This document shows positions 1 through 64,000 of a stretch of 64,000 nt of DNA, one piece after another. The position numbers and the translations under genes were made by a program. The notes beneath the pieces are model-generated. The model did not search any database. It was not told where the DNA came from and saw only the letters and a program-made list of their open reading frames with translations. This stretch comes from Thermoanaerobaculia bacterium (GTDB lineage Bacteria > Acidobacteriota > Thermoanaerobaculia > Gp7-AA8): positions 4,365 through 68,364 of the forward strand of contig DATLFB010000033.1 in assembly GCA_035525285.1 (NCBI GenBank). The letters run 5' to 3'. Each line of letters begins with the position of its first letter. Position 1 is the first letter of the stretch.

Positions 1-877
1 CGCTCGAGGCGGATCTGCGGGCGGTAGTCGACGCGCGCGGTGCCGACGAAGAAGCCGACCTGCTCGGGCTGCACGTTCGGGAAGCGGTGGCGCGTCGCGT
101 CGATCAGTTTCAGTCGAATATCGGCGGCGATCCGCTCCGACGCATTCTCGTCGGAGAGATCCTGCCCGCGCGTTTCGTAGAAGACGAGGAAGCTCGAGCC
201 GCCCGTGCGATGACAGGTGACGATCGCGTTGCGGAAGCGCTTCTTCGATTCGGCGGCGATGATCTGGCCGACGTTGCACAGCAGTTCGTCGAAGAACGCC
301 CAGCCGTATTCCGCTTCGATGGCCTCGATCTGTTCGATGTCGATGAAGACGATGCCGATCTCGCCCTGCTCGATGAGGATCTCTTTCACGCGGTCGAGGA
401 CGATGGGAAGCGTCGGGAGCGCTGTCGCGCGGTCGAGGAGCATCGACTCGAGTGCGGAACGCCCCGCGAGCTCCCCCTCGCCTGCTTCTTCGCGCGCTTT
501 CTTCAGCACCGCGCCGACGCGCTTGAGCACTTCGTTGCGGTCGAAGGGTTTGACGAGGTAGTCGTCTGCGCCGACCTGCAGGCCGGTGAGGCGGTCCTTC
601 ACGTCGCCGCGGCCGGTGATGAGGATGACGCCGATGTGCGCGGTACGCTGCATGGCCTTCAGCGCCTGGCAGACTTCCCACCCGCTGCGCTTGGGCATCA
701 TCACGTCGAGAAGGACGGCGTCCGGCAACCGCGCCTGCGCGACCGCGAGCGCGTCTTCGCCGTCGCGCGCGACGAGGATCTCGGCCTCGAGGGGACGAAG
801 ATACGTCCGCAACAGCGCTGCGACTTCTTCGTCGTCATCCGCGATCAGCACGACCGGCCGGGACATCTGGCGGGATG
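1..877 (-). CDS. Response regulator, REC domain fused to a degenerate GGDEF-like domain (C-terminus runs off the window)
   Basis: Minus-strand translation from ATG at 877: MSRPVVLIADDDEEVAALLRTYL...DAVLLDVMMPKRSGWEVC...GADDYLVKPF (CheY-like receiver), then ...RTGGSSFLVFYETR (GGDEF-like with a degenerate motif). Not in the ORF track because there is no in-window stop. Confidence 0.6.
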
Positions 878-895
878 ATTGCGGAAAACAGGCCA

Positions 896-1020
896 GGGGG
901 CAATGGGGGGCGGGGCCGGGGTTGCCCGGTTTCCCGGTTGCCCGGTGAGTGGATGCTCGTTCATCGCGTGCGCCTCGTCCACCGGGTAACCGGGCTACCG
1001 GGAAACCGGGCAACCGTTGT
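896..1020. repeat. Palindromic element, family I (GGTTGCCCGGTTTCCCGGT...ACCGGGAAACCGGGCAACC)
   Basis: Inverted-repeat arms built from CCCGGTT/AACCGGG units, between a divergent gene pair. The same element recurs at 2878, 9210, 26805, 38868 and 52718. Confidence 0.8.
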
Positions 1021-1060
1021 GCTAACGTTCCCTCCCCGCAGCGGAGAGGCGCAAAGCACC

Positions 1061-2467
1061 ATGATCAAATTCGGCACCTCGGGTTGGCGCGGCATCATCG
1101 GCGAGGATTTCACGTTCGAGAACGTGCGCGTCGCGACTCAGGGAATCGCGAATCACCTGAAGAAAACGAAGCAGCAGGGGTCGGGTGTGATCGTCGCGTA
1201 CGACACGCGATTCCTCTCCGAGAAGTTTGCCGCCGAGGCGGCGAAGATTTTTGCCTTCAACGACATCAAGGCGTTTCTCTGCACGCGGGACGTGCCGACG
1301 CCGTGCGTTGCGTTCGAGACGATCCGACGCAAGGCGATGGGTGCGGTCAACTTCACCGCGTCGCACAATCCGCCCGAGTACAACGGCCTGAAGTTCTCGA
1401 CCGCGAACGGCGCGCCCGCGCTGCCGGAAGTCACGAAGCAGATCGAGCGCGAGATCCACGCGGTGCAGCAGAAGAACGAGCGGCTCGACGTCTACGAGAA
1501 GACGGAGCTGATCGAGGAGATCGATCCGAAGGACCGTTACCTCACCGAGCTGCGGCAGAAGGTCGATGTCGACGTGATTCGCAAGAGCGGCCTGCGCATC
1601 GCGATCGATTCTCTCTTCGGCACGTCGCGCGACTACCTCGACTACTTCCTGCTCGAGGCGGGAGTCGAGGTGAAGATCATCCACAACTATCGCGACCCGT
1701 ACTTCGGCGGCTTCTCCCCAGAATGCAATGAGAAGAATCTCAGCGAGCTGCGCAAGGTGGTGACGGACGAGAAATTCGATCTCGGACTGGCGACCGACGG
1801 CGATGCCGACCGCTTCGGGATCATCGATGATCGCAATCGCTTCGTCGCGCCGAACACGATCCTGGCGCTGCTCTCGGTTTACCTGAAGCGCTTCCGCAAC
1901 ATCCCCGGCGGCCTGGCGCGCTCTGTGGCGACGACGCATCTGATGGACGCGATCGCGCGCAAGCTCGACGTGCCGCTGTACGAGACGCCGGTCGGTTTCA
2001 AGTACATCGGCGAGCTCATTCTCGCCGACAAGATCGCCCTCGGCGGCGAGGAGAGCGCCGGCATGTCGATGTACCGCCATCTGCCGGAGAAGGACGGCGT
2101 GCTCGCGTGCCTGCTCGTGGCGGAGATGGTCGCGCGCACCGGGAAGAAGATCGGACAGCTGGTCGAGGAGACGCACGCGGAGTTCGGCCCCTACTTCTCG
2201 AAGCGCATCGATCTGAAGCTCACCCCGCAGCTGAAGGAGTCGCTCGCGGCGAAGCTCGACGATCCGCCGAAGCAGATCGACGGCATGACCGTGCGCGACG
2301 TGAACACGACCGACGGCGTGAAGCTGATCTTCAACGATCAGACGTGGCTGCTGTTCCGGTTGTCCGGAACCGAGCCCGTCGCGCGCGTGTACGCGGAAGC
2401 GTGCAGCCCGAAGGATCTGAAGCACGTGCTCGACGCTGGCCGGAAGTTCGTAGCGCCGGGAGGATGA
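1061..2467 (+). CDS. Phosphoglucomutase/phosphomannomutase family protein (alpha-D-phosphohexomutase)
   Basis: MIKFGTSGWRG...TASHNPPEYNGLKF (active-site Ser motif)...GGEESAG. GGAGAGG ribosome-binding site upstream of ATG 1061. The ORF-track start at 875 is an upstream extension through the hairpin. Confidence 0.85.
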   Translation: MIKFGTSGWRGIIGEDFTFENVRVATQGIANHLKKTKQQGSGVIVAYDTRFLSEKFAAEAAKIFAFNDIKAFLCTRDVPTPCVAFETIRRKAMGAVNFTASHNPPEYNGLKFSTANGAPALPEVTKQIEREIHAVQQKNERLDVYEKTELIEEIDPKDRYLTELRQKVDVDVIRKSGLRIAIDSLFGTSRDYLDYFLLEAGVEVKIIHNYRDPYFGGFSPECNEKNLSELRKVVTDEKFDLGLATDGDADRFGIIDDRNRFVAPNTILALLSVYLKRFRNIPGGLARSVATTHLMDAIARKLDVPLYETPVGFKYIGELILADKIALGGEESAGMSMYRHLPEKDGVLACLLVAEMVARTGKKIGQLVEETHAEFGPYFSKRIDLKLTPQLKESLAAKLDDPPKQIDGMTVRDVNTTDGVKLIFNDQTWLLFRLSGTEPVARVYAEACSPKDLKHVLDAGRKFVAPGG

Positions 2468-2471
2468 GTCG

Positions 2472-2553
2472 GAATTGAGAATTGAAAATTGAAAATTGAA
2501 AAAACCGGAGAGTCGCTTTCATTTTTCAATTTTCAATTTTCAATTTTCAATTT
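2472..2553. repeat. Heptamer-tandem hairpin, family A: (AAATTGA)x4 - loop - (TCAATTT)x4
   Basis: gaattgagaattgaaaattgaaaattgaaaa...tttttcaattttcaattttcaattttcaattt. Sits in the gap between pgm and the ferredoxin gene. Likely an intrinsic-terminator-like hairpin. Confidence 0.85.
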
Positions 2554-2559
2554 GCACTC

Positions 2560-2877
2560 ATGAAATATCCCTTCGAAAAGCACTTCGTCATCTGCATCGG
2601 AAAGGACTGCAACCGTCTCGACCGCGGCATCGAGCGTGGCGCGTGCATCCAGGAAGAGCTGAAGGCGCACAACAAAGAGATCGGCCGGAAGCCGGCGATC
2701 CGCGTCTGCACGGTTTCGTGTCTCGACCTCTGCGACTACGGGCCGAACATGATCGTGTATCCCGAGGGGACCGTGTACGGACATCTGACCCGCGAGCTCG
2801 CGCGTAAGGTGTATGACGGGGAGACGGGGGATGGGCCGAAGCGGCCGGATCTGGAGTTGGAGTTGCCGAAGACCTAG
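2560..2877 (+). CDS. Thioredoxin-like [2Fe-2S] ferredoxin
   Basis: 105 aa; Cys pattern ICIGKDC ... CTVSCLDLCDYGP typical of the thioredoxin-like 2Fe-2S ferredoxin / NuoE-like fold. Confidence 0.65.
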   Translation: MKYPFEKHFVICIGKDCNRLDRGIERGACIQEELKAHNKEIGRKPAIRVCTVSCLDLCDYGPNMIVYPEGTVYGHLTRELARKVYDGETGDGPKRPDLELELPKT

Positions 2878-2950
2878 GTTGCCCGGTTACCCGGTTGCCC
2901 AGTTGCCCGGTGGGGTTCACTGGGAAACCGAGTGACCGGGCAACCGGGCA
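2878..2950. repeat. Palindromic element, family I
   Basis: ttgcccggttacccggttgcccagttgcccggtg...cactgggaaaccgagtgaccgggcaaccgggcaacc. Confidence 0.8.
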
Positions 2951-2998
2951 ACCCCATCGTGTACACTCCCCCGCAATCTGAAACGAAGAGGCCCCCGC

Positions 2999-3556
2999 AT
3001 GCTTCGCACCCTCGCGATTCTTCTGCTCGCAATCACCCCGCTCGCCCACGCGCAGCTCATCAACCGCGTCAACGTGTACGGCACGGCCGGGAAGAGCATG
3101 ACGAACTGGCATGGCCAGGCGGATCTCGCGACGGTGAATTTCGAATTCGATCACGCGATCTCGCCGCGGTGGGAGTTCGGCGTGGCGCTTGCGCCGATGA
3201 CGATCGAGCAGCCGCGCAGCTGGTTCGGGAATGAGTTCGGCGAGGGTAACGAGAAAGTGCAGGCGATCGGCACGGCGCTCATTGCGCGGCGCAACTTCTT
3301 TACCGATTCCGCGCGCGCGAGCATGTACGTCGAGATCTCCAGCGGTCCGATGTGGTCGGAGAAGCGCGTCCCCGCCTCGACCTCGCACTTCAACTTCCTT
3401 TCCTCGGGTGGCGTCGGCGTCGTGCTGCGTCCGCAACAGCGCTATCCGGTCATCGTCGGCGTCCGCTTCGGCCACATCTCGAACGGCGGGTACTCGGATC
3501 GCAACCCGGGGCTGAACATCTCGTCGCTGGTGATCGGCACCCGTTTCCGACGGTGA
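2999..3556 (+). CDS. PagL-like lipid A deacylase / acyloxyacyl hydrolase family outer-membrane protein
   Basis: Signal peptide MLRTLAILLLAITPLAHA. C-terminal ...VGVRFGHISNGG resembles the PagL His/Ser (HxSNG) catalytic motif. Confidence 0.5.
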   Translation: MLRTLAILLLAITPLAHAQLINRVNVYGTAGKSMTNWHGQADLATVNFEFDHAISPRWEFGVALAPMTIEQPRSWFGNEFGEGNEKVQAIGTALIARRNFFTDSARASMYVEISSGPMWSEKRVPASTSHFNFLSSGGVGVVLRPQQRYPVIVGVRFGHISNGGYSDRNPGLNISSLVIGTRFRR

Positions 3557-4125
3557 GACGACTTCTCCTTGCGCTGTTCGTCGCCGGTGCTGCGCTCGCG
3601 CAGGATCCGGAGTTCGTGCGGATGTGGGAGGAGGCGCAACAGCAGCGGCCTCGCTCGGTTGCCTCCGACGCGCGCATCGCTCCGCCGAACGAACCAGGCA
3701 CACCGCTCGTGGTTCATGGCCGCTTGTTTCAACGCAATGGCGCGACGCCGGTCGCGGGAGTGATCGTGTTCGCGTACCAGACGGATCGCACCGGCGTGTA
3801 CAACCGCAACAACGTGCGCGGATGGCGGCTGCGCGGCTGGGCGCGCACCGACGCCGAGGGACGCTTCACGTTCCGCACGATCCGTCCTGGAACATATCCG
3901 AATCGAAGCGCGCCCGCGCACATTCATCTCTCGATCCAGGGACCGGGCATGCCGCGGCGATGGACGAACGAAGTGCAGTTCGCGGATGACGCGCTGCACA
4001 CGCCGCGTGCGCGACGCGAGTCGGAAGCGGCGGGCGCGTTCGGATCGATCCGACCGGTGACGACGCGCGGGGGCGTGCAGCACGTCGAATTCCATTTGCG
4101 GCTCGAGGAAACGGGATTGTTTTGA
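3553..4125 (+). CDS. Secreted intradiol ring-cleavage dioxygenase-like protein
   Basis: GTG start overlaps the upstream stop (GTGA). Signal peptide, then ...TDAEGRFTFRTIRPGTYPNRSAPAHIHLSI, resembling the intradiol dioxygenase core (DxxGxYxFxTIxPGxYP...HIHF). Confidence 0.5.
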   Translation: MRRLLLALFVAGAALAQDPEFVRMWEEAQQQRPRSVASDARIAPPNEPGTPLVVHGRLFQRNGATPVAGVIVFAYQTDRTGVYNRNNVRGWRLRGWARTDAEGRFTFRTIRPGTYPNRSAPAHIHLSIQGPGMPRRWTNEVQFADDALHTPRARRESEAAGAFGSIRPVTTRGGVQHVEFHLRLEETGLF

Positions 4126-4177
4126 GGAGGGCGGACGTCCCGTCCGCCACTTCGGCGGACGGGACGTCCGCCCTCCT
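4126..4177. repeat. Palindrome family G (GGAGGGCGGACGTCCCGTCCGCC ... GGCGGACGGGACGTCCGCCCTCC)
   Basis: Sits between the convergent dioxygenase (+) and ftsY (-) genes. A bidirectional-terminator-like GC hairpin. Copies at 7407, 49305 and 58193. Confidence 0.8.
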
Positions 4178-5101
4178 TTACTCGAAGAGCGTGTCCACGT
4201 AGGTCTGCGGATCGAACGGGATCAGGTCATCCGCCCCCTCGCCCACCCCGACGAACTTCACCGGGATGTCGAACTGGCGCATGATCGAGAGGATCACGCC
4301 GCCTTTCGCGGTGCCGTCGAGCTTCGTGACGATCATGCCCGTCACCTTCGCCGCTTCGAGAAACGCGGCGGCCTGACTGACGCCGTTCTGGCCGGTCGTG
4401 CCGTCGAGCACGAGCAGCGTCTCGTGCGGCGCGCCGGGGAGCTCTTTGTCGATCACGCGATGGATCTTCGAAAGCTCCTGCATCAGATGCGATTTGTTGT
4501 GCAGGCGGCCGGCGGTGTCGATGAGCACGACGTCGGCATTGCGCGACTTCGCGGCGGAGACGGAGTCGTGCGCGACGGCAGCAGGATCCGAGCCGGCCTT
4601 GTGCTTCACGAGCGGTACGCCGATGCGATCTGCCCACATCTGCAGCTGCTCGATCGCGGCGGCGCGGAAGGTGTCGGCGGCGCCGAGGATCACGCTCTTC
4701 CCTTCGCTCTTCCAGCGTGAGGCGAGTTTGGCGATCGTCGTCGTCTTCCCGGTGCCGTTCACGCCGACGACGAGGATCACGAACGGCTTCGCGCGCGAGA
4801 GGTCGATCGTCTGCGCCGTGCGCTGCGGGATGAGCGCGCGCGTCTCGTGGCGGATCACTTCCGTGAGCCGCTCCATCTTCGTGATCTTCTCGTCGCGCAC
4901 GCGCTGCTCGACGCGCTCGACGAGCGAGGCCGTGAGCTCCGCGCCGACGTCGGCGCCGAGCAGGCCTTCCTCGAGGCCATCGATCGCGGATTGATCGATC
5001 GGAAGGTCGGGAGTCATCGACTCCTTCACCTTGTCGATGATCTCGGTGTGGGTCATGAAGAGCCCACGTTTGAGTTTGTCGAAGAGTGATTTTTCAGCCA
5101 T
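4178..5101 (-). CDS. ftsY: Signal recognition particle receptor FtsY
   Basis: LVVGVNGTGKTTTIAKLA...DTAGRLHNK...TKLDGTAKGG (SRP GTPase G1-G5 motifs). Confidence 0.9.
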   Translation of the reverse strand: MAEKSLFDKLKRGLFMTHTEIIDKVKESMTPDLPIDQSAIDGLEEGLLGADVGAELTASLVERVEQRVRDEKITKMERLTEVIRHETRALIPQRTAQTIDLSRAKPFVILVVGVNGTGKTTTIAKLASRWKSEGKSVILGAADTFRAAAIEQLQMWADRIGVPLVKHKAGSDPAAVAHDSVSAAKSRNADVVLIDTAGRLHNKSHLMQELSKIHRVIDKELPGAPHETLLVLDGTTGQNGVSQAAAFLEAAKVTGMIVTKLDGTAKGGVILSIMRQFDIPVKFVGVGEGADDLIPFDPQTYVDTLFE

Positions 5102-5111
5102 GCCTGTCTCG

Positions 5112-5210
5112 AGCGATGAGCGATGAACGATGAACGATGAACGATGAACGATGAACGATGAATCAGATCATCGATCATCGTTCATCGTTCATCGTTCATC
5201 GTTCATCGTT
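5112..5210. repeat. Heptamer-tandem hairpin, family D: (GATGAAC/CGATGAA)x5 - loop - (TTCATCG)x4
   Basis: gagcgatgaacgatgaacgatgaacgatgaacgatgaatcagatcatcgatcatcgttcatcgttcatcgttcatcgttcatcg. Confidence 0.85.
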
Positions 5211-6273
5211 TCGAGCTCCCGCTCTCCCTCGCCGCAATCGCCCTCTTCACCATCTCCTCATCGATCGTCAGCGCGCCGCTGCTGGTGGGCTCGAACTCCA
5301 GGTTCCGGATCACGCGCCGGTACGTCTCACGCAACGCTCGCGCGCCGAGGCGTTTCTGCCGCGAAGCGTCCCACGCGATGGCGATCAGCGCGCCGCGGGT
5401 GATCTGCAGATCGACGCCGAAGCGGCGGAAGTATTCGCGCGAGGTCCGAAAGATCGACGCCTCGGGCTCGACGAAGATGCGCGCGAGATCCGATTCGCCG
5501 AGGTCGTTGAGGACGATGATCGACTCGAAGCGCGAGATGAACTGCGGGGTCATGCCGTAGCGGAAGAGGTCGTCGTATTTGAGGTAGTCGCCGAGATGGA
5601 ACGGCAGCTCTTCGCGCACTTCCCCCGAGGCGGAGACGACGACGACCGGCTTCATCGCCACGACGTCCTGTCCGAGAGTGGCGCGGCGGAGCACGTTGTC
5701 GTAGAGCTCCTCGAACGCGCCGCCGGCGACGAAGAGGATGTGCGAGGAGTTGATGGCGAAGGTCATCCCGTCGGCTTCGAACTCGACGGTCTCGTTCTCC
5801 ATCAGCGTGAGCAGCGCTTCCTGCGCGACGATGCCGCGCACGTTCGGCGCGCCGCTGACATTCGCGCGGATCTTGTCGACTTCGTCGATGAAGACGATGC
5901 CGCGCTCGACGCCGCGGATGATCTGTTCGGGCGTCGCGCCCGCGCCGAGCATCTTCCGCGCATTCGCGTACAACCGCCCCAGGACGACTTTCCCATACCC
6001 CTGCCGCTCCTCGGCCAGCACATTCGCGTTGAGCCGCACGACGTTCGCGAACTGACGTAACGTCTCCGAGGCCACGAGATACTGCTCGACGGCGCGCATG
6101 AGCGTGGTCTTGCCGGAGCCGGAGTTCCCGATCAGCAGAATGTTCGGCGCGGGCTGGCCGACCAGATGCTTCACGAGCGCGACGGCGATCTCGCGGATCG
6201 CATCGTCCTGGCCGACGACCGAGATGCGCAACGCTTCGAAGATGTCTTTGGGTATCAGGGAAGAGTCAGACAT
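5203..6273 (-). CDS. AAA+ ATPase, ClpX/HslU-like (no N-terminal zinc-binding domain)
   Basis: VVGQDDAIREIAVAL...NILLIGNSGSGKTTLMRA (Walker A)...IVFIDEVDKI (Walker B)...ALLTLMEN. Confidence 0.6.
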   Translation of the reverse strand: MSDSSLIPKDIFEALRISVVGQDDAIREIAVALVKHLVGQPAPNILLIGNSGSGKTTLMRAVEQYLVASETLRQFANVVRLNANVLAEERQGYGKVVLGRLYANARKMLGAGATPEQIIRGVERGIVFIDEVDKIRANVSGAPNVRGIVAQEALLTLMENETVEFEADGMTFAINSSHILFVAGGAFEELYDNVLRRATLGQDVVAMKPVVVVSASGEVREELPFHLGDYLKYDDLFRYGMTPQFISRFESIIVLNDLGESDLARIFVEPEASIFRTSREYFRRFGVDLQITRGALIAIAWDASRQKRLGARALRETYRRVIRNLEFEPTSSGALTIDEEMVKRAIAARESGSSKR

Positions 6274-6299
6274 GCGCGGCGCGAATCGTAGCCGGACGG

Positions 6300-6430
6300 A
6301 GGGTAAAAGGTAAAAGGTAAAAGGTAGCCGGGGGAGGGTAAAAGGTAAAAGGTAAAAGGTAAAAGTGGCTCCGCCATTCGGCGCGCTTGCCGTTTTGCCT
6401 TTTACCTTTTTCCTTTTTCCTTTTACCTCT
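6300..6430. repeat. Heptamer-tandem hairpin, family B: (GGTAAAA)x3 + (GGTAAAA)x4 - loop - (TTTTNCC)x5
   Basis: gggtaaaaggtaaaaggtaaaaggtagccgggggagggtaaaaggtaaaaggtaaaaggtaaaag...ttttgccttttacctttttcctttttccttttacc. Confidence 0.85.
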
Positions 6431-6434
6431 CGGC

Positions 6435-7052
6435 CTAAGGCACAAAGGACGCAACGATCACGATCAACAACAACGCCGCAACGCCGGCCGCAATCCAGAG
6501 TGCCTGCACCGTCGGCTTGTGCATGTCCACCGTCTCGCGGCGTTCGCCGAGGAGGTACTGGAGATATTCGACGCGGGGCTTCATCACGCCGATTTTTTCC
6601 TCGACGTTGGGGTAGAGCACTTCGTTGATGCCGGGGACGATGACGACCGGGATCGAGGTCGCGCCGCCCTGGCGGTTGATGTAGTTGGCGAGCGGCACGT
6701 TATGCGGCGAGTCGGTGGAGACGACGAGGCAGTGATAGACGGTCGTCGGCTGCAGCACGGACAACACGGTCTGCACGATCGACTTCGCGCTGTACGTCTG
6801 CACGACCGACTCCGAGGTCTGGCGGAGGATGCGCTCGTTCAGCTCGGGGACCCGCGTGAAGATGAAGATCGTCTCGCCACGGGTCATCGGCAGCTTCTCT
6901 TCGCGGCGGTAAATCACCTCGCCGTACTCGTCCCACCACTCGGGACCCTGCTCGGTCGTGAATCCCTCTTCGCCGAGGCGGTCCATCAGACGAAGAACGG
7001 GATCGCTCCCTTCCGGCGACTCGATCGGCTTCTCAGCCTTGAGCTCTTGCAT
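6435..7052 (-). CDS. Hypothetical protein with a C-terminal transmembrane anchor, co-transcribed with a CheY-like receiver
   Basis: Start taken at MQELKAEKP (ATG 7052). C-terminal helix ALWIAAGVAALLLIVIVASFVP. No recognisable family. Confidence 0.4.
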   Translation of the reverse strand: MQELKAEKPIESPEGSDPVLRLMDRLGEEGFTTEQGPEWWDEYGEVIYRREEKLPMTRGETIFIFTRVPELNERILRQTSESVVQTYSAKSIVQTVLSVLQPTTVYHCLVVSTDSPHNVPLANYINRQGGATSIPVVIVPGINEVLYPNVEEKIGVMKPRVEYLQYLLGERRETVDMHKPTVQALWIAAGVAALLLIVIVASFVP

Positions 7053-7404
7053 ATTTATCGACGAGACGAATGAGATCCGCAAATTCAAAAGGCTTGCCCA
7101 TGTAGTCGTCCGCGCCGCAAACCCGCGCTTTCTCGGCGAGATCGAGGTCGCCGGAGAGGATGACGTACGGGATGTCGCGGGTCTCCGGCGTCGCCTTGAG
7201 CGTGCTGCAGAGCTGCTCGCCGCCCATCCCGCGAATCGTGAGGTCGGCGATGATCATCGCTGGCCTCGCCTCCTTCGCCCGCGCCAGCGCGCTGTTGCCG
7301 TCGGCGACGACGAGCGACTCGTGTCCGTGGCGCTGCAGCACGAGCGAGATCAGACGCGCGACCTGCGGATCGTCTTCGACCACGAGAATCAAAGTGCGCT
7401 CCAT
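7033..7404 (-). CDS. Single-domain response regulator (CheY-like receiver)
   Basis: MERTLILVVEDDPQVARL...MIIADLTIRGMGGEQL...GADDYMGKPF. Confidence 0.8.
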   Translation of the reverse strand: MERTLILVVEDDPQVARLISLVLQRHGHESLVVADGNSALARAKEARPAMIIADLTIRGMGGEQLCSTLKATPETRDIPYVILSGDLDLAEKARVCGADDYMGKPFEFADLIRLVDKYARAQG

Positions 7405-7406
7405 TG

Positions 7407-7463
7407 GAGGGCGGACGTCTCGTCCGCCCTGTTCACCAGGGGCGGACGGGACGTCCGCCCTCC
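7407..7463. repeat. Palindrome family G
   Basis: ggagggcggacgtctcgtccgccc...gggcggacgggacgtccgccctcc. Confidence 0.8.
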
Positions 7464-7939
7464 TAAATCGCGAATCGCACGCGAACGCTCTTGCGGGCGT
7501 GGCCGAGGGCCGCGCCGGCGAGAGCGCCGAAGGCGTTCGAGAGCGTGTCGTTGAGCGATGTGACGAGCGTCGGGAGCGACTGCTGCCAGAGATAGATCAT
7601 CGCCGCGAAGACCAGCGCGGCGAGAAATGTGATCGCGTACGTCCATTTGCGCGACCGCGAGGGCGCGTCGAGCGCGAGAAAGGCGAAGAAGCCCCACGGC
7701 ACGAACAGCAGCACGTTCGCGATCACCGGCATCAGAAACGCGAGCGCGGCGTGCCGCGAGAGAGGGCGATGGGAGCTGAGAAGGCGCGCCAGGAGCTCGC
7801 GGAACGGATGCGCGTCGGCGGCGTACGCTTTCCCGGAGAGAAAATAGATCAGCGCCGCCATCGCGGCGGTCGTCAGGAGCAGGAGCGCGATCGTGACCGG
7901 TTTGCGCACCGCCACGGTGTGAACCTGACGTTTTCCCAT
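7463..7939 (-). CDS. VanZ family membrane protein
   Basis: 158 aa, four predicted TM segments, ...LLFVPWGFFAFLAL... typical of VanZ-like proteins. Confidence 0.65.
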   Translation of the reverse strand: MGKRQVHTVAVRKPVTIALLLLTTAAMAALIYFLSGKAYAADAHPFRELLARLLSSHRPLSRHAALAFLMPVIANVLLFVPWGFFAFLALDAPSRSRKWTYAITFLAALVFAAMIYLWQQSLPTLVTSLNDTLSNAFGALAGAALGHARKSVRVRFAI

Positions 7940-8019
7940 GTCCGGTCATTATCGCGCGCATCGGCGAGGCTCAATTGCCAGTTTCATGCACAGCCGTACA
8001 CGGCTAAACTTTCAATCAC

Positions 8020-10845
8020 TTGACCCGCTCCCCCGCCGCCGTCCTCATCGCCCCCTACCGCGAGATTGCCGCCGCCGTCGCCGCCCGTCTCGCCGCCGCG
8101 CGCGAGGGCTCCGATCCGCTCGACGCGTGGGCCGAAGAGGTGATCGTACCGTCGCGGGGGATGGCGGAGGCAATCTCGAATGAGTTGCTCGTGCGGACGC
8201 CGCGCGGCGTCGCGGGGGTGCAGATCCGCTTTCTGGACGAGCTCGCGCGCGCTCTCGTGAACGATGCGGGCGCGTTTCCGCGCGCAGCGTCGGATGCGGA
8301 GCGCCGGCTGGCGATGCGGATGGCGGTGCGCACGGTGCAGCATCCGATGATGGAGGGCCGCGGCGTGGCGGCGATGCTCGAGCGCTCGTATCGTGATCTG
8401 CGCGACAGCGGTCTCACGCTCGACGGCCTCTCCACGCGCGGCCTGCGCAATCCGCAGCGCACGCAGGCGATCCTCCGCGCATTCGCGGAGTACGAGCGCC
8501 TCATCGCACAGCTCGGCGCGATCGATCCCGCGGATCTCCTCGCGCAGGCGGAGCGCGTCGCGGAACACGCTCGTCCGCAACTGCTCGCCGGCTTCTACGA
8601 CATGACCGGCGCGCAAATGCGCTTCGTTCAGTCGCTGATGCCCCGTATCGCCGCAGTCTGGATTCCCACTGACATGCCGTTCGCCCAGCCGTTCATCGAA
8701 CGTAGCGGCGGGCTTCAGCCCGCCGGAAGCCGGCCGGCTGAAGCCGGCCGCTACGTTTCAGATGCAATGTCCTACGACACGAATCACGCCGAGCTGCGCG
8801 AGGTGTGCGCGCACGTCGCGGAGCTGCTGGAAGGGGGCGAGCAAAGCATCGCCATCACCGCTCGTTCCCTCGACCCCTACGCCATCCATCTCCTCAACCG
8901 CTTCGCCGCCGAGCACGGCTTCGCGACGACGCTGCCCGACGAAATCCCGCTCGCGGCCCATCGCATCGGCCGCGGCGTGCTGACGCTGCTCCGTCTGCGC
9001 GATCGCGGCTTTCCGCGAGGCGAGGTGCTGGAACTGGTGCGCGACGGCCTGCTCGCGCGCACGCGCATCGACGTCGATCGCGCGGACTACGAGACGCGCC
9101 GCGCGCACATCGCCGGCGGCACGAGCGAGGAGCTGGCGCCGCTGCGCAATCGTTCGCGCGCGCTCGACGAGTACATCGCGCTGGTGGCCGAGCTGGAGGA
9201 GTTGACCTCAGGGCTGCCCAGCTACCCGGCTGCCCGGCTACCCAGCACTTCGCCGGGAAGCCGGGAAGCCGGGAAGCCGGGGAGCCCACCGGAGCTCAGC
9301 AGTCTGTTTCGTGTCGAGACCGAGCTCGATCTCGTCGCGGCGGCGAGGCTCGACGAGATCGCGGCGCTGTTCCGGCGGACCGGACAGGCGGGATCGCCTG
9401 TCCTCCACGACCTCATCGACGCGATCGAGCAGGTGTCGCTGACGCAACCGCCGAGCGCGGGACCGAAGGTGTGGGCGGGCGATGTGATGCGCTTTCGCGG
9501 GCGCTCGTTCGCGCACGTGTTCGTCGTGCGGATGCAGGACGATGTGTTCCCGCAGCGGCGCACCGAGGATCCGCTGTTTCCCGATTCCGACCGCCGCGTC
9601 CTCGGGATGCGCGAGATCGGCGACGGGCGGGCGGAGGAGGAGCTGCTGCTGCAGCTCGTGCGCGAGTCCGCGGCGCACGTGCACTTCTCGTTCGCAAGCG
9701 GCGACGGGTTCGGCAAGGTGCTGCGGCCGTCACGGTATCTCCGCGGGCTTGACGTAGCGACCGACTTCAGCCGGTCGAAGGGCGGGCTGAAGCCCGCCCC
9801 TACGTTGTTGCGTCCCCTACAACTGCTCGTGAGGTCGGGAACGCGGTCCGTGTTCGACAGCTACCTCCCGATGCTTGCGGAGACCTTCCGCGCGCGCGTG
9901 CAGTCGGTGACGCCGACGCAGCTCGAGGACTTCGGCGAGTGTCCGCAGAAGTTTTTCTTCAAGCATCTCCTCGGCGTGCAGGAAGTCGAGCATCCCGAGC
10001 GCGAGCTGCAGATCCATCATCGCGAGAAGGGCTCGATCGATCACAAAATCCTCGAGCGCTTCTATCGCGCGCTGTCGTCCGCCGAGCTCGCGAACGCCGC
10101 GGCCGCGCTGCCGCGACTCCCCGACGCGCTCGCCGCGCGGCTCGACACGATCATCGACGAGACCTTCGACGAGCACGAGCAGCAGTTCCCGCCGTTCAAC
10201 CGCACGGTGCGCGGGATCGAGCGGCGCGCGACGAAGCGCATCCTCCGCGAGTTCCTCGCGGGCGACATCGCGGAGCTCACCGCCAGCGAGCTCGAGCCGC
10301 GCCACTTCGAGTACCGCTTCGGCGTCTCGCGCCGCGGCGCGTCGGATCATCCGGAGCCGTTCATCGTCCACGCGGGCGGCGTGCCGGTGCGCGTCGAGGG
10401 GACGATCGATCGCATCGACTACGGCGGGGCCGGCCTGCGCATCGTCGACTACAAGTCGGGAAAAGCAATCCGGCACAACTATCTGCCCGAGAAGATCGAT
10501 CGCGGCGTGCGGCTGCAGCTCGCGCTGTATGCGATGGCCGCCGCGGAGTTCTTCGACAACGCCAACGTCAGCGGCACGATCAAGCCGATCGTGACGGGCG
10601 AGCAGAAATTCAAGTTCGCGTTCGTGCTCGAGGAAAAGCGCGCGACGCTGCTCGAGACGCTCGAGATCTTCCTGCGCGCGATCACCGGCGGCATCTTCCC
10701 CGCGTTCCCGAACGACGAAGACTTCAACTCCTGCAAGTACTGTCCGGTGAGCCACTCGTGCCGCACGCGGCACGATCAGGAGGAGCGCTACGCCGTGCAG
10801 CAGCACCGCGATCCGCGCACGCTCCTCGGCGGAGGCGCGCCGTGA
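8020..10845 (+). CDS. AddB-like PD-(D/E)XK nuclease subunit of a two-subunit helicase-nuclease
   Basis: 941 aa. C-terminal nuclease motif IDRIDYGG..RIVDYKSGKA and Cys staple FGECPQKFF...DFNSCKYCPVSHSC (AddB-type Fe-S). Carries three in-frame palindromic elements (8700-8756, 9210-9290, 9757-9810). Confidence 0.7.
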   Translation: MTRSPAAVLIAPYREIAAAVAARLAAAREGSDPLDAWAEEVIVPSRGMAEAISNELLVRTPRGVAGVQIRFLDELARALVNDAGAFPRAASDAERRLAMRMAVRTVQHPMMEGRGVAAMLERSYRDLRDSGLTLDGLSTRGLRNPQRTQAILRAFAEYERLIAQLGAIDPADLLAQAERVAEHARPQLLAGFYDMTGAQMRFVQSLMPRIAAVWIPTDMPFAQPFIERSGGLQPAGSRPAEAGRYVSDAMSYDTNHAELREVCAHVAELLEGGEQSIAITARSLDPYAIHLLNRFAAEHGFATTLPDEIPLAAHRIGRGVLTLLRLRDRGFPRGEVLELVRDGLLARTRIDVDRADYETRRAHIAGGTSEELAPLRNRSRALDEYIALVAELEELTSGLPSYPAARLPSTSPGSREAGKPGSPPELSSLFRVETELDLVAAARLDEIAALFRRTGQAGSPVLHDLIDAIEQVSLTQPPSAGPKVWAGDVMRFRGRSFAHVFVVRMQDDVFPQRRTEDPLFPDSDRRVLGMREIGDGRAEEELLLQLVRESAAHVHFSFASGDGFGKVLRPSRYLRGLDVATDFSRSKGGLKPAPTLLRPLQLLVRSGTRSVFDSYLPMLAETFRARVQSVTPTQLEDFGECPQKFFFKHLLGVQEVEHPERELQIHHREKGSIDHKILERFYRALSSAELANAAAALPRLPDALAARLDTIIDETFDEHEQQFPPFNRTVRGIERRATKRILREFLAGDIAELTASELEPRHFEYRFGVSRRGASDHPEPFIVHAGGVPVRVEGTIDRIDYGGAGLRIVDYKSGKAIRHNYLPEKIDRGVRLQLALYAMAAAEFFDNANVSGTIKPIVTGEQKFKFAFVLEEKRATLLETLEIFLRAITGGIFPAFPNDEDFNSCKYCPVSHSCRTRHDQEERYAVQQHRDPRTLLGGGAP
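8700..8756. repeat. Palindrome family J (CGTAGCGGCGGGCTTCAGCCCGCCG...CGGCCGGCTGAAGCCGGCCGCTACG), intragenic and in-frame
   Basis: Perfect inverted repeat inside the addB-like CDS (encodes RSGGLQPAGSRPAEAGRY). Copies at 9757 and 54664. Confidence 0.8.
9210..9290. repeat. Family I-like element inside the addB-like CDS, in-frame
   Basis: ctgcccagctacccggctgcccggctacccagcacttcgccgggaagccgggaagccgggaagccgggg encodes LPSYPAARLPSTSPGSREAGKPGSPP. Confidence 0.7.
9757..9810. repeat. Palindrome family J, intragenic
   Basis: gcgaccgacttcagccggtcgaagggcgggctgaagcccgcccctacg within the addB-like CDS. Confidence 0.7.
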
Positions 10846-13800
10846 TGCAGAAGGCATTCGAGTGGGGGACCGGCAAACCTGCCGGTCCGGACAGGCGAGA
10901 TCGCCTGTCCTCCACCTCGCGTCGCAACGTCGTCATCGAAGCGGGCGCGGGAACGGGAAAGACGACGGCGATCGTGGCCGAGGTGCTGAAGCTGATGCTC
11001 GAGCGCGCGGAGCTCGCGCCGGAGCGCATCGTGCTGATGACGTTCACGGAGAAGGCCGCGGGCGAGATCGCGGATCGGATCCGGACAGCGCTCGAGGAGC
11101 TCTCCCAGTCTCCGGCTCTCACCTGGCCCATCGACTCCGCGCATCCCCTCCTCACGATCGACGACCCCGACTCCGCGCGCCGCGCGATCGCGCATCATCT
11201 CGCCAACATCGACGCGCTGCGCTCGCAGACGATCCACTCGTTCTGCCAGTCGCTGCTGCGCACCTTCCCGATCGAGGCGGGGCTCGATCCGCAGTTCAAG
11301 ATCATCGAAGGCTTCGAGCGCTCGCTGCTCTACGGGCAGCTGTACGACGCGTGGATCGATCAGGAGACGCGCGTCCATCCGACGGAGGAGGGAGTGCGCG
11401 AGTGGGAGCTGCTCTTCGCGCACGCCGGCTATCTCTTCCAGATCCGCGATCTGATCCTCGGCATGATCGATCGCCGCGATCTGCTCGAGGAGACGGGCTA
11501 CGACTTCGGCACGCTCGAAGAAGTCGAAGAGAAGCTGATCGATGCACTCGTCGCGATCCGCCGCTGCGGCGATACGGTGGGCGACGAGCAGGCGCAGCGA
11601 ATCTTCGCGTACGTCCGCGAGACCGATCCGCCGGCGCCCGGCGACATCGATCGCTGGCTCGAGTATCTCCATCCGATCGCCGCTTCGATCCGCGATGCGA
11701 ATCTGCCGCGCCACGGAATCCTCAAGGAGGCGCTGAAGATCCTGCGCGGCAAGGAGTCGAAGGGGCGCTCGGTCTACGACTATCTCGTGCGCCACCGTGC
11801 GGCAATCGCGCTGCTCGCGCTGACGCGGCGTTTCCTCGCCTACCTCGACGAGGAAAAGCGCCGCCTCGGCGTCGTCGACTTCGACGATCTGCTGCTCCGC
11901 ACGCTCGCGCTGCTCGACGACGCGGGCGTGCTGGCCCGCGCGCGCGCGCAGTTCGATTTCATCTTCGTCGACGAGTTTCAGGACACCGACCGCACGCAGG
12001 CGCGAATCATCGACCGCCTCGCGCGCGACGCGTCGGGCACATACGTCGCGGGCAAGACGATCGTGGTCGGCGATCCGAAACAGTCGATCTACGGATTCCG
12101 CCGCGCCGATCCGGAGACGTATTACCGGATGACGGAAGGTCTCGTGGCCGGCGGAGCGGAGCGGCGCGTGATCGCGGATCAGTACCGCAGCGATCCGCCG
12201 CTGCTCGACGCCGTGAACGCGCTCTTCGCACGGCTTTTCCCCGACACGCTGCAACACGACCCGAACGTGTTCCGCCCGCGTTACACGCCGCTGCGCGCGG
12301 CGCGCGAGTCGTCGCGCCGCGAGCTCGATGCGCGGATCACGCTGCTGCACGCGCAGCACGACGACGCGGCGGATAAGTTCATCGTCGAGGCGGAGGCGAT
12401 CGCGAAGTGGATCAAGGCGCGCGCGGAAGGCGATCTGCGGCGCTTCGCGATCCTCTTCCGGCGCCTGACGAAGCTCGACGATTATCTCGACACGTTCGAT
12501 CGCCACGGCATCGACTACGTGCTCCCGCCGACGCGCATGTTTCTCGACCGCCGCGCGCCGGTCGATCTGCTGGCGGTACTGCGAGCGATCGCCTACCCGT
12601 TCGATCACGGCGCGCAGATCTCGGCGGCAAGGACGCCGTACTTTGCGCTGACGGATGAGGAGATCGCGGAAGGGGTGCTGCGTGCTGCGTGCAGCGTGCA
12701 GGAGGGCGACGTGACGCAGCACGCAGCACGCAGCACGCAGCACCCGTGGACGGCATTCGTCGCCGCCATCGCCCGCTTCCGCGACCACGCCCGCCATCTC
12801 ACCGCCTCCCAGCTCATCGACCTCGTCATCACCACGACCGGCATCGAGCGCGTGTACGACGCCGCGGCGGACGGCGTGCGCCATCTGCGGCATCTCGAGC
12901 ACGTGCGCGCGATCGCGTTCGAGTACGACCAGCGCACGGGCGGATCGGTCGGACAATTCGTCGGGGAGATCTCGCAGCGGCGCGGCGAGCCGGACGAGAT
13001 CGAGCCGAGCCTGATCGACGAGTCGAAGAACGCGGTGCGGATCATGTCCGTGCACGCGGCAAAGGGGCTCGAGTTCGAGACGGTCATCCTCCCCGACCTC
13101 GCCGTGCAGCCGCCGTCGAACGACACGCAACTCTTCACCGTCGAGGAGCCGCGCAGCCTCGTGCTCGCGGGGCGCGTGGAGTCGATCTCGGCGAACTTCC
13201 GCTTCGCGAACGGCGAGAAACTGAAGCGCATCAACGCGCGGCGCGAGGAGGCGGAGACGCGGCGGCTGTTCTACGTCGGCGTCACGCGCGCGAAGACGGA
13301 CGTCGTGTTCGTCTGCAATCTCGCCGAGGAGACGAAGAACGTTGGATTCCTGCGCTGCCTGTGCGAGGGGCTGGGGATCGAGAAGAACGCGCTCACGGGA
13401 ATGTTCGTCGATGGACGCACGGTCCATGCGACAGAGATTGGGGATGTTGCGTTCGAGCGGGTGTGGAGTGCGGCAACGCCAGTTGCCGCTGTCGTAGGAA
13501 AGCGGCGACTGGCGTCGCCGCACTCCACACTCGAAGCGGAGCTCGCGACAGGCGGGATCGTCCCGTGCGAGATCGCCGCGCCCTCCCCTGTCACCGCGCG
13601 TCTCGCGACGAGCGAAGTGGCCGCGCGCCGCGCCGGCTCCCGCAATCGCGCGGCGGGCATCCTCCTGCATCGCGTCCTCGAGCGCTGGGACGGACGTGCC
13701 GATACCGAGCCGCTGCTGAAGCAGCTCGCGGTCGAGACCGCGGCGGAGGAGGAGGCGGTCGCGCGCGTACGCCGGCGGCTGGCCACGGTCGCGCGCTCCG

Positions 13801-14102
13801 CGACCCTGCAGCGCATCGCGAGCGCGGAGACGATCGGCCGCGAGGTGCCGGTGCGTTTCGTCGAGGAAGGCGCACTCGTCGAGCGCCGCATCGATCGCCT
13901 GCTGCGCGAGAACGGCGCGGAGCTCGTCGTCGACTACAAGAGCGGCGCGGCCGAGGAGTCGCGCGTCGCGAAAGACCGCGAGCACGTCGAGCGGTACTGC
14001 CGCGCGATCTCCGGCATCACCGGCCGCCCGTGCAGCGGGCTCCTCTGGTACGTCGATGTGGAGAACGACGTCGTCGTGGAGGTGCTGCGTGCTGCGTGCT
14101 GA
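10845..14102 (+). CDS. AddA-like ATP-dependent helicase-nuclease (UvrD-type helicase with C-terminal PD-(D/E)XK nuclease)
   Basis: Start ATG overlaps the addB stop (TGATG). VVIEAGAGTGKTTAIV (Walker A)...FIFVDEFQDTD...VVGDPKQSIYGFRRAD...C-terminal ELVVDYKSG nuclease motif. The ORF-track start at 9939 is an antisense-style extension. Confidence 0.8.
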   Translation: MQKAFEWGTGKPAGPDRRDRLSSTSRRNVVIEAGAGTGKTTAIVAEVLKLMLERAELAPERIVLMTFTEKAAGEIADRIRTALEELSQSPALTWPIDSAHPLLTIDDPDSARRAIAHHLANIDALRSQTIHSFCQSLLRTFPIEAGLDPQFKIIEGFERSLLYGQLYDAWIDQETRVHPTEEGVREWELLFAHAGYLFQIRDLILGMIDRRDLLEETGYDFGTLEEVEEKLIDALVAIRRCGDTVGDEQAQRIFAYVRETDPPAPGDIDRWLEYLHPIAASIRDANLPRHGILKEALKILRGKESKGRSVYDYLVRHRAAIALLALTRRFLAYLDEEKRRLGVVDFDDLLLRTLALLDDAGVLARARAQFDFIFVDEFQDTDRTQARIIDRLARDASGTYVAGKTIVVGDPKQSIYGFRRADPETYYRMTEGLVAGGAERRVIADQYRSDPPLLDAVNALFARLFPDTLQHDPNVFRPRYTPLRAARESSRRELDARITLLHAQHDDAADKFIVEAEAIAKWIKARAEGDLRRFAILFRRLTKLDDYLDTFDRHGIDYVLPPTRMFLDRRAPVDLLAVLRAIAYPFDHGAQISAARTPYFALTDEEIAEGVLRAACSVQEGDVTQHAARSTQHPWTAFVAAIARFRDHARHLTASQLIDLVITTTGIERVYDAAADGVRHLRHLEHVRAIAFEYDQRTGGSVGQFVGEISQRRGEPDEIEPSLIDESKNAVRIMSVHAAKGLEFETVILPDLAVQPPSNDTQLFTVEEPRSLVLAGRVESISANFRFANGEKLKRINARREEAETRRLFYVGVTRAKTDVVFVCNLAEETKNVGFLRCLCEGLGIEKNALTGMFVDGRTVHATEIGDVAFERVWSAATPVAAVVGKRRLASPHSTLEAELATGGIVPCEIAAPSPVTARLATSEVAARRAGSRNRAAGILLHRVLERWDGRADTEPLLKQLAVETAAEEEAVARVRRRLATVARSATLQRIASAETIGREVPVRFVEEGALVERRIDRLLRENGAELVVDYKSGAAEESRVAKDREHVERYCRAISGITGRPCSGLLWYVDVENDVVVEVLRAAC
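12683..12742. repeat. Heptamer-tandem hairpin, family F: (GTGCTGC)x3 - loop - (CAGCACG)x4, inside the addA-like CDS and in-frame
   Basis: gtgctgcgtgctgcgtgcagcgtgcaggagggcgacgtgacgcagcacgcagcacgcagcacgcagcac encodes VLRAACSVQEGDVTQHAARSTQH. Confidence 0.8.
13448..13540. repeat. Unique palindromic hairpin inside the addA-like CDS
   Basis: gtggagtgcggcaacgccagttgccg...cggcgactggcgtcgccgcactccac (in-frame: VWSAATPVAAVVGKRRLASPHST). Confidence 0.6.
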
Positions 14103-14140
14103 GTGCTACGCGGCACGCGGCACGCGGCACGCAGCACTAC
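14085..14140. repeat. Heptamer-tandem hairpin, family F (GTGCTGC / GCACGCG arms)
   Basis: gtgctgcgtgctgcgtgctgagtgctacgcggcacgcggcacgcggcacgcagcac. Overlaps the addA stop, between addA and marC. Confidence 0.8.
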
Positions 14141-14150
14141 AATTCCCGCG

Positions 14151-14819
14151 ATGCCCCTCTCGGAGGTCCTGCTGCTCTCGTTCGTCACCCTCATCACGAT
14201 GGTGAATCCGCTCGCCGTGATTCCGTCGTTCGTGGCGCTGACGGACGGAGTCTCGCGCGCGGGGCGGGCGAAGGTCGCTCTCGTCGCGGCGATGGCGTGC
14301 GTGGTCGTCCTCGCGCTGTTCCTCGTCGCGGGAAACTGGGTCTTCCAGTTCTTCGGCATCACCGTGCCAGCGTTTCAGATCATGGGCGGCATCATCTTCT
14401 TCACCAACGCGCTGCGCACGCTCGTGGAACGGGACGAGCGGCGCACGCTGAACATCGGCGGCGAGAAGCGGATGGAGGACCGAGACGTGGAGCGCGCGGA
14501 GATCGATCCGTCATCGATCGCGGTGGTGCCGCTGGCCATTCCGATGCTCTCCGGCCCCGGCGCGATCACGTCGACGATGGTGCTGGTGAATCTCTATCCG
14601 CGCCTCGATCAGAAGCTGGCGGTGCTGCTCTCGATCGTCGGCGTAGGCGTCGTGTCGTACCTATTGCTGCTCGCGGCCGTCCCGCTCTCGCGCCTGATCG
14701 GCGACCGCGGCCGCGCCGTGTTCACGAAAGTCATGGCCCTCCTCCTCGGCGCGATCGGCATTCAGTTCATCATCAACGGCCTCAAGCCGGTGCTGACCGA
14801 GATCATCCGCAGTTCATGA
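14151..14819 (+). CDS. MarC family (UPF0056) integral membrane protein
   Basis: MPLSEVLLLSFVTLITMVNPLAVIPSFVALT... Multi-pass membrane protein with the MarC signature. Confidence 0.75.
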   Translation: MPLSEVLLLSFVTLITMVNPLAVIPSFVALTDGVSRAGRAKVALVAAMACVVVLALFLVAGNWVFQFFGITVPAFQIMGGIIFFTNALRTLVERDERRTLNIGGEKRMEDRDVERAEIDPSSIAVVPLAIPMLSGPGAITSTMVLVNLYPRLDQKLAVLLSIVGVGVVSYLLLLAAVPLSRLIGDRGRAVFTKVMALLLGAIGIQFIINGLKPVLTEIIRSS

Positions 14820-15694
14820 AGGCACTCTTCGTCGTCAACGAGCGCTCCGGCCCGCGTCGCGGCCGCGATGTGGCAGCCGCGATTCGACGCGCGGTTGCGT
14901 GCGAGTACGAGATCACGCCGTGTCCGCGGAAAGAGGATCTCGGCGCGATCGTCGATCGTGCGGAGCGCGAAGGCTTCGATGTCGTGTACGCGGTCGGCGG
15001 CGACGGCACGGTGCACGAGATGGCGAAACGGCTCATCGGACGCGCGCCGGCGCTCGGCGTCGTTCCGACGGGCTCCGGCAACGGCTTCGCGCGGCACATC
15101 GGGCTGCCGATGAATCCGGAGCGCGCGGTGCGGGCGTGCGCGGCGGGACGGATCGTCGCGATCGACACGGTCGAGGTGAACGGCGAGCCGTTCGTCGGCG
15201 TCATGGGCCTCGGCCTCGACGCCGCGATCGCGCATCGCTTCGCCCTGCGCAGCGAGCGCGGTGTGCGTACGTACTTTCGCGAGGGGCTCCGCGCGTTCAT
15301 GAGCTTTCGCGCCGAAGAGTACGAGATTGTCGTCGGGGAGCGAACGCTGCACAGCCGTGCGCTGGTCATCGCGGTCGCGAACTCGGCGCACTACGGCAAC
15401 AACGCGCGCATCGCGCCGCTGGCCTCTCTCCGCGATGGCTTGCTCGACATCGTGATCATCGAGGACGCATCCCTGATCCGCTCGATCCTGCTCATGAGGC
15501 GGCTCTTCTTCGGCACGATTCATCAGGCGCGCACCGTGAGGATGCTGCAAGCGCCCGAGGCGACGATCCGCCGCGCGAGCGCGGGACCGGCGCATCTCGA
15601 CGGCGAGCCGCGCGTTCTCAGCGCGGAGCTGCACATGCGCGTGAATCCGCTGTCGCTGAAGGTGCTCGTGGCCGGCGACGCGCGCGCGTTATAG
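14816..15694 (+). CDS. Lipid kinase, diacylglycerol-kinase catalytic-domain family (YegS-like)
   Basis: ATGA overlap with the marC stop. ...DVVYAVGGDGTVHEMA...GVVPTGSGNGFARH (DAGK_cat motifs). Confidence 0.75.
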   Translation: MKALFVVNERSGPRRGRDVAAAIRRAVACEYEITPCPRKEDLGAIVDRAEREGFDVVYAVGGDGTVHEMAKRLIGRAPALGVVPTGSGNGFARHIGLPMNPERAVRACAAGRIVAIDTVEVNGEPFVGVMGLGLDAAIAHRFALRSERGVRTYFREGLRAFMSFRAEEYEIVVGERTLHSRALVIAVANSAHYGNNARIAPLASLRDGLLDIVIIEDASLIRSILLMRRLFFGTIHQARTVRMLQAPEATIRRASAGPAHLDGEPRVLSAELHMRVNPLSLKVLVAGDARAL

Positions 15695-16105
15695 CGTCGC
15701 CATCAGCTCTTCGATGCGCCGCGCGAGCTCGTCGCGCGTGTGGATGAAGCGGCCGAAGCGCGTGTGCGGATCGTCGGGGCCGAACGAGGGATCCTCGATC
15801 GGCCAGTGCTCGATGCGCTTCGCGCCGGGCCACATCGGACAGTCCTGCGCCGCGGAGTCGCAGACGGTGACGACGATGTCGAAGGTCTGCTCCACGAACC
15901 TGTCGGCCGATTTCGACTCGGCATCCTGGATGTCGATGCCGAGGTCCGCGAGGGCCTGAATCGCGAGCGGATGCACCCAGCCCGCGGGGCGCGATCCGGC
16001 GGAGACGACGTCGACCCTGTCGCCATGAAACGCGCGCGCGAGGCCTTCCGCCATCTGCGAGCGCGCGGCGTTGCCGGTGCAGAGAAAAAGAATCTGCTTC
16101 TTCAT
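15689..16105 (-). CDS. arsC: Arsenate reductase, LMW-PTP family (thioredoxin-coupled ArsC)
   Basis: MKKQILFLCTGNAARSQMAEG (CX5R P-loop)...VVTVCDSAAQDCP. Confidence 0.8.
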   Translation of the reverse strand: MKKQILFLCTGNAARSQMAEGLARAFHGDRVDVVSAGSRPAGWVHPLAIQALADLGIDIQDAESKSADRFVEQTFDIVVTVCDSAAQDCPMWPGAKRIEHWPIEDPSFGPDDPHTRFGRFIHTRDELARRIEELMATL

Positions 16106-16458
16106 ACGCGCGTGGCCTCGTAGGTTCGCTCGTTGCGGACGTTGCCGGTGTTGAGCGTGCTCGCCGGCTCGAAGAGCAGCACGTGCGCCTCCTCGGCCGC
16201 GACCGGCCGATGCTCCACGCCGCGCGGGACGATGAAGAATTCGCCCTCGCCGAGGGGGATGTCGGCGTCGCGAAGCTGAATCGTCATCGCGCCTTTGAGC
16301 ACGAGAAAGAGCTCGTCTTCATGCTCGTGGTGATGCCACACGAACTCGCCCTGCAGCTTGACGACTTTGACGTGCTGGCCATTCAACTCGCCGACGACGC
16401 GCGGCTGCCACTGCTCGGTGAAGGAGGCGAGCTTTTCGGTGAGAGAGACTTTTTCCAT
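16102..16458 (-). CDS. Cupin domain protein
   Basis: ...VWHHHEHEDELFLVLKG...GEFFIVPRGVEHRP (cupin motifs G(X)5HXH(X)3-4E... and G(X)5PXG(X)2H). Confidence 0.7.
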   Translation of the reverse strand: MEKVSLTEKLASFTEQWQPRVVGELNGQHVKVVKLQGEFVWHHHEHEDELFLVLKGAMTIQLRDADIPLGEGEFFIVPRGVEHRPVAAEEAHVLLFEPASTLNTGNVRNERTYEATRV

Positions 16459-16504
16459 CGGAGAAGCGTACCGCGGAGCGGGCCATCCTGTACGCTAAGA
16501 CCGG

Positions 16505-16831
16505 ATGGACAAACCGCGAATCTTCCTGGGCTCGTCAGGAAAGCAGGAGAAACTGCTGCAGGCGCTGACACGCGGTCTCGAAGACGTCGCGCACGTAGAA
16601 GCGCCGCAACTGGACGGGACGGGAGAGATCCGAGTCGAATCCGCCGATCGCGCGGACGGGTACTTCACGACTCATTCGGACACTCACCCCAAAGTCAACA
16701 CAAGGACGTCCGGCGTCTATCTGCGCGCCGATCCGGAGGACTTGAACATCCTGGATGGACGCGGCAACCGGCAACGCGCGGAGTTGATTGCGGAGCGTCT
16801 GAGAGACTGGAAGTCGATCACGAACGTGTGA
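16505..16831 (+). CDS. Hypothetical protein
   Basis: 108-aa ORF with no recognisable motif. Lies at the edge of the lower-GC islet. Weak call. Confidence 0.25.
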   Translation: MDKPRIFLGSSGKQEKLLQALTRGLEDVAHVEAPQLDGTGEIRVESADRADGYFTTHSDTHPKVNTRTSGVYLRADPEDLNILDGRGNRQRAELIAERLRDWKSITNV

Positions 16832-16894
16832 GATCGGTTAGTGAGACGCCGCGCTTTCGGCGACGTTCTCGGCTCGTCGCGTTCGACTGCGACA

Positions 16895-17188
16895 CTAACG
16901 AGCCAGCTTGCGCCAATAACCAGGGCGCCTGCTTTCGTGCGCGACCGCGACGACGTTTACTGTGTTGCTCTCTACGAAATAGACAAGAGAGTATGGATAC
17001 GTCGGGAAAACGTACCGCTGCGTTCCGGCGATGTAGCGCGGCCACCGGTGCGGAGCCTCTACGATGAGATCAACGGCATGATCCAGCTCGCGTAGGAAGC
17101 CGGCTTCGGCCACTTCACTCTGATCCCGGTACCACTTGCGGGCCTCTTCGACTTCGTCGTCAGCCGCCTCGAAGAAATGTGGCTGCAT
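16895..17188 (-). CDS. Type II toxin, RelE/ParE family
   Basis: 97 aa; ...RWPRYIAGTQRYVFPTYPYSLVYFVESNTVNVVAVAHESRRPGYW, typical ParE/RelE C-terminus. ATGA overlap with the upstream antitoxin. Confidence 0.7.
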   Translation of the reverse strand: MQPHFFEAADDEVEEARKWYRDQSEVAEAGFLRELDHAVDLIVEAPHRWPRYIAGTQRYVFPTYPYSLVYFVESNTVNVVAVAHESRRPGYWRKLAR

Positions 17189-17418
17189 TAACGATCGAGG
17201 CGATGCAAACGAGCTCGGACTTCCGCCCAGGGAATGGTCTTTACTCTGCCCGCTCGGTAGTCTTCCATGCGTCGCTGAATTTCAGCGGCCCAAGCCTCCT
17301 CGACTCCTTCATCCCGCACCTCTTCGATGCTCTCGAGGAGGAGGCCTGCGAGCTCGGCACGCTCGCCGGGGGGTAGCTCTGCTGCCTTGGCGTAAAGTTC
17401 CTGGACGTCGCGCGTCAT
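17188..17418 (-). CDS. Antitoxin (putative addiction-module component, ParD-like)
   Basis: 76 aa acidic protein, ...ELPPGERAELAGLLLESIEE...AWAAEIQRRMEDYRAG, immediately upstream of and overlapping the ParE-like toxin. Confidence 0.6.
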   Translation of the reverse strand: MTRDVQELYAKAAELPPGERAELAGLLLESIEEVRDEGVEEAWAAEIQRRMEDYRAGRVKTIPWAEVRARLHRLDR

Positions 17419-17702
17419 GCGGCGATTCTAGCGCGAAACCGTTCGAGCGATCTCTGCGCATGCGTTGCCGAGGGTGCTCGTGGGCGCCGAGCTGCTGACA
17501 ATCAGGTCTCTGCGCTGCGGCGGGCGTCACGCGCGTGGAGCAATGCGGCGCGGCGGCTGCCGCGCCACGAATGCTTTTGACGGCGGCGCGATGTGCCGCC
17601 GACGTGCCGCCGTCCAGCTACGATGTTCCCGAGCCGGCTCGGCCGGCGGGCCGGACAGCAGCCCGCCCGTCGGCTCCTGTGTGGAGTTAAGCCGCGGCGG
17701 CC

Positions 17703-18407
17703 CTACACTGGTGATGAGAAGTGCTCGAGCAGGAAAGGCTCCAAAAAGCCGAGCAGACTCGAAACGTCCGCTTCCGCGATCCTTGACCAGTCCGCATGCA
17801 TCGCAGCATTCCTCAATTTGACGTAGGACGCAACAATTGGCCCCTGTGCGCCGCCTAAAATCCCCTTTGATTTGAGCGCGTTCATGACGGCGTCCAACGT
17901 CTTGTTGCCGACCGCCAGATCGAGTTCTAGCGCCTTGCGCTTTAGAGCGTCTTCTAGCGCCGCCGACGCTAATACCGCGGCCACATCCTTGTATCCGGCT
18001 TTCAACTGCGTCCTGGCAAGCGCCACAAGATCGCCAATAACTACACCAGCGGCTTCGGTCGCGATGCTGTTGATCAAACCCAGTTCAATTTCTTCGGCCG
18101 TATTGCGAAGCACCGCATCCAACGATTCCGCGAACGACTGTATGCGTTTGTTTGTATAACCTAAAGGTGTCGAGAGCTTATGCATCTCCATGAGTGCCTT
18201 GATCTGTGGCGACGTCGAGCCGTATAGACTAGTCGCGATATTCAGTGCCCCGGCGAAAACAGCGTCCACTTCGGTGCGCGCGTCTGCTCTCCCAAGCTCG
18301 TGCGGGTTTGCAACTCGGCTTCGCAATTTCTGGATGCGCGTGAGGTATGCCTCACGGCGCTGCGATACATTCATGGGCGGAGAATATAGCACTTCACTCC
18401 TGTCCAA
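17703..18407 (-). CDS. HEPN-like (DUF4145-type) protein
   Basis: 234 aa in a lower-GC stretch. C-terminal ...KLRNAAMHADW fits the HEPN Rx4-6H motif. Confidence 0.4.
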   Translation of the reverse strand: MDRSEVLYSPPMNVSQRREAYLTRIQKLRSRVANPHELGRADARTEVDAVFAGALNIATSLYGSTSPQIKALMEMHKLSTPLGYTNKRIQSFAESLDAVLRNTAEEIELGLINSIATEAAGVVIGDLVALARTQLKAGYKDVAAVLASAALEDALKRKALELDLAVGNKTLDAVMNALKSKGILGGAQGPIVASYVKLRNAAMHADWSRIAEADVSSLLGFLEPFLLEHFSSPV

Positions 18408-18992
18408 ATTAGCTTTTGAGAAACAGCGCTCAGATGGGCGTCGCCCGCAAGAGAACGTCGCTGAGTCTCGTTTCCGGCCACGAAACCAGCCATGGACGCC
18501 ACTTTCCGAGGCTCTATCAGGCAGGACGGACGCGGTCCAGCCGGGCTGGCAATTTGGACAGCAGCCAAGGAAGGAAGGGGTCTCATCTCGCGAACGTTAC
18601 CGGAGCGTCGTGTTTTCAATAAGTTAGGAGCGCGATTTTGTCGATTCACAGCTAATTTGGACAGCAGTGATAGCACTTACGTCGGCCGACAAGGCCATTG
18701 GAGGTATAAATGAAACAGCCGACCAGACGGCTCAAAACTCGTCGGCCCAACAGCTTTTTCGTTCCACATCCCCATCCACCCTCGTAATCGGCAGATATTT
18801 TCTGTATAGGAGGCGCATGTGCCGCGCCACCCGGCCGTGTGATCGCCGGACGTCTTCTGTGGCTTGTGTCGACAGAGTATTTACGTTCTCGACCCGTCGG
18901 ACATGCGCGTCGGATTTGCGGCCGCCGCAGCGCTTCCGCGAGCGAACGACAATCATTTTTCGGCGCCGTCTGAAGCGCAAAACCGCGCGCGC

Positions 18993-19247
18993 CTACGGCG
19001 AGAGCCGCTCGATGATCCAATCCTTCGGCTCGCGCAATCGATACACGATGCGGTCGTGCAGGCGATCGGCTCTCCCCTGCCAGAACTCGACCGGGATCAC
19101 GCGGTAGCCACCCCAGTGCGGGGGGCGTGGGATCTGGCGGTCGCGGTACGTCGCTTCGAGCTCCGCGAAGCGGAGCTCGAGATCGACGCGGCCGTGGATG
19201 ACCGCGCTCTGGTTCGAGGCCCAGGCATTATCGGAGTCGTGTTTCAA
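18993..19247 (-). pseudogene. Duplicated 3' fragment of pdxH (last ~84 codons)
   Basis: Translation [77 protein letters not shown] is ~95% identical to the C-terminus of intact pdxH (19711..19960). The DNA forms a direct repeat of about 250 bp. Confidence 0.75.
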
Positions 19248-19429
19248 GGCTCTGGAATTGAAAGTGCGCGACAGATCCTGCGAGCGAGATGGTTCGGAGT
19301 TTCCTGGTGCCGCGGTACGGCTTCGATATGACCGGTCTGCGGATTACACCACAGTTCGTGCTCTTTCCCCTGGCGCTTGAGATAGCAGCCGTGCCGCCGC
19401 AGATGACGAAGGAGCTCGCGTTGTTTCAC
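19244..19429 (-). CDS. hicA: HicA family toxin (YcfA-like mRNA interferase)
   Basis: 61 aa; [41 protein letters not shown]. Confidence 0.75.
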
Positions 19430-19641
19430 TCAACAACAACCGTCTCGCAAATCGCCGTTTCGGGAACACCACGAAGCGCGTCTTCGCGCCGGTCTTCAAG
19501 AATCAGCGCAATCGCTTCGGCAAGATTGGCGCGCGCTTCGCCGGTCGTTCGACCCTGCCCATTCGCGCCCGGGATCTCCGGGGAATAGGCGATGAACCAG
19601 TCTTCGTCGCGCTCGATGATTGCAGTGAATTCGTTGTGCAT
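19426..19641 (-). CDS. hicB: HicB family antitoxin (UPF0150)
   Basis: 71 aa; MHNEFTAIIERDEDWFIAYSPEIPGANGQGRTTGEARANLAEAIALILE. Overlaps hicA by 4 nt. Confidence 0.7.
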   Translation of the reverse strand: MHNEFTAIIERDEDWFIAYSPEIPGANGQGRTTGEARANLAEAIALILEDRREDALRGVPETAICETVVVE

Positions 19642-19710
19642 GGAGCTTCGATTCTACTCCGACTTCGAGGGTGACGATCGGCGACGGTAGCGCGGCGCGT
19701 CGCGCCGCCC

Positions 19711-20322
19711 TTACGGCGAAAGCCGCTCGATGATCCAGTCCTTCGGCTCGCGCAGGCGATACACGATGCGATCGTGCAGGCGATCGGCTCTCCCCTGCCA
19801 GAACTCGAACTCGACCGGGATCACGCGGTAGCCGCCCCAGTGCGGGGGGCGTGGGATCTGGCGGTCGCGGTACGTCGCTTCGAGCTCCGCGAAGCGGAGC
19901 TCGAGGTCGCCGCGGCCGTGGATGACCGCGCTCTGGTTCGAGGCCCAGGCGCCGAGCTGGCTGCCGCGCGGGCGGGTGGCGAAGTAGGCGTCGGATTCCT
20001 GTTCGGTCGTCTTCACCACCGCGCCTTCGATGCGCACCTGGCGGTCGAGGACCGGCCAGAAGAAACAGAGCGACAGGCGGGGGTTCTCGGTGATCTGCAC
20101 GCCCTTGGGGCTGTGATAGTTCGTGTAGAAGACGAATCCGTGCTCGTCGAAGTCCTTGAGCAGGCAGACGCGCGAGCGGACGATGCCGTCGGCGCCGCAC
20201 GTGGAGACCGTCATCGCTTCCGGCAGCTCGCGGATCTTCTGTCTGGCTTCCTCGAACCAGTGCGCGAACTGCGCGAACGGGCTTTTCTCGAGATCGCTCT
20301 CGAGCAACGCGGTTGTATTCAC
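19711..20322 (-). CDS. pdxH: Pyridoxamine 5'-phosphate oxidase
   Basis: ...VSTCGADGIVRSRVCLLKDFDEHGFVFYTNYHSPKG...RIEG...[15 protein letters not shown]... Confidence 0.85.
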   Translation of the reverse strand: MNTTALLESDLEKSPFAQFAHWFEEARQKIRELPEAMTVSTCGADGIVRSRVCLLKDFDEHGFVFYTNYHSPKGVQITENPRLSLCFFWPVLDRQVRIEGAVVKTTEQESDAYFATRPRGSQLGAWASNQSAVIHGRGDLELRFAELEATYRDRQIPRPPHWGGYRVIPVEFEFWQGRADRLHDRIVYRLREPKDWIIERLSP

Positions 20323-21002
20323 GAAACACTCCTCTCACGCAGCAGGCGCTCGATCTTGCGGAGGACACGCAGCGACTCGGCGTGCGGCATGAGCGCGGCC
20401 GCCGGGTCGAGCGCGACCCAGGCGAGCTCGTTCGACTCGCCGCGGTCGATGGTGATGGCATCGGGGCTCGACGTGCGTGCGAGATATCGCACGTCGAAGT
20501 GATCGTGGTCCGGCTCATGGCGCGCCGCGGGGATTTTGTGGATGTCGAGATCGAAGATGGCCGTGGCGCTGGCGCGGATTGAGGATTGAGGATTGAGGAT
20601 GGCGCTGGCGCGGATTGAGGATTGAGGATTGAGGATAGCGCTGGCGCGGATTGAGGATTGAGGATTGAGGATTGAGGAAGGAGGGAGCAGCTCGAGATCG
20701 GTGAGGCCCGACTCCTCGGCGCCCTCGCGGAGCGCGGCGGCATCGGGCGTTTCATCGCCTTCGACGTGCCCGCCCATCTGCAGCCAGCGATCGAGGCGGC
20801 GGTGATGATGGAGGAGCAGGCGGCCGCCGTCATCGATGATGAAGCAGCTCGCGGTGACGTGTCCCGGCGCGAAGTGCGCGCGCGAGAAGGGCTCGGCGGC
20901 GTCGCGCACGAGATCGAGCATCGCATGGCGATGCCCCGCCTCGAGCTCGTCGGCGGGCTCGTAGGCTCGGAGCTCTTCGAATAGTCGCGCGGCGCGGGAC
21001 AT
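20319..21002 (-). CDS. NUDIX hydrolase with an internal 3 x 13-aa tandem repeat
   Basis: Start at MSRAARLFEEL (ATG 21002). Nudix box GGHVEGDETPDAAALREGAEESGL. The ORF-track extension to 22256 is antisense to the kinase gene. Confidence 0.8.
   Translation of the reverse strand: MSRAARLFEELRAYEPADELEAGHRHAMLDLVRDAAEPFSRAHFAPGHVTASCFIIDDGGRLLLHHHRRLDRWLQMGGHVEGDETPDAAALREGAEESGLTDLELLPPSSILNPQSSIRASAILNPQSSIRASAILNPQSSIRASATAIFDLDIHKIPAARHEPDHDHFDVRYLARTSSPDAITIDRGESNELAWVALDPAAALMPHAESLRVLRKIERLLRERSVS
20571..20690. repeat. Direct tandem repeat, 3 x 39 bp (ggcgctggcgcggattgaggattgaggattgaggat), inside the NUDIX CDS
   Basis: In-frame. Encodes (ILNPQSSIRASA)x3 between the Nudix box and the C-terminal region. 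The unit itself contains (GATTGAG)x3. Confidence 0.85.
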
Positions 21003-21436
21003 CACTTCGATGGGAACCAATGATAGAGGAAGAAGTACACCAGCACGCCGGTGATCGAAACGTACATCCAGAGCGGGAAGGTCCAGCGCGCGACGCGGCG
21101 GTGCTGCGGGACGCGCATCTTCAGGCCGTTCCAGACGCTGAGGATGGCCAGCGGAACGATGATCACGGCGAGGATCGTGTGCGAGGTGAGGATGGTCAGG
21201 TAGAGCGTGCGCATCGCACCCGTTCCCGCGAAGCGCGTGACCACGCCGCCCTTGAGGTAGTGGTAGGTGACGTAGCACGCGAGGAACGCGAGCGATGTGA
21301 AGCAGGCCGCGAGCATGAAGCGGCGGTGTGCCTGAATGCGTTTCTTTCGAATCAACACGTACGCGGTCAGCAGCCAGACGCCGCTGAGGGCGTTGAGCGA
21401 GGCGTTGAGCGGGGGGAAGAGGTCGAGCAGGTGCAT
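21002..21436 (-). CDS. DUF420 family membrane protein
   Basis: 144 aa, 4 TM; ...HRRFMLAACFTSLAFLACYVTYHY... Stop overlaps the NUDIX start. Confidence 0.6.
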   Translation of the reverse strand: MHLLDLFPPLNASLNALSGVWLLTAYVLIRKKRIQAHRRFMLAACFTSLAFLACYVTYHYLKGGVVTRFAGTGAMRTLYLTILTSHTILAVIIVPLAILSVWNGLKMRVPQHRRVARWTFPLWMYVSITGVLVYFFLYHWFPSK

Positions 21437-21467
21437 GAAAATGACGCGCTATCATACGCGGACGCGG

Positions 21468-23129
21468 ATGAAATGCCCCGATTGCGGAGTCGAGCTCGAG
21501 GACGGCTCGCTCGTCTGCCCTCAGTGCGCCACGCAGGTCGCGACCGAGCCGCGGACGCTGCGCACGCCCTCTCCATCGAACGAGCCCTCCGCCGTTCCCT
21601 CGCTTCCCGGCTACGACATCGAGTCGGTCCTCGGCGAGGGCGGAATGGGCGTGGTCGTTCTCGCACGCGAGCGCGCGCTCGACCGGCGCGTAGCGATCAA
21701 GTTCATGGCCACACGCGAGCACGATGCCGGTGCGGTCGAGCGCTTCCTGCGCGAGGCACGCGTCGCGGCGACGATCGAGCATCCACACGTCGTGCGCATC
21801 TACAGCTACGGAGAGAGCTCGGGACGGCCGTACATCGTGATGCAGTACGTGGAGGGAGAGACGCTCGCACGGCGCATCCGGCGCCGGGGAGCGCTTCCGA
21901 TCGATCAGGCGTTGCGCATCACGCGGCAAACGGCCGAGGCGCTGCGCGCGGCCTGGGAGAAGAACGTCGTCCATCGTGACGTGAAGCCGTCGAACATCCT
22001 GCTCGACGCACGCGGACAAGCACACGTGGCCGACTTCGGACTGGCCAAGCCGCTCGAGGCCGGCGACAGCAGCCTGACCGTGAGCGGCTCCTTCGTCGGG
22101 ACGCCGTACTACATCTCGCCGGAACAGGCCGAAGGGAAGTCTCTCGATTTTCGCGCCGACCTCTACTCCCTCGGCATCATCCTGTACGAGATGCTCACCG
22201 GCGAGCGGCCGTTCGACGGGAGCACGCCCGTCGCGATCGTCGCGAAGCATCTGCACGAACCGTTTCCCGAGGTGCGGCGATTGCGGTCCGACCTTCCGCG
22301 CGAGGTCGAGATGCTACTCGCGTCGATGACCGCGAAGTCGCCCGACGCGCGTCCGTATTCGCACGGCGCGCTTCTCAAGATGCTCGACGATGCGGCGCGA
22401 GCTCGCGCGTTGCGTAGCAGGTACCGATTCCGCGCCGGAGCCGCGGCAGCGGTTGCAATCTGTGTGTTGCTCGCCGGCGCCGCGTTTGTTTTCCGCGCGA
22501 CGAGGCCCGCGCCGCCGGCCGCGGAGCCGAGGCCAACGATCGCGGCAATCCCGGCAAGCACCGTGGACGTGATCGAGGTTGCACCGACGACCACTCCTCT
22601 CCCGTCACCGCCGCGTCTTCTGTGGCCGGCGGACATCGGCATGGTCGATCCGCCGAATCTCAATCTCGACTGGGCGCTGCTTCGCGATGCCGCCGCATAC
22701 CGCGTGCAGGTTGCGGGCGACGGCGCGTTCCAGGAGATCATCGCCGATGTTCGTCCGGGAGTGCCGCCCGCCGTCATTCCGGTGAAAGGAGGGCGTGTCT
22801 ATCACTGGCGCGTCGCGTCGATCGATTCAGCGGGACGGCAGGGGGAGTATTCGCCGTCGCGCCGCGCCGTGGTCACTGCCGCGGCGCCGATTCTGCTCAC
22901 GCCGGACGGTGCCGTGTTTCGCGAGACTGTGACTCTCGAATGGGAGCCGGTGCCGGAGGCCGTGGCATACGTGGTGCGCGTCGACGACGGATTCGAGCGG
23001 CGGACGATGGATACGCGTCTGAAAGCCGCAGTGACCGGGGGCGGCGTCCACCGCTGGCAGGTCGCTTCGGTCGATCGGCGGGACATCGTCGGCACGTTCT
23101 CCAGGCGCCGCCGGTTCGAGATCAAGTGA
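21468..23129 (+). CDS. Ser/Thr protein kinase with N-terminal zinc ribbon, one TM helix and an extracytoplasmic repeat domain
   Basis: MKCPDCGVELEDGSLVCPQCAT; kinase motifs VAIKFM...HRDVKPSNILLD...DFGLAK...GTPYYISPE; TM AAAAVAICVLLAGAAFVF; C-terminal ~200 aa with repeated W..V..D-type beta-rich segments. Confidence 0.8.
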   Translation: MKCPDCGVELEDGSLVCPQCATQVATEPRTLRTPSPSNEPSAVPSLPGYDIESVLGEGGMGVVVLARERALDRRVAIKFMATREHDAGAVERFLREARVAATIEHPHVVRIYSYGESSGRPYIVMQYVEGETLARRIRRRGALPIDQALRITRQTAEALRAAWEKNVVHRDVKPSNILLDARGQAHVADFGLAKPLEAGDSSLTVSGSFVGTPYYISPEQAEGKSLDFRADLYSLGIILYEMLTGERPFDGSTPVAIVAKHLHEPFPEVRRLRSDLPREVEMLLASMTAKSPDARPYSHGALLKMLDDAARARALRSRYRFRAGAAAAVAICVLLAGAAFVFRATRPAPPAAEPRPTIAAIPASTVDVIEVAPTTTPLPSPPRLLWPADIGMVDPPNLNLDWALLRDAAAYRVQVAGDGAFQEIIADVRPGVPPAVIPVKGGRVYHWRVASIDSAGRQGEYSPSRRAVVTAAAPILLTPDGAVFRETVTLEWEPVPEAVAYVVRVDDGFERRTMDTRLKAAVTGGGVHRWQVASVDRRDIVGTFSRRRRFEIK

Positions 23130-23136
23130 AGCGCGG

Positions 23137-23772
23137 CTATTCGCGCACCAATGCCACGACGACCTTCGCGACTTCGTCCGTCACCGAGCCGTCGGTCGCG
23201 TCGTAGTATCCGCGGATCACGCCGTCCTTGTCCGCGACCGCGAATTTCGAGCTGTGCAGGAGCGGATCGCCCCCTGGGCCGGGATCGCCGGCGGAAAGCT
23301 TGAAGCCTTCGACGGAGAGTCTGACGATGTCGTCGCGGCTGCCGGTGAGGAACGTCCAGCGGTCATCGTTGCGGACGCGTTTCGCGTACGCGGCGAGGAC
23401 CGCGGGCGTGTCGCGCGACGGGTCGATGCTGATCGAGACGAAGCGCACCGCGGCGTCCTTGTCGATCTTCGCCGTGAGCGCGCGCATGTTGTTCGTCATG
23501 ATCGGACACGTGCCCTGGCAGTTCGTGAAGATGAAGTCGTAGACCGCGACGCTGCCTTTCATCGATGCGAGATCGACCGTCTTCCCGCGTTCGTCGACGA
23601 GCTTCATCTCCGGAACGGGATAGAGCCTCGGAAGATCGATCTTCGGCTGACAGGCGACCGCGACGAGGATGAGAATGAGTGTCAGCCCGAGCGTGAGCGA
23701 GGCACGCGCATGCCGCCCCGCCCGCCCAGGTCCCTCGCTGCGCTCGGGATGACAACACTTATGGACGGGCAT
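23137..23772 (-). CDS. SCO1/SenC family copper chaperone (thioredoxin fold)
   Basis: Signal/lipobox ...LILVAVAC; CxxxC motif FIFTNCQGTCP; last gene of the oxidase operon. Confidence 0.75.
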   Translation of the reverse strand: MPVHKCCHPERSEGPGRAGRHARASLTLGLTLILILVAVACQPKIDLPRLYPVPEMKLVDERGKTVDLASMKGSVAVYDFIFTNCQGTCPIMTNNMRALTAKIDKDAAVRFVSISIDPSRDTPAVLAAYAKRVRNDDRWTFLTGSRDDIVRLSVEGFKLSAGDPGPGGDPLLHSSKFAVADKDGVIRGYYDATDGSVTDEVAKVVVALVRE

Positions 23773-24688
23773 TGATCACGAGCAGCAGCATCACCGTGAG
23801 GAGATAGAGGTTCGAGACCATGAACACGGTGCGCGCGTTGCGCACGCTGCGGTCGAAGAAGAAGCGGATCGTGGTCGCGAGGAGCACGGCGCCGGCGGCG
23901 AGCGCGCCGATGAGATAGACGGCGCCGGTCATGCCGAGGAGCGAGGGAGCGGCGCTGATCGGAATCAGGGCGAGCGTGTAGAGGATCGCCTGGCGCGCCA
24001 CGGCGGTGCCGTTCGCGTCGCGCACGGCGAGCATCGCAAATCCGCCGCGCGCGTAGTCGGCGCGGTACATCCAGCTGATGGCCATAAAGTGCGGGAGCTG
24101 CCAGAGGAAGAGGATGCCGAAGATGATCCATCCTCCGATGGCCAGCTCGTTCGTCGCCGCCGTCCAGCCCATGAGCGGCGGGATCGCGCCGGGGATCGCG
24201 CCGATGAGCGTGCAGATCGTGTGCACGCGCTTGAGCGGCGTGTAGACGAAGATGTAGCTCGTGAGCGTGAACGCGCCGAGGGCGGCGGTGAGCCAGTTCA
24301 CGGCGAAGGCGAGATAGAGCGTGCCGAGGATGGCGATCGCGGTGGAGAAGACGAGCGCGGCGCGCGGGGTGATGCGGCCCGCTGGAAGGGGGCGCGTCCG
24401 CGTGCGATGCATCTTCGCGTCGAGCTCGCGCTCGACGTATTGATTGAGCGCGTTCGTGCCGGCGGCGACGAGGGCGGTGCCCACGAGCGTGTGCAGCAGG
24501 AGGAGCGGATCGACGTGCGGCGCGGCGAAGAGGTAGCCGGCGGCGGTCGTGATCAGGACCATGAGGACGATGCGGGATTTGGAGAGCTCGAGGTAGGCCC
24601 TCACCCGCCGCGGAGCCTGCCCTGAGCCGGGCCGAAGGGCGCCACCCTCTCCCGCAAGCGGGAGAGGGGACTGGAAGGCGACGCTCAT
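23759..24688 (-). CDS. ctaB: Protoheme IX farnesyltransferase (heme O synthase)
   Basis: Start at MSVAFQ (ATG 24688). ...NQYVERELDAKMHRTRTRPLPAG...YTPLKR... UbiA-family motifs. The ORF-track extension to 25762 is a fusion artefact. Confidence 0.85.
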   Translation of the reverse strand: MSVAFQSPLPLAGEGGALRPGSGQAPRRVRAYLELSKSRIVLMVLITTAAGYLFAAPHVDPLLLLHTLVGTALVAAGTNALNQYVERELDAKMHRTRTRPLPAGRITPRAALVFSTAIAILGTLYLAFAVNWLTAALGAFTLTSYIFVYTPLKRVHTICTLIGAIPGAIPPLMGWTAATNELAIGGWIIFGILFLWQLPHFMAISWMYRADYARGGFAMLAVRDANGTAVARQAILYTLALIPISAAPSLLGMTGAVYLIGALAAGAVLLATTIRFFFDRSVRNARTVFMVSNLYLLTVMLLLVINARP

Positions 24689-25659
24689 GCGGGCACCTCG
24701 ATGAGAGCGGGCGTCGGCGCCGTCTTTCGCCAGGCCAGCGTGCGCGTGGTGAGGGTCAGGATCAAAGACAGGGCGAGTGTCGACGCACCGAGCATCACGT
24801 GGAGGCTGGTGATGTGCGGCTGGCGGCCGCTCCAGATCACGTAGCCGCCGAGGAGGATCTGCGCGCTCACGACGATCACCAGCAGATGAGAGAGAAAGCG
24901 CAGCGGATGCTCGCGGTCGTAGCGAAAGAGGCGGACCGCCATCGCGATCACCGCGAGGGCGACCACGAGTCCGCCCACGCGATGCACGTACGCGGCGACG
25001 ATCTGGTGGTTCGCGAGCTCGGGGATCCAGCGGCCGAAGGAGCGCGGGAAGTCGGGAATCGCGAGTCCGGCCTCGAAGTGGCGCATCACCGCGCCGGCGA
25101 GAATCTGCGCGTACACGATGGCCGTGAGTCCCGTCGCCATCGCGACCGGCGCGTCGCCCTTTTCCATCTTCCGCAGCTCGCCGTAGCCGCGCGAGGTGAA
25201 AAACGCGATGGCGATGTTGAGGCAGAAGAAGATCTCGGCGAGCGCGGCGTGCGAGATGGAGATCGCTTTCGGCAGCAGGAAGATCACGGTCAGTCCGCCG
25301 AGAAGTCCCTGCACGACGACGGCAGCGAGGGAGAGCCAGCCGAGGATGCGCACGAAGCGCTTCGGCTCGCGGCGCTGCAGCCAGAGCGCCTGGATGATGC
25401 AGAGGAAGCCGACGGTCGAGGCGATGAGGCGATGGCCGTGCTCGTAGAAGATCCCGCCGACCATCTTGCTCAGCGGGAACGAGAACATGAACCAGCCGTA
25501 GGTGTTGGGCCAGTCGGGCACGGCGAGGCCGGAGCCGGTCGAGGTGACCATCGCGCCGGCGAAGATCAGAAAGAGCGTCGACGCAGCCACGAGTTTGGTG
25601 AAGCGGCGCAGCCAGCGCGGCGTTTGTTCGTCGTAGGGGTGGATTCGGATTTCTTTCAT
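24685..25659 (-). CDS. ctaA: Heme A synthase (COX15/CtaA)
   Basis: Start at MKEIRIHPY (ATG 25659). ...FYEHGHRLIAS...multiple TM with conserved His pairs. The N-terminal 32 aa in the ORF track come from hairpin 25678-25775. Confidence 0.8.
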   Translation of the reverse strand: MKEIRIHPYDEQTPRWLRRFTKLVAASTLFLIFAGAMVTSTGSGLAVPDWPNTYGWFMFSFPLSKMVGGIFYEHGHRLIASTVGFLCIIQALWLQRREPKRFVRILGWLSLAAVVVQGLLGGLTVIFLLPKAISISHAALAEIFFCLNIAIAFFTSRGYGELRKMEKGDAPVAMATGLTAIVYAQILAGAVMRHFEAGLAIPDFPRSFGRWIPELANHQIVAAYVHRVGGLVVALAVIAMAVRLFRYDREHPLRFLSHLLVIVVSAQILLGGYVIWSGRQPHITSLHVMLGASTLALSLILTLTTRTLAWRKTAPTPALIEVPA

Positions 25660-25677
25660 GGAGGTATGAGGTGAATC

Positions 25678-25775
25678 GAGTTGAGAAAATTGAAAATTGA
25701 AAATTGAAAATTGAAAAAAGAGCGAACGGGCCCGTGCTGCGGCCTCCTTTTTCAATTTTCAATTTTCAATTTCAC
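25678..25775. repeat. Heptamer-tandem hairpin, family A (AAATTGA)x4 ... (TCAATTT)x3
   Basis: gagaaaattgaaaattgaaaattgaaaattgaaaaaagagcgaacgggcccgtgctgcggcctcctttttcaattttcaattttcaatttcac. Between coxB and ctaA inside the operon. Confidence 0.85.
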
Positions 25776-25782
25776 ATTGGCG

Positions 25783-26553
25783 CTATCCCGAGATACTCGC
25801 AACCACCGGCGTCTGCCCCGCCATCCACTTGTCGAAGTCCGCTTTCGGCTGCACGTGATAGCGGCCCCGCATGCGGTAGTGGCCGAGGCCGCAGAGTTGC
25901 GCGCAGGCGATCTCCCAGACGTCGCTTTCGGCGCTCGCCTTGACGGGCGTGAAGTGTACCGGAACTTCCATGCCCGGTGTCGCGTCCTGCTTCACGCGCA
26001 TGTACGGGAGGCCGAAGCTGTGGATGACGTCCTTCGAGCTGATGCGCACGATGACCGGACGGTTGAGCTGGAGGCGCAGATCGTTGATCGTGGCGATGTC
26101 GTCCTTCGCGTGCGGATCGCTCGGATCGATGCCGAGCGGATTCGACGTCGTCACGAACTTCACGCTGGTCCTGCCGAAAATGTTGTCGGGGCCGGGATAG
26201 TGGACGTTCCACGCGAACTGCTCGGCCACGACGCGCACGACGAGCGGGTTCTTCGCCGGATCGGGCGGCTTGGTCCACTGGTACCACAGCGGAATCGAGA
26301 AGCCGACCAGGAGGATGACTTCGACGACCGCGATCCCCGCCTCGGCATACGTCGAGATGTGCGAGTGCGTACCGTGATAGATCGCCTTCGGATGCTTCGA
26401 CGCGCGGAAGCGGACGATCATGTAGAGGAACAGCAGCATCCAGGCGACGAACAGAAACAGCATCAGCCAGTGCACGTTGGCGTTCAGGCGATCGAGAGCC
26501 GCGCCGTGCTCGGAGTAGTCCGGAGGCATGTAGCGGGCGAGGTAATCCCTCAT
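25783..26553 (-). CDS. coxB: Cytochrome c oxidase subunit II (CuA)
   Basis: ...DVIHSFGLPYMRVKQD...EIACAQLCGLGHYRMRG (CuA Cx3CGx2Hx2M). Confidence 0.85.
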   Translation of the reverse strand: MRDYLARYMPPDYSEHGAALDRLNANVHWLMLFLFVAWMLLFLYMIVRFRASKHPKAIYHGTHSHISTYAEAGIAVVEVILLVGFSIPLWYQWTKPPDPAKNPLVVRVVAEQFAWNVHYPGPDNIFGRTSVKFVTTSNPLGIDPSDPHAKDDIATINDLRLQLNRPVIVRISSKDVIHSFGLPYMRVKQDATPGMEVPVHFTPVKASAESDVWEIACAQLCGLGHYRMRGRYHVQPKADFDKWMAGQTPVVASISG

Positions 26554-26771
26554 GAATGCGGTCCCCCTTCAATCACATGGAACTGGTCGCGAAAACGCTT
26601 CTGGTCGCGCGCGCGCCGCCAGAAGCTCCAGAACATCGCCACGAATCCGATCTGCACGAAGCCGATGATGCCGAGCAGAACCCAGACGCCGTTGTTCGTG
26701 CCCTTGACCATCGGGTCATTGGGATCGCCGTAGCAGACGGGGCAGGCCGACGCTGCTTGTGCCACGAGCAT
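26550..26771 (-). CDS. Small membrane protein with CPVCYG motif in the oxidase operon
   Basis: 73 aa from MLVAQAASACPVCYGDPNDP..., one TM. Start uncertain. Confidence 0.3.
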   Translation of the reverse strand: MLVAQAASACPVCYGDPNDPMVKGTNNGVWVLLGIIGFVQIGFVAMFWSFWRRARDQKRFRDQFHVIEGGPHS

Positions 26772-26804
26772 CGTTACGACGGCCAGACCGACGATGCGCA
26801 GGAT

Positions 26805-26935
26805 TCGATGGTTACCCGGCTGCCCGGTTGCCCGGCGGCGCAGTGCGGGTGCCTGCGCCTTTGCGTGATGTGGCGCCGCCCCCCGGACGGCGCCGCCGGG
26901 AAACCGGGAAACCGGGAAACCGCCCCCCGTCACGG
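26805..26935. repeat. Palindromic element, family I (longest copy)
   Basis: ggttacccggctgcccggttgcccgg...ccgggaaaccgggaaaccgggaaaccgcc, between two small ORFs of the oxidase operon. Confidence 0.8.
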
Positions 26936-27130
26936 CAACTCCCTCAACTTCCGAAACACCTTCTTCCCGTACACGATCAGAGCACCGGCGGTTGCGAGGA
27001 AGATCAATCCGAGGGCGAGGGCGGGCATGTCGCGGCGGAGTGCGAACTCGCGGATGCCCCACAGCGCGACGTACAGTGACAGCACGACGGTCACGATGAC
27101 GAACACGATGTGGAAGGCGCGGAGTGACAT
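26930..27130 (-). CDS. Small two-TM membrane protein (oxidase operon)
   Basis: 66 aa; MSLRAFHIVFVIVTVVLSLYVALWG...LALGLIFLATAGALIVYG. Confidence 0.4.
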   Translation of the reverse strand: MSLRAFHIVFVIVTVVLSLYVALWGIREFALRRDMPALALGLIFLATAGALIVYGKKVFRKLRELP

Positions 27131-27134
27131 GCGA

Positions 27135-27599
27135 TCAGTGTCCTGAGCCGTGCTGGCCCGCGGGCGGTGCGGGCTGGCTCGCGTTGGTGGCGTCGTAGCC
27201 GGGCCAGACGTCCCTGGCGTTGTTGCGGTGGTGCCATGGTCCCCAGATCATCAAGCCGAAGAAGAACACCGTGAGTACGAGCACGGCGTAGATCAGTCTC
27301 CGCTCGGAGATCAGATGCATGAAGAACGCCGCGACCAGCGAGCCTTTCACCAGCGCCACGACCAGCGCGAGCGTGACGCCGAGCCACGTCGGGAAATGGA
27401 ACGTGCTGATCCACACCGTGACGCCGGTGAGAAACGCGAGCGAGTAGAAAACGTACAGGTACTTCCGAATCTCTTTCTTCACCGCCTCGGGGCTGTTGTC
27501 GTGGTGATGCTCGCCGTGCGCCGCGAGCGGCTCGCTCGGCGGTCCGCCCGCGTGCTGATCGGGTCCCATGTGGGCAGGTGGATGCGTCGCTTCAGTCAT
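27135..27599 (-). CDS. Cytochrome c oxidase subunit IV family protein (prokaryotic CoxD-like) with His-rich N-terminus
   Basis: 154 aa, three TM; ...YLYVFYSLAFLTGVTVWISTF... Position between coxC and coxB. Confidence 0.55.
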   Translation of the reverse strand: MTEATHPPAHMGPDQHAGGPPSEPLAAHGEHHHDNSPEAVKKEIRKYLYVFYSLAFLTGVTVWISTFHFPTWLGVTLALVVALVKGSLVAAFFMHLISERRLIYAVLVLTVFFFGLMIWGPWHHRNNARDVWPGYDATNASQPAPPAGQHGSGH

Positions 27600-27608
27600 C
27601 TCGAGTCC

Positions 27609-28259
27609 TCACAGGAGATACAGAGTCGGGAAGAGAAAGATCCAGACCAGATCGACGAAGTGCCAGTACAGCCCCGTCACTTCGACGCGGTTCGTGTACT
27701 GATCGCGATTCTTGTCCCACAGCTTCGCGCCCGGTCCGATGAGATAGCCGAACACGATCATGCCGCCGAGCACGTGCAGTCCGTGCAGGCCGGTCATGAC
27801 GAAGTACGTCGCGTAGAAGTTGTCGGTGTGCGGGCCGATGCCGTGACTGAACTTCGAGCCGTACTCGTAGGCCTTGATGAGCATGAAGATCAGGCCGCAG
27901 AGCAGCGTCAAAAGGAGGTAGAACTTCCCCTTCTTCAGATTGCCGAGGCGCAGATGTGCCCACGCGAGGACGACGGTGACCGACGACGCGATGAGCACGA
28001 ACGTGTTCGCCGTCGCCCACCAGATCTTCAGCAGCGCCCATCCGTGCGGCCACGACGGCGCGCTCGTGCGCAGCAGAATCAGCGTCGAGAAGAGCGCGCC
28101 GAAGAGCATCACCTCGGACGCGAGAAAGAGCCAGATGCCGAGTTTTCCGTTGTAGAGGCCCGTGTCGGGGCGCGCGTGAACGGTGTACGGGATCTCGATC
28201 TCGTGATCGCCGTGCGCGTCGTGGCCGGGCAGTGCGTGCAGGTCAGCGTGCGCGGTCAT
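27609..28259 (-). CDS. coxC: Cytochrome c oxidase subunit III
   Basis: ...KLGIWLFLASEVMLFGALF...GLYWHFVDLVWIFLFPTLYL. Confidence 0.85.
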   Translation of the reverse strand: MTAHADLHALPGHDAHGDHEIEIPYTVHARPDTGLYNGKLGIWLFLASEVMLFGALFSTLILLRTSAPSWPHGWALLKIWWATANTFVLIASSVTVVLAWAHLRLGNLKKGKFYLLLTLLCGLIFMLIKAYEYGSKFSHGIGPHTDNFYATYFVMTGLHGLHVLGGMIVFGYLIGPGAKLWDKNRDQYTNRVEVTGLYWHFVDLVWIFLFPTLYLL

Positions 28260-28260
28260 G

Positions 28261-30162
28261 TCAGCTCTCCCTCTGCGCGACGGCGCCGGCGGGCAGCATG
28301 CCTCCGCCCGTCACGGGCGGCGGCGCGGCTTCATCGGGCTCGTTCTGCGGAACGTAATCGGACGCCTCATGTCCCGGCACGCTGTACTCGTACGGTCCGC
28401 GATACACGACCGGCGCGACGGCGAAGTTGCCGTGCGCGAGCGGAGGAGCGGTCGCGGCGGCCCATTCGAGAGTCGTGGCCTGCCAGTGATTCGCCCCCAC
28501 GCGCTTTCCTTTGAACATGCTGTAGAAGAAGTTCCAGATGAACGGCACCTGCGACAGCATCAGCAGCCACGCCGAGTACGAGATCCACACGTTCGTGTGC
28601 AGGACCGGCTTCGCGTGCGCGTACTGCGCGCCGCCGTCGTACAGGCGGCGCGACACGCCCATCAGTCCCTGCAGGAACATCGGGGCGAAGACGCCGTTGA
28701 TGAAGATCAGCGAGAGCCAGAAGTGGATCCTGCCGAGCTTCTCGTTCATCTGCCGGCCGGTCGCTTTCGGGAACCAGTAGTAGATGCCGGCGAACATCGC
28801 GAAGATCGTTCCGGGCGCGACGACGTAGTGGAAGTGCCCGATGACGTAGTACGTGTCGTGCAGGTGAATGTCCGCCGCGGCGAGGCCGAGAGGGAGTCCG
28901 GTGAGCCCGCCGATGCCGAACATCGGGAGGAACGCGAGGGCGAACAGCATCGGCACGGTGAAGCGGATCGATGCGCCCCACAACGAGATGATCAGAGCGG
29001 TCAGGATGATGACCGACGGAATCGAGATGATCATCGTCGTGGTCTGGAAGAAGGCGCTGATGACCGTGCCCATGCCGGTCATGAACATGTGATGCGCCCA
29101 GACCACGAAGGACATGAATCCGAGGAACACGCCGGCGCCGACGAGCGACTTGTAGCCCCACAGCGGCTTGCGCGTGTTGTTCGCGATGACTTCCGCGATG
29201 ATGCCCATCCCGGGCAGGATCAGCACGTACACCTCGGGATGCGCAAGGAACCAGAAGAGGTGCTGCCACAGCAGCGGATTGCCGCCGCCCGCGATCTCCA
29301 GCGGCGTGCCGCTGATCACGAGACCGCTCGGCATGAAGAAGCTCGTGCCGGCGACGCGATCCATCAGCTGCAGAATCGCCGCGGCCTCGAGCGGCGGGAA
29401 CGCGAGGAGCAGCAGGAACGAGGTGACCAGCTGCGCCCAGACGAAGAACGGCAGGCGCATGAACGTCAGCCCCTTCGCGCGCAGCTGGAAGATGGTGACG
29501 ATGAAGTTCACGGATCCCAGGAGCGATGAGGTGATCAGCAGCACCATGCCCAGGATCCAGATCGTTTGTCCGTGTGTGGCGATGATCGACAAGGGCGGAT
29601 ACGAGGTCCAGCCGGAGTTCGCCGCGCCGCCGGGGATGAAGAAGCTCGAGAGCATGAGCAGGCCGCCCGGCAGGTAGCACCAGTAGCTCGCCATGTTGAG
29701 CTTGGGGAAGGCCATGTCGGGCGCGCCGATCTGCAGCGGCACGACGTAGTTGCCGAAGGCGCCGACGGCGAGCGGGACGATGGCGAGGAAGACCATGACC
29801 GTGCCGTGCATCGCGCCGAGCTGGTTGTAGAACTCGGGGAGCATCACGCCGCCGGGGGCGTTCGCCTGTCCGAGAAACTTCGCGATGAGCTCATGGAACG
29901 GCCTGCCGGGGTACGCGAGCTGCCAGCGCATGAGCAGCATCATCGAGAAGCCGATGAAGAGGAACGTCAGCGCGGTGATCGCGTACTGGATGCCGATCCA
30001 CTTGTGATCGGTGGAGAACACGTACTTGCGGAGGAACGGGACGTGATGCCCATGCTCGCGCTGCTCGGTTTCGGCGACGCGCATCGCCTCCTCGAGCGCA
30101 CGCTGCGCATCGCGCGCGTACATCCATTGCGAGCCCACGCGGATCTGTCGTTTTGGTGGCAT
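28261..30162 (-). CDS. coxA: Cytochrome c oxidase subunit I (heme-copper oxidase catalytic subunit)
   Basis: ...WLFSTDHKWIGIQY...FWFLAHPEVYVLILPGMG...HHMF... Canonical HCO subunit I motifs. Confidence 0.9.
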   Translation of the reverse strand: MPPKRQIRVGSQWMYARDAQRALEEAMRVAETEQREHGHHVPFLRKYVFSTDHKWIGIQYAITALTFLFIGFSMMLLMRWQLAYPGRPFHELIAKFLGQANAPGGVMLPEFYNQLGAMHGTVMVFLAIVPLAVGAFGNYVVPLQIGAPDMAFPKLNMASYWCYLPGGLLMLSSFFIPGGAANSGWTSYPPLSIIATHGQTIWILGMVLLITSSLLGSVNFIVTIFQLRAKGLTFMRLPFFVWAQLVTSFLLLLAFPPLEAAAILQLMDRVAGTSFFMPSGLVISGTPLEIAGGGNPLLWQHLFWFLAHPEVYVLILPGMGIIAEVIANNTRKPLWGYKSLVGAGVFLGFMSFVVWAHHMFMTGMGTVISAFFQTTTMIISIPSVIILTALIISLWGASIRFTVPMLFALAFLPMFGIGGLTGLPLGLAAADIHLHDTYYVIGHFHYVVAPGTIFAMFAGIYYWFPKATGRQMNEKLGRIHFWLSLIFINGVFAPMFLQGLMGVSRRLYDGGAQYAHAKPVLHTNVWISYSAWLLMLSQVPFIWNFFYSMFKGKRVGANHWQATTLEWAAATAPPLAHGNFAVAPVVYRGPYEYSVPGHEASDYVPQNEPDEAAPPPVTGGGMLPAGAVAQRES

Positions 30163-30271
30163 CCATCCTCCTCAGTCCCCTCTCCCCCCGGGAGAGGGTT
30201 AGGGTGAGGGGCGTCCCCTCATCCGGCCTCCGGCCACCTTCTCCCCGCAAGCGGGGAGAAGGGACTGCTTG

Positions 30272-31087
30272 TTACCCCTTGAACGTAAAGCTCACCTGCT
30301 TCGACTCTTTCGGTCCCACCGTCACGGCCTGCTCCTGCTGGCCGTACTTCTCGTGCCATGCGACGAGCGTGTAGTTGCCCGGCGGGAGGTTGGCGATCGA
30401 GAACGTGCCGTTCATCTGCGAGACGCTGTGATACGAGTGCGGCAGCACGACCATGTAGGACTTCATCCAGCCGTGCACGTCGCACTTGATGCGGAACGGC
30501 GTCATCTCGACCTTGTCGAACTTCTGATCCGACACCATTCCCTGCACCGGCTGTCCCACGTTGAACGCGCGGTTGACCTCCGGCATCGCGTGGACGTTGT
30601 GCAGCGTGGCGTCGCTGTTCCTGATCTGGATCTTCTGGCCCGCCTGCACCGCGCTGACGTGCGGGATGTACTTGCAGCCTTGCTGATCGAGCAGAGCGGG
30701 CGTCGACGGCGCCGGCGTCGCGGGCGCGTTTTTCACGTAGACGATGACGTTCGCGAGCTCGCCTGCGGGACCGACGACGACTTCTTCGTCGAGCGCGGGC
30801 GTCGGATGCTGCGAGGCGCAATACGGATCGGCGCCCATCTGCAGCGCCGGCATCTTCGGCGGCGCTGCGGCTTCGAACTTCACGAGACCGTTGAGCGTCG
30901 CGGCATCGGCAACGACCGCGGTTGCGGCGGCGGCGGGTGCTGCGGTATCGCCCGCGGCGGTTTCGGTGGCCTTCGGCGCGCCGTCATCTTCGCCGAGGTC
31001 GGCTTCGTCGACGACTTCCTTGCCGCCGCCGCAGGCGACTGCGAGGAGGAGCGCGAAGAGCAGAGCGAGATACTTCCTGTGGGGCAT
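30272..31087 (-). CDS. Cupredoxin-like (type-1 copper) lipoprotein between the bc-type complex and the oxidase
   Basis: Start at MPHRKYLALLFALLLAVAC (lipobox). Candidate copper ligands ...ATLHNVHAMPE... and ...KCDVHGWMKSYM (Cx2Hx2M). The N-terminal 25 aa of the ORF-track call come from palindrome H. Confidence 0.45.
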   Translation of the reverse strand: MPHRKYLALLFALLLAVACGGGKEVVDEADLGEDDGAPKATETAAGDTAAPAAAATAVVADAATLNGLVKFEAAAPPKMPALQMGADPYCASQHPTPALDEEVVVGPAGELANVIVYVKNAPATPAPSTPALLDQQGCKYIPHVSAVQAGQKIQIRNSDATLHNVHAMPEVNRAFNVGQPVQGMVSDQKFDKVEMTPFRIKCDVHGWMKSYMVVLPHSYHSVSQMNGTFSIANLPPGNYTLVAWHEKYGQQEQAVTVGPKESKQVSFTFKG

Positions 31088-31097
31088 TGAATCTCCT

Positions 31098-34000
31098 TTA
31101 TTTGTGGAGGACAGGCAATCCTGCCTGTCGCGCTGGGACAGGCAGGATTGCCTGTCCTCCACGGTCGCCGGTTTGCACCGCCGGCGCGGGTGGTTGTCGA
31201 GGTGCGGGAACGGGCGCTGGACCCTCGGAGCCCGGACGCGCGGCGCGCATCTGATCGAGTCCGATGCTCCAGATGTAATCGCGGAGATAGTTCGTGAGCG
31301 CGACGGCGTCGGCCATCGTCTTGCGCAGCGCTTCGTCGCTCTCGAAGTACGGCCGCAGCACGGCGCGGTGGCCGGCGAACTGCGGCGTGTCGATCGCGTT
31401 CGCCAGCGGCGACTGGAAGCCGCCCGTCTGCGGATCGCGCGGGAAGTTCGCGGGCATGCGCGTGTCCGGGACCATCTCGCCCGGACGTCGGATCCAGTCG
31501 GCGATCCAGTCGTGGCGCAGGCGCAGTTTCGAGAGCGTGAGGTTCGGCGCGAGCGACGTGGTGTCGGCGACGTTGGGCACGGGCGGATTCGCGGGATCGA
31601 CCGGCGCCGTGGAGTGGCACTGCGCGCAGCGCAGCATCGTGTAGACCTCGCGGCCGATGGCGACGTTCTGCTGCGAGGGCGTCGCGAAGCGATGCGTGTC
31701 GAACTGCGGCTCGTCGCCTTCCGCGGCGAATCCGGCCACGAGCGTGGCCGCTTCCTGGTCGGTGAAGCCGAACGTCGGCATGCGCACGCTCAGCCACGGG
31801 CGGATCTTCATCACCGTCGGATCCTTCAGGAAGTTGAAGAGCCACGGCGACTGCGAGCGCTCGCCCTGCGGCGTCAGATCGGGCGGGAGAAAGTTCGTGT
31901 CGGTGATGAGGGCCGCGATCGCGCGGCCGTTGCGATTGACGACGTGGCATCCGCGGCAGTTGCGCTGCGAAATGATCTTGCGTCCTTCCTCCACCGCGCG
32001 CATGCCCGGATCGCGCGCGGCGAGACGGTTCTCCGCGACCTTCTCCTTCGTCAACCCGAGGATGACCGAGGAGACGAGCTGCGCTTCATCGGGCGACAGG
32101 TTGAAGTTCGGCATCTTCAGCTTGTCGTTGTAGGGCTTGGTACGGCGGTCGTCGTACACGCGCGGGCTGCGGACCTTGTTGTAGATCCACGACGGGACGT
32201 TGTGGAGGACGTACTCCTTCTTCCCGTCCTCGTGCTTGTAGTCGTGCGTGTGTGTGGATGTGCCGAAGAAGCCGAAGTCGAAGAGGTGCAGCGTCTTCGA
32301 GCCTTCGGTGGTGAGCTCGGTGCCGATCGGCTTGAGGCCGTCGAAGCCTTTGATGTCGTGGCAGGAGTAGCAGCCGTACTTTTCGATGGACCGCTGCCCG
32401 AGGTAGACGAGCTGCTCGCGATCGCTCATCGCTTTCAGCTTCGCGTCCGCGTCCACATCGGACATCGTGTTGATGAGGTAGCCCTTCGCCAGATCGTGCA
32501 CGGCCTTCCGCAAGGGCGGACGAATCGGCTCCTGCATGAAGCGCTGCTTCTGCAGCGACATCAGGTAGGCGGTGATGTCGGATGCCTCCTGATCGCTGAG
32601 GCGGAGGCTCGGCATCGGCGCGAACGGATCGTAGGCCTTCGGATTCTTCACCCAGTTGAAGATCCAGTTCGGATTCGTCTTCGAGCCGACGCCGGTGAGG
32701 TTGAATCCGAAGTGGCGCTCGAGCGGGAAGTCGTCGCGCTTCGCGACACGCACGGCGCCGGTCTTCGCGTCTTTGATCGTGTCCTGCGCAATGTGGCAGC
32801 CCATGCAGCCGATCGTATCGACGAGCTGCTTGCCGCGCGCCGCGTCACCGCCCGACGCCGGGGCGGACCAGTTGCGATGCGTGGATTTGTCAAAGAGGTA
32901 CGCGACGATCGAGTGGACCTCGGCATCCTGATACCGGACGTTCTGCGCGCGCTCGGCCTCCGGTACCGCCGGTCCGGTCATGTTGCGCTGGTAGAAGAAC
33001 GACGGCATGCGCGTGGTCGGACGGAAGTGCGTGGGGTTCGCGATCCAGCGGAAGGTCCAGGCGGGATTCGTTTTCTCGGCGATGCCTTCGAGCGAGGGGC
33101 CGGGCTTCTGCAGGTCGGTGAAGCGCCAGTTGTCGATCTTGTGGCAGGCATGGCAGCCGTACAACTCGACCATGTGCGCGGCTTTGTTGATCCGCTCGCC
33201 GTCGCGCACTTCCATCTGCGTCGCATGGCACTTCAGACATCCCGCCTCGAAATGCTGCCGCGGATACATCGGCGTCTCGAGGAACGGATTGACCTGATAG
33301 CCCCAGTTGCGCTTTTCGTAGTCGCCTTTCGTCGGGAAGAACGGCGAGGTCTTCTCCCAGCGCATCTCCATGCGCCGGCTCATCGGCGTGTGGCCCGCGC
33401 GTCCGAACTCGGTCGCGCGATCCTGCCCGCGGTGGCAAACCGTGCAGCCGTACTCGAGCAGCGGATGCGGCGAGGAGGAGCCGACGAAGACGTCGAGCTT
33501 CGGATGGGTACGGAAGGGATTCATCAATTCCGTCTTCGCGTCGACGATGCGCCTGAGCTCCGCGACGCGCTCCTCGGTCTCCGCCCGCCGCGCGGGAAGG
33601 ACGAGATTCCTGTCGAGCTGCGTCTGCAGTTGCTCCGCGAGCCGCTCCGCTTCCCGCTTCGACTCGAAGCCGGGGCGATCGATCGCGCGATGACAGGTCA
33701 TGCAGCGGTCGACGCGGGGCACCGACATGTAGTTCATGTCGATGAAGAGATCGCTGAGGACGACCTGATCGATTTTCAGGGTCGGGTTGATGAAGTCGAG
33801 CATCGGCGCGTTGAGCAGCAGGTTCGGCACGGATGCGACGGCGACGTTGCGCAGCTGCTTGTTCAGCAGATCGCTGCCGGCGGTGAGCTCTTTCCTGCGG
33901 TTCTCCAGTTCCTTGATGCGGGTGAGGAACTCGTCGACGCGCGCGCGGGCGGCGTCGCGACTGCGCGTGACGTCCTGCAGGACGAGATTGAGGCGGCCCA

Positions 34001-34463
34001 CCTTCGCGGTGTGCTCGTTGTACTCGTGCTCCTTTTCACGCAGGTCGCGGCGATGCTGCACCATCGCGGCCTCGAACTCGTAGCGCTTCGCATCGAGCAC
34101 CGCTTTCGCGAAGCGATAGTCCTGGTCCGCCGCGTAGTGTCTCCCCTCCCACTTGTCGAGGTCCCTCTGCGCTTCGATGTAGGCCTCGCGGTTGCGCGCG
34201 ATCTCGACCTGTCCTTCGCGCATTTCCCTGTCGAGCTCGGCGAGGCGCTTGCGCATCTCGGCGTCGTTCTTCGCCGTCAGCTCCTGCTCGATGCGCTCCT
34301 GCTGGATGCGATTGAACTCGCGCTGGAACCACTTCCATCCGCGCACGTAGTCGTACATCACCATCACGAGCGTGCCGGCGAGCAGACCGACACTCGTCCA
34401 GAGGAAGATGCCGTTCAGCGTCTTCATCGAGTAGTTGTGCGGAATGGGCTCCTGGGGTTTCAC
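31098..34463 (-). CDS. Octahaem c-type cytochrome with N-terminal TM helix and ~220-aa coiled coil (cytochrome c subunit of the Rieske/cyt b complex)
   Basis: Eight CxxCH motifs: CMTCH, CTVCH, CLKCH, CHACH, CMGCH, CYSCH, CRGCH, CAQCH. N-terminal TM LNGIFLWTSVGLLAGTLVMVMY, followed by a charged heptad-rich segment (QREFNRIQQERIEQELTAKNDAEMRKRLAELDREMREGQVEIARNREAYIEAQRDL...). Confidence 0.8.
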   Translation of the reverse strand: MKPQEPIPHNYSMKTLNGIFLWTSVGLLAGTLVMVMYDYVRGWKWFQREFNRIQQERIEQELTAKNDAEMRKRLAELDREMREGQVEIARNREAYIEAQRDLDKWEGRHYAADQDYRFAKAVLDAKRYEFEAAMVQHRRDLREKEHEYNEHTAKVGRLNLVLQDVTRSRDAARARVDEFLTRIKELENRRKELTAGSDLLNKQLRNVAVASVPNLLLNAPMLDFINPTLKIDQVVLSDLFIDMNYMSVPRVDRCMTCHRAIDRPGFESKREAERLAEQLQTQLDRNLVLPARRAETEERVAELRRIVDAKTELMNPFRTHPKLDVFVGSSSPHPLLEYGCTVCHRGQDRATEFGRAGHTPMSRRMEMRWEKTSPFFPTKGDYEKRNWGYQVNPFLETPMYPRQHFEAGCLKCHATQMEVRDGERINKAAHMVELYGCHACHKIDNWRFTDLQKPGPSLEGIAEKTNPAWTFRWIANPTHFRPTTRMPSFFYQRNMTGPAVPEAERAQNVRYQDAEVHSIVAYLFDKSTHRNWSAPASGGDAARGKQLVDTIGCMGCHIAQDTIKDAKTGAVRVAKRDDFPLERHFGFNLTGVGSKTNPNWIFNWVKNPKAYDPFAPMPSLRLSDQEASDITAYLMSLQKQRFMQEPIRPPLRKAVHDLAKGYLINTMSDVDADAKLKAMSDREQLVYLGQRSIEKYGCYSCHDIKGFDGLKPIGTELTTEGSKTLHLFDFGFFGTSTHTHDYKHEDGKKEYVLHNVPSWIYNKVRSPRVYDDRRTKPYNDKLKMPNFNLSPDEAQLVSSVILGLTKEKVAENRLAARDPGMRAVEEGRKIISQRNCRGCHVVNRNGRAIAALITDTNFLPPDLTPQGERSQSPWLFNFLKDPTVMKIRPWLSVRMPTFGFTDQEAATLVAGFAAEGDEPQFDTHRFATPSQQNVAIGREVYTMLRCAQCHSTAPVDPANPPVPNVADTTSLAPNLTLSKLRLRHDWIADWIRRPGEMVPDTRMPANFPRDPQTGGFQSPLANAIDTPQFAGHRAVLRPYFESDEALRKTMADAVALTNYLRDYIWSIGLDQMRAARPGSEGPAPVPAPRQPPAPAVQTGDRGGQAILPVPARQAGLPVLHK
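31104..31162. repeat. Palindrome family H (GTGGAGGACAGGCAATCCTGCCTGTC ... GACAGGCAGGATTGCCTGTCCTCCAC)
   Basis: Perfect 26-nt inverted repeat. Forms the last 20 codons of the octahaem cytochrome gene. Copies at 40206, 50886 and 55963; half-copies at 9378 and 10880. Confidence 0.85.
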
Positions 34464-34487
34464 TCTGCGGTAGCCTCACGGGTGGTG

Positions 34488-34593
34488 ATAAAGGCAGAAG
34501 GCAGAAGGCAGAAGGCAGAAGTGAGAACCGTGACACGGCGCGTGACGCGTGCCTTTCTTACTTCTGCCTTCTGCCTTCTGCCTTCTGCCTTCA
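34488..34593. repeat. Heptamer-tandem hairpin, family C: (GAAGGCA)x4 - loop - (TGCCTTC)x4
   Basis: aaaggcagaaggcagaaggcagaaggcagaagtgagaaccgtgacacggcgcgtgacgcgtgcctttcttacttctgccttctgccttctgccttca. Confidence 0.85.
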
Positions 34594-35814
34594 TATGTTG
34601 AAGAAAATCTCCTGGATGTGAACGATGTACTTCAGATTGAACAACCACCGCAGCACCATCTTGATCGGCAGCGAAAGCATGGTCAGGAACAGGTAGGCGC
34701 CGACGTAGTAACGCGGCGCGCCCATCTTCAGATAGAAGCGGCGGAACGGGCCTTTCGTGAGAACGAGTGGCAGGCCGAGGTACAGGAGCACGAGCACGAT
34801 GCCGAATGCCTCGCGGATGATCCAGAGTTTCGGCAGCGGCATCGCCAGGCCCTTGACCCAGATCAGTTCCGAGAGATCGATGTTGACGAGCGGCTCGAGC
34901 TTGTTCGGATCCCAGTACTCGTAGGGTCCGAAGAAGTTCCAGTTCGGACCGCGCAGGAAGGTTCCGGTGATGATCAGGAACGACCAGAGCACGAGGAAGC
35001 CGTAGAGGAAAACGCCGATCTCCCACTTGCGCTCTCTGAACGAGTAGTAGCCGCTGCCGCGTGGATTCGTGTCGATGTAGGGAATGGCCATGAGGCCGAC
35101 GATGATCAGCGTCGGCAGCACGACTCCGGCGAGCCAGGGATCGAAGTAGACGAGCATCTCCTGGAGGCCGAGGAAGTACCACGGCGCTTTCGCGGGATTC
35201 GGCGACGACGTCGGATTCGCCGCTTCTTCCAGCGGCGCGCGCAGTCCGACCGACCAGACGATCATCACGATCGTCAGCGCGATCATGCAGAGCATCTCGG
35301 TGTAGACGAGGTCGGGCCAGGTGAAGAGCTTCTCGTCCGATTCCGTTTTCTCGAACGGGATACCTCCCCTGTCCATCTGCTTGTCGTTGAGGTACGCCTT
35401 CCGGAGCGCGATCCAGGTGAAGATGCCGAGGAGGAAGATCATCGCCGCGATGGGCACGTTGTCCGGCTTCGCTGCGATCTTGAAGAAGTTCTCATCGAGC
35501 AGCGAAGCGCCGAAGGCGATCCCGCCGATGATCAGACCCCAGAGGCCGACCTTCGCATCCCACAGTCGCGGACCGAGGGTCGCCAGTCCCCACAGCGAGA
35601 TGAAGTAGGCGACGGCGCAATAGAGCAGCGGCGTGATGAAGAGTCCCGCCACCGCGAGCACAAAGCCGAAGACGATGAAGCCGATGCCGGCCTTCGACTT
35701 CACGCGGCCGTCCAGCAGGTTGAAGTAGACGATGAAGGCGAAGATCGCCGAAAGGAGAATGAACGAGATCGATGCGACGGACAGTACGTTGATGAAATTC
35801 TTGATGAACGTCAT
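34591..35814 (-). CDS. Cytochrome b C-terminal domain protein (subunit IV-like, extended)
   Basis: 407 aa multi-TM; ...PAKAPWYFLGLQEMLVYFDPWLAGVVLPTLIIVGLMAIPYID, matching the PEWY-region of cytochrome b / PetD. Confidence 0.7.
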   Translation of the reverse strand: MTFIKNFINVLSVASISFILLSAIFAFIVYFNLLDGRVKSKAGIGFIVFGFVLAVAGLFITPLLYCAVAYFISLWGLATLGPRLWDAKVGLWGLIIGGIAFGASLLDENFFKIAAKPDNVPIAAMIFLLGIFTWIALRKAYLNDKQMDRGGIPFEKTESDEKLFTWPDLVYTEMLCMIALTIVMIVWSVGLRAPLEEAANPTSSPNPAKAPWYFLGLQEMLVYFDPWLAGVVLPTLIIVGLMAIPYIDTNPRGSGYYSFRERKWEIGVFLYGFLVLWSFLIITGTFLRGPNWNFFGPYEYWDPNKLEPLVNIDLSELIWVKGLAMPLPKLWIIREAFGIVLVLLYLGLPLVLTKGPFRRFYLKMGAPRYYVGAYLFLTMLSLPIKMVLRWLFNLKYIVHIQEIFFNI

Positions 35815-35835
35815 CGCCTGTTCCTCGCCTCGGCC

Positions 35836-36618
35836 CTACAGCGGGCCGGAGATCCCTCCGTCCTTGCGGACGCGCCAGAAGTGAATGGCCATCAGGAATC
35901 CGGCGGCCAGCGGAATCACCATGCAGTGCAGCACGTAGAAGCGCAGCAGCGTGGCCGCGCCGATCGAGCGGCCCGCGATCAACCCAAAGCGTGCGTCATC
36001 GCCCGCATGGATCAGCGGGACATCACCCAATGTGATGAGACTACTCATGGGCCCTTCAGTGCCCGCGCCCGGTGTCGCCCGGGCCATGTTCGATCCGACC
36101 GTGATGGCCCAGATCGCGAGCTGATCCCACGGCAGGAGATAGCCGGTGAACGAGAGCAGCAGCGTGAGCACGAGCAGAATCACGCCGACGTTCCAGTTGA
36201 ACTCGCGGGGCGGCTTGTACGAGCCGGTCATGAAGACGCGGAACATGTGCAGCCAGACCGCGATGACCATCGCGTGCGCACCCCAGCGGTGCATCTCGCG
36301 CATGATCCCGAAGGGCGCCTGCTCGCGCAGATCCATGATGTCGGTAAAGGCGTACTCGATCGTCGGGCGGTAGTAGAACATCAGCAGCAAGCCGGTCACC
36401 GTCTCGACGAGAAAGAGAAAGAACGAGGTGCCGCCCATGCACCACGTGTAGCTCATGCGCACACCCGAGCGGCGCACTTTGACCGGGTGGAGATGGAGGA
36501 TGAGGGAGCCGAGAACCGCCAGGACACGCTTGCGGTTGGTGTTGGGGACGCCGACCCGGAAGACCGACTTCCAGACCTGCGAGTTGACGATGCCTTCCTG
36601 AACTTGCTTCAGCGTCAT
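35836..36618 (-). CDS. Cytochrome b6-like (N-terminal cytochrome b domain, haem bL/bH ligands)
   Basis: ...MREMHRWGAHAMVIAVWLHMFRVFMTGSYKPPREFNWNVGVILLVLTLLLSFTGYLLPWDQ... Confidence 0.8.
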   Translation of the reverse strand: MTLKQVQEGIVNSQVWKSVFRVGVPNTNRKRVLAVLGSLILHLHPVKVRRSGVRMSYTWCMGGTSFFLFLVETVTGLLLMFYYRPTIEYAFTDIMDLREQAPFGIMREMHRWGAHAMVIAVWLHMFRVFMTGSYKPPREFNWNVGVILLVLTLLLSFTGYLLPWDQLAIWAITVGSNMARATPGAGTEGPMSSLITLGDVPLIHAGDDARFGLIAGRSIGAATLLRFYVLHCMVIPLAAGFLMAIHFWRVRKDGGISGPL

Positions 36619-36643
36619 CCAGCCCCCAACGAGTTGTCACGAA

Positions 36644-36726
36644 GCTCTTAGCTCTTAGCTGTTAGCTCTTAGGACATCGCCGTCGCCGGCCTTTCCTAAG
36701 AGCTAAGAGCTAAGAGCTAAGAGCTC
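36644..36726. repeat. Heptamer-tandem hairpin, family E: (GCTCTTA)x4 - loop - (TAAGAGC)x4
   Basis: aagctcttagctcttagctgttagctcttaggacatcgccgtcgccggcctttcctaagagctaagagctaagagctaagagctc. Confidence 0.85.
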
Positions 36727-37318
36727 ATACCTTCAAAAACGACTCGGGATTCACCCACTCACCGCGTTCCTGGTGGAACTGCACCGACTTGTCGACGACG
36801 ATCTGGCCGTCGGCGGTGTCGATGAAAACCCTGGCGCGTTCCAGAGGGCGCGGGGCCGGGCCTTCGAAGTTGATGCCGGTCCGGTAGAAACCGCTGCCGT
36901 GGCACGGGCACTTGAACTTGTTCTGCGAAGGAAGCCAGTTCGGCTGGCAGCCGAGATGCGTGCAGGTGGTGATGAGGGCGTACATCATCTCCTCGTTGCG
37001 CACGACCCAGATGCCGTACTTCTCTTTCCACCGCTCGTCGACTTCGCCGACGGTGTAGTCCGACGGAAAGCCGGCCTTGAACTTCTGCACCGGCTCGAAG
37101 AGAACGTTGGGAAACATGAAGCGGCCGAGGACGCTGGCGAGACCGCCGAGCGCGGCCGCGAGGGCGCCCCAGGCGAGCGTGAGAACGACGGGGAACCTGC
37201 GGCGGGTGATCTCCCCCTGCTCGCGGATGTCGGCCGCGGCACTCCCCGCGAGGGGTGTCTTCGGATTCACCTGATATGGCGTGATTTGTTCAGACATGGA
37301 TGCGTCGAAACGCGGCAA
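36725..37318 (-). CDS. Rieske [2Fe-2S] iron-sulfur protein
   Basis: ...ITTCTHLGCQP...KFKCPCHGSGFY (Rieske boxes CxH...CxCH). Confidence 0.85.
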   Translation of the reverse strand: MPRFDASMSEQITPYQVNPKTPLAGSAAADIREQGEITRRRFPVVLTLAWGALAAALGGLASVLGRFMFPNVLFEPVQKFKAGFPSDYTVGEVDERWKEKYGIWVVRNEEMMYALITTCTHLGCQPNWLPSQNKFKCPCHGSGFYRTGINFEGPAPRPLERARVFIDTADGQIVVDKSVQFHQERGEWVNPESFLKV

Positions 37319-37349
37319 CTATCGGTGAAAACGGGAAGGTAGTCAAGCC

Positions 37350-37436
37350 GAACGATGAACGATGAACGATGAGCGATGAACGATGGTTCAACGCTCTGTT
37401 TCATCGCTCATCGTTCATCGTTCATCGTTCATCGTT
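37350..37436. repeat. Heptamer-tandem hairpin, family D (GATGAAC)
   Basis: gaacgatgaacgatgaacgatgagcgatgaacgatggttcaacgctctgtttcatcgctcatcgttcatcgttcatcgttcatcg. Confidence 0.85.
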
Positions 37437-38262
37437 TGAGCGCTTCTTTCGCAGCCGATCGCACCTGCAATGAGGGATCAGACTGCGAGATCGGCGTGAG
37501 GATCTTTCCCGCTTCCTCGGGCGCAATCTTCATCAGCGCGGGGATCGCGGCGAGCATCGTCGCGTCCTTCTGGTCGGGGCGCATGCCGGGGACGCGGTCG
37601 AGGCGCGAGCGGTCGAGCATCTCGCGGACCACGCCGATGGCGCCGGTGTCACCGAAGCGCGCGAGGGCGATCGCGGCGTTGTAGCGGACGTCGGGAGTCT
37701 CGTCGCTCAGCGCCTGCACGAGCGCGGGAACGGCGCGCGGGTCGCCGATCTCGCCGAGAGCGTACGCGGCGGCTTTCCGGACATCGCGCTCATCCTTCGC
37801 GAAGGACGAGAGCAGCGGCGGAACGGCGGCGGGATCGCGGAGGCGTCCGAGGGCCAGGGCTGCGTAGATGCGCGTCTCGGGCGAGCGGTCCTGCAGCGCG
37901 TCGATGAGCAGTGGCGTCGCCCGGCGGTCGCCGAGATTGCCGAGGACCATGCTCAGGTACTGGCGGATGCGGGGATCGTCGTTCTTCGCGTCGCGAAAGA
38001 CGCGCGCCACGTCGTCGACGAGATTCGGATACTTCTTCGCCTCCCCCGCGTTGATCAGCTGCGAGAGCTGATACGCGGCCTGCCACCGCTCGCGCCGCCC
38101 GCCGGAGCGGACTTCGTTCAGATAGTCGGGAACGGTCTGCTCGTCACTCGCCAGTTTTCCGAAGAGAAAGAAGATGCCGACGGCAACGGCGACGACGCCG
38201 AGGGGGAAGAGCACGAATTGGAAGAGGATCGTGCGGGGGGACTCTTTGGGGACGTCGCTCAT
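37429..38262 (-). CDS. HEAT-repeat (PBS-lyase-like) protein with N-terminal membrane anchor
   Basis: Start at MSDVPKESP (ATG 38262). Repeated ...PLLIDALQDRSPETRIYAALALGRL / PALVQALSDETPDVRYNAAIALARFGD units. Confidence 0.65.
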   Translation of the reverse strand: MSDVPKESPRTILFQFVLFPLGVVAVAVGIFFLFGKLASDEQTVPDYLNEVRSGGRRERWQAAYQLSQLINAGEAKKYPNLVDDVARVFRDAKNDDPRIRQYLSMVLGNLGDRRATPLLIDALQDRSPETRIYAALALGRLRDPAAVPPLLSSFAKDERDVRKAAAYALGEIGDPRAVPALVQALSDETPDVRYNAAIALARFGDTGAIGVVREMLDRSRLDRVPGMRPDQKDATMLAAIPALMKIAPEEAGKILTPISQSDPSLQVRSAAKEALKR

Positions 38263-38268
38263 GCGTTG

Positions 38269-38348
38269 GAATTGAAAATTGAAAATTGAAAATTGAAAAA
38301 CACGGAAGCACGATCCTTTTTCAATTTTCAATTTTCAATTTTCAATTT
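38269..38348. repeat. Heptamer-tandem hairpin, family A (AAATTGA)
   Basis: ggaattgaaaattgaaaattgaaaattgaaaaacacggaagcacgatcctttttcaattttcaattttcaattttcaattt. Confidence 0.85.
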
Positions 38349-38358
38349 GCCTCCGCAC

Positions 38359-38832
38359 TCACCGTCCCGTCCCTGCCACAACAAAATCCGGCAGATACGT
38401 CTTCAGCTGCGTCGGCGCATCCGGCACCACGATCGCGTCCTTGTCGCACACGCTCTCGCACAGGCGGCACGCGACGCATTTGTTCTTCTCGACGAAGGCG
38501 ATCTTGTAGTGGTTGGCGATCGTCTCGTCCTCGGCATCGATCATCCTGATGCACTCGAACGGACAGATGTCGACGCAGAACTCGCAGCCGGTGCAGAGAT
38601 CCTTGATGACCTCGGCTTTCGGGATGTCCTTCGGCTTGATGCGGGGGATGAAGTCGCCGTGCTGGTTCTGGATCGCGTCGACCGGGCAGTAGATGCCGCA
38701 GACCGAGCAGTCGATGCAGCGCTCGGGGTGGATGTAGTACTGGCCCTTGGCTTCGCCCCAGATCGTGTTCGTCGGACACTTGATCTCGCAGACCGAGCAG
38801 CCGATGCACTTGTCGGTGATGAAGTGGGGCAT
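38359..38832 (-). CDS. 4Fe-4S ferredoxin-type protein with four Cx2Cx2Cx3C(P) clusters
   Basis: CIGCSVCEIKCP, CIDCSVCGIYCP, CTGCEFCVDICP, CVACRLCESVCD. Confidence 0.75.
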   Translation of the reverse strand: MPHFITDKCIGCSVCEIKCPTNTIWGEAKGQYYIHPERCIDCSVCGIYCPVDAIQNQHGDFIPRIKPKDIPKAEVIKDLCTGCEFCVDICPFECIRMIDAEDETIANHYKIAFVEKNKCVACRLCESVCDKDAIVVPDAPTQLKTYLPDFVVAGTGR

Positions 38833-38867
38833 GGTTGGCGGTCAGTTTAACGTGGGCGTCAAGAGGG

Positions 38868-38962
38868 GAATTGCGGTTGCCCGGTTGCCCTGTTTCCCGG
38901 TTGCCCGGTGCTGTGGGTGGGCGGGACCGGGAAACCGGGCAACTGGGAAACCGGGCAACCCT
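38868..38962. repeat. Palindromic element, family I
   Basis: gcggttgcccggttgccctgtttcccggttgcccggtg...gggaccgggaaaccgggcaactgggaaaccgggcaacc. Confidence 0.8.
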
Positions 38963-39344
38963 AAACCGACAACAACTCCGAAATCGTCTTGATCAGATGC
39001 GAGCTCTGAATCGGCTTCGAGATGTACGCATTCGCCCCCAGCGCCAGCCCGCGCTCCCGATCCTCTTCCGCACCTTCGGTGGTGATGATGATGATCGGGA
39101 TGCTCCTGAGCTGGGCGTTCTGGCGGACGAGCGAGACGAGCTTGAGTCCGTCCATGACCGGCATGTTGATGTCGGTGAGGATCAGGTCGATCTTGTCCGG
39201 ACCGGAGAGTTTCTTGAGCGCGTCGACGCCGTCGACCGCTTCGATGATCTTCGCGTTCTTGAATCGCTTCAGCGAAAACGAGATCAGTTGTCGCATGGTC
39301 GGCGAGTCTTCGACGACCAGAAAGTTCGCGTTCTCCATCCCCAC
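38961..39344 (-). CDS. CheY-like single-domain response regulator
   Basis: ...NFLVVEDSPTMRQL...LILTDINMPVMDGL...GANAYISKPI. Confidence 0.8.
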   Translation of the reverse strand: MGMENANFLVVEDSPTMRQLISFSLKRFKNAKIIEAVDGVDALKKLSGPDKIDLILTDINMPVMDGLKLVSLVRQNAQLRSIPIIIITTEGAEEDRERGLALGANAYISKPIQSSHLIKTISELLSV

Positions 39345-39361
39345 GAGTTCTGCCTCTCCCC

Positions 39362-40168
39362 CTAACTGGTGGTGGTGAGCAGGTCGAGGAAGCTCTGGAT
39401 CGTGTTCAGCTTCCGCTCGGACTGCGAGTAGAGTTTCGATGAGAAGATCGCCGTCGCGGCGTGCGCGGCGAGCAATGAGAAGAGCTCGTAATCGACGGCC
39501 GAAAACGCGTCCTTCTGCTGCAGGAGCTTGTAGATCACGATCAGCCCGATCACATGCTCCTTGATCTTGAGCGGCACGGCGGCGAGCGGCTTCTCGATGC
39601 TGATCGCGCTGCCCTCGATGTCCTGATTGATGTAGTAGCTCTCCCCCGTTCTTGCCACGTTGCCGAGCACGCCCTCGCCGAGGCGCGTGGAGATCTGGTC
39701 GACGCCGGGCATCACGTCGTCGCCCTCGTAGGCGATCGTCTTCAGCTCGTTGGTCTTCTCGTCCAGCAGCAGGATCGCGAACGCCTCGGCGCCGACGAGA
39801 TTGATGATGATCTCCTGGACGATCTGGATGACCTCGCGGAAGTCCAGCGTCGAGTGGAGCTGGTAGCTCGCGACGTAGAGATTCGCGAGATTGTTGTTCT
39901 GCTCTTCGATCTCGATGTAGCGAACGGCGAAGTCCTTGTTCTCTTCCTCGACTTCGCGGAAGCGCTGCTGGATGCGCCGGTTCTCTTCGGCGAGCTGGTT
40001 CACCTGATCGCGCAGGCGCTGGATCTCGTCCGGCGTGCGACCCTCGGTCTCGAGCGCCGCCATGCGGAAGCGCAGCCGCTGGTTCTCGCGCAGGAGCTCT
40101 TCGGTGAACTCCTTGCCCTTGTTGAACAGTTCGAGGAACTTCTCAGCTCTCTGGTGTTCGTCACTCAT
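39362..40168 (-). CDS. Coiled-coil plus GAF domain protein
   Basis: N-terminal heptad-rich 100 aa (ELLRENQRLRFRMAALETE...QLAEENRRIQQRFREVEEEN), then a GAF-like region ...GEGVLGNVARTGESYYIN... Confidence 0.55.
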   Translation of the reverse strand: MSDEHQRAEKFLELFNKGKEFTEELLRENQRLRFRMAALETEGRTPDEIQRLRDQVNQLAEENRRIQQRFREVEEENKDFAVRYIEIEEQNNNLANLYVASYQLHSTLDFREVIQIVQEIIINLVGAEAFAILLLDEKTNELKTIAYEGDDVMPGVDQISTRLGEGVLGNVARTGESYYINQDIEGSAISIEKPLAAVPLKIKEHVIGLIVIYKLLQQKDAFSAVDYELFSLLAAHAATAIFSSKLYSQSERKLNTIQSFLDLLTTTS

Positions 40169-40205
40169 GGTTGCGGACCCGGAAGATGCCGTGAATGTAG
40201 CACAA

Positions 40206-40270
40206 GTGGAGGACAGGCAATCCTGCCTGTCTCATGAAACGCGGACAGGCAGGATTGCCTGTCCTCCACT
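40206..40270. repeat. Palindrome family H
   Basis: gtggaggacaggcaatcctgcctgtctcatgaaacgcggacaggcaggattgcctgtcctccac. Confidence 0.85.
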
Positions 40271-40271
40271 T

Positions 40272-41342
40272 TCACGTGCCGATGCAAAGCTTGCGGATGG
40301 CATTCGGGATCAGCGGCAGCGCCAGCACTTCTTCGATCGCGCCGGTCTTGATCGCCTCGGCGGGCATGCCGAAGATGATCGCGGTCTCCGACGACTCGGC
40401 GATCGTTTTCCCGCCGCGCTCGCGCACCTCGCGAATGGCCTCGGAACCGTCGTCGCCCATGCCCGTCATGATCACCGCAACCATCCGCTCCCTGCACGCA
40501 TCGCTCGCGGTCCTGAACAGACGATCGACGGACGGCGCGTACAGATCGCTCGATCCCGCGGGGAACACGCGCACCTGCAACCCCTCGGCAATCCGGCGCA
40601 CTTCGCTCTGCATCCCGCCGGGCGCGATGTAGACATAGCCGGGGACAAGGATCTCGCCGTCGCGCGCTTCCTTCACCTCGTACGCGCTGAGCTTGTTCAC
40701 GCGATCGGCGAAGAGACGCGTGAACGTCGGCGGCATGTGCTGCGCGACGACGAACGGAACGGGCAGCAGCGGCAGCGACTGAAAGAGATGCTGCAGCGCG
40801 GGCGGACCGCCGGTGGAGCAGCCGATGGCCACGAGCTCGATGCCCTGCGGACACGACTCCGGTACGGGAGTGCCCTCGTCCGCGGGCTCGGCTTCCTCCT
40901 GCACGCGGCGGCGGAGGTTCTCCATCCGCAGCTCGCCGATCTGCAGCACTTTCCCGACGAGATCTTTCTGGATCTCTTCGAGCCGCGGCGAGACGCGCCC
41001 GCCGGGCTTCGCGATGAAGTCGAGCGCGCCGAGCTCGAGGGCCTTGAAGACACTCTTGTCGCTCGAGCGCGAAGAGACGGCGATGACGGCGGTCGGCAGA
41101 TTGACCATCACCCAGCGCAGGAACGCGAAGCCGTCCATGATCGGCATTTCGAGATCGAGCGTGATGACGTCCGGACGATGCTTCATCACCTGCTTGATCC
41201 CGTCCTCGCCGTTGACCGCGGTGCCGACGACTTTGATGCGCGGATCGGTCTCGAGCATGCGCGTGAGCGTCACGCGGTTGTACGCGGAGTCGTCGATGAC
41301 GAGCGCGCGGATGGCGGGAGTTGCGGACGACACCGCGCGCAA
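40272..41342 (-). CDS. cheB: Chemotaxis response regulator protein-glutamate methylesterase
   Basis: N-terminal REC (ALVIDDSAYNR...VITLDLEMPIMDG), C-terminal CheB methylesterase (...IGCSTGGPPAL...HMPPTFT...MTGMGDDG). Confidence 0.85.
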   Translation of the reverse strand: MRAVSSATPAIRALVIDDSAYNRVTLTRMLETDPRIKVVGTAVNGEDGIKQVMKHRPDVITLDLEMPIMDGFAFLRWVMVNLPTAVIAVSSRSSDKSVFKALELGALDFIAKPGGRVSPRLEEIQKDLVGKVLQIGELRMENLRRRVQEEAEPADEGTPVPESCPQGIELVAIGCSTGGPPALQHLFQSLPLLPVPFVVAQHMPPTFTRLFADRVNKLSAYEVKEARDGEILVPGYVYIAPGGMQSEVRRIAEGLQVRVFPAGSSDLYAPSVDRLFRTASDACRERMVAVIMTGMGDDGSEAIREVRERGGKTIAESSETAIIFGMPAEAIKTGAIEEVLALPLIPNAIRKLCIGT

Positions 41343-41414
41343 TTCTACTTCCGACAGTCAGGGATGCCCCTCACCCTGCCCCTCTCCCCGCTCGCGGGGA
41401 GAGGGGACTGATGC

Positions 41415-42266
41415 CTACTTCTGATACACCATGTCGTGCTTCAGATGCCGCAGCTTGAACTGCGTCGAGAGCGAGATCAGCGACTCGGAGTGGCCGAGGA
41501 GGAGGTAGCCGCCGTCGATGAGGCGGTTGTAGAAGTTGTTCACCACGACCTTCTTCGACGAGTCGTCGAAGTAGATGATCACGTTGCGGCAGAAGACGAC
41601 GTCGAGATGGCCGAGGAGCGAGACGCGGGCCTCGTCGTAGAGATTGAGGCGGCCGAAGGAGATCCGGTTGCGGATCTCGTCGATCACGCGCCACGAGCCG
41701 TCGGCTTCGCGCGTGAAGTAGGTGTCGCGCAGGCGCGCGTCCGTCGCGCGGAATGCATTCTCGCGATACGTGCCCTTGCGCGCTTTCGACAGGACCTGCT
41801 GATTGATATCGCTGGCGAAGATCTCGAACGCCGCGCGCTGGTACCACCCCGCGTCCTGCAGCAGCATCGCGAGCGAGTACGGCTCCTCGCCCGATGAGCA
41901 TCCCGCCGACCAGATGCGGATCTTCTTGATCGGCTTCCGCCCCAGCAGCTCCGGCACGATCTCGTCGGTGAAGGCCTGGAGCTGCGCGGGCTCGCGGAAG
42001 AAGTAGGTCTCGTTCGTCGTGACGAGATCGAAGATCTGATCGAACTCCGCGTCCGCGCGCGGATCGTACTGAAGGAAGTAGAAGTATTTCTGGAACGAGT
42101 CGAAACTCAGCTCGCGCGCGCGGGGCGAGAGGCGCTTCTGCAGGAGGTACTTCGACGAGTCGGCGAACCACATGCCGGAGCGTTTGTAGATCTGGTCCCG
42201 CAGCAGCCTGAAGACGTCGTCAGGCAGCTCCATGTGATGGTTCAACGAAAACCCGAACGTGGTCAT
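41415..42266 (-). CDS. cheR: Chemotaxis protein methyltransferase
   Basis: ...ETYFFREP...IRIWSAGCSSGEEPYSLAMLL...VFCRNVIIYFD (SAM-dependent CheR motifs). Start ATG 42266; the ORF-track N-terminal 19 aa derive from hairpin D. Confidence 0.85.
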   Translation of the reverse strand: MTTFGFSLNHHMELPDDVFRLLRDQIYKRSGMWFADSSKYLLQKRLSPRARELSFDSFQKYFYFLQYDPRADAEFDQIFDLVTTNETYFFREPAQLQAFTDEIVPELLGRKPIKKIRIWSAGCSSGEEPYSLAMLLQDAGWYQRAAFEIFASDINQQVLSKARKGTYRENAFRATDARLRDTYFTREADGSWRVIDEIRNRISFGRLNLYDEARVSLLGHLDVVFCRNVIIYFDDSSKKVVVNNFYNRLIDGGYLLLGHSESLISLSTQFKLRHLKHDMVYQK

Positions 42267-42278
42267 AGAACAAAGCCA

Positions 42279-42367
42279 GCGATGAACGATGAACGATGAC
42301 GATGAACGATGAACGGCCGCCACGCCTGCTCATCGTTCATCGTTCATCGATCATCGTTCATCGTTCG
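42279..42367. repeat. Heptamer-tandem hairpin, family D (GATGAAC)
   Basis: gatgaacgatgaacgatgacgatgaacgatgaacggccgccacgcctgctcatcgttcatcgttcatcgatcatcgttcatcgttcg. Confidence 0.85.
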
Positions 42368-44595
42368 GTCCCACTCTTCTCTCGCATTGCCGCCAGAATC
42401 GCGGCAATCACCACCTCGCGCCGGCTGTCCGCCGTCCGCCACGCCTCTTCCAGCTGGTCGCGATACAGCTCCTTGTGTCGAACGAAGGTTTCCGAGACAT
42501 CGTCGAGAATGGCCGCGTTCTCGAGCGCTTTGAACAGAAACGGGAACGACGAGGGGTCGGCGACTTTGTCGAGCGCCTGCACCGCGGACTGCTGCACGTA
42601 CGTATCGGGATCGTCGAGCGCGCGGTGCAGCGCGGAGAGCGCGGTGCGGTCGCCGCGCACGCCGAGGGCGGTCGCCGCGGCGGCACGGATGCGCCAGTCG
42701 TCGTGCGAGAGCGCCGCGAGGAGGCGATCGAATACGTCGCGGCCCGGAATGCGCGCGAGCGCGAGCATCGCCGCGCGCTGGATCTCCGGATCGGCCTCGT
42801 CGAGACACTGGAAGAGCACGTCTTTCACGCTCGCGTTTTCCGACTTGCCGAGCGCTTCGATGACCGCGATGCGCACCGGCGGCGGGTCGTGCGTGAGATG
42901 GCGCATCAGCGGCTCGATCGAATCGGGATGGCGATACTCGCCGAGCGCCTGCGCGGCCGCGGTGCGGATCCAGATGTCGTTGTCGTCGAGTGAGCTGATC
43001 AGCGGCTCGAGCCCGGTCTCCGGACGCAACCGCACGATCGCGTTGATCGCCGCGAGCCGCACCGAGGTCGCTTCATCGGCGAGCGAGAGCACCAGCTGAT
43101 CGGCGAAGCGTTCTTCGCCGAACTTGCCCATGAGCGAGACCGCTTTCTGCCGGATCGTCGGATCGCTGTCCTTCGACGCGAGCAGCAGCTCGTCGTGATA
43201 GCCCTCGCCCTGAATGTTCACGAAAACCGAGAGAGAGTTGAGCTTGATCGGGACCGAGGAGGACTGAAGGAGCCTGCGGATTTTCGTCATCACCTCGCCC
43301 TCGAACTCCGGGAAGGCGGTGACGAGCGCGGAGATCGAGTTGACCGCGGCCTGCTGCGAGGCGACGTCGTAGTCGTCGAGCTTCGCGAGGAGATAGTCGA
43401 TCGACGCGGGATCCGGAATCTCGCCGATGGTCTCGATGGCCAGGCGCCGGATCATCGGATTGTCGTGATCGAGGAAGGGCAGGATGCTCGGGATGCTCTC
43501 CCGGCCGCCGACGACATTCACGACGCGCAGGAGCAGTCCGACGATCTCGTCCTCCTCGGCGTTGCGCAGCGCCTCGAGAATGCTCGGCACGGCGGCGGCA
43601 CCGAAGTCGATGAGCGCTTGCGCGACGATCTCGGCGGTGTCGGGATGTTCGAGATACGCGATCAGGACCGGCAGCGCGCTCGCGTCCGAGGACCAGCCGA
43701 GAAACTTGAGGATGAACGCCTTCACCTCGCGCTTCGGCGTGCTGTGCAGATGCTCGACGAGCGGGACGATCTTTTCGCGCGGGAACGACTCGCGGAAGCG
43801 GTTCTGGATCAGTTGCCGCTCCGCCTGTTCGACGATGCGCGGCTTGCTCGCCTCGGCGATGCGCACGAGTGCGCGCAGCGCGGTGAGGTTGAGCTTTTCT
43901 TCGTCGGCGATGACTCGCAGCAGGAAGTTGACCGTGCCGACGTCGGCGATCTTGCCGATCGCCTCGAGCACCGGCTTGCGCAGCGACTTCTCCGCGAAGA
44001 GCGGAAGGATCGCGGGGAGCGCGGCGCGGTCGCCGATCTCGCCGACCGCTTCGATGACGTGAAACTTCAGCCAGAGATCCTCACGCTCGTGAAGGACGCG
44101 CATGAGATGCGGCAGCGCAGCGGCGTCGCGATATTTTCCGAGCGAAGAGACGACCGAGGAGGCGACGTTGATGTCGTGGTCCTTTGCCAGCAATTCGAGG
44201 AGGATGTCGAATCCGTCGCGGCTGCGGAGATCGCCGAGGAGATTGACCAGCGAGAGGCGGACGTCGACGTCCTGCTCGCGCCGCAGCCGCGCGACGATCG
44301 GCTCGATCGCCGGCGTCCCGATGCGCATCAGCGCCTCGGTCGAGGAGTTGCGCTTGCCGGCGTTCTCCGCGTCGGAGAGCGCGTCGAGGAGGCCATCGAC
44401 GATCTCCGGCCGCGCGTCACGCACGAGCCCGTCGACGATGGTCTTGCGCACGCGCCAGTCCTTGTCGCCGAGGAGCTCGAACATGAGCGGCAGATTGCGG
44501 TCGTCCGCCGAATGGGCGACGAGGTAGGCCGCTTTCTGGCGCGCGTCGGGGTCGGACGAGCGCGCTTGTTCGATGATTTGAGGGTCGGCTGTCAT
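42358..44595 (-). CDS. Large HEAT-repeat (PBS-lyase-like) protein, ~745 aa
   Basis: Around 20 tandem HEAT-like units (e.g. ...DALSDAENAGKRNSSTEALMRIG..., ...LISSLDDNDIWIRTAAAQALGEY...). Start at MTADPQ (ATG 44595), outside hairpin F. Confidence 0.7.
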   Translation of the reverse strand: MTADPQIIEQARSSDPDARQKAAYLVAHSADDRNLPLMFELLGDKDWRVRKTIVDGLVRDARPEIVDGLLDALSDAENAGKRNSSTEALMRIGTPAIEPIVARLRREQDVDVRLSLVNLLGDLRSRDGFDILLELLAKDHDINVASSVVSSLGKYRDAAALPHLMRVLHEREDLWLKFHVIEAVGEIGDRAALPAILPLFAEKSLRKPVLEAIGKIADVGTVNFLLRVIADEEKLNLTALRALVRIAEASKPRIVEQAERQLIQNRFRESFPREKIVPLVEHLHSTPKREVKAFILKFLGWSSDASALPVLIAYLEHPDTAEIVAQALIDFGAAAVPSILEALRNAEEDEIVGLLLRVVNVVGGRESIPSILPFLDHDNPMIRRLAIETIGEIPDPASIDYLLAKLDDYDVASQQAAVNSISALVTAFPEFEGEVMTKIRRLLQSSSVPIKLNSLSVFVNIQGEGYHDELLLASKDSDPTIRQKAVSLMGKFGEERFADQLVLSLADEATSVRLAAINAIVRLRPETGLEPLISSLDDNDIWIRTAAAQALGEYRHPDSIEPLMRHLTHDPPPVRIAVIEALGKSENASVKDVLFQCLDEADPEIQRAAMLALARIPGRDVFDRLLAALSHDDWRIRAAAATALGVRGDRTALSALHRALDDPDTYVQQSAVQALDKVADPSSFPFLFKALENAAILDDVSETFVRHKELYRDQLEEAWRTADSRREVVIAAILAAMREKSGTER

Positions 44596-44597
44596 AC

Positions 44598-44672
44598 GTG
44601 CCACGTGCTGCGTGCTGGGTGCTGCGTGCCGCCGCTGCCTTTACGCAGCACGCAGCACGTAGCACGCAGCAC
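44598..44672. repeat. Heptamer-tandem hairpin, family F (GTGCTGC)
   Basis: gtgccacgtgctgcgtgctgggtgctgcgtgccgccgctgcctttacgcagcacgcagcacgtagcacgcagcac. Confidence 0.85.
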
Positions 44673-44674
44673 CT

Positions 44675-45535
44675 CTATCGCGTCCCCGTCCTCACCTTCT
44701 CGATCTCTTCCCTCTTCATCTGCACGAACTGCTGCAGGGTCTCCGTGTAGATCTCCGTGTCGCGGCGCACGCGCAGCGGGACGCGTGAGTCGTAATACTG
44801 GCGGCCTTCCTCGACCTCGTCGTGGAGGATCTCGAAGAAGTTGTTGTTGCGGATCCCCTGCTCCACTTTCCCCGCGTGATAAATGATGATGTCAGAGAGG
44901 ATCAGACGCGCGAGGCGTCGTGCTTCATCGTACTCGCGCGGCTCGATCGGCACTTCCCTGGTGTCGCCCAATTCGGGAAACAGCTTGCGCAGGATCTGCC
45001 GGAACTCCTTCTCGGGGATCAGCTCCTCGATGTACTCGTCGGCGCCGTACAGGTTCGTCGGATTCGCGCGGAAGCGGTTCGCGCGGAAGAGTGCGCCGAT
45101 GAGGATGACGCGCGTGTGCTCGAGTCCGGGATCGGCCTTGATGTCCTCGGAGACTTCGACGCCGAGCTTACCCTTCAGATAGACGTTGACGATGACGAGA
45201 TCGGCGCGCGCGCGGCGCACGTACTCGAGCGTCGGATCGCCGGTCTCGAAGTACTGCACCTCGAAGCCGAGGCGGCGGAGATGCTCGCCGAGGAAGCGGC
45301 GGAACGGGCGGGGCTCGTCGGCGATGGCGGCGGTGCGGCGGCGCGGCATCGGAGTCGGAGGCGGCGGCTCGTCGTCGAGATCGGGATGTGCGACGGGATG
45401 CATGCCGCTCGCGCTGCGCGGCTTGAGCACCATCTGATACTCGCAGCGCGGACAGGCCACGCGCACCGGTGAGCTCAGCGGCAGGTTCACGACGGCCCGA
45501 AAGGTCGAGCCGCATTTTTTGCACGTCAGTTCCAT
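44675..45535 (-). CDS. Zinc-ribbon (MJ0042-type) plus receiver-like domain protein
   Basis: MELTCKKCGSTFRA...VACPRCEY, then ...ADLVIVNVYLKGKLG...RVILIGALF (REC-like). Confidence 0.5.
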   Translation of the reverse strand: MELTCKKCGSTFRAVVNLPLSSPVRVACPRCEYQMVLKPRSASGMHPVAHPDLDDEPPPPTPMPRRRTAAIADEPRPFRRFLGEHLRRLGFEVQYFETGDPTLEYVRRARADLVIVNVYLKGKLGVEVSEDIKADPGLEHTRVILIGALFRANRFRANPTNLYGADEYIEELIPEKEFRQILRKLFPELGDTREVPIEPREYDEARRLARLILSDIIIYHAGKVEQGIRNNNFFEILHDEVEEGRQYYDSRVPLRVRRDTEIYTETLQQFVQMKREEIEKVRTGTR

Positions 45536-45557
45536 CGATGAAGTCCGGTGGCCGGGA

Positions 45558-46280
45558 TCACGCCGTGCTTGCCGCGAGTGCCCTGCTGTCCAACAGCTTG
45601 TCCAAATCGAGGAGGATCGTCAACGCGTCCGAGACGCGGAAGACGCCGCGAATCGACTCGTCGAGCTCCGTCGAGTGCACCACGGGGGGCGGCTCGATCG
45701 TTTCCGCCCCCGTTTTCACGACGCGCAGGACGCGGTCGACGACGAAGCCGATCATCTCGTTGCGCTGGTCGATGACGACGATCCGCGTGTCGGCCGTGTC
45801 CTCCCCCGCCGGCGGATGGCCGAGTTTTTTGCGCACGTCGACGAGGGTCACGATCGTGCCGCGGAGGGAGATGATGCCGACGACCGACGCGTCGGCGTTG
45901 GGGATGCGCGTGAGCGGCCGCGGCGTGACGATCTCCACGATGCGCTCGATGTCGACCGCGTACTGCTCGCGCGCGATGACGAAGGTGAGGAGCTCGAGCT
46001 GCGACTCGGGCGCCGTTTCCTCCTCGGCGATCTTTCCCGCCTCGGCCTCGCGACGCTTGCCGGCTTGTTCCTTGAAGCGATCGAGCTTGGAGGACGTCGG
46101 CATGTCATCCCGAGCGGAGCCAGGGACCTGGGGCTCGGGTGGCGGCGCGATCTGCGATGTTTCGGGCGCGGATGGCGCCGCCTCCCGCCCGGGTCCCTCG
46201 CTCTCGCTCGGGATGACATCAGAACGCGCCTCTTCTTTACCTTTCTTTGCCTTCTTGCGGATCTTGACCAGATCAACCAT
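45558..46280 (-). CDS. cheW: Chemotaxis coupling protein CheW (with low-complexity N-terminal extension)
   Basis: ...LLTFVIAREQYAVDIERIVEIV...VGIISLRGTIVTLVDVRKKLG...IVVIDQRNEMIGFVVDRV. Confidence 0.8.
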   Translation of the reverse strand: MVDLVKIRKKAKKGKEEARSDVIPSESEGPGREAAPSAPETSQIAPPPEPQVPGSARDDMPTSSKLDRFKEQAGKRREAEAGKIAEEETAPESQLELLTFVIAREQYAVDIERIVEIVTPRPLTRIPNADASVVGIISLRGTIVTLVDVRKKLGHPPAGEDTADTRIVVIDQRNEMIGFVVDRVLRVVKTGAETIEPPPVVHSTELDESIRGVFRVSDALTILLDLDKLLDSRALAASTA

Positions 46281-47085
46281 GCGCGCTCTCCATGTGGTGC
46301 TCGCGGGCGGCGGCGGCGACGCGCGACGGGTCGATCGTCTCCGCGTCTTCGCCGAACGCGTCGAGGAGCGCGGTCGTGGCGAGGGTGTTGATCAGGCGGG
46401 GGATGCCGCCGCTGACGGCGTGGATCTCTTCCATGGCTCTTCGGTCGAACGGATTGCGCGTGCCGCCGGCGACGCGAATGCGATGTTCGATGTAGGCAAT
46501 CGTCTCGTCGAGCGACAGCGGACCGAGAGAGTACCGCATGCCGATGCGCTGCCGAAGCGGCGCGTACGCATCGCGCTCGAGGCGCCGCTCGAGCTCGGGC
46601 TGGCCGATGAGAATCACCGAGAGGAGGTTCTGATCGTCGAGCTGAAAGTTCGTCAGCAGGCGGATCTCGTCGAAGGTCGCCTTCGTCGGAATCAGCTGCG
46701 CCTCGTCGATCATCAGCACCGGCTCGCGCTTCTCTTCGTACAGCTCGTAGAGGCGCGTGTGGATCTGATCGAGGATGTCGTTCCGAAACCGCGCCGGCTC
46801 GACGCCCATCCCGCGCGCGATCTGCTTCAAAAGCTGCGTCGGCGTGAGCCGCGGATTGATCAGCAGAACCACCGGCCGCTCCTCGCCGATGCGATCGATC
46901 AGCGCGCGGCTGAGCGTCGTCTTCCCCGACCCGATGTCGCCCACGAGCAGCGCGAGCTCCTTTTCCTCGACCGCGTATTCGAGGCGGGCGAGTGCCTCTT
47001 TGTGCTGAGGGGACTCGTAGAGGAATCCTGGATCCGGCGTCCTGCCGAAGGGTTTGGTGGCGAGGCCGAAGAATTCTTCGAACAT
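46273..47085 (-). CDS. ExeA-like AAA ATPase
   Basis: ...LALLVGDIGSGKTTLSRALI (Walker A)...VLMIDEAQLI (Walker B)... Confidence 0.65.
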   Translation of the reverse strand: MFEEFFGLATKPFGRTPDPGFLYESPQHKEALARLEYAVEEKELALLVGDIGSGKTTLSRALIDRIGEERPVVLLINPRLTPTQLLKQIARGMGVEPARFRNDILDQIHTRLYELYEEKREPVLMIDEAQLIPTKATFDEIRLLTNFQLDDQNLLSVILIGQPELERRLERDAYAPLRQRIGMRYSLGPLSLDETIAYIEHRIRVAGGTRNPFDRRAMEEIHAVSGGIPRLINTLATTALLDAFGEDAETIDPSRVAAAAREHHMESAHG

Positions 47086-47094
47086 GGATCAAAT

Positions 47095-47180
47095 GAAGGC
47101 AGAAGGCAGAAGGCAGAAGGCAGAACTGAGAAGTTCCACGTTTCTGCCTTCTGCCTTCTGCCTTCTGCCTTCTGCCTTCA
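47095..47180. repeat. Heptamer-tandem hairpin, family C (GAAGGCA)
   Basis: tgaaggcagaaggcagaaggcagaaggcagaactgagaagttccacgtttctgccttctgccttctgccttctgccttca. Confidence 0.85.
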
Positions 47181-49232
47181 TCAATGCACCAGCGCCCCCG
47201 CCCTCACATCGCGGGCACGCCCCCCAAAATGATCGATCAGCGATCCCACATCGACGACGAGAATGATGTCGCTCTCCCCGATTTCCGTCGCCCCCGCGAT
47301 CCCGGGAATCGTCTTCAGCCTCTCGCCGATCGACTTGATCACTACTTCCTGCTGGCGCACGAGCGCGTCGACGAGAATGCCGATCGTCTTTTCGCCGGCG
47401 CGCGTGACGACGATGAACCACTTCGTGTCGGGGCCGTGGTCGTGGTTGTCCTCGAGGCTGAACGCATCGGCGAGCCGCAACAGCGGCAGCGTGAAGTCGC
47501 GCAGCGTGAAGACTTCCTTCCGCTCGACTGTGCGGATGTCGCGCGAGTAGATGCGCAGCGACTCTTCGACGGACGTGAGCGGAATGGCGAACTTCTCGCC
47601 GCTGGCCTCGACGATCAATGCCTGGATGATCGCCAGCGTGATCGGCAGGGAGATGCGGAACGTCGTTCCTTCGCCGAGGCGCGTGACGACGTCGATCGTG
47701 CCCTTGAGCTCCTGGATGTTCTTCTTGACCACGTCGAGGCCGACGCCGCGCCCGGAGATCTCGCTCACGGCGGCAGCGGTGGAGAAGCCGGGCGTGAACA
47801 TCAGCTCGTATGCGCGCTGCTGATCGACCGCGTCCTTCTCGCCGATCAGTCCGCGGTGCACCGCGACGCGGCGGATGTTCTCCGGATCGATCCCGCGCCC
47901 GTCGTCGGTCACATCGAGCACGACCGAGTTCCCCTGCTGATACGCGTTCAGCGTCACGCGTCCCACGGGATTCTTTCCCGCCGCTCGCCGCTCCTCCGAG
48001 GGCTCGATGCCGTGATCGATGGCGTTGCGGATGATGTGCATCAGGGGATCGGTCAGCTCCTCGACCATCATCTTGTCGAGCTCCGTGTCCTCGCCGCGCA
48101 GGATGAGCTCGATCTCTTTGGTCAGCTCGCGCGCGACCTTGCGAACGGTTCGCGATAGTTTCGAGTAGATCTGTCCGACCGGGACCATGCGGATCTCGAT
48201 GACCGACTTCTGCAGCTCGTTGAGCTTGCGGTCGAGATTGCGCGAGATCTTTCCCAGCTCGTGCGAGGCCATGCGCGCCTGCTGCGCGTGCGTGCCCTGG
48301 CCGAGGGCTCTCGCCAGGGTTTCGAGCTGCGTCTTCTCGATGATCAGCTCGCCAACGATGTTCATCACGTGATCGAGCTTCGCGATGTCGACGCGCACGG
48401 TCTGCGAGAGCGATCGCAGCGACAGCTCTTCTTCCGCCGCCGCCTCGATCGGCGCGACGGTGACGCCGGCCGGACCGGCCACGGCCGGCGAGACCGCTTT
48501 TCGCAGCGAGGTCACCACCGCTTCCGGCGCGATCGCCTGCACGGCCGCGTCGTTGAGCATCGATCCGTACAGCAGGCGGAAGGCGATGCCGTTCACGTTG
48601 CCCGTCGGAATCGCGGGCAGCGTCGAGATCACTTCGCCCGCCTCGCTGAGGTTCGCGGTGATCGCGCGCAGCCGCTCGTCGAAGTCGGCGAAATCGAACG
48701 TCACTTCGAGCGAGAGGATGTGCTTGCCGGAGCGCACGTTCTCCATCAGGCGATGCTCTTCGTATTCGGTGAGCGACTTCTTCGTCTGCTCGTCGAGGGT
48801 CAGCGCCGCGAACGGATCTTCATGTTTCTGCTGCGGCTGGCTGGTGACGATCTGGTGGATGCGGCGCGTGAGGCCGGTCATGTCGACGAGACCGCCGACG
48901 GACGAGTCGTTGATGGCGATGACGAGGCGATTGAGGCTGTCGACGGAGTCGTAGAGCAGATCGATCAGCTCGCGCGAGAACTCGATCTTCCCCATGCGCA
49001 GGCGGTCGAGCATGTCCTCGAGGCTGTGCGAGAGCTCGGAGATCTCGGTGAAGCCGAGCATGCCCGCGAGGCCCTTGAGCGAGTGCACCTCGCGGAAGAT
49101 CTTGTTGACCAGCTCGGGGCGGACATTCTTTCCCTGCTGTTCGAAGTCGACGAGATCGCGCGAGAGTGTGTCGAGAAGCTCTTCCGCCTCGCTGGTGAAC
49201 TCTTCCCGTGCGCGATCGTCTTCGCGTGCCAT
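47181..49232 (-). CDS. cheA: Chemotaxis histidine kinase CheA
   Basis: Hpt (...FREVHSLKGLAGMLGF), dimerisation, HATPase (...HIIRNAIDHGIE...DDGRGID...GRGVGLDVV), C-terminal CheW-like domain. Confidence 0.9.
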   Translation of the reverse strand: MAREDDRAREEFTSEAEELLDTLSRDLVDFEQQGKNVRPELVNKIFREVHSLKGLAGMLGFTEISELSHSLEDMLDRLRMGKIEFSRELIDLLYDSVDSLNRLVIAINDSSVGGLVDMTGLTRRIHQIVTSQPQQKHEDPFAALTLDEQTKKSLTEYEEHRLMENVRSGKHILSLEVTFDFADFDERLRAITANLSEAGEVISTLPAIPTGNVNGIAFRLLYGSMLNDAAVQAIAPEAVVTSLRKAVSPAVAGPAGVTVAPIEAAAEEELSLRSLSQTVRVDIAKLDHVMNIVGELIIEKTQLETLARALGQGTHAQQARMASHELGKISRNLDRKLNELQKSVIEIRMVPVGQIYSKLSRTVRKVARELTKEIELILRGEDTELDKMMVEELTDPLMHIIRNAIDHGIEPSEERRAAGKNPVGRVTLNAYQQGNSVVLDVTDDGRGIDPENIRRVAVHRGLIGEKDAVDQQRAYELMFTPGFSTAAAVSEISGRGVGLDVVKKNIQELKGTIDVVTRLGEGTTFRISLPITLAIIQALIVEASGEKFAIPLTSVEESLRIYSRDIRTVERKEVFTLRDFTLPLLRLADAFSLEDNHDHGPDTKWFIVVTRAGEKTIGILVDALVRQQEVVIKSIGERLKTIPGIAGATEIGESDIILVVDVGSLIDHFGGRARDVRAGALVH

Positions 49233-49304
49233 GGACCGCGCTCATGGTAGCGCATCGCCAGTCCCCTCTCCCGGCCAGGAGTCTGCGCGGCAGGAAGCGA
49301 TCGT

Positions 49305-49362
49305 GGAGGGCGGACGTCTCGTCCGCCCAGCGGACGGGAGGCGGACGAGACGTCCGCCCTCC
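49305..49362. repeat. Palindrome family G
   Basis: ggagggcggacgtctcgtccgcccagcggacgggaggcggacgagacgtccgccctcc. Confidence 0.8.
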
Positions 49363-49427
49363 ATGCCACGCGGGAGAGGATTCTCCAGGCCGGCCGTGAG
49401 TGCCAGGGTGTGGGGCCCTTCATCCGG

Positions 49428-49805
49428 CTACGCGACTTTCAAAAGTCTGCGTAGTTTCTCGACGAGCTCCCCCGCCTGGAACGGCTTGACCAGGTACTCC
49501 TCCGCGCCGAGCGCCGCGGCGCGGCGGCGGTCCTCTTCGGTCGACTCGGTGGAGATGACCATGATCGGGATGGCGCGGTAGACGGGATGGTTCTTGAGGA
49601 AGCTCACCAGCTCGAGGCCGTTGATGTCGGGCATGTTGATGTCGGTGAGGATGGCGTCGAACTTGTGATGAGGAAGCGTCTTCAGCGCTTCGAAGCCGCT
49701 CGCGGCCTCGACGATCTCGAGGTCGTAGCTCTCGGTGCCGCTTTCGATGATCGTCGTCAGGTAGGCGCGCATCGACGACGAGTCTTCCACTACCAGAATC
49801 TTCAT
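49428..49805 (-). CDS. cheY: Chemotaxis response regulator CheY
   Basis: MKILVVEDSSSMRAYL...AILTDINMPDINGLEL...GAEEYLVKPF. Start at MKILVV. Confidence 0.85.
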   Translation of the reverse strand: MKILVVEDSSSMRAYLTTIIESGTESYDLEIVEAASGFEALKTLPHHKFDAILTDINMPDINGLELVSFLKNHPVYRAIPIMVISTESTEEDRRRAAALGAEEYLVKPFQAGELVEKLRRLLKVA

Positions 49806-49809
49806 ACCC

Positions 49810-51675
49810 TCACCGCCGCCCCGCCCTCTCGGAAGCAAACACCGCGTTGCCGAATGCGTATCCGGCCTGCGACAGGAAAATCTCGAGACCCGTCATGCTG
49901 TCGATCGGCGCACGATGCTCGGCGTTGTCGCCGTACAGAATACCAATCGCGCGATGCTCGTGCATGATCGGAAGGGCAACGACTTCCGTCGGCAGCAATC
50001 CGCCGAGGCCGTCGATGAGCTCGACATTCGCAGGCGTGCGCCGCATTTTCCCGTGATGGGCCTGCCCGCTTTGCGCGACGTCGGCGAGTACTGACGTCTG
50101 ATCGCGCGCGATGCGAAGCCTGCGCACGCGCGCGTCCGCCTCATCGCCCGCGGCGCCGGTGACGCCGAATCCGCCCAGGCCGACGAACTCTTTTTCGTTC
50201 GCCATGAAGAGCGCGCCGCGGTCGAGGTATTCGGCGGACAACCGGAGAATCGTCGCGGAAACCTGTCCGATGTCGTTCGGATTCGAGAGCTCGTTGATGA
50301 GCTGCCGCAGCAGATGGAACGAGCGATCGATGGTGTCCTTCGTGGCCATCTCGTAGAACTTCCTGCCGGCGTCGGGGCCGAGGCCGCGCGTGGTCTGCTC
50401 CCAATGCTCGAAGGCTCGCTCGGCGAAGAGCACGAGCTCGTCGGCGAAGAGCGAGAGCTCTTCTTCGGCGAGCCCCGGCTGCAGTCGCGCGGGAGACGGC
50501 TTGGTGAGATAGAGATCGGCGCCCGCGCGCAGGAGGTTGTGGCGGCGGCGCAGATCGGCTTCGATGTCGATGAGGACGATCGGCAGCCGCGGGTTCTTGC
50601 GCTTGACCTGCTGCATCAACCGGACGGAGGCCTCGTCTTCGGTCAGCTCGAGGAAGGTGACGAAGAAACTGTTCGCGCGGAAGAGCTCCGTCATCGCGGC
50701 GCGTACGTCTTCGAGTGTGCCGTACTGGAAAATCTTCGCGCCTTCGCGTGTGAACGCGCGCCGCGCGGCGACACGCACGAGCGGGTTGCGCTCGAACAAC
50801 ACGACATTCCGAAACGCCGCCTCCGGGGACTCGACTTCGAACAACCCGCCGGCGACTTTGAACTGGCCGCTGCCCGCGGGCGGCTGGCGCGTGGAGGACA
50901 GGCGATCCCGCCTGTCGTCTTCCGGGACAGGCAGGATTGCCTGTCCTCCACTGACGGTGTCCGGCAACTCTTCCACGGGTGTGAACGGCTTCTCGGCCGG
51001 CGCAGGGAACGTCAGGATGTTGTCGGTCGCCGTTTCCGCGGTGCCGGGAAGTTTCGGCACGGGCGGAGGACCGAGCGGCTGTCCGAGTCCGAGGTTGAGC
51101 GATGCGGGCGTGGCCTCGGCGGGAGCGGATCCGCGCAGCAATGCTTTCCCCACTTTCAGCGACTCCTCGAGTCCTTTCAGCGGCTTGATCTTCTCGCCGT
51201 CCGCGGCGCCGACGATCCTGTTCGGCGCGAACCCGCCTTCCTTGAAGAGTTGATCGGGCTCGTACTCGACGTCGAGCGGCGTCATCGTCTCGCTGAGGAT
51301 GAAGTTGAACTCCCCTTCCTTGCTCTGCAGCAGTGGCGTGACGACGGTCTGCACGCGCTCGCGAATCGCGTTCGCCAGATCGTCTTGCGAGAGGAGATTG
51401 AGCTCGAGGACGGCGGTGCCGTTCGGAATCCCCTGCTCCTCCATCTTCCGCACGACCTTCGCGCTCTCCTCGGGAATCAGCCCCGCGTTGAGGAGGTACG
51501 CGACGAGGTCATGATCCTCGGGGGATGAGGCATTGACCACGAGCCCGCCGCGAAACATCACCGTGTGCCGTCCGCTCGAGTTGATGATCTCGAGCACTCC
51601 CGTGCGACGGGAGAGATAGACGATCTGGACGATGTCGGTGAGGGAGAGATCCTCTAAACGCCCAAGGAGGCTCAT
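49810..51675 (-). CDS. DUF4388 + receiver-like + GAF domain protein, carrying an in-frame palindrome H insertion
   Basis: Start at MSLLGRLEDLSLTDIVQIVYLSRRTGVLEI (DUF4388-like). ...LPIVLIDIEADL... (REC-like). C-terminal GAF-like ...RGALFMANEKEFVGLGG.... Segment ...DTVSGGQAILPVPEDDRRDRLSSTRQPPAG is encoded by palindrome 50886-50951. Confidence 0.55.
   Translation of the reverse strand: MSLLGRLEDLSLTDIVQIVYLSRRTGVLEIINSSGRHTVMFRGGLVVNASSPEDHDLVAYLLNAGLIPEESAKVVRKMEEQGIPNGTAVLELNLLSQDDLANAIRERVQTVVTPLLQSKEGEFNFILSETMTPLDVEYEPDQLFKEGGFAPNRIVGAADGEKIKPLKGLEESLKVGKALLRGSAPAEATPASLNLGLGQPLGPPPVPKLPGTAETATDNILTFPAPAEKPFTPVEELPDTVSGGQAILPVPEDDRRDRLSSTRQPPAGSGQFKVAGGLFEVESPEAAFRNVVLFERNPLVRVAARRAFTREGAKIFQYGTLEDVRAAMTELFRANSFFVTFLELTEDEASVRLMQQVKRKNPRLPIVLIDIEADLRRRHNLLRAGADLYLTKPSPARLQPGLAEEELSLFADELVLFAERAFEHWEQTTRGLGPDAGRKFYEMATKDTIDRSFHLLRQLINELSNPNDIGQVSATILRLSAEYLDRGALFMANEKEFVGLGGFGVTGAAGDEADARVRRLRIARDQTSVLADVAQSGQAHHGKMRRTPANVELIDGLGGLLPTEVVALPIMHEHRAIGILYGDNAEHRAPIDSMTGLEIFLSQAGYAFGNAVFASERAGRR
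50886..50951. repeat. Palindrome family H, intragenic and in-frame
   Basis: gtggaggacaggcgatcccgcctgtcgtcttccgggacaggcaggattgcctgtcctccac. Confidence 0.85.
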
Positions 51676-51694
51676 CGCGGCACGCGTGTCCGGC

Positions 51695-51788
51695 GAAGGC
51701 AGAAGGCAGAAGGCAGAAGGCAGAAGTGAGAAAACGACGTGGCGTTGTTTCTTCCTTCTGCCTTCTGCCTTCTGCCTTCTGCCTTCAT
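51695..51788. repeat. Heptamer-tandem hairpin, family C (GAAGGCA)
   Basis: gaaggcagaaggcagaaggcagaaggcagaagtgagaaaacgacgtggcgttgtttcttccttctgccttctgccttctgccttctgccttca. Confidence 0.85.
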
Positions 51789-52204
51789 CCGGTTCCCGCG
51801 AGATTGTACCGTTTGAGTATCCCGTCAAGTATCCCGTTGATGAATTGACTCGACTTCTGGGTTCCGAACTTCTTCGCGATCTCGATCGCTTCATCGATGA
51901 TGACGAGCTTCGGCGTGTCGCTTTCGTGCATGAATTCGTAGATGGACATGCGGATGATGTTGCGGTCGACGGCGGCCATGCGCGAGAGGCGCCAGTTCTC
52001 GGCCTGGTTCTGGATCATCTCGTCGATCTCGGCGATGTGATCGACCGTGCCCCGGAAGATCCGGGTCGCGAACTCGCGCGTGTTCGGCTTCGACTTCTGC
52101 AGTTCCTCGAACGTCTCGATGATCTGATCCGGCGGATTGCCGGCCAGGTCGTGCTGAAAGAGCATCTGCAGTGCGAGCTCGCGTGCTTTGCGGCGGGCGC
52201 CCAT
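51785..52204 (-). CDS. nusB: Transcription antitermination factor NusB
   Basis: MGARRKARELALQMLFQHDL...RNIIRMSIYEF... Confidence 0.85.
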   Translation of the reverse strand: MGARRKARELALQMLFQHDLAGNPPDQIIETFEELQKSKPNTREFATRIFRGTVDHIAEIDEMIQNQAENWRLSRMAAVDRNIIRMSIYEFMHESDTPKLVIIDEAIEIAKKFGTQKSSQFINGILDGILKRYNLAGTG

Positions 52205-52699
52205 CTAGATCCCTCCGGTGCGAAGCGCGCGCCATAGGTTCGCCATCTCGATCGCGGCGAGCGCCGCCTCCCATCCCTTGTTCGATGTGCCTTCCGAGGA
52301 GCGCTCGACCGCCTGCTCACGCGTGTTGCAGGTGATCACGCCGAAGGCGATCGGAAAGCGCGCCTCGCAGGAGACGCGCGAGAGCTCGCTCGTCACCTGC
52401 GCGGAGATGAAATCGAAGTGCGGCGTGTCGCCGCGCAGGAGGCATCCGAGCGCGATGATCGCGTCGCGCGGCGCATCGCCGCTGATTGCGTCACCGGCGA
52501 GCTTCGCGGCGAGCGTGGGGATCTCGAACGCACCGGGAACGCGGTAGAGCGCGATGTCCTCGTCGTCCGCGCCGTGGCGCGCGAGACACATGAGCGCGCC
52601 GTCGAGCAGGCCGGAGACGATGTCATCGTTGAAGCGCGCGGCGACGATCGCGAATCTCGAGCCTTGCGCGGCGAGGTCGCCTTCGAAAGAGCGGGGCAT
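52205..52699 (-). CDS. ribH: 6,7-dimethyl-8-ribityllumazine synthase
   Basis: ...FAIVAARFNDDIVSGLLDGA...YRVPGAFEIP...IIALGCLLRGDTPHFDFI... Confidence 0.9.
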   Translation of the reverse strand: MPRSFEGDLAAQGSRFAIVAARFNDDIVSGLLDGALMCLARHGADDEDIALYRVPGAFEIPTLAAKLAGDAISGDAPRDAIIALGCLLRGDTPHFDFISAQVTSELSRVSCEARFPIAFGVITCNTREQAVERSSEGTSNKGWEAALAAIEMANLWRALRTGGI

Positions 52700-52717
52700 T
52701 CGGGGCGGATTATAGGT

Positions 52718-52812
52718 TGCCCGGTTGCCCGGTTTCCCAGTTGCCCGGTGTCAAGGCGCCGGCACCCGCACGGCGCCACCGGGCGACCGGGAAGCCGGGA
52801 AACCGTTCATCG
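52718..52812. repeat. Palindromic element, family I
   Basis: ggttgcccggttgcccggtttcccagttgcccggtg...caccgggcgaccgggaagccgggaaaccg. Confidence 0.8.
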
Positions 52813-54699
52813 CGCCCCACTCGCCACCACAGCGGGCCTCGTCTCCTGCGTCTCGTAAAAGTCAACGAGCCCCTGGTAGATCGCCTCCGCGAGCTGCTGC
52901 CGGTACTTCTTCGTCGTCAGCAGCTGGCGGTCCTTCCGGTTGCCGAGGTTGCAGACCTCGAGGAGCATGCGCGTGGGGACCTGGTTGTGACGGATCACGG
53001 CGGGGACCCATTCGCGGCCGCTGCGCACCACGTTGTCGCGCACGGGCGCGAACGGATGCACTTTCAGGCCGGTGCGGCGGAACGAGGCGATCACCGACTC
53101 CGCGAAATCGCGCGAGAGGCCTTCGGCGGCGAGGGCATCGTCGCGCGACTGCGTCACCGCCGGCTGCTCGCGCACTTCCGCGCGCGCGAGATAGATGTCG
53201 CCCTTCTTCCGATACGTGCCGGTCACGAGTCCTGCGCCGGGGATGTAGGCCATCGCGCCGCGCAGCGACGGATGCAGCGAGTCGGCATGAATGGAGAGGA
53301 AGACCACCTTCTCGCGCGGCACGCCGCTCTTCATCGTTCGGCGGAACATCGAGTTCGCCAGATACCAGCGGAGGTTCACGCCGACGATGGCGTCGTCGAG
53401 CAGATACGTCGGCGTGGTCTGGACGAAGTGATCCTTCGGCGCCTCGAGCACGTTCTTCTCCGGAATGCGGAAGCCGTTGCTCTTCGACTTCGTGGTCATC
53501 GACACCTTCGCCGCGCTCTGCTTTTCGAGGATGCGCTTGAGACGGCAGGCGACGTCGTAGACGTACGTCGACTCCCACACGTCGTCGTGCTCGGTGCCGA
53601 CGTCGCGGCCGCCGTGTCCCGCATCGAGAATCACGTGCACGCCGGCGAGACCGGCAGCGCGCGTGCGGCGTTTCGCCTGCACGCTCGCGCGCCGCGTCGC
53701 CTCGGCGGCGACGCGCGTCGGATCGTCCTGCGGCAGCCACTCCGGCAGCAGCAGATCCATCGGGATCTTCACCGCATAGCCGACCGGCAGCTTCGCGACG
53801 TCCTCGATCTCGTTGAACTTCACGACGCGATCGAGCACGTCGTAGACGTCCTTCGCGTAGACGCGGCCCGTGAAGCGGATCGCGACCGAGGAATAGAGCG
53901 CCTCCCCTTTTTGCAGCTTGTAGACGGCAAACGGTTCGGCAGGCCCGCGCTCGTAGCTCAGTGCGGCAGGTCCCGTTGAGACCACATCCGCAGACGCCTC
54001 CGGAACGTCTTCATCCGCTGAAATGCGTTGAGCCGGACCGTCCTGTGGCTTCCGAACCTCCGCTGCCGTCTTCGGTGCATTCTCTTCCTCCGAGCTCCCG
54101 CCGAAAGCGGCGGAGAGCAACCGTTTGGGAATGAGGATCACGTCACCTTTGCGCGTCGAGAGACCCTGAGTCGGATTAGCTTTGCGAATGAGGCTGTAGT
54201 TGGCGCCGTGGCCGGTGAACCACTCGGCGAGCTTCCAGAGCGACTCCCCTTCGACGCCGCGCGAGCCGACGACCACGTGCCGCCAGCCGTCGGGCTTTGC
54301 GCGATCGAGGGGGAAGAGCGTGGCGATGATGTCGCGCTGCAGACTGGGACGCAGCAGCGCGAACGGAACGCGCACCTGCTGTTCGTTTTTCAGGTTCTCA
54401 TCGGCCTGATTGAGCGCGGCGATCTCTTCCCACGCCGCGGCGTCGCCGGTGACGCGCCTGGCGAGACGCGTCCAGGCGTCGCCGCGATGCGCGGTCACCG
54501 TCACCTCGATCTCGTATTCGCGCGTGAGAACGGCACGCATCGCGGGCGAGATCTGGGCGAGGGCGATGGGAGTCTGCGTCGCGGAGGAGGCGGCGGAGAG
54601 AGGAATAGCCGCGAGGTTGAGGAACAACCACACCCACCACTTACGCACGGCGAAATTGTACACCCTGATTGACGTAGGGACCGGCTTCAGCCGGTCCAC
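52807..54699 (-). CDS. N-acetylmuramoyl-L-alanine amidase (Amidase_3, AmiC-like) with long N-terminal region
   Basis: Signal peptide WWVWLFLNLAAIPLSAA; catalytic domain ...VHVILDAGHGGRDVG...VVFLSIHADS... The N-terminal ~300 aa are presumably a peptidoglycan-binding or targeting region. Confidence 0.75.
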   Translation of the reverse strand: MDRLKPVPTSIRVYNFAVRKWWVWLFLNLAAIPLSAASSATQTPIALAQISPAMRAVLTREYEIEVTVTAHRGDAWTRLARRVTGDAAAWEEIAALNQADENLKNEQQVRVPFALLRPSLQRDIIATLFPLDRAKPDGWRHVVVGSRGVEGESLWKLAEWFTGHGANYSLIRKANPTQGLSTRKGDVILIPKRLLSAAFGGSSEEENAPKTAAEVRKPQDGPAQRISADEDVPEASADVVSTGPAALSYERGPAEPFAVYKLQKGEALYSSVAIRFTGRVYAKDVYDVLDRVVKFNEIEDVAKLPVGYAVKIPMDLLLPEWLPQDDPTRVAAEATRRASVQAKRRTRAAGLAGVHVILDAGHGGRDVGTEHDDVWESTYVYDVACRLKRILEKQSAAKVSMTTKSKSNGFRIPEKNVLEAPKDHFVQTTPTYLLDDAIVGVNLRWYLANSMFRRTMKSGVPREKVVFLSIHADSLHPSLRGAMAYIPGAGLVTGTYRKKGDIYLARAEVREQPAVTQSRDDALAAEGLSRDFAESVIASFRRTGLKVHPFAPVRDNVVRSGREWVPAVIRHNQVPTRMLLEVCNLGNRKDRQLLTTKKYRQQLAEAIYQGLVDFYETQETRPAVVASGAR

Positions 54700-54721
54700 G
54701 CCCGGCTGTAGCCGGGCGCTA
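54664..54721. repeat. Palindrome family J
   Basis: cgtagggaccggcttcagccggtccacgcccggctgtagccgggcgctacg, between the gatA stop and the amidase start. Confidence 0.7.
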
Positions 54722-56146
54722 CGTCACCAACAGCGGCTTGCGCTTCCAGTATCCCGTCTCGCTCTCGAAGAACTCCGCCGCGCGGAAGAGAGCGCGCTCC
54801 GCAAAGTGCGGCGCCATCAGCTGCAGCGAGAGCGGCAATCCATCCGCGCTGAATCCGGACGGCACGGCGATGCCGGGCACGCCGACGAGATTCGCGGGAG
54901 CGGTGAAGATATCGCTCAGATACATCGATAGCGGATCATCGGTCTTCGCGCCGAGCGTGAACGCCGGCTCGGGAGTGGTCGGCGTGATGAGGTAGTCGAA
55001 CGCGCGGAACGCCTCCGCGAACTCGTGGCGCAGCTTGGCGCGCACGCGCTGCGCGCGGCCGTAGTACGCATCGTAGTAGCCGGCGGAGAGCGCGAAGGTG
55101 CCGAGCATGATGCGGCGCTTCACTTCCTCGCCGAACCCTTCGCCCCGCGAGTCGAAGTACACATCCTCGAGCGTGCGCGCGCGCGCACTGCGATGGCCGT
55201 AGCGGATCCCGTCGAAGCGCGACAGATTCGCGCTCGCCTCCGCGTTCGCGACGATGTAGTAGATCGCGATCGCGTACCCGATCGTCGGAATGCTCGCCTC
55301 TTCGACGATCGCTCCGCCACGGCGAAGCACCTCCGCCGCCGCTTCGAAATTCGCGCGCACTTCGCCGGTCAGCTGTTCGACCGCTTCGCGCACGATTCCG
55401 AAGCGAAGACCGTTCACGCCCGCGCCGAGCTCCGAGGTGTAGTCGTCGACGGGCTGCGTGCTCGACGTGGAGTCGAGCGGATCGTGACCGGCGATCACGC
55501 GCAGCACTTCCGCGCAGTCGCGCACCGTCTTCGTCACGATGCCGATCTGATCGAGTCCCGATGCAAAGGCGACGAGTCCGGAGCGGCTCACGCGTCCGTA
55601 GGTCGGCTTCAATCCGACGACGCCGCAGAACGCGGCCGGCTGCCGCACCGAGCCGCCGGTTTCCGATCCGAGAGCCGCGGGCACCATGCGCGCGGCCACC
55701 GCCGCGGCGGAGCCGCCGGACGAGCCTCCCGGCACGCGCGTGAGATCCCACGGATTGCGCACCGGGCCGAACGCGGAGTGCTCGGTCGACGAGCCCATCG
55801 CGAACTCGTCGAGATTCGTCTTGCCGATGATCGATGCGCCGGACGCGCGCAGCCTCGCGACCGCGGTGGCGTCGAACGGCGAGACGAAGTCGCGCAGGAT
55901 CCGCGATCCGCAGGTCGTGGGCATGTCCGTCGTGACGATGTTGTCTTTGATCGCGATCGGCAGCGTACTGTGGAGGACAGGCAATCCTGCCTGTCCGGAC
56001 AGGCAGGATTGCCTGTCCCCCACGTGCAGGAAGGCGTGCACGTCTTTGTCATGCGCATCGATCGCACGAAGGCACGCGTCGACGTACTCGCGCGGCGAGA
56101 CGCGATCGCGTGCCTCCGTCCACGGCAGCGAAAGCAGTTCACTCAC
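54719..56146 (-). CDS. gatA: Glutamyl-tRNA(Gln) amidotransferase subunit A, with an in-frame palindrome H insertion near the N-terminus
   Basis: GTG start 56146 overlapping the gatC stop. Amidase signature ...GGSSGGSAAAVAA...; segment ...HVGDRQSCLSGQAGLPVLHS... is encoded by palindrome 55963-56026. Confidence 0.9.
   Translation of the reverse strand: MSELLSLPWTEARDRVSPREYVDACLRAIDAHDKDVHAFLHVGDRQSCLSGQAGLPVLHSTLPIAIKDNIVTTDMPTTCGSRILRDFVSPFDATAVARLRASGASIIGKTNLDEFAMGSSTEHSAFGPVRNPWDLTRVPGGSSGGSAAAVAARMVPAALGSETGGSVRQPAAFCGVVGLKPTYGRVSRSGLVAFASGLDQIGIVTKTVRDCAEVLRVIAGHDPLDSTSSTQPVDDYTSELGAGVNGLRFGIVREAVEQLTGEVRANFEAAAEVLRRGGAIVEEASIPTIGYAIAIYYIVANAEASANLSRFDGIRYGHRSARARTLEDVYFDSRGEGFGEEVKRRIMLGTFALSAGYYDAYYGRAQRVRAKLRHEFAEAFRAFDYLITPTTPEPAFTLGAKTDDPLSMYLSDIFTAPANLVGVPGIAVPSGFSADGLPLSLQLMAPHFAERALFRAAEFFESETGYWKRKPLLVT
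55963..56026. repeat. Palindrome family H inside gatA, in-frame
   Basis: gtggaggacaggcaatcctgcctgtccggacaggcaggattgcctgtcccccac. Confidence 0.85.
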
Positions 56147-56423
56147 CGCCGATGACCTTCGGGACGACGAAGAATCCGTCGCGCCACGCCGGCGCGTTCT
56201 GCGCGACGAGCTCGCGGTCGAGTGACGCCCGATGCTCGTCGGCGCGCAACGGCGTGACAGTCGCGTCGCGCTCTTCGAATCCCTCGACATCGACCTCGCG
56301 CAGCTGATCGATGTAGGTCAGGATCTTCGTCATCTCCAACGCCATGCGCTCGAGGCCGGCGTCATCGAATTCCAGATGCGCCAGATCCGCGACCCGGCGG
56401 GCCTCCACGGCATCGATCTTCAT
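56139..56423 (-). CDS. gatC: Glutamyl-tRNA(Gln) amidotransferase subunit C
   Basis: 94 aa; MKIDAVEARRVADLAHLEFDDAGLERMALEMTKILTYIDQL... Confidence 0.85.
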   Translation of the reverse strand: MKIDAVEARRVADLAHLEFDDAGLERMALEMTKILTYIDQLREVDVEGFEERDATVTPLRADEHRASLDRELVAQNAPAWRDGFFVVPKVIGGE

Positions 56424-56445
56424 CGGCCGCGGAGTGTATCAAGGC

Positions 56446-58173
56446 TCACGCGTTCATCGACGCGTTGACGAAATCCGCGAAGCGGCTCGCCATCTCGGCG
56501 TCGAACTGCGTGCCCGCGGCCCGCGCGATCGTCGCCAGCGCGTTGGTCGGCGACTCGGCGGGCTGGTAGCTGTCGGGATCCGTCATGGCCTGATACGCGT
56601 CGCAGATCGCCACCAGCCGCGAGAGCGCGGGGATCTCTTCGCCGTGCAGCTCGTTCGGATAGCCGCGGCCGTCCGGTCGTTCGTGATGACAGAGCACCGC
56701 CCGCGCGAGCTCGGGGCCGAGGAGCGGCTCGACGATCGCGGCGCTGACGGCGGGATGCTCGCGCAGAAATCCGAGCTCCTCCTGCGTCAGATCCTTTTTC
56801 CGAAAGAGGCGCTCGTACTCGAGCAGGCGCATGCCCGCGTCGTGCACGAGTCCGACGATGCGCGCGTTCTCGACTTCCGCGGGCGGGAGCGCGAGGAAGC
56901 GCGCGAAGCTCTCGGCGAGCTTCGAGGTCCGTTCCGAATGACGCTTCAGCTCCGGATACTTCGTGAAGTCGGGCTCGACGAGCTTCTCCGCGACGCGCTG
57001 GCGCATCGCCGACATCGCGCCGCGTTGCATCGACTGCTCGATGACGAGCTGCAGATGCGTGTGCAGCGCGGCGAGCAGTTCGTGCGCGCCGCGATCGGGC
57101 GTGCCGCTGAACGCGACGGTGAGATAGAGGCCGCGCATCGAGCCCGCGATGATCGGCGCGGTGAAGACCTTCTGCAGCTCGTTCGCACCGATCGCCGGAC
57201 CGGAGGTCCCGAACGGCGTCGACACGGACGCGCGTGCATAGCCGCCCCCGCTGCCACGCTTCGCGAGCCAGAGGTTCAGCTTCGACTGCAGAAAGTTCTT
57301 CGCCTCCTCGGAAAGCGTGTTGCGCGCGACGATCTCCTGCACGCCGCCGAGGTGGCCGTAGGCGGAGAGCGAGACGGCGACGGCGCCGGGAATGAGGAGC
57401 ATGTTGCGCAACGCGTCGCGCGCGGCGGCGAGATCGGCTTCCGAGAGCGACTCCGGCGGCGGTGCGACGATGCGCCCGGCGGCGGTGCGCGCTTCGAGGA
57501 CGAGCGTCGCCAGTCGCGGCACGTGCACGCGCGCGGCCTCGCCGGAGGCAGCGGGCTGCGGTGCGGCAGCGGCGGGTTTCGGCGGAGCGGGCGGCGGAGG
57601 CGGAGGCGGAGGCGTCGCATACGGCTTCTCGCGCACGGGCGCCTCGCCGCTGATGGCCGGCTCCTTCGCGGTTTCATCTTTCGGAACCGCGGAGTGCTCG
57701 CCGCTCATGTTCGAGAGGGCGATGTAGCGGAGGCCGAACACGTTCGTGTTCGCGAAGAGCGCAACGATGCGCTCGGCGATCTCCTGGGCGCGCTCGGCAT
57801 CCGCTTTCTCGAACGGCAGGCGTCCGGCCTTGTCGCGCATGTCGATGACGCCCACCAGTTTCCCGCGCGTGTAGAGCGGCGCGGCGAGGAGGCGGTCGGT
57901 CGACGACTCGAACAGCAGCTCGGAGAAGCGCGGCTCGACGGCGACTCCATTGACGTAGAAAGCCGTGCGGCCGCGGCCGCAGCGGTCGATCAGCGGATCG
58001 TTCGTGTCCGCCGACGTGCGGGCCGTGCCGCGGAAGCCGTACTCGGTGACGAGCTCGAACCGGTTGCTGCCGTCGAAGAGGTAGAGCGCGGCCTTGGTCG
58101 CGCGGATCTCCACCGCGCAGTCGTAGAGAATCTCCTTCAGTTTCGGCCGAAGCTCCTCGACCTCAGGATGCAC
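56446..58173 (-). CDS. GAF domain plus HD-GYP domain protein (putative c-di-GMP phosphodiesterase/signal transducer)
   Basis: N-terminal GAF-like (LKEILYDCAVEIRATKAALYLFD...), Pro-rich linker (PPPPPPPPAPPKP), C-terminal HD-GYP (...IVGLVHDAGM...AVLCHHERPDGRGYP...). Start uncertain (candidate GTG 58173). The ORF-track start 58251 lies in palindrome G and overlaps the selW-like gene. Confidence 0.7.
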   Translation of the reverse strand: MHPEVEELRPKLKEILYDCAVEIRATKAALYLFDGSNRFELVTEYGFRGTARTSADTNDPLIDRCGRGRTAFYVNGVAVEPRFSELLFESSTDRLLAAPLYTRGKLVGVIDMRDKAGRLPFEKADAERAQEIAERIVALFANTNVFGLRYIALSNMSGEHSAVPKDETAKEPAISGEAPVREKPYATPPPPPPPPAPPKPAAAAPQPAASGEAARVHVPRLATLVLEARTAAGRIVAPPPESLSEADLAAARDALRNMLLIPGAVAVSLSAYGHLGGVQEIVARNTLSEEAKNFLQSKLNLWLAKRGSGGGYARASVSTPFGTSGPAIGANELQKVFTAPIIAGSMRGLYLTVAFSGTPDRGAHELLAALHTHLQLVIEQSMQRGAMSAMRQRVAEKLVEPDFTKYPELKRHSERTSKLAESFARFLALPPAEVENARIVGLVHDAGMRLLEYERLFRKKDLTQEELGFLREHPAVSAAIVEPLLGPELARAVLCHHERPDGRGYPNELHGEEIPALSRLVAICDAYQAMTDPDSYQPAESPTNALATIARAAGTQFDAEMASRFADFVNASMNA

Positions 58174-58192
58174 GGGCGAGATTGTAAGCGAG

Positions 58193-58247
58193 GAGGGCGG
58201 ACCTCCCGTCCGCCGGTCGGAATGGCGGACGAGACGTCCGCCCTCCT
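58193..58247. repeat. Palindrome family G, immediately downstream of the selW-like stop
   Basis: ggagggcggacctcccgtccgccggtcggaatggcggacgagacgtccgccctcc. Confidence 0.8.
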
Positions 58248-58475
58248 TCAACTGCTCAGCGAGCGCAGCTTCTCGACGATCTCGCTCTCGGTCGGGAAGC
58301 GCCCTTCGCTGCGCTTCGAGAAGATCACGCGATTGTCGACGGAGACGTCGAAGATGCCGCCGCTGCCGCGCACGAGCTCACTCTCGATGCCGAGGCTCTT
58401 CCGGATCTCGGCCGCCAGACTGGAGGCCCGGGGAAGGTAGTTTCAAACGCCGCAGTAGTCGATTCGAACGCTCAC
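58248..58475 (-). CDS. SelW/Rdx-family selenoprotein (75 aa) with selenocysteine encoded by in-frame TGA (CxxU)
   Basis: Minus-strand translation from GTG 58475 (GTGA overlap with the PP2C stop): MSVRIDYCGV-U-NYLPRASSLAAEIRKSLGIESELVRGSGGIFDVSVDNRVIFSKRSEGRFPTESEIVEKLRSLSS. TGA at 58443-58445 falls exactly at the CxxU redox position. Downstream ...GGIFDV.V....I.SK...GRFP... matches SelW-like proteins (compare human SelW YCGAU...[21 protein letters not shown]). Missed by ORF calling because of the internal TGA. Confidence 0.6.
58405..58442 (-). promoter_or_regulatory. Candidate SECIS-like stem-loop downstream of the UGA (Sec) codon
   Basis: mRNA after UGA: AACUACCUUCCCCGG-GCCUCCA[GUC]UGGCGGC-CGAG. 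Imperfect GC stem with a G/U-containing apical loop beginning ~15 nt after UGA. Not folded computationally. Confidence 0.25.
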
Positions 58476-59242
58476 GTCGACACGGTCCTCACGAGCACGG
58501 CAGTGACGTTATCGAGTCCGCCGCGCTCGTTCGCGGCATCGATGAGCTGCTGACACGCCTTCTGCAGGTTCTGGTCGTTCTCCGTCACCACGCGCAGGAT
58601 CTCGTTCTCCGGAACCATGCCCGTCAGTCCATCGGAACAGAGCAGATAGACATCGCCCGCCTGGGCGGCGATCTCCGAGGCGTCGGGCGTGACCTGCAGC
58701 GCGCCGCCGAGGGCGCGCGTGATCACGTTGCGCAACGGATGCTTCTCCGCCTCCGCCTCGGTGAGCATGCCCGCCTGCACCTGCTCGAAGACCCACGAGT
58801 GATCGTTCGTGATGCGCGAGAGCTGCCCTTCGCGGACGAGATACGCGCGCGAGTCTCCCACGTGCGCGACGGAGACCTTTTCCTCGTCGGCCATGCAGGC
58901 AACGATCGTCGTGCCCATGCCGCGCAGGCGGGCGTCTTTGCGCATGGCCTCGAGCACGCGCGTGTTGGCGAGGCGCACCGCGGCCATGAGGCGGTTCGTC
59001 GTGCGCGAGTAGTGCTCGTCGTACGCGTGTGGCCAGGTGCCGTCGTCTTCTTTGGTGTGGAGGATGAACTCGGAGATCGAGTCGACGGCGATGCGTGAGG
59101 CGATCTCGCCCGCGGCGTGCCCGCCCATTCCGTCCGCCACCAGGAAGAGCTTCGCGTCGCTCTCGACGAGGAACGCGTCCTCGTTGTGCTGCCGCTGGCG
59201 GCCGACATGGGTGAGACCGTAGGCGCTGATTTCCATCTGCAT
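58472..59242 (-). CDS. PP2C-family Ser/Thr protein phosphatase
   Basis: Start ATG 59242 (ATGA overlap with upstream stop). ...HVGRQRQHNEDAF...LVADGMGGHAAGEIAS...GTTIVAC...VGDSRAY...CSDGLT...GGLDNVT. Confidence 0.85.
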   Translation of the reverse strand: MQMEISAYGLTHVGRQRQHNEDAFLVESDAKLFLVADGMGGHAAGEIASRIAVDSISEFILHTKEDDGTWPHAYDEHYSRTTNRLMAAVRLANTRVLEAMRKDARLRGMGTTIVACMADEEKVSVAHVGDSRAYLVREGQLSRITNDHSWVFEQVQAGMLTEAEAEKHPLRNVITRALGGALQVTPDASEIAAQAGDVYLLCSDGLTGMVPENEILRVVTENDQNLQKACQQLIDAANERGGLDNVTAVLVRTVST

Positions 59243-59886
59243 CAGCGTTTCCCGAAGATCGAGAAGCCGCCCTTCGCCTCCCTGGTCTGCCGCAGCTCGG
59301 CCAGCGCTGCCTGGATGTCGGCGTTGGAGGCGTCCCACTTCAGGGCCTCCTCGAGGTACCGCTCCGCTTTTGCCACCAGTCCTGCCTGACGGCAGATCAG
59401 ACCGGCGTCCTTCAGGAACAACGGATTCAGCGGCTCGCGCTGCAGGGCGCCTTCGATGGCCTGCACCGCCTGGCGGGTGTACGAAGGAATGCGGGCGGCC
59501 GCGAGGGCGAGGTAGTGAAACGCCTTCGCGTCCTGAGGATTGTGCTTCACGGCCATGTCGAAGTTTTCGTACGCCGCGCTCGCGTCGTTTTCCTTGAACG
59601 CCTTCACGCCCTTGGCCAGATACGCCTTCGCGACCTGCGCGAAATCGGCAGGCCCCCGCCCGCCGCCGCTCACGAGCTCGGAATCGTGCTGCTTGCGCCT
59701 GGCCGCGTTCGTCAGCACGTTGACCGCCTCGGTGAGGGTCTGGAACTTCCGCTCCGCCTCGGCCTTGTCCGAGCCGCGATAGCGGTCAGGATGGTTCTCC
59801 CGCGCGAGCTTGCGAAAGCGATCGCGGATCTCCTCATCGCTGGCTGACCGATCGACCCCGAGGATCTCGTAGTAGTTGACCTTCAT
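59242..59886 (-). CDS. DnaJ (J-domain) plus TPR-repeat protein
   Basis: MKVNYYEILGVDRSASDEEIRDRFRKLARENHPD (J domain with HPD), followed by TPR-like helices. Confidence 0.7.
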   Translation of the reverse strand: MKVNYYEILGVDRSASDEEIRDRFRKLARENHPDRYRGSDKAEAERKFQTLTEAVNVLTNAARRKQHDSELVSGGGRGPADFAQVAKAYLAKGVKAFKENDASAAYENFDMAVKHNPQDAKAFHYLALAAARIPSYTRQAVQAIEGALQREPLNPLFLKDAGLICRQAGLVAKAERYLEEALKWDASNADIQAALAELRQTREAKGGFSIFGKR

Positions 59887-60986
59887 CCGGTTTTCTGGGT
59901 ACGGGACAGATAGAGTTTCTTGGCCATCTCGCGGACGACCTGCTGGACGCCCTTGTCGTCCTTCAACCCTTTCAGATCTCGTAAGATTAGTCGATTGATG
60001 AATGGCAGGACAACCCCCACAGGCGTCTTCGGATTCTTGCAGAGGATGAGCATGATGTTGTACTTGCCCGACCAGTCCTTCTTCGCTCCGATGAGGCGGA
60101 GGACTTCCGGCTCCACGTTGCGCATGCCGGCGATGCTCTCGATCTCCGTTTCGGTGATGCGGGGGTTGCGCATGACCGCGGTGCAGATCAACCTGTTGCG
60201 GTCGCGGACGAGAAGCATGCGCAGCATGCGGTCCCCTTTGAACGAGAGCTGCACTTTCTCGGACACGGAGAGGTACTGCAGCTTCGCCCAGATCGCGAAC
60301 TTCCGGGTGTCCTTCTTTTCGCCTTCGAGGAGCGAGAGCGTCTGCTCCGCCGCTTCGGGCGGAGGCTCGGCCGCGGCGCGCTCGAGCAGATCGGCGATCG
60401 GTTCGAGAGGGATGTCGGCGAGCTCCTCTTCGAGCTCCGCGACCACGGCTTCCATCGGCTGCATGCGCGCGCGCTTGTCGAAGAATTCTTCGCGCGTCTC
60501 GAGCGCGCGGCGCTTTGCATCGGCTGAGAGCGCTGGATTCTCGAGCAACGCATCGAGGATCTGCGGCGCGCGAAGAATGCGCGCCTGATTGATGACGATG
60601 ACTTCCTGCAGCCTCCCTTCCGCGCGCCGGGCGAGCTCGGTGACCGCGGAGTCGGGAACGGTGCGATTGCGAATCAGGAGCTCGAGCACGGGACTGTCGC
60701 TGGTCGCGTTCATCAGATCGACGAGGCGCTCGACGGGAATGCCTTCGTTCGCCGCGTAGTCCAGCACGACGCGCGTCGGGATCTCGCCGAGTGCCGTGCG
60801 CGCGAGCGCGCCCACTTCGCGGTCGTTCGACGCGCTGAGATACGCGAGCACGCTGATCAGCTCCTCCTGCGGCAGCGGGAGATATCCCTGAGCGATCGTC
60901 ATCACCACGTCGCGCGGGTACGTGCCCGCCTCGATCAGCGGAATCACCGCCGCGGCGGTCGGCTCCGTGAAAGGTGCGGTGCTCAT
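59883..60986 (-). CDS. Hypothetical alpha-helical protein
   Basis: 367-aa ORF translationally coupled (ATGA) with flanking genes. No clear motif. Confidence 0.4.
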   Translation of the reverse strand: MSTAPFTEPTAAAVIPLIEAGTYPRDVVMTIAQGYLPLPQEELISVLAYLSASNDREVGALARTALGEIPTRVVLDYAANEGIPVERLVDLMNATSDSPVLELLIRNRTVPDSAVTELARRAEGRLQEVIVINQARILRAPQILDALLENPALSADAKRRALETREEFFDKRARMQPMEAVVAELEEELADIPLEPIADLLERAAAEPPPEAAEQTLSLLEGEKKDTRKFAIWAKLQYLSVSEKVQLSFKGDRMLRMLLVRDRNRLICTAVMRNPRITETEIESIAGMRNVEPEVLRLIGAKKDWSGKYNIMLILCKNPKTPVGVVLPFINRLILRDLKGLKDDKGVQQVVREMAKKLYLSRTQKTG

Positions 60987-61855
60987 GGCTGAGGTTCCTT
61001 GTACTCCTCGACGCGCAGGCTTTCCAGTGACTGGCGATCGAACACTCGATTCTTCACCACTTCGCCCTCCCCGCCGAGAGGAGGGATTTCGATGTCGTTG
61101 AGCCGCAGCGCGATGCCCGCGGCGTTGCCGATCGTGCGGAAGCGAAACTGCTCGGCCGCCTCGACGCTTCGCCGCTCGCCGCGCACCATCTCCGTGTTGA
61201 TCACGGTCTTCCCGTCCGCTTCGAGCGTGACCCAGGAGTTGTCCGTGACCTCGACGGTGAGCCGCAGCATCGAGTCATCCGCCGGCTGTTTCGGCGCGGG
61301 GACGGTCACCGCCCCCGGCACGGCAGTTGCCGCGACGGCGATCGACGTGTCCGCCGCGGCATCGTGCTCGCGGCGCTTCTGCTGAATCGCCCACCACGCC
61401 ACGGCAGCGAGCGCGCCCGCGATGAGCGCGAGCACGACGAGATTGCGATCGATGCGCGCGTAGACCGGAGGGATGCCCCGCTTCGGTTTCGGCTTCGGGG
61501 CGATGTCGCGCACGGGCGTCTGCGGATACTTCTCGATCTGGGGCGGCTTCTCGATGCGGTCATCGAGCGACGAGGCGTAGTTGTAGCGATTGACCATCTC
61601 CTCGGCGTTCAAGCCGACGTAGCGCGCGTACTCGCGCACGAATCCGCGCGTGAAGACGGGAGCGGGAAGGGTCTTGTGATCGTTGCGCTCGAGGGCCTCG
61701 AGAAACCGCCTGCTGATCTTGGTCGCGTCGGAGATCTCCTTGAGGGAGATGCCGCGGATCTCGCGCTCGCGCCGGAGGTCCTCGCCGAAGGCGGCGAGCT
61801 CCGTGGGGCGGCCGCCCAGCGGCTGCGGGTCCTGATCAGGCATCCGGCCGGCCAT
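60983..61855 (-). CDS. RodZ-like cytoskeleton protein (XRE-type HTH, TM helix, C-terminal DUF4115-like domain)
   Basis: ...LRREREIRGISLKEISDATKISRRFLEALE (HTH)...TM VVLALIAGALAAVAWWAI...C-terminal ...LTVEVTDNSWVTLEADGKTVINTEM... Confidence 0.6.
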   Translation of the reverse strand: MAGRMPDQDPQPLGGRPTELAAFGEDLRREREIRGISLKEISDATKISRRFLEALERNDHKTLPAPVFTRGFVREYARYVGLNAEEMVNRYNYASSLDDRIEKPPQIEKYPQTPVRDIAPKPKPKRGIPPVYARIDRNLVVLALIAGALAAVAWWAIQQKRREHDAAADTSIAVAATAVPGAVTVPAPKQPADDSMLRLTVEVTDNSWVTLEADGKTVINTEMVRGERRSVEAAEQFRFRTIGNAAGIALRLNDIEIPPLGGEGEVVKNRVFDRQSLESLRVEEYKEPQP

Positions 61856-61861
61856 TGTAGG

Positions 61862-62611
61862 TCAATCGGCGGTTGCCGAAGAATCGTCGCGGCGCAGGCG
61901 CTCGATGCATCGGCGAAGGTAGACCGAGGTGTGCGGACTGGCGTGAATCTGGACGAGATCGCGGCGCGAGAGATAGCGCAACTGCGAGGCCGCTGCGGCA
62001 CGCGGCGTGAGCGGATTCATGACCAGCGCCTTGCGGATCTCGTATCGATACGACCACTTCGCGTCCCCCGCGATCATGCGCAGCTGATCGACGGTCGCCC
62101 GGCCGGAGTTGACGAGCGCGACGAGGTCTTCCTGGCGCAGGCGCTTGTTCACGAGCAGCGCCTCGAAGATCTTCGGATGCGGATCGGAGAGGAAGACGGT
62201 GATGAGCGCGGGACTGCAGCGCCGTGCGGAAACGACGCGCTCGCCGATGGTGAGCTTCCCGAGGCGCTGCAGAAGCTGGGTGTCGATGGCCCGGCGGATC
62301 GGCGCGGGAACGGTGACGTCGACCGAGAGCCGCAGCAGGTCGAACCAGTAGAGATAGTGAACGAGCCTCGCCGCGTGGGCCTGGGGCGTCTGCCGGTGGG
62401 CGACGAGCTCGAGCCGCACCGAATAGAAGGCCGCGAGCCGCTGCGTCTGGGCGATCTTCGCGAGGATCTGCGGCGTGACGAAGGGGTTGTCGAGAATCGC
62501 CAGCGCTTCCCCTTCGAGAAGGGACGGACCGTGCTCGCCGACGACCAGCGCCAACTGCTCCGCGCTGAATTGCTTCAGCGCACGTTCTTGTATACTCCGA
62601 CCTCTGTCCAT
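61862..62611 (-). CDS. Hypothetical protein
   Basis: 249-aa ORF with plausible coding bias. No recognisable motif. Confidence 0.35.
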   Translation of the reverse strand: MDRGRSIQERALKQFSAEQLALVVGEHGPSLLEGEALAILDNPFVTPQILAKIAQTQRLAAFYSVRLELVAHRQTPQAHAARLVHYLYWFDLLRLSVDVTVPAPIRRAIDTQLLQRLGKLTIGERVVSARRCSPALITVFLSDPHPKIFEALLVNKRLRQEDLVALVNSGRATVDQLRMIAGDAKWSYRYEIRKALVMNPLTPRAAAASQLRYLSRRDLVQIHASPHTSVYLRRCIERLRRDDSSATAD

Positions 62612-62739
62612 CGCTCCGGAGGTAATCGCTGCCCGTGCCCCCTAGCCGTGCGTCCCTCAGCGCCGAGAACAGGATCGTACCCCCCGCGAATCCCACGGAG
62701 CGTCAAAGCGCGGCGCTGGAATCCGTCAATGATCCGGTC

Positions 62740-64000
62740 GTGACCCGCGGCGAGCGCGCGCTCGCGATCCTGACGGTGGCCGGGCTCGTGATCGTACCGA
62801 TGATCTTCCTCACGGGCGTCTACGACTACTTCCGTGTGATCAAGGAGGTGGCGTTCCGCGCGGAGGCGATTCTCGCGGTCTTCCTCCTCGGCGTCGCGGT
62901 CGCGGCCGGCGGTACGGGTCGGCTGCGCGAGCTGCTGCGCGATCGCGCGGTCATGGCCGTCGTGGCTGGCGCATTCCTCTGGAGCGTGATCACGGCGACG
63001 CTCTCGACGAACAAGGTCCAGAGCGCTGAGAGCATGATCACGGTGGCCTGTTCCATCGCGCTGTTCATCGGCGTCTGGTTCGCGTCGAGGAGTATGCCGG
63101 TCGCGGTGCTGCTCGTCCTCGCGCCGGTCGCTCTGGTGAACGCGGTGCTCGTCGCGCTGCAGGAGTACGGAGTGTGGAACCCGTTCCACTTCACGCTCAA
63201 CGAGGCCTCGCGGCACCTGACGGCGACCGGATTCCTCGGCAACCCGAACGACGTCGGCGCGTACTTCGCGCTCAGCATGGTGATGCTGCTGGCCGTCGCG
63301 CCGCATCTCGGCGGATGGCAGCGGTGGGTTGCGTTCGCCGGATCGGCTGCTGCGCTCGCGGGCGTGCTCGTGTCCCAGTCCCGAACCGCAGTGATCGCCG
63401 CCGGCGTGGCGCTCTTCATCTTCGCCATGCGTAAGTCGCTCAAGGCAGGCCTGGCGATTCTCGTTCTCATTTTCGCCGGGCTGATCGCGGCCTCGTTCTT
63501 CCATATCCCGGCGATCACGCGTTTCATCGAGCTGCCGCAGCATGCGGCGCGCGGGGACTGGAATCGCCTGACTTCGCACCGTCTCGTGCCGTTCATCGTG
63601 GCCGTCGAGATGTTTCGCGAGCGTCCGCTCGCCGGATGGGGGCCGGGCACGTTCAAAACGCACTACATGCATCAGCGCCTGGCCGTGGCGGAGAAGTATC
63701 CCGCCGCGTTCCAGCAAGGCGCGACGACGATGTTCGGCGAAACACACAATGATCATCTGCAGCTGCTGGCGGAAGCGGGCATTCCTGCCTGCGCACTGTT
63801 TCTCGCCGCGCTCATCGTGATCGGACACACGCGGCGAAGCGCACGATCGGACGGCGTTCGTGCGATCGCCGGAAATGCTCTCGGCCTGCCGCTCGCGGCG
63901 GCAGTCTTCGTGATTGCCCTGGCGTTTTTCCCTCTTCAGATCGCGTTGACGAGACACCTCCTGCTGACCGCCGCGGCACTGATCGTCGGATGGAGAGCAT
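62740..64000 (+). CDS. O-antigen ligase (Wzy_C) family membrane protein (3' end beyond window)
   Basis: Frame-1 translation: ...LVSQSRTAVIAAGVALFIF...GWGPGTFKTHYMHQR...MFGETHNDHLQLLAEAGIPACALFLAALIV (O-antigen ligase signature H-N-x-Y/H-L-Q...E-x-G). Alternative GTG start at 62635. Not in the ORF track because there is no in-window stop. Confidence 0.6.
   Translation, partial: MTRGERALAILTVAGLVIVPMIFLTGVYDYFRVIKEVAFRAEAILAVFLLGVAVAAGGTGRLRELLRDRAVMAVVAGAFLWSVITATLSTNKVQSAESMITVACSIALFIGVWFASRSMPVAVLLVLAPVALVNAVLVALQEYGVWNPFHFTLNEASRHLTATGFLGNPNDVGAYFALSMVMLLAVAPHLGGWQRWVAFAGSAAALAGVLVSQSRTAVIAAGVALFIFAMRKSLKAGLAILVLIFAGLIAASFFHIPAITRFIELPQHAARGDWNRLTSHRLVPFIVAVEMFRERPLAGWGPGTFKTHYMHQRLAVAEKYPAAFQQGATTMFGETHNDHLQLLAEAGIPACALFLAALIVIGHTRRSARSDGVRAIAGNALGLPLAAAVFVIALAFFPLQIALTRHLLLTAAALIVGWRA

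Follow-up and report, generated by a model that had tools for sequence, protein, structure and literature searches.

In-frame palindromic repeats of several families in the addB-addA operon of a soil Thermoanaerobaculia bacterium

Why does a single operon for DNA-break processing hold a series of DNA hairpins inside its reading frames, and are these sites sought out by the hairpins or merely able to endure them? The question is raised by the addB-addA operon of an uncultured soil Acidobacteriota bacterium, represented by a Thermoanaerobaculia metagenome-assembled genome (MAG), of which a 64 kb stretch (the window) was analysed. The operon contains seven hairpin elements belonging to five families; six lie within reading frames and the seventh provides the stop codon of addA. 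A preliminary description of the locus had listed five of these, at 8700-8756, 9210-9290, 9757-9810, 12683-12742 and 13448-13540. All five were recovered, with folding energies of -21.5 to -42.3 kcal/mol and z-scores of -4.9 to -10.1, and 0 of 200 shuffles was as stable, the folding being computed as single-stranded DNA with these shuffles as control. The count rises to seven by the addition of one element at the start of addA (10863-10917) and one at its end (14082-14137).

The addB-like gene (8020-10845, + strand) is an uninterrupted open reading frame of 941 aa (NCBI HUP59763.1), and the addA-like gene (10845-14102, + strand), likewise uninterrupted and of 1085 aa (HUP59764.1), begins in overlap with the addB stop. 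Both are annotated by NCBI as whole, intact proteins, in agreement with the earlier claim that the hairpins preserve the frame. The N-terminal part of AddB is helicase-like and its C-terminal part, in which four cysteines are conserved, is a PD-(D/E)XK nuclease; Pfam places the nuclease domain (PF12705) at residues 630-915 (E = 4e-35). In the alignment the DYK motif (D810, Y811, K812) is invariant, as are C641, C905, C908 and C914 in 32 sequences, and the catalytic residues of AddAB are invariant. The four cysteines around the nuclease domain presumably form the iron-sulfur cluster of AddB. A profile search against the PDB retrieved Bacillus subtilis AddB (3U44_B, E = 9e-9), and the top Foldseek matches of the AF2 model were the AddB chains 4CEH_B (the best, E = 1.5e-25) and 3U4Q_B, both at E ~1e-25 with TM 0.49. 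AddA combines a UvrD-type SF1 helicase (PF00580, 1e-51), PF13361 and a C-terminal PD-(D/E)XK nuclease (PF12705), and its profile matches include RecB (1e-28) and AddA (3U44_A, 4e-23). The addB-addA gene order is conserved, both genes being detected in 38 of 43 loci, and the open reading frame downstream of addA belongs to the MarC family (PF01914). Domain, profile and structure matches therefore agree with the original naming of the genes as an AddB/AddA pair, for which helicase-nuclease function is predicted from homology. A suspicion that AddA was annotated as a pseudogene, raised when this AddA was missing from its own homologue search, was rejected in view of the intact annotation. The absence traces to a database artefact, the cluster of this protein being listed under a 55-aa SCO1 fragment to which it is unrelated.

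Two architectures are found among the elements. In one, which is REPIN-like, a tagged hairpin of 20-25 nt is present as an inverted doublet; in the other, the arms of the hairpin are arrays of tandem 7- or 8-nt units. The doublet families in the operon are J (tag GTAG), K and U (both with tags of the GTGGAG type), and the REPIN anatomy is common to J, K, U and M; the tandem-unit families in the operon are F and I. All seven operon elements are given on the + strand. J1 (8699-8757) is a GTAG-tagged, REPIN-like REP doublet built as GTAGC+GGCGGGC-TTCA-GCCCGCC with an inverted partner; its 28-nt arms are 93% complementary (-34.8 kcal/mol, z = -8.7) and it encodes ERSGGLQPAGSRPAEAGRYV, residues 227-246 of AddB. 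Element I (9211-9287) is a hairpin with tandem-octamer arms, GGCTGCCC/GGCTACCC against CCGGGAAG, found by TRF at 9212-9243 and 9252-9286 with period 8 in both; it folds at -35.9 kcal/mol (z = -5.9) and encodes LPSYPAARLPSTSPGSREAGKPGSPP, AddB residues 398-423. J2 (9752-9805), a second GTAG-tagged REP doublet in the linker preceding the AddB nuclease domain, encodes DVATDFSRSKGGLKPAPTL at residues about 578-596. It escaped the repeat finder; folding gives an outer stem and two hairpins, a three-way 'clover' (-21.5 kcal/mol, z = -4.9), built as GTAGC-GACCGAC-TTCA-GCCGGTC and an inverted GTAGG-GGCGGGC-TTCA-GCCCGCC.

In addA, K (10863-10917) is a doublet of GTGGAG-tagged hairpins, read directly from the sequence, which encodes WGTGKPAGPDRRDRLSST at the N-terminus of the protein (residues 7-25). 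F (12673-12745) is a hairpin with arms of tandem GTGCTGC heptamers, 27 nt long and 96% complementary, with TRF period 7 in both arms (-38.7 kcal/mol, z = -7.5); it encodes GVLRAACSVQEGDVTQHAARSTQH, AddA residues about 610-634. U (13458-13533), a doublet of GTGGAGT-tagged hairpins with 36-nt arms of 89% complementarity (-42.3 kcal/mol, z = -10.1), encodes RVWSAATPVAAVVGKRRLASPHSTLE at residues 872-897. F2 (14082-14137), a second GTGCTGC heptamer hairpin (25-nt arms, 88% complementary, -31.7 kcal/mol, z = -6.8), lies at the junction with the MarC-family gene and contributes the last six addA codons (VLRAAC) and the TGA stop; orthologous AddA proteins end in VVEV, without VLRAAC. The peptides quoted in the preliminary description are exact. 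Judged from the reading frames, the six in-frame copies would be transcribed and translated as segments of 18-26 residues rich in Gly, Pro, Ser, Ala and Arg.

These elements are members of families dispersed over the window, which holds about 34 elements, mostly in tiny intergenic gaps between co-directional genes. Elsewhere in the window there are five copies of I, all of them outside genes, two of F, one of J and four of K. The elements are 54-77 nt long (54-76 nt for K copies) and use several frames and orientations. The J core GGCTGAAGCC occurs four times against 0.22 expected, and the J half-site can be written as GTAG[C/G], a 7-nt stem, TTCA and a 7-nt stem. Five of the six half-sites in the window fit this strict pattern, and the sixth, read directly, has a TACA loop. 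In those five, 6-7 of the 7 stem positions are paired, with four different stem sequences in use, so that the J stems covary. All three J loci are inverted doublets, two of them inside addB. About eight tandem-unit families are present besides I and F, so that many different units coexist, and every tandem 7- or 8-nt array except one (20564-20684) has an inverted partner array with which it forms a hairpin. Copies overlapping coding sequence make up 2/3 of J, 4/5 of K and 1/1 of U in the window, K being found in-frame also in GatA and in a DUF4388 protein.

Which copies enter genes is clearly related to stop codons. Within the window, none of 10 copies from stop-rich families is coding, compared with 9 of 24 from families with open frames (Fisher p = 0.025), and the intragenic copies come solely from families largely free of stop codons, among them stop-free tandem units that lie in-frame inside genes.

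The segments had been proposed to be lineage-specific insertions, and comparison of anchor-to-anchor linker lengths among homologues, with hairpins counted directly, upholds the first part of this proposal and the second only for some of them. The segments are not conserved across distant orthologues. With 30 aa, the linker that carries I is the longest among 111 homologues, whose median is 8 aa; the segment occurs in the window protein and in none of the others, and it is missing from 31/31 aligned homologues. At the K site the N-terminal segment of AddA is 25 aa against a median of 16, and only 2 of 118 homologues are equally long there. The F site is lengthened, its loop being 31 aa here within a range of 8-68 aa among 121 homologues, and other species carry other repeat families at this place. 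By contrast, the J1 linker is 35 aa against a median of 36 and the J2 linker 22 aa against 23, the DNA of the latter folding unusually well in 14 of 34 orthologues too, and at U about 14 native residues are swapped for 17, with the KRRL of U aligning with a conserved RRRL of orthologues. On these alignments a net gain of length is apparent at I, F and K only, and J1, J2 and U replace a linker of about the usual length. That U is an inverted duplication of native coding sequence, its right arm encoding the KRRL that resembles RRRL, was considered and rejected because identical arms exist in other species. This same finding corrects the earlier view of U as a unique hairpin: it is unique only within the window, and 27-30 nt of its arm recur at 100% identity in loci of two other species, L010 and L001 (in the latter within that species' own addB), with a weaker match in L004.

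In the AlphaFold models the six in-frame elements correspond to six low-pLDDT coil segments at domain boundaries, which are AddB 234-237, 401-423 and 583-619 and AddA 1-24, 619-630 and 877-887. In AddB the pLDDT dips to 54-63 at J1, is about 40 in the coil of I and is below 50 over 583-619 (J2); in AddA it is below 50 at residues 1-24 (K), 619-630 (F) and 877-887 (U). Together with the presence of other families at the same linkers elsewhere, this agrees with the high tolerance that had been suggested for these large proteins.

The phenomenon recurs across the class. In addAB of 43 other species 27 strong hairpins were counted, whereas 119 kb of coding DNA from the neighbouring genes contained none (p = 6.8e-6), in a test where genes were called by a GC3 heuristic and the neighbours are largely one syntenic set across species. 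At least one strong hairpin is present in addAB of 20 of the 43, and about half have none. The orthologue hairpins cluster at the same linkers yet differ in family, frame and orientation, so that no particular sequence or peptide is conserved there. All 27 align as single tblastn segments with the frame kept and no in-frame stops. Family J is again represented, encoding GGLKPAAPQ and AGFSP in other species and with a copy in addB of locus L014, and tandem-unit hairpins appear across the class as variants of period 7-10. The repeat arms are near-perfect and the host proteins are only 56-69% identical, which indicates that the copies arose long after these species had diverged.

Outside addAB the same families are found in-frame in GatA, ArgJ, a HAL/PAL lyase, FdhD, ABC ATPases, methyltransferases and a polyprenyl synthase. 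The K 25-mer was detected in at least 120 metagenome stretches, and 38 of 99 classifiable K elements lie inside ORFs. When 20 of the 25 most robust K host ORFs were scanned against Pfam, 18 matched, and their functions are unrelated.

We consider it probable that selfish palindromic repeats persist in addAB where frame and fold tolerate them. On this view the genome is saturated with short interspersed palindromic repeats, of which seven copies would have settled in the operon through the copying mechanism that also spreads them in intergenic DNA. For the GTAG-tagged J the most likely agent would be an HUH tyrosine transposase of the RAYT type that works on hairpins in single-stranded DNA. Selection would then serve as a filter, the survivors being stop-free in the frame used, frame-keeping and confined to linkers between domains or to disordered loops at the protein surface, where the inserts would be neutral. 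AddB and AddA may gather elements repeatedly and independently across the class because they possess several length-tolerant linkers, and replacement instead of net insertion may be understood if native residues are lost when an element arrives in a length-sensitive linker. The replacement by J1, J2 and U with almost no change of length, and the mimicry of RRRL by KRRL, are not predicted by simple transposition. No transposase, RAYT or other, was found among about 35 window ORFs scanned against Pfam, nor beside or between the clustered K repeats of two metagenome contigs (L065 and L073), and comparison of the flanks of copies of every family revealed no consistent target-site duplications. A 5-nt CTCAG flanks the I copy of addB and is absent from other copies of I.

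One may ask whether tolerance suffices, as an enrichment of this size over the neighbouring coding DNA may not be accounted for by pure tolerance. It may instead be that palindromes are preferentially inserted, or positively selected, in genes for break repair, a targeted or adaptive association that the preliminary description had raised as target preference. Altered AddAB activity could favour the repeats or create mutator or recombinator variants, as hypothesised by Di Nocera et al. (2013), or mRNA hairpins at domain boundaries, where the elements are indeed located, could tune AddB:AddA expression, mRNA stability or co-translational folding. This is favoured further by the distribution within the window, where addAB holds 6 of the 8 elements lying well inside genes, by DnaE being the product of 2 of the 20 Pfam-scanned K-bearing metagenome ORFs, and by the published intragenic REPs, which concentrate in recBCD, uvrABCD, polA and dnaE in other phyla (PMC3733652). 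The operon is an enriched host but not an exclusive one, since the same families occur in-frame in many unrelated enzymes, and K in GatA and the DUF4388 protein of the window. Moreover, every insertion is in a low-confidence loop as tolerance predicts, one linker receives different families, frames and orientations in different species, about half of the species lack a strong addAB hairpin, and the flanks of all copies compared had no target motif in common. On balance we regard targeting as unlikely and persistence by tolerance as the more probable reading.

Much more improbable is that the hairpin segments, though encoded, never reach the mature protein, being cut out of the mRNA or bypassed by the ribosome. 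The high stability of the hairpins (-21 to -42 kcal/mol, computed for DNA) would speak for this, but the six copies here and the 27 in orthologues all keep the frame without in-frame stops, and stop-containing families are never found inside genes; frame keeping and stop exclusion are both expected only if the copies are translated. With the gathering thresholds of Rfam, no known RNA family was matched anywhere in the window. Hardly any weight can be given to MAG assembly errors or to native low-complexity linkers that are self-complementary by accident, for although the sequence is from a MAG and the linkers are compositionally biased, the elements match other copies, both within the window and in the assemblies of other species, near base for base, similar hairpins occur in MAGs produced independently by many projects and assemblers, and no shuffle folds as well.

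The well-replicated case described here brings an old puzzle, 'extragenic' palindromes inside genes and often in those for DNA-repair enzymes, into a new phylum and 44 genomes. Selection clearly keeps out copies that bring a stop, break the frame or fall outside disordered loops. By overwriting and supplying, time and again, the inter-domain linkers of an essential-type enzyme, selfish repeats offer a concrete example of how protein sequence can be moulded by mobile DNA. The repeat segments also inflate the apparent divergence and length variation of AddAB and can mislead annotation and protein clustering. One may speculate further that AddAB and other repair-replication enzymes are a preferred or selected landing site and that hairpins of tandem 7- or 8-nt units are an undescribed mobile or self-propagating class, a combination that we regard as unlikely. 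If targeting were true, a retuned or attenuated break enzyme at cleaved hairpins could favour a genome with thousands of palindromes, and if the tandem-unit hairpins were a mobile class, they could in addition build protein linkers. Our literature searches found no account of such repeats in Thermoanaerobaculia or Acidobacteria, and none of paired heptamer-array hairpins.

Among known systems, MITEs are characterised by terminal inverted repeats with flanking target-site duplications, and consistent duplications of this kind were not seen around the window elements. The arms of the tandem-unit families recall the STRR heptamer arrays of cyanobacteria, which consist of tandem direct 7-nt units and are abundant and mostly intergenic. 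The TAACTGA arrays of Beggiatoaceae are also tandem 7-nt units, mostly intergenic and direct with one inverted pair reported, and their stop-containing units are kept out of reading frames (PMC4679880). The exclusion of stop-containing units from frames is shared by the window elements. Unlike those arrays, however, all arrays here but one pair with an inverted array into a hairpin and so depart from the direct arrangement, many different units coexist, and stop-free units are found in-frame inside genes.

REPINs consist of two inverted REP units with a short spacer that form one long hairpin or a 'clover' of two, occur as dispersed families, and are defined as extragenic and mobilised by RAYT transposases (Bertels & Rainey 2011, PMC3116915). 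The inverted-doublet anatomy of J, K, U and M is the same, but copies overlapping coding sequence are common here. REPs are defined as imperfect palindromes of 20-40 nt with a GTAG tetranucleotide at one end, and the GTAG/CGTC-tagged REPs surveyed by Di Nocera, De Gregorio & Rocco (2013, PMC3733652) lie for the most part in intergenic DNA whose flanking genes are co-directional or convergent, and a number of them supply stop codons. The intragenic subset of that survey comprises short tagged palindromes, often inverted dimers encoding 20-30 aa, in recBCD, uvrABCD/UvrD, polA and dnaE; some genes are hit twice, and those for repair and replication are sometimes the sole ones tagged (PMC3733652). 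By its sequence, J fits the published GTAG-REP and REPIN definitions in tag, palindrome and inverted doublet. The differences are that the host is an Acidobacteriota (Thermoanaerobaculia) member and not one of the Proteobacteria, Verrucomicrobia and others of the survey, that AddAB and not RecBCD is affected, with seven elements of five families in one operon, that tandem 7-/8-nt-unit hairpins of two families, undescribed in that survey, take part, and that in about half of 43 species hairpins turn up again at the same linkers.

A functional parallel is offered by the Rickettsia palindromic elements (RPEs; Ogata et al. 2000, 2002), which, according to PMC10969869, are palindromic repeats of about 100-150 bp in obligate intracellular alpha-proteobacteria, in-frame and translated in unrelated housekeeping genes at fold-compatible sites, with a conserved peptide for each family. 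The present elements are similarly in-frame in unrelated genes (AddB, AddA, GatA, the DUF4388 protein and metagenome enzymes) at low-pLDDT loops, and K overlaps coding sequence in most window copies and lies inside ORFs in about 38% of its classifiable metagenome copies. They differ in being 54-77 nt long, in using several frames and orientations, and in belonging to free-living soil Acidobacteriota. The window elements work like RPEs but stand outside the RPE sequence families by length and host, and kinship in sequence is not expected. In-frame RPEs had been described before, as had REPs within genes for DNA repair (Di Nocera 2013), and the addB-addA operon of this Thermoanaerobaculia bacterium extends both.

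The addB-like and addA genes together carry seven hairpin elements. The preliminary description had reported five, and all of these were recovered by repeat finding, TRF-type array detection and folding against 200 shuffles, none of which folded equally well. They are, with their single-stranded DNA folds, J1 (8699-8757, 28-nt arms; -34.8 kcal/mol, z -8.7), I (9211-9287, octamer arrays; -35.9 kcal/mol, z -5.9) and J2 (9752-9805, an outer stem with two hairpins; -21.5 kcal/mol, z -4.9) in addB, and F (12673-12745, GTGCTGC arrays; -38.7 kcal/mol, z -7.5) and U (13458-13533, 36-nt arms; -42.3 kcal/mol, z -10.1) in addA. The peptides quoted for them are exact and both reading frames are open. The count of five was nevertheless too low, as it overlooked an in-frame doublet of family K at AddA residues 7-25 (10863-10917) and a second GTGCTGC hairpin, F2 (14082-14137), which supplies addA with its six C-terminal residues and its stop codon. 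Nor is U unique as had been stated, since its arm was found at 100% over 27-30 nt in loci of other species, in one of which (L001) the match is an inverted doublet within that species' addB.

The window that holds the host genes is 65% G+C. The addB ORF (8020-10845, 941 aa) ends in a PD-(D/E)XK nuclease domain (PF12705, E = 4e-35), and the overlapping addA ORF (10845-14102, 1085 aa) has UvrD-helicase, UvrD_C and PD-(D/E)XK domains. A profile of the AddB with its homologues matched B. subtilis AddB (3U44_B, E = 9e-9), the top structural matches of its AlphaFold model were AddB chains (4CEH_B, E = 1.5e-25, TM 0.49), and AddA matched RecB (1e-28) and AddA (4e-23). Homologues show no variation at C641, C905, C908 or C914, in the DYK nuclease motif or in the helicase motifs. 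The order addB-addA is conserved, with the pair detected in 38 of 43 species-representative genomes of the class, and NCBI annotates both proteins (HUP59763.1, AddB; HUP59764.1, AddA), from a Thermoanaerobaculia MAG, as intact. The names AddB-like and addA are therefore correct. HUP59764.1 (P0241/P0242) sits in a 90%-identity cluster represented by an unrelated 55-aa SCO1 fragment, and for this reason the AddA was absent from the homologue search. Two stretches of the window, 16831-18993 and 30162-31098, lack the third-position GC coding signature and the heuristic called no ORF in them; Rfam gave zero matches across the window, these stretches included.

AlphaFold models built from alignments (mean pLDDT 77.6 for AddB and 74.0 for AddA) place the elements in low-confidence segments. 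The internal low-confidence coils of AddB at residues 234-237, 401-423 and 583-619 correspond to J1, I and J2, the last lying in the linker that precedes the nuclease domain. In AddA, K, F and U match low-confidence segments at 1-24, 619-630 and 877-887. Four additional flexible AddA segments are not repeat-derived.

The elements had been described as lineage-specific insertions. Lineage specificity is borne out by alignments and linker lengths, in which no segment was conserved across orthologues, so that the refuting outcome named in the preliminary description did not occur; insertion holds for I, F and K, which add length, and fails for J1, J2 and U. Measured as residues between conserved anchors, the I linker is the longest of all (30 aa; median 8 aa, n=111) and I is a clean insertion, opposed by a gap in 31/31 aligned homologues. 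F (31 aa; range 8-68 aa, median 20, n=121) extends a loop that several orthologues keep short and that other repeat-derived peptides occupy in further orthologues, while K extends the AddA N-terminus (25 aa; median 16 aa) to a length equalled in just 2 of 118 homologues. The J1 and J2 linkers are of ordinary length (35 aa against a median of 36 aa, n=119, and 22 aa against 23 aa, n=120). At the J1 site a native sequence (...AEVVRDPAIEIRK...) is conserved in one subclade and the repeat stands in its place in the window lineage. At U (17 aa; median 14 aa, n=120) about 14 residues are replaced by 17, and the right arm (13494-13533) encodes KRRL, aligned to the nearly invariant RRRL of orthologues (AddA residue ~885). 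Identical U arms are present elsewhere in other genomes. U may have been retained for recreating the motif, or microhomology may have steered its arrival. For these three of the six elements, replacement is, judged from linker length, the better description.

The simplest account of the in-frame hairpins is that they are dispersed selfish palindromic repeats, kept where tolerated. Such repeats would enter genes as they would any other DNA, and would be retained only where they keep the frame, bring no stop codons and land in a disordered loop, of which AddA and AddB provide several. Artefact or chance is unlikely, given the matching copies elsewhere in the window and in other species and the failure of shuffles to fold as well. 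The GTAG-tagged J family would most likely be mobilised by a RAYT-type transposase; a mobilising enzyme for any family was not found within the 64 kb.

The same linkers are occupied in other species. In 43 other species, counting hairpins whose arms reach 16 nt or more, 27 lie in addAB (215 kb) and none in the interior of the neighbouring coding DNA, which totals 119 kb (binomial p 6.8e-6); the count rests on heuristic gene calls from GC3, and the neighbours are largely one syntenic set in every species. A further 55 are intergenic or at gene ends, and 20 of the 43 species have at least one addAB hairpin. Within the window, addAB accounts for about one ninth of the coding DNA and holds six of the eight elements well inside genes. 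The addAB hairpins concentrate around AddB residues ~200-250 and 490-595 and AddA residues ~73-89 and 585-650, and comprise J, K and U, a 'CHPERSEG...' type and tandem-unit hairpins with periods of 7, 8 and 10. Reading frames differ, J at one AddB linker giving ERSGGLQPAG... in the window and DVGRGFSPPPPGEGGLKPRPT in another species (L014). Whereas the host proteins share just 56-69% identity, the arms of the repeats are near-perfect and do not differ between species. The copies must therefore be much younger than the species, from which it follows that elements either reached the shared linkers independently time and again or turned over there. The DNA of the J2 linker folds unusually well in 14/34 orthologues. 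The entries for this pre-nuclease linker (L004, L007, L009, L012, L014, L016, L035) include many orthologues with QQPATSNQQ or RQPPTAN peptides. Each such peptide is the translation of one arm of a (GTTGCTG)n/(CCAGCAA)n array, and across the class much of the linker appears, from these translations, to have originated in repeats, also where the hairpin itself is gone. A targeted or adaptive association of the repeats with addAB, as opposed to mere tolerance, is the less likely reading; it is kept as a live rival because tolerance alone may fall short of explaining an enrichment of this strength and a like bias toward recBCD, uvrABCD and dnaE genes is reported in other phyla (PMC3733652).

Stop-rich families, with fewer than three of six frames open (e.g. 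CGATGAA, AATTGAA, AGCTCTT, GGTAAAA), have 0/10 copies in coding sequence, against 9/24 for families in which three or more frames are open (Fisher p = 0.025); that the segments are absent from the mature protein through non-translation is unlikely. K doublets (GTGGAGGACAGGCAATCCTGCCTGTCC and its inverse) lie in frame in the GatA amidase domain (55970-56023, residues ~89-107, ...VGDRQSCLSGQAGLPVLHS...) and in a linker of a DUF4388/receiver protein (50891-50951), and a further copy makes up the C-terminal end of a multihaem cytochrome (31104-31162). The K 25-mer matched at least 120 soil-metagenome stretches (L044-L163); among the matches listed, 38 of 99 classifiable elements (~38%) are inside ORFs with a two-sided coding signature. 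Of these, 25 passed a stricter ORF test, and Pfam scans of 20 of them identified hosts that include ABC-F and other ABC ATPases, aromatic amino-acid lyase, methyltransferases, GATase, FdhD, ArgJ, polyprenyl synthase, TPR/CycH proteins and two DnaE, in which K is inserted between the HhH and OB domains. GGQAILPVR, GQAGLPVLH, EDRQSCLS and DRRDRLSST recur as K-encoded peptides. AddAB is not the sole host of these repeats.

About 34 hairpins of these kinds, roughly one per 2 kb, occur in the window in two architectures. Most occupy the narrow spaces that separate co-directional genes in operons such as those of the cytochrome oxidase and the bc-complex. The first consists of inverted doublets of a small tagged hairpin, the units being GTAG[C/G] with a 7-bp stem and TTCA loop (J), GTGGAG + GGACAGGCAATCCTGCCTGTCC (K), GTGGAGT + GCGGCGAC-GCCA-GTCGCCGC (U) and GGAGG + GCGGACG...CGTCCGC (M). 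The J core GGCTGAAGCC occurs four times against 0.22 expected. The J stems covary, GGCGGGC, GGCCGGC and GACCGGC in a strict-pattern search and GCCCGGC in the sequence read directly each having a matching complement. The M doublets of GGAGGGCGGACGTCCCGTCCGCC (4122-4180, 7404-7465, 49302-49365, 58191-58247) are all intergenic or at 5' ends, none clearly intragenic in the window, although four to six frames are open. In the second architecture each arm repeats a unit of 7 or 8 nt in tandem. These units are the octamer GGTTGCCC (6 copies), the heptamers AATTGAA, CGATGAA, GAAGGCA and GTGCTGC (3 copies each), and GGTAAAA and AGCTCTT (1 copy each). Such hairpins lie at 920-1016, 2464-2561, 2877-2953, 5111-5213, 6288-6428, 25680-25778, 26810-26922, 34488-34594, 36641-36734, 37345-37440, 38265-38352, 38874-38968, 42276-42370, 44597-44672, 47093-47181, 51692-51789 and 52715-52805. 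Copies within a unit are near-identical, with conserved arms and variable loops, and other Thermoanaerobaculia have the same architecture with other units and periods of 7-10. Of the tandem-unit arrays in the window, just one forms no hairpin; at 20564-20684, three direct 36-nt repeats, each TGGCGCTGGCGCG and three GGATTGA heptamers, have no inverted partner.

The J, K, U and M doublets are built like REPINs, down to the alternative 'clover' fold (PMC3116915). Family J passes sequence-level REP and REPIN tests, and its GTAG tag is the defining mark of the largest REP superfamily (PMC3733652). The addAB elements work like the intragenic GTAG/CGTC REPs, described in 2013 as concentrated in DNA-repair genes (PMC3733652), and like the in-frame protein-coding palindromes known in Rickettsia as RPEs (summarised in PMC10969869), but are not members of RPE families. 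Literature searches yielded no account of dispersed hairpin families built from paired heptamer arrays. What is new is the phylum, AddAB as a host, the load on a single operon, with seven elements drawn from five families, the reuse of shared linkers in about half of 43 species, and the in-frame tandem-heptamer and tandem-octamer hairpins. The hairpin load of addAB is a real and striking feature, yet of an already known type.

Follow-up and report, generated by a model that had tools for sequence, protein, structure and literature searches.

The 3.2-kb segment adjoining the vitamin-B6 gene pdxH is probably a composite accessory islet, partly decayed and assembled through at least two acquisitions at a variable spot of the conserved Thermoanaerobaculia backbone; its hicBA toxin-antitoxin cassette probably came in with another allele of the pdxH end. 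The islet is of lower GC content and foreign, and lies within the 64,000-nt stretch of DNA analyzed here, referred to as the window. Its two toxin-antitoxin pairs and its HEPN-type protein are intact, its TIR defence gene is gutted (Table 1), and all of its components belong to known families. In essence, two pieces can be distinguished. One (19227-19700) is a minimal hicB-hicA cassette that probably arrived with a slightly diverged allele of the last ~240 nt of pdxH, and the other (16459-18983) comprises the ParE/RelE-fold toxin and its antitoxin, the HEPN (Rx4H) protein, and the TIR gene that has lost its TIR domain. An earlier note on this DNA had treated the segment as a single islet. Its accessory nature stands, but its unity as one element does not, since there are at least two separately acquired pieces and hicBA has repeat boundaries of its own.

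Table 1. Features of the islet and the adjoining pdxH gene, in window coordinates
Feature	Position	Strand	Evidence or remark
Remnant of CAP12/Pycsar-type TIR-domain gene	16505-16831	+	In-frame deletion; codons 1-31 and 234-309 of ~309 aa remain
ParE/RelE-fold toxin, 97 aa, full length	16895-17188	-	PF05016 E=3e-8, 34.6 bits vs 23-bit cut-off
Antitoxin, 76 aa (Unstab_antitox / TIGR02574)	17188-17418	-	PF09720 E=5e-18; TIGR02574 E=3e-15
GC-rich (0.72) spacer without recognisable gene	17419-17702		No Pfam match; no similarity to relatives
HEPN-type protein, 223 aa	17703-18374 (ORF to 18407)	-	Invariant Rx4H residues; Foldseek HEPN matches with non-significant E-values; DUF4145 below cut-off
Low-GC (0.57) stretch without recognisable gene	18375-18983		No Pfam or Rfam match
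Direct-repeat copy B, displaced pdxH 3' end, pseudogene fragment	18984-19226 (ORF 18993-19247)	-	PNP_phzG_C E=5e-18
hicA toxin, 61 aa	19244-19429	-	PF07927 E=4e-8; PHROG 353 'toxin' E=7e-13
hicB antitoxin, 71 aa, short form	19426-19641	-	PHROG 497 HicB-like E=2e-8
Region upstream of hicB, 59 nt	19642-19700	-	GC hairpin just past pdxH stop; part of inserted unit
Direct-repeat copy A, 3' end of intact pdxH	19701-19950	-	Agrees with majority of 33 relatives at most differing positions
Intact pdxH (pyridoxamine 5'-phosphate oxidase)	19711-20322	-	TIGR00558 265 bits vs 180-bit cut-off, full profile coverage

The pdxH-(cupin)-arsC backbone is kept in ~45 related Thermoanaerobaculia/Acidobacteriota genomes and contigs, in which the order is DUF420-pdxH-(cupin)-arsC-DAGK-MarC, against DUF420-NUDIX-pdxH / islet / cupin-arsC here. 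None of the ~45 has any of the islet genes at this locus, and all have a single pdxH end; they are of other species, at 87% protein identity or less, with different downstream DNA. The search yielded no conspecific genome, whether carrying or lacking the insert; identity of pdxH reaches 87% at best, and the empty site is therefore deduced from other species. GC is 0.54-0.58 across 17800-19000 compared with 0.66-0.70 in the flanks, the kilobase 18001-19000 being the lowest in the entire window, and GC3 is 0.58-0.73 for the islet genes compared with 0.85-0.90 for the flanking core genes. There are no tRNA genes within the window, and the islet has no ORF that is large enough for an integrase or that matches one; no integrase is needed to explain it.

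These results bear out most of what the earlier note had proposed. The features that it listed are all present where it had placed them: two type II toxin-antitoxin pairs (a ParE/RelE toxin with antitoxin at 16895-17418 and hicAB at 19244-19641), a HEPN/DUF4145-like protein with the Rx4H motif RNAAMH, some 600 bp of AT-richer non-coding DNA, and a pdxH 3' fragment. The lower GC that it described is seen in both sliding GC and GC3, and the codon usage that it suggested examining is atypical; likewise, integrase and tRNA genes are absent, as it had stated. Comparison with relatives, another check that it had suggested, revealed no synteny of the segment in all of them, nor is the composition uniform; the two together it had named as the outcome that would speak against its reading. 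Its description of an addiction/defence islet or the decayed remnant of an integrated element is supported by the absence from relatives, by codon usage, and by marks of decay. The decay is demonstrated by the in-frame loss of the TIR domain and by damage to the pdxH fragment, which has lost 6 bp in frame and encodes Val in place of a glycine that is invariant in 33 relatives.

The ParE-type toxin has homologues of 97-100 aa that are named ParE by their sources, and its antitoxin scores 65 bits for PF09720 and 56 bits for TIGR02574, both above cut-off. The antitoxin gene lies upstream, its stop codon overlapping the toxin start by 1 nt (TAATG). The PF05016 family includes both gyrase-targeting and ribosome-bound-mRNA-targeting toxins, and family knowledge leads us to expect that the ParE-fold toxin is restrained by its labile TIGR02574 antitoxin. 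Unlike in ParDE, the partner is of the TIGR02574/PF09720 type and not ParD. In other respects both islet pairs are like HicAB and ParDE/RelBE systems: the toxins score above their Pfam cut-offs, the upstream partners overlap them by 1-4 nt, and the sizes are typical.

Judging by the 100% identical database protein P0001, which has 223 aa, the HEPN-type protein probably starts at the ATG at 18374 rather than at 18407. Exact-sequence look-ups for the HicB, pdxH, and HEPN ORFs returned nothing, which for the pdxH and HEPN queries may be explained by their GTG/TTG starts. The N-terminal half of the protein is helical, and the C-terminal half, of the DUF4145/HEPN type, contains E141-D142 and R188-N-x3-H193. 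The Rx4H motif is real and of the Rx4-6H kind conserved in HEPN proteins: among 36 homologues, the most distant of them 38% identical, R188 and H193 are invariant and the conservation of N189 is >=90%. The Pfam DUF4145 match (E=9e-4, 19.6 bits) falls below the 23.1-bit cut-off, and several homologues have a precomputed PF13643 match. No sequence match was found in the PDB. The AlphaFold model (pLDDT 88) retrieves by Foldseek the HEPN crystal structures 2hsb, 1o3u, 2q00, 1ufb, 4nqf, and 7ae8 at target TM 0.5-0.73 with E-values that are not significant (all >=0.14), the best, 2hsb, reaching a target TM of 0.73 and an rmsd of 2.5 Å over 116 columns, again without a significant E-value. The HEPN superfamily and its DUF4145 branch were reportedly treated by Anantharaman et al. 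in 2013. Like that branch, the protein has an invariant Rx4H motif and upstream acidic pair, and its C-terminal half is predicted to form a HEPN-like helical bundle; unlike that branch, it is free-standing (221-223 aa), has the extra N-terminal helical half, and adjoins neither a minimal nucleotidyltransferase (MNT) antitoxin nor a restriction gene. No MNT ORF or Pfam match lies on either side of it, or in four other contexts of the family, in which homologues adjoin vapBC, TIR, and UvrD-like genes. From family knowledge, it is predicted to be an RNase.

The TIR-gene remnant, which like the pdxH direct repeat is an addition to the earlier note, has 412 homologues in an exhaustive HMMER search. 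In BLASTP against the full-length homologue P0322 (PF10137 E=5e-23, PADLOC TIR effector 3e-32, PycTIR 5e-24), residues 1-31 align at 90% identity and residues 33-108 match residues 234-309 at 66%, the deletion junction lying near 16597/16601. Residues 32-233 of P0322, including the TIR domain, are missing, and the remaining ORF has no Pfam match. Its GC3 of 0.73 is coding-like, and the independent Logan contig L178, 100% identical over window positions 15781-17567, has a gene called at the same place. The TIR remnant is expected to be dead. Immediately upstream of the HEPN start, the low-GC non-coding stretch contains a 298-nt domain closed by an inverted repeat of ~30 nt (18385-18414 / 18650-18682), with a third copy of the motif at 18551-18569. 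The fold z-score of this region is -3.4, and either a MITE-like insert or a structure in the 5'-UTR could account for it.

The second piece of interest, the inserted unit at 19227-19700, is 474 bp long and has hicB and hicA as its only genes, in that order and overlapping by 4 nt (GTGA). From family knowledge, HicA is expected to be an mRNA-cleaving toxin restrained by HicB. HicA here exceeds the Pfam cut-off (PF07927, 33.8 versus 27 bits) and is 87% identical to HicA of contig L167; its stop codon is 17 nt from copy B. The Pfam HicB_lk_antitox match of HicB (19.4 bits, E=1e-3) is below the 27-bit cut-off and spans only positions 2-51 of a 123-position profile, and its identification comes from PHROG and from 85-93% identity to proteins named HicB by NCBI and JGI. 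HicB has >8000 homologues, the closest being 93% identical, and the close ones are all 71 aa long as well. HicB antitoxins have a partial RNase H-like fold, and a DNA-binding domain for autoregulation is typical of the family, although not universal. Unlike typical HicAB systems, the HicB here is of the short form, with no ribbon-helix-helix or HTH domain, and its gene precedes hicA. No sigma-70-like promoter was found in the 59 nt upstream of hicB. The 93% identity of HicB to proteins elsewhere, compared with at most 87% for pdxH, indicates horizontal spread.

The present layout is an intact pdxH, followed by hicBA and then by a displaced pdxH 3' fragment. The intact gene is 75-87% identical to its relatives. 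The fragment, copy B, spans pdxH codon 125 to ~10 nt beyond the stop codon, and together with copy A it brackets the cassette (250 and 243 nt for A and B, respectively; 93.2% identity over 250 columns, E=2.5e-103; longest exact match 71 nt). The derived, damaging changes sit on copy B, whose GC3 of 0.86 is native-like. Seven of the eight substitutions counted between the copies are synonymous; the copies therefore look like two alleles, and the cassette probably brought a gene end of its own.

The same arrangement of full gene, cassette, and 3' fragment recurs in three unrelated contigs from assemblies of other projects. L127 has relE and an xre antitoxin at pdxH with a 199-nt repeat, L177 has a hicB 89% identical to that of the window at a tyrosine recombinase gene with a 105-nt repeat, and L099 has a Doc/Fic island at a PNPOx-like gene with a 399-nt repeat. 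In all four loci, the outer repeat boundary lies within ~10 nt of the stop codon and the copies are 92-94% identical. Pooled over the four, 35 changes are synonymous and 14 non-synonymous (71% synonymous), and 34 of the 49 (69%) fall at third codon positions; by comparison, the synonymous share expected is 23% for random changes and ~38% for one copy decaying neutrally after a duplication.

These figures bear on the possibility that the host's own 240 nt were duplicated on insertion and that the copies diverged later. Restriction-modification units have been proposed to insert with such a long target duplication (Nobusato et al. 2000, Gene 259:99; Furuta, Abe and Kobayashi 2010, PMC2853133), with direct repeats of 30 to ~420 bp that are single-copy in related genomes and often extend across a stop codon (PMC2853133). 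The window locus has the properties used to recognize them, namely a direct repeat of >30 bp, a small insert (<20 kb, with a complete unit), no mobility gene, and a stop codon within the repeat (PMC2853133). Nevertheless, the excess of synonymous differences departs from duplication in situ followed by decay (p=2e-6 for the four loci pooled; p=0.006 for the window alone), and all four loci lie at 92-94% identity, with no spread up to 100%. The window copies differ mainly at synonymous sites, as alleles do, and we regard in-situ duplication as very unlikely.

Allele-like copies are also what co-existing strains would supply, and the window comes from a MAG, so that an assembler might have joined two strain variants of the pdxH region head to tail; the junction of hicA and fragment is backed by this one assembly only. 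Against this, the junction shares only ~9 nt (GCCTGGGCC). The assembly k is assumed to be large, for example 141, as in the k141 contig names of related SMAG assemblies; if the window was assembled likewise, neither these ~9 nt nor the 71-nt longest match reaches k, and thus there is no k-mer path that would join the copies without real reads, and the copies were resolved as different. The three further assemblies with the same layout, and the 6-bp deletion and G-to-V change in the fragment, which are not expected of a live allele, make an artefact exceedingly improbable.

A parallel in topology is provided by prophage e14 and phage 21, which integrate in the 3' end of E. coli icd and leave an icdC fragment. 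There the repeat is one to two hundred nucleotides long and ends at the stop codon, with copies ~92% identical and differences that are mostly silent. As at icd, the window has an intact hybrid gene, inserted DNA, and a displaced 3' fragment. Unlike e14 and phage 21, which are elements of many kilobases with integrase genes of their own, the insert here is 474 bp, has hicBA alone, and contains no integrase ORF. Cis-mobilisable elements without an integrase of their own do exist, and hicBA may be the remnant or a non-autonomous derivative of an integrative element with its att site in the pdxH 3' end, which brought a replacement gene end and used an integrase acting in trans or since deleted. 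The shared topology, the outer boundary at the stop codon, and the mostly synonymous differences, as expected of a functional gene end borne by an element, all accord with this, and addiction could explain why a toxin-antitoxin pair alone survived deletion of the rest. An integrase acting in trans would, indeed, give a picture identical to that of homologous recombination. However, all four inserts lack an integrase, and their sizes go down to 474-850 bp. In pdxH, the window and L127 have inner repeat boundaries that lie ~50 nt apart, and the repeats are 105, 199, 243, and 399 nt long, which argues that there is no shared core site; the inner ends are the most diverged part in L127 and L177, rather than an identical core. 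On balance, site-specific integration seems unlikely.

The cassette has relatives in a different setting. Contig L167 contains a hicBA pair 87-93% identical in protein sequence to that of the window, as one member of an array whose units, ~1.1 kb in length, each close with a ~200-nt repeat that has GCCTAAC...GTTAGGC cores and resembles an attC site. Integron attC sites have the arrangement R''/L''...L'/R' with RYYYAAC...GTTRRRY at the cassette end. The likeness to integron cassettes is confined to these relatives, as there is no attC-like site beside hicBA or parDE in the window and no complementary attC core pair anywhere in its 64,000 nt. The similarity between window and L167 ends at the ends of the coding regions, and the L167 repeat has no meaningful match at the hicBA cassette.

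We therefore return to entry with an allelic gene end. Judging from the sequence pattern only, the incoming DNA would have consisted of a pdxH end and hicBA, recombining between related strains through pdxH homology, by a single crossover of the Campbell type or by another event anchored in homology. Such an event would leave pdxH intact and the cassette between long direct repeats, recombination between which could later loop hicBA out. The putative donor arrangement, hicBA right behind pdxH with no repeat, was not seen in the material searched. This mode of entry would resemble both the long target duplication of restriction-modification units and e14 in icd. As in the former, hicBA is a small addiction-type unit with no mobility gene, flanked by long direct repeats next to an intact host gene. 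DNA breakage by the cargo was suggested as a common cause for the restriction-modification units (PMC2853133). In the present loci, the cargo instead consists of toxin-antitoxin pairs. What is known of their families leads one to expect toxins that target RNA or the ribosome, which rules out DNA breaks inflicted by the cargo as the driver. Literature searches brought up no report of this repeat-bracketed layout for toxin-antitoxin loci, which is not proof of absence.

A more far-reaching reading, which we consider unlikely, is that minimal toxin-antitoxin cassettes constitute a class of mobile units without integrase, for which the last 100-400 nt of a conserved host gene serve as 'attachment site'. 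A circle of gene end and cassette would be set free when the repeats recombine, and homologous re-entry at the same gene after transfer to a related cell would restore both gene and repeats. If this were true, the 'long target duplications' of restriction-modification genes would be not duplications but allelic copies of the same origin.

The islet alone is routine, as numerous toxin-antitoxin pairs and defence genes in decay occupy variable genomic spots in soil bacteria. From what is known of their families, both of its pairs are expected to resist their own loss by addiction, and they may contribute to the abortion of phage infection. Its value lies in the record of how hicBA entered, with no transposase, integrase, or attC site but just a second allele of the end of the neighbouring gene. 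If general, this would be a route by which host recombination spreads addiction modules among related strains without the machinery of mobile elements. It would also call for a reinterpretation of the 'long target duplication' of restriction-modification genes, and it predicts that such cassettes can be lost or amplified via their flanking repeats.

The earlier note had placed a ParE/RelE pair, a HEPN-like ORF, a pdxH fragment and hicAB between the cupin gene and pdxH, and the ORF list together with Pfam, NCBIfam and PHROGs bears out that inventory. Within the toxin-antitoxin modules the genes overlap, by 1 base in the ParE/RelE pair and by 4 nt between hicB and hicA. The GC content is lower than in the flanks, as had been claimed: it dips to 0.54-0.58 over 17800-19000, the lowest-GC kilobase in the 64-kb window, and GC3 is 0.58-0.73 in the islet genes versus 0.85-0.90 in the flanking ones. 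GC3 of the pdxH fragment is native-like, at 0.86. The reported absence of an integrase or tRNA also holds, with no integrase-like ORF in the islet and no tRNA gene anywhere in the 64-kb window. Overall, the islet is unremarkable: it combines addiction and defence modules, one of which is dead, and each of its genes adds a new member to a known family. Wider interest attaches only to the scar that the entry of hicBA left and to its recurrence elsewhere.

Features of the islet, its surroundings and the loci with the same layout
Locus	Feature	Coordinates	Strand	Details
Window	TIR remnant	16505-16831	+	
Window	ParE/RelE-fold toxin	16895-17188	-	PF05016, E=3e-8
Window	Antitoxin of ParE/RelE-fold toxin	17188-17418	-	PF09720, E=5e-18; TIGR02574, E=3e-15
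Window	GC-rich spacer	17419-17702		284 bp
Window	DUF4145-like ORF (HEPN-like protein)	17703-18407	-	ORF list, Pfam
Window	Low-GC stretch	18375-18983		609 bp
Window	Inverted repeat, ~30 nt	18385-18414; 18650-18682		third motif copy 18551-18569
Window	Repeat copy B	18984-19226		
Window	pdxH C-terminal fragment	18993-19247	-	Pfam
Window	hicA	19244-19429	-	PF07927, E=4e-8; PHROG toxin, E=7e-13
Window	hicB	19426-19641	-	PHROG HicB-like, E=2e-8; Pfam score under cut-off
Window	Repeat copy A	19701-19950		
Window	Intact pdxH	19711-20322	-	TIGR00558, 265 bits
Window	NUDIX hydrolase	20319-20999	-	PF00293, E=3e-13
Window	Palindromic repeats	34488-34594; 47093-47181; 51695-51789		
Window	Palindromic repeats	31104-31162; 40206-40269; 50891-50951; 55970-56023		
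Window	Palindromic repeats	4125-4177; 7406-7463; 49304-49363; 58191-58247		
L127 (Ga0209810_1026461)	Repeat in pdxH, 199 nt	601-799; 1463-1661		94% identity; 663-bp insert; synonymous:non-synonymous 7:4
L127	HTH/MqsA-like antitoxin	810-1127	-	
L127	relE toxin	1120-1398	-	
L177 (Ga0597055_0000004)	Repeat in tyrosine recombinase gene, 105 nt	2329-2432; 3280-3384		synonymous:non-synonymous 6:0
L177	Tyrosine recombinase gene	3277-4176	-	
L099 (Ga0190272_10000020)	Repeat in PNPOx-like 'general stress protein' gene, 399 nt	11112-11510; 15060-15458		94% identity; 3.5-kb island; synonymous:non-synonymous 15:9

The dead module is an ORF that was absent from the earlier note's list, and for which an exhaustive HMMER search returned 412 relatives. 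Its residues 1-31 are 90% identical to the N terminus of P0322, a 309-aa database homologue, and its residues 33-108 are 66% identical to residues 234-309 of the same protein, which has a CAP12/Pycsar TIR domain (PF10137, E=5e-23; PADLOC TIR effector, 3e-32; PycTIR, 5e-24). As judged from this alignment, the window copy is an in-frame deletion removing the whole TIR domain, leaving a defence gene that is dead. Many of the relatives in the database are likewise truncated or frameshifted (P0321, P0323, P0330, P0336, P0364, P0371 and P0459 are internally deleted, at 118 or 151 aa, or frameshifted), and the family seems to decay often.

For the HEPN-like protein 892 homologues were found; the members of this family are free-standing and ~221 aa long. 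An E-D pair (141-142) and R188/H193 of the "RNxxxH" motif are invariant in an alignment of 36 of them, the most distant at 38% identity. The AlphaFold model is all-helical (pLDDT 88), and Foldseek aligned its C-terminal half with 2hsb (target TM 0.73, rmsd 2.5 Å); the HEPN crystal structures 1o3u, 2q00 and 1ufb and the HEPN toxin 7ae8 recurred among the matches, none of them with a significant E-value. There is no sequence match in the PDB and no MNT-type partner beside the window gene. Homologues elsewhere neighbor vapBC (L161) or a UvrD-like helicase and a protease (L163-166). We read the window protein as having a HEPN fold and predicted RNase activity, as is typical for neighborhoods of defence or addiction genes. 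On another contig (L162, Ga0606642_0000332, 2171-4654), a 57% identical homologue follows a second DUF4145 protein and a 378-aa CAP12/PCTIR TIR protein on one strand, a trio that may be a TIR plus double-HEPN module. A TIR-HEPN module common to both loci is not supported, as the window's TIR remnant has no similarity to the L162 TIR protein.

The two stretches of the islet without a recognizable gene, the GC-rich spacer and the low-GC stretch, match nothing: they contain no ORF with a Pfam match, no Rfam family, and no promoter or terminator signal above shuffled background. Within the latter, the inverted repeat closes a 298-nt domain (18385-18682; fold z-score -3.4) that ends 12 nt before the HEPN ATG; a MITE-like insert and a regulatory leader structure are both candidate explanations. 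Repeats of other kinds occur outside the islet. The NUDIX hydrolase gene, which immediately precedes pdxH, contains three in-frame tandem copies of a 36-nt unit at 20564-20672, themselves built from the 7-nt unit GGATTGA and encoding a 12-residue unit (SSILNPQS...) repeated within the domain; over 20600-20650 relatives have no DNA match. Several families of 55-105-nt palindromic repeats, REP- or MITE-like in look and with copies matching their own reverse complement, are scattered through the window.

The window pdxH is 75-87% identical to those of soil Thermoanaerobaculia/Acidobacteriota MAGs, and an NCBI Thermoanaerobaculia bacterium MAG is the source of the database entries for the HEPN and ParE proteins. 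The order DUF420-(NUDIX)-pdxH-(cupin)-arsC-DAGK-MarC is kept in ~45 related loci, where the interval 3' of pdxH ranges from 0 to ~5 kb and differs in gene content by lineage (a PNPOx-like stress protein, a SnoaL-like protein, a thioesterase, a vapBC pair in L112 or a Doc-containing island in L099). These loci lack every one of the genes of the window's islet, at the protein as well as the DNA level, so that, far from being syntenic in all relatives with uniform composition, the segment is accessory. The suggestion of an addiction/defence islet or the decayed remnant of an integrated element is thereby supported, one defence module being dead. No remnants of the relatives' PNPOx-like, SnoaL-like or thioesterase genes were found in the islet by blastn and tblastx with 160 loci. 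Genome and metagenome scans with pdxH yielded no conspecific contig and therefore no true empty site for comparison. Window 15781-17567 is matched at 100% identity by a Logan contig (L178, run SRR8556377), which independently confirms the arsC-to-antitoxin part and hence only the left part of the islet. Exact-sequence look-ups of the window pdxH, HEPN and HicB proteins gave no match, for pdxH and HEPN possibly because these two queries have GTG/TTG starts, and the hicA/fragment junction is consequently without support from a second assembly.

A toxin-antitoxin pair lies directly 3' of pdxH in three of ~160 sampled pdxH loci (the window, L112 and L127). On a rough estimate this is about what chance would give in toxin-antitoxin-rich soil genomes, and no special hotspot at pdxH is claimed. 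Among other loci inspected, L112 has vapB (MazE/AbrB-like) and vapC (PIN) ~60 nt downstream of pdxH (430-1073) with no repeat visible, though the contig begins within pdxH. A 7-kb insertion in L017, inspected for an integrase, has ORFs with native-like GC3. The closest named relative, L001, has the final 27 nt of pdxH (6930-6956) again 274 nt downstream (7204-7230), around repetitive DNA, as does L085, and L019 has 183-nt tandem repeats immediately after pdxH (10633-10945).

In gene direction, the intact pdxH of the window is followed by 59 nt, hicB-hicA, 17 nt, the pdxH 3' fragment and the rest of the islet. Repeat copies A, at the end of the intact gene, and B, at the fragment, are 93.2% identical over 250 columns (E=2.5e-103); the repeat spans pdxH codon 125 to ~10 nt past the stop codon, and the 474 bp of unique sequence between the copies holds hicBA only. 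Their longest exact match, 71 nt, falls short of the 141-nt k-mer to which the k141 contig names of related SMAG assemblies point, and an assembler of such kind would therefore not have confused them. At most positions where the copies differ, the intact gene has the majority state of 33 relatives, and the fragment has lost 6 bp in frame and has Val in place of a Gly that is invariant in these relatives. The fragment is thus the dead copy.

Such a structure might be explained by duplication of the target in situ and subsequent neutral decay of one copy. That model predicts ~38% synonymous differences, and the window alone argues against it (p=0.006): all but one of the eight substitutions separating the copies are synonymous, where random changes in the segment would give 23%. 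From this silent-site pattern, both copies must have diverged as the ends of working genes, which implies that the DNA bringing hicBA carried its own pdxH end. Equivalently, the cassette would have adjoined pdxH in a related donor, and recombination would have joined two alleles.

Three further cases, L127, L177 and L099, occur among the comparison loci. In each, a full gene is followed by the cassette and then by a 3' fragment, with repeat copies 92-94% identical, and the outer repeat boundary lies no more than ~10 nt from the stop codon in the window, L127 and L177, where it was checked. The cargo of L127 is a RelE toxin with its antitoxin, and its pdxH is only 52% identical to that of the window, indicating an unrelated lineage. 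L177 has hicB, its product 89% identical to the window's HicB, with a divergent 63-aa ORF and no hicA. The island of L099, between pdxH and cupin, encodes a Fic/Doc toxin, an SH3-domain protein, DUF2971 and DUF4156. Pooled over the four loci, the copies differ by 35 synonymous and 14 non-synonymous changes, and 34 of the 49 changes fall in the third position of a codon; against the decay model, p=2e-6. Repeat length and inner boundary vary, and the shift of ~50 nt in the pdxH inner boundary between the window and L127 speaks against a recombinase acting at one fixed core site. None of the four inserts contains an integrase.

HicB has more than 8000 homologues, and the closest, at 93% identity, exceeds any pdxH match, which points to horizontal spread; in other genomes HicB stands alone in unrelated contexts. 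The hicBA pair of contig L167 (Ga0604452_0000009) is 93% (HicB) and 87% (HicA) identical to that of the window. Positions 1-4750 of that contig are an array of ~1.1-kb units (a ParE pair; an RDD protein; hicBA with a 60-aa ORF; a CarboxypepD_reg-like protein), each followed by a ~200-nt repeat with GCCTAAC...GTTAGGC cores. Its appearance is that of an integron cassette array, or of an attC cluster without an integrase in the stretch examined. No site resembling these attC-like repeats occurs in the window. A hairpin of attC-like appearance at 16838-16900 (GTTAGTG...CACTAAC), in the gap between the TIR remnant and ParE, was rejected as an attC site because its core polarity is wrong.

Prophage e14 and phage 21 integrate in icd and leave the icdC fragment, by means of an integrase. 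They are close analogues in leaving a 3' fragment, but the integrase needed there is not present here. The structure around hicBA also agrees with what has been published on "insertion with long target duplication" by restriction-modification units, which are small, lack mobility genes and are flanked by long repeats of variable length, often across a stop codon (PMC2853133; PMC3874152). However, the driver suggested by the authors of that work, DNA breakage by the cargo (PMC2853133), does not fit toxin-antitoxin cargo, and the silent-site pattern points instead to allelic copies. The literature searched yielded no account of such an arrangement at toxin-antitoxin loci, though one could still have been reported. 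The sequence patterns at the four loci suggest a homology-anchored, integrase-free spread of toxin-antitoxin cassettes.

Follow-up and report, generated by a model that had tools for sequence, protein, structure and literature searches.

A predicted hicBA toxin–antitoxin pair between two copies of the pdxH 3′ end: a probable footprint of homology-anchored recombination between related lineages

The window analysed here (the whole stretch of 64,000 nucleotides) contains an intact pdxH gene that is followed by a small hicBA pair and then by a second copy of the pdxH 3′ end. The features of this region are given below in the direction in which pdxH is read; designations such as L169 refer to loci of other genomes.

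19711..20322, reverse strand: pdxH (pyridoxamine 5′-phosphate oxidase), intact, 203 aa, GTG start and TAA stop
19711..19950, reverse strand: repeat copy B, the pdxH 3′ end within the gene, 240 nt (79 codons plus TAA), with the canonical length (EFEFWQG) that L169 and other relatives also have
19689..19709, no strand assigned: GC-rich inverted repeat directly after the pdxH stop, GCGGCGCG/CGCGCCGC, as read from the sequence
19651..19656, reverse strand: TAGAAT box, −10-like, 9 nt before the ATG of hicB
19426..19641, reverse strand: hicB, predicted antitoxin of the short form without a DNA-binding domain, 71 aa, with a 4-nt overlap with hicA
19244..19429, reverse strand: hicA, predicted toxin, 61 aa
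19227..19243, reverse strand: spacer of 17 nt from the hicA stop to the novel joint 19226/19227, resembling the hicA-to-repeat spacer of L166 (ACGACT..GAAT)
18993..19226, reverse strand: repeat copy A, the orphan pdxH 3′ end, 234 nt (77 codons plus TAG), with a 6-nt in-frame deletion and one G-to-V change
18690..18992, reverse strand: ancestral pdxH-downstream flank, now after the orphan, homologous to L169 positions 1862-2170, which directly follow the L169 pdxH stop
17489..17697, reverse strand: relic of an attC-like 205-nt repeat, after a DUF4145 gene, aligning collinearly with the L161 repeats (blastn, E=5e-6)
16895..17418, reverse strand: second toxin–antitoxin pair of the same variable spacer, Unstab_antitox (PF09720, 65.2 bits) and ParE (PF05016, 34.6 bits)

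The product of pdxH matched the Pfam families PNPOx_N (88.5 bits) and PNP_phzG_C (73.7 bits), each over its full length, and the gene is collinear with the pdxH of more than 45 related loci. The gene order kept in these loci is DUF420-(NUDIX)-pdxH, then 0 to 5 kb of variable sequence, then (cupin)-LMW phosphatase, and hicBA was absent from the pdxH spacer in all of them. The spacer just 3′ of the core gene pdxH is a variable hotspot; in the window, its second toxin–antitoxin pair also has a TAGAAT box of its own, 7 nt before the ATG. The neighbouring genes were assigned by Pfam to housekeeping functions (UvrD-like helicase-nuclease, MarC, LMW phosphatase, cupin, NUDIX, DUF420, kinase, SCO1 and cytochrome oxidase). 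The inverted repeat after pdxH, which has no homology to the sequence after the orphan stop or the L169 stop, is a possible terminator or structural element. Searches for Rfam families and promoter/terminator scans around the locus returned nothing meaningful, and exact-sequence look-ups of the window hicB, hicA and pdxH, and of protein P0121, returned no record.

HicA matched the Pfam family HicA_toxin (PF07927) at 33.8 bits, above the cut-off of 27; HicB matched HicB_lk_antitox (PF15919) at 19.4 bits, below the cut-off of 27, and no NCBIfam model. There were 8000 homologues of HicB, up to 93% identical, several of which are named HicB family by JGI or NCBI. The pairing of hicB with hicA is conserved in L161, L164, L165 and L166, where the HicA encoded beside hicB is 87-98% identical in amino acids to that of the window. 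From its sequence, the pair is predicted to be a type II toxin–antitoxin system, HicAB. L161, L163, L165 and L166 have a conserved GTAGAAT at the corresponding position before hicB, and L164 has GTACAAT there, although a consensus scan upstream of the window hicB called no full sigma-70 promoter. The nearest copies of hicBA elsewhere lie in attC-like arrays (L161/L168 and L166), after an AhpC-like gene (L164) or beside an Xer-like gene (L163), and only the coding region and ~25 nt of promoter are common to the relatives in these other contexts. When the sequences flanking the insert and the orphan were compared with 168 loci, the only match was an 18-nt stretch of hicB promoter (L165); the flank in L169 was matched later.

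The duplication itself was examined by comparing the window with itself. Two direct copies of the pdxH 3′ end, collinear and in frame with pdxH, were found at 18993-19226 and 19711-19950 (blastn, E=2.8e-105), and blastn detected neither a third copy nor a farther att partner in the 64-kb window. The copies lie 724 bp apart, start to start, and enclose a 484-bp insert that carries hicB and hicA only. They differ by nine substitutions and by one 6-nt in-frame deletion in copy A, which shortens EFEFWQG to EFWQG, and are identical at 225/234 positions (96.2%), with differences at least every 71 nt of the alignment. The repeat is limited by the stop codon at one end and by codon A125/W126 at the other. 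The original prediction of near-identical pdxH 3′-end copies with hicAB between them was thus confirmed, at an identity well above its 80% line and with the reading frame kept; its limits of 19003-19250 and 19711-19960 identified the duplication, and only the exact ends had to be corrected to those given here.

A mechanically called reading frame of 84 aa covers the orphan (18993..19247). It matched PNP_phzG_C at 65.3 bits, but the 7 codons at its start (LKHDSDN) do not belong to pdxH, so the earlier figure of ~84 duplicated codons holds for this reading frame and overstates the length of pdxH within it. For the purposes of annotation, 18993..19247 is a pseudogene fragment and not a second pdxH. 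As its TTG start overlaps the hicA TGA stop, the frame may be expressed and yield a peptide of the PdxH dimerisation domain, which we regard as less likely than the escape of cassettes from arrays considered below.

The same anatomy, that is an intact gene followed by an insert and an orphan 3′ tail extending to the stop codon, was found in four other independent cases (L001, L099, L127 and L163):

L001/L085: pdxH, 27 nt duplicated, breakpoint at codon 195 (L001)
L127: pdxH of an unrelated organism, 199 nt duplicated, insert with a RelE/HTH pair, breakpoint at codon ~140
L099: neighbouring PNPOx-like gene, 399 nt duplicated, 3.5-kb insert with Doc
L163: Xer-like gene, 105 nt duplicated, insert with hicB

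Toxin or antitoxin genes are present in three of these four loci. The dN/dS values of their tails range from 0 to 0.22, and their junction sequences are unrelated. Repeats in L151 and L029 were also checked and are not tail duplications of this kind. When the five junctions were compared, no junction motif was shared, and no att-like core of the kind to be looked for at the repeat boundaries was common to them.

These junctions bear on the site-specific integration of a miniature element, according to which hicBA would be the remnant, or a derivative mobilised in trans, of an element whose attachment site brought a replacement pdxH 3′ end. The topology is that of prophage e14 at icd and icdC, with the proximal copy in the intact gene and the orphan distal to it; as in e14, the stop codon marks the limit of homology, and most differences are synonymous. 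Derivatives that lack an integrase and lie between attachment sites are also known, as cis-mobilisable elements, which favours this explanation as well. However, Pfam scans of open reading frames revealed no integrase, recombinase or transposase in the 484 bp between the repeats or within ~10 kb, and no match to an Xer-type recombinase was obtained by tblastn against the window. Moreover, the five junctions share no core, the pdxH genes are broken at three different codons (126 in the window, ~140 in L127 and 195 in L001), the anatomy recurs in two other genes, and the hicBA relatives elsewhere have no pdxH-like attachment sequence. Of the two mechanisms originally put forward, recombinational capture is retained, and site-specific integration appears improbable on account of the missing integrase, the lack of a common core and the varying breakpoints.

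The close relatives of hicBA raise a different explanation, as they are cassettes in arrays of 205-nt attC-like repeats (L161/L168 and L166), which also hold ParE, PIN/MazE and RES cassettes. The L161 repeats have GCCTAAC ... GTTAGGC boxes, in agreement with the RYYYAAC ... GTTRRRY pattern of integron cassettes, and 14 stem pairs with compensatory changes. The window joint 19226/19227 lies where such a repeat would begin. Four nucleotides, GCCT, are common to the first box of the repeat (GCCTAAC) and the pdxH breakpoint (GCCTGGG), a comparison made with the repeats of relatives and not with the actual parent, and there is no homology on the insert side of the joint. The relic at 17489..17697 is part of the context, ~1.5 kb from the joint and outside the duplication; its covariance model score of 118 bits is not independent, since the relic was in the training set.

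In an integron-type event, hicBA would have been an attC-bounded cassette inserted at a secondary site in pdxH by an integrase acting in trans. The 205-nt arrays of its nearest relatives, with their covarying stems, speak for such an origin, as do the relic 1.5 kb away and the position of the joint, which follows hicA by 17 nt, compared with 16 nt from hicA to the repeat in L161 and 21 nt in L166. On the other hand, no attC-like repeat attached to the window hicBA was detected with the covariance model, hicA being followed by 17 nt and then by the pdxH tail, and the long-range stem of the relic was not recovered on folding. An integron integrase was found neither in the window nor among the genes called within 10 kb on either side of hicB in L168. 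Insertion by an integron integrase involves a crossover at the GTT end of attC, the far one, and no duplication of target DNA, which also counts against this explanation, and an integron-type event seems quite improbable.

The pdxH without duplication that was to be sought among related genomes was found in L169, whose pdxH is 96% identical in amino acids to that of the window and has a single tail and no hicBA. Its DUF420-NUDIX-pdxH block is ~95-99% identical in nucleotides to window positions 21424-19711. The orphan flank and its L169 counterpart are about 60-65% identical, with conserved islands, and their homology extends up to the ATG of the next L169 gene. As the L169 pdxH runs straight into the homologue of the orphan flank, the orphan and its flank represent the ancestral junction, in agreement with the earlier view of the orphan beside hicA as a redundant, displaced 3′ end.

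Relative to the L169 tail, the in-gene tail is 96.7% identical and the orphan 94.4%; the in-gene tail and the rest of pdxH are equally close to L169, and the orphan and its flank are more divergent. Because of this, and of the only ~60-65% identity of the flank, either side could be the incoming DNA. A mirror event in which the truncated tail and its flank arrived would be equally compatible with the sequences, so that recombinational capture, as first proposed, fits without the assignment of the hicBA side, with a replacement 3′ end, as the incoming DNA. The cupin gene across the spacer was uninformative as to polarity, its nearest relative being 91% identical in amino acids. A parental arrangement of pdxH and hicBA without the orphan was not found in ~47 related pdxH loci and 7 hicB contexts, which is a shallow sampling.

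The substitutions between copies A and B comprise seven synonymous, one non-synonymous and one stop-to-stop change (dN/dS ~0.04), whereas ~75% non-synonymous changes are expected for an unconstrained pseudogene (binomial P versus neutral decay, 2.6e-4). On the branch of the orphan itself, polarised with L169, there are five synonymous, one non-synonymous and one stop change. As the differences are nearly all synonymous, the copies diverged inside working pdxH genes of two lineages and not by decay in place, and the orphan likewise while it was part of a working pdxH; this near-synonymous divergence identifies distinct lineages as the partners of the exchange.

The same counts weigh on the proposal of a duplication in place, by which a local tandem copy of the pdxH tail, with hicBA inserted or retained between the copies, has left an orphan that drifted since. 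The copies are indeed direct, 724 bp apart and 96% identical, and the 6-nt deletion and the G-to-V change of the orphan resemble decay. Nevertheless, seven of the eight coding differences are synonymous, as are five of the six on the orphan branch, and the orphan is contiguous with the ancestral flank of the L169 type, whereas what comes after the in-gene copy is unrelated. In addition, homology ending exactly at the stop codon is unexpected for a random endpoint, and a duplication in place is very unlikely.

An assembly artefact, in which two strain variants of the pdxH region were fused in a chimeric metagenome contig, is scarcely credible: the contig appears to be metagenome-assembled (100% protein matches P0121 and P0242 are named ‘MAG TPA’) and the copies look like alleles of two lineages, but reads must cross the unique sequence in which the hicA spacer joins pdxH codon 126, differences at least every 71 nt should let long k-mers tell the copies apart, and four further assemblies, independent and from different projects, show the anatomy as well.

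The locus is probably the footprint of a homology-anchored recombination between two related lineages, in which no dedicated recombinase would have taken part. The mechanism is ordinary and known, and the footprint is clean and recurrent. The two lineages would have belonged to a soil Thermoanaerobaculia-like acidobacterium. In one of them, a self-contained hicBA cassette, −10-like box included, would have lain close behind pdxH; the other would have kept the ancestral order of pdxH and a non-coding flank, as in L169. The exchange of DNA would have been anchored by homology in pdxH or in neighbouring conserved genes, and closed at the other end by the non-homologous joint 19226/19227, which connects a point 17 nt 3′ of hicA to codon 126 of the pdxH of the other lineage. 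The outcome, one intact pdxH, hicBA, and then a redundant 3′ tail that was no longer needed, could have come from a linear fragment, through one homologous and one illegitimate crossover, or from a circularised one, through a single crossover. The type of recombination and the donor side are our readings of the footprint, with which either donor side is compatible. Were the 234-bp repeats to recombine, the antitoxin gene would be lost along with the toxin gene, and for this reason we infer that ‘addiction’ to hicBA helps the duplication to persist.

With L169 as an empty-site control, the locus is a clean case from nature of such a homology-anchored exchange, in which the capture of accessory DNA can duplicate a core-gene 3′ end without any dedicated recombinase. 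As the footprint is present in four other loci, three of them with toxin or antitoxin genes, orphan tails could serve to find and to date captures of cassettes among uncultured soil bacteria, and to ask whether addiction modules stabilise duplications that would otherwise be deletable.

A broader and rather doubtful possibility is that toxin–antitoxin cassettes of attC arrays escape to ordinary chromosomal sites in soil Acidobacteria through homology-anchored illegitimate recombination, with a break at the foot of the attC hairpin. If so, core-gene tails left as direct repeats would by nature be unstable, their survival being due mainly to the loss of the antitoxin that deletion would entail, and orphan tails beside toxin–antitoxin pairs would be a general, datable marker of cassette capture.

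A literature search on toxin–antitoxin loci flanked by direct repeats gave nothing specific to gene-tail duplications, and the closest parallels come from other systems. Prophage e14 inserts in the 3′ end of icd, so that the proximal copy completes icd and a C-terminal fragment, the pseudogene icdC, remains beyond it; the differences between the two are mostly conservative or synonymous, and recombination between them restores a single chimeric gene (PMC13626634). The window resembles e14 in that the 3′ end of a housekeeping gene is duplicated and the intact pdxH uses the proximal copy. However, e14 measures 15 kb, recombines through a site-specific system of its own and uses a fixed attachment site, whereas the window insert has 484 bp, carries hicBA only and has no recombinase, and the independent cases have no common core.

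Chromosomal integrons and integrase-less attC clusters are comparable through the relatives of hicBA that sit in structured attC-like arrays, and one report describes toxin–antitoxin cassettes as constraining cassette loss in chromosomal integrons (PMC13108822). The window hicBA differs from such cassettes in having pdxH sequence on both sides and no attC-like repeat, with one decayed relic in the spacer.

A further parallel is offered by Campbell-type single crossovers and homology-facilitated illegitimate recombination, which leave one homologous and one non-homologous boundary. In Escherichia coli, single crossovers of circular molecules with part of lacZ gave gene-end duplications of 109-950 bp (PMC3240628). 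The 234-bp duplication, the unique joint and the copies from two lineages fit this pattern, although those events took place in the laboratory, in E. coli and naturally competent species, whereas the window event is reconstructed from a natural genome, in which the linear and circular routes look alike.

Finally, in the Rhs, CDI and T6SS effector–immunity arrays, a new gene end also arrives with a small protective gene and the resident 3′ end is pushed downstream as an orphan. Their displaced ends are divergent toxin domains and the function changes, whereas in the window the PdxH C-termini encoded by the two ends are nearly alike, and a toxin–antitoxin pair unrelated to pdxH forms the cargo.

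In the window, from a Thermoanaerobaculia-like acidobacterium, the 3′ end of pdxH was present as exactly two collinear direct copies, separated by a 484-bp insert that carries the hicB antitoxin and hicA toxin genes, which overlap by 4 nt.

Features of the duplication and its insert
19711..20322, minus strand: intact pdxH, 203 aa, with full-length PNPOx_N and PNP_phzG_C matches
19711-19950, minus strand: copy B, the in-gene pdxH 3′ end
directly 3′ of the pdxH stop, in the 484-bp insert: GC-rich hairpin
9 nt 5′ of the hicB start: TAGAAT box
19426..19641: hicB
19244..19429: hicA
end of the insert, between hicA and orphan: 17-nt spacer
18993-19226: copy A, the orphan pdxH 3′ end

Both copies were identical at 225 of 234 positions (96.2%; 9 substitutions), with one 6-nt in-frame deletion in the orphan relative to copy B, and their homology was bounded by the stop codon (TAG in the orphan, TAA in the gene) and codon 126. 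The pdxH duplication claimed in the original prediction was therefore real, with coordinates 10-24 nt off and 7 of its 84 codons not belonging to pdxH.

The order DUF420-(NUDIX)-pdxH-[variable spacer]-(cupin)-LMW phosphatase was conserved at >45 related loci, with a spacer of 0 bp to 5 kb, and hicBA was found at none of the related pdxH loci compared (>45). In the window, the spacer (3.25 kb, 16459-19710) contains hicBA, the orphan, a low-GC non-coding stretch, a DUF4145 gene, an attC-like relic and an Unstab_antitox/ParE pair. The low-GC stretch (18408-18992; GC 53-59% vs 65-70% around) shares conserved islands with the close relative L169 in the part nearest the orphan; within it, the motif AATTTGGACAG occurs three times upstream of the DUF4145 gene (18394-18414, 18551-18569 and 18650-18670), two of them as a 21-nt inverted repeat.

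L169 is a JGI contig of 2.3 kb, and its PdxH shares 96% identity with the window protein. The contig matched window 21424-19711 at ~95-99% nucleotide identity, except for a 69-nt repeat difference in NUDIX. It has a single pdxH tail and no hicBA, and so provides a related genome with pdxH free of the duplication. The ~300 nt 3′ of its pdxH stop are homologous to window 18992-18690, the flank of the orphan, at ~60-65% with conserved islands, up to the ATG of its next gene. Because pdxH of L169 runs into this homologous flank, the orphan and its flank are the ancestral pdxH/flank junction.

The NUDIX gene (20319..21002, minus strand) contains three tandem in-frame 36-nt units (20564-20684), each with GGATTGA heptamers and encoding the repeated peptide ILNPQSSIRASA; as L169 lacks 69 nt there, this repeat recently expanded or contracted. 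A 597-aa Ser/Thr kinase gene (21336-23129, plus strand) lies between DUF420 and an SCO1-like gene, which directly adjoin in L169, so that the kinase gene is a further presence/absence difference between these close relatives.

Seven of the eight coding differences between the copies were synonymous (dN/dS = 0.04; P=2.6e-4 against neutral decay). When polarised with L169 as the third sequence, 7 of the 9 substitutions fell on the orphan branch (five synonymous, with one non-synonymous and one stop-to-stop change) and 2 on that of the in-gene copy, the 6-nt deletion being specific to the orphan. A pseudogene drifting in place is expected to accumulate mostly non-synonymous changes. As those of the orphan are mainly synonymous, it diverged within a functional pdxH of another lineage, which argues for exchange between lineages and against duplication in place with later drift; only the 6-nt deletion and a G-to-V change look like later decay. 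The empty site in L169 and this selection test fit the recombinational capture put forward in the original prediction.

All fetched loci were self-compared for tail duplications, revealing four further cases of an intact gene followed by an insert and an orphan 3′ tail, with homology stopping at the stop codon.

Tail duplications at other loci
L001/L085: pdxH; repeat 27 nt; insert 247 bp, a heptamer-repeat hairpin element
L127, 601-799 and 1463-1661: pdxH of an unrelated organism; repeat 199 nt, 94.5%; insert RelE/HTH pair
L099, 7106-7510 and 11054-11719: neighbouring PNPOx-like gene; repeat 399 nt, 94%; insert 3.5 kb, with a Doc toxin and a short attC-like copy (9681-9790, minus strand)
L163, 4329-4432 and 5280-5384: Xer-like recombinase gene; repeat 105 nt, 93%; insert hicB plus a 63-aa gene

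Those in L099, L127 and L163 are independent events, with mainly synonymous differences within each pair; dN/dS was 0-0.22 in all four cases, and three of the four inserts carry toxin or antitoxin genes.

The L001 insert is a (GAACGCA)n element (6666-6816) placed between pdxH and the 27-nt orphan tail, like in design to a family of ~100-nt hairpins in the window, in which (GAAGGCA)n or (GAACGAT)n heptamers, 4-5 in direct order, face inverted copies (34480-34600, 47085-47190 and 51690-51795; 37345-37440 and 42275-42370). A ~60-nt perfect palindrome, GTGGAGGACAGGCAATCCTGCCTGTC ... GACAGGCAGGATTGCCTGTCCTCCAC, has at least five intergenic copies in the window (10862-10915, 31104-31162, 40206-40269, 50891-50951 and 55970-56023), which resemble REP or miniature-element sequences.

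Homology-anchored capture is the best-supported account. Homologous recombination within conserved sequence would have created one boundary, and a non-homologous joint the other. One homologous plus one illegitimate crossover with linear DNA would give the observed topology, as would a single crossover with a circular molecule. The linear route has been put forward to explain orphan 3′ fragments at T6SS and Rhs loci (PMC5361080), and single crossovers of circular molecules produced gene-end duplications of 109-950 bp in experiment (PMC3240628). With respect to L169, the in-gene tail was 96.7% identical, as close as the remainder of pdxH, and the orphan (94.4%) and flank were both more distant. 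Two polarities are possible: an L169-like donor with pdxH-hicBA may have replaced pdxH as far as codon 126 in a more divergent recipient, or the L169-like genome may have been the recipient, a fragment beginning at codon 126 from a divergent donor having been attached after its hicA. We infer that hicBA may help the 234-bp repeats to persist, given a longest identical block of 71 nt between them and the toxin or antitoxin genes found at three of the other four loci.

Close homologues of HicB number in the thousands in soil Acidobacteria. The hicBA pair of L161/L168 (93% and 87% aa identical to the window pair) lies within an array in which a 205-nt repeat recurs at least ten times. The repeat has GCCTAAC ... 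GTTAGGC boxes, and 14 compensatory pairs back its long-range stem; ParE, PIN/MazE, RES and other small cassettes are also found between the copies, and no integrase was found within 10 kb either side of hicB in L168.

AttC-like repeats
L168, 461-11720: array of the 205-nt family, at least ten cassettes, rich in toxin-antitoxin genes
L166, 810-1018 and 1355-1564: attC-like repeat
window spacer, 17489-17697, minus strand: decayed attC-like copy

In L166, the repeat begins 21 nt after hicBA, and in L164 hicBA sits tightly behind an AhpC-like gene without it; conservation across contexts is limited to the coding region and ~25 nt of promoter. The window's orphan joins the insert 17 nt past hicA, at the expected repeat start, the hicA-orphan spacer is similar to that of L166, and GCCT is common to the first box of the repeat and the pdxH breakpoint. 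These features suggest, without proving it, that the break fell at the base of the repeat hairpin and was sealed through microhomology.

A conserved 60-63-aa gene without family match is divergent from hicB in three contexts (L161 4687-4869, minus; L163 4683-4874, minus; L165 1-60) and missing from L164, L166 and the window; it is a candidate third component for a subset of hicBA cassettes. A TAGAAT box 7-9 nt before the start codon in both spacer toxin-antitoxin pairs (17419-17435 and 19642-19656, minus strand) is so near the start that leaderless or near-leaderless transcripts are suggested for both cassettes.

The other mechanism in the original prediction, site-specific integration, is not supported: no integrase or transposase was found within ~10 kb of the window locus, and a system with a fixed core is not supported because the junctions of the window and the four other cases share no att-like core or other common motif and the three pdxH breakpoints all differ. 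The window hicBA likewise does not fit insertion as an integron cassette.

The locus is a known sort of recombination footprint, well documented by its empty site and selection test; alone it is modest, and the recurrent pattern of gene-tail duplications matters somewhat more. The closest classical analogue, e14 inserted into icd with icdC left as a fragment, has the same topology (PMC13626634), but the recombinase and fixed core that define such a system were looked for here and not found.
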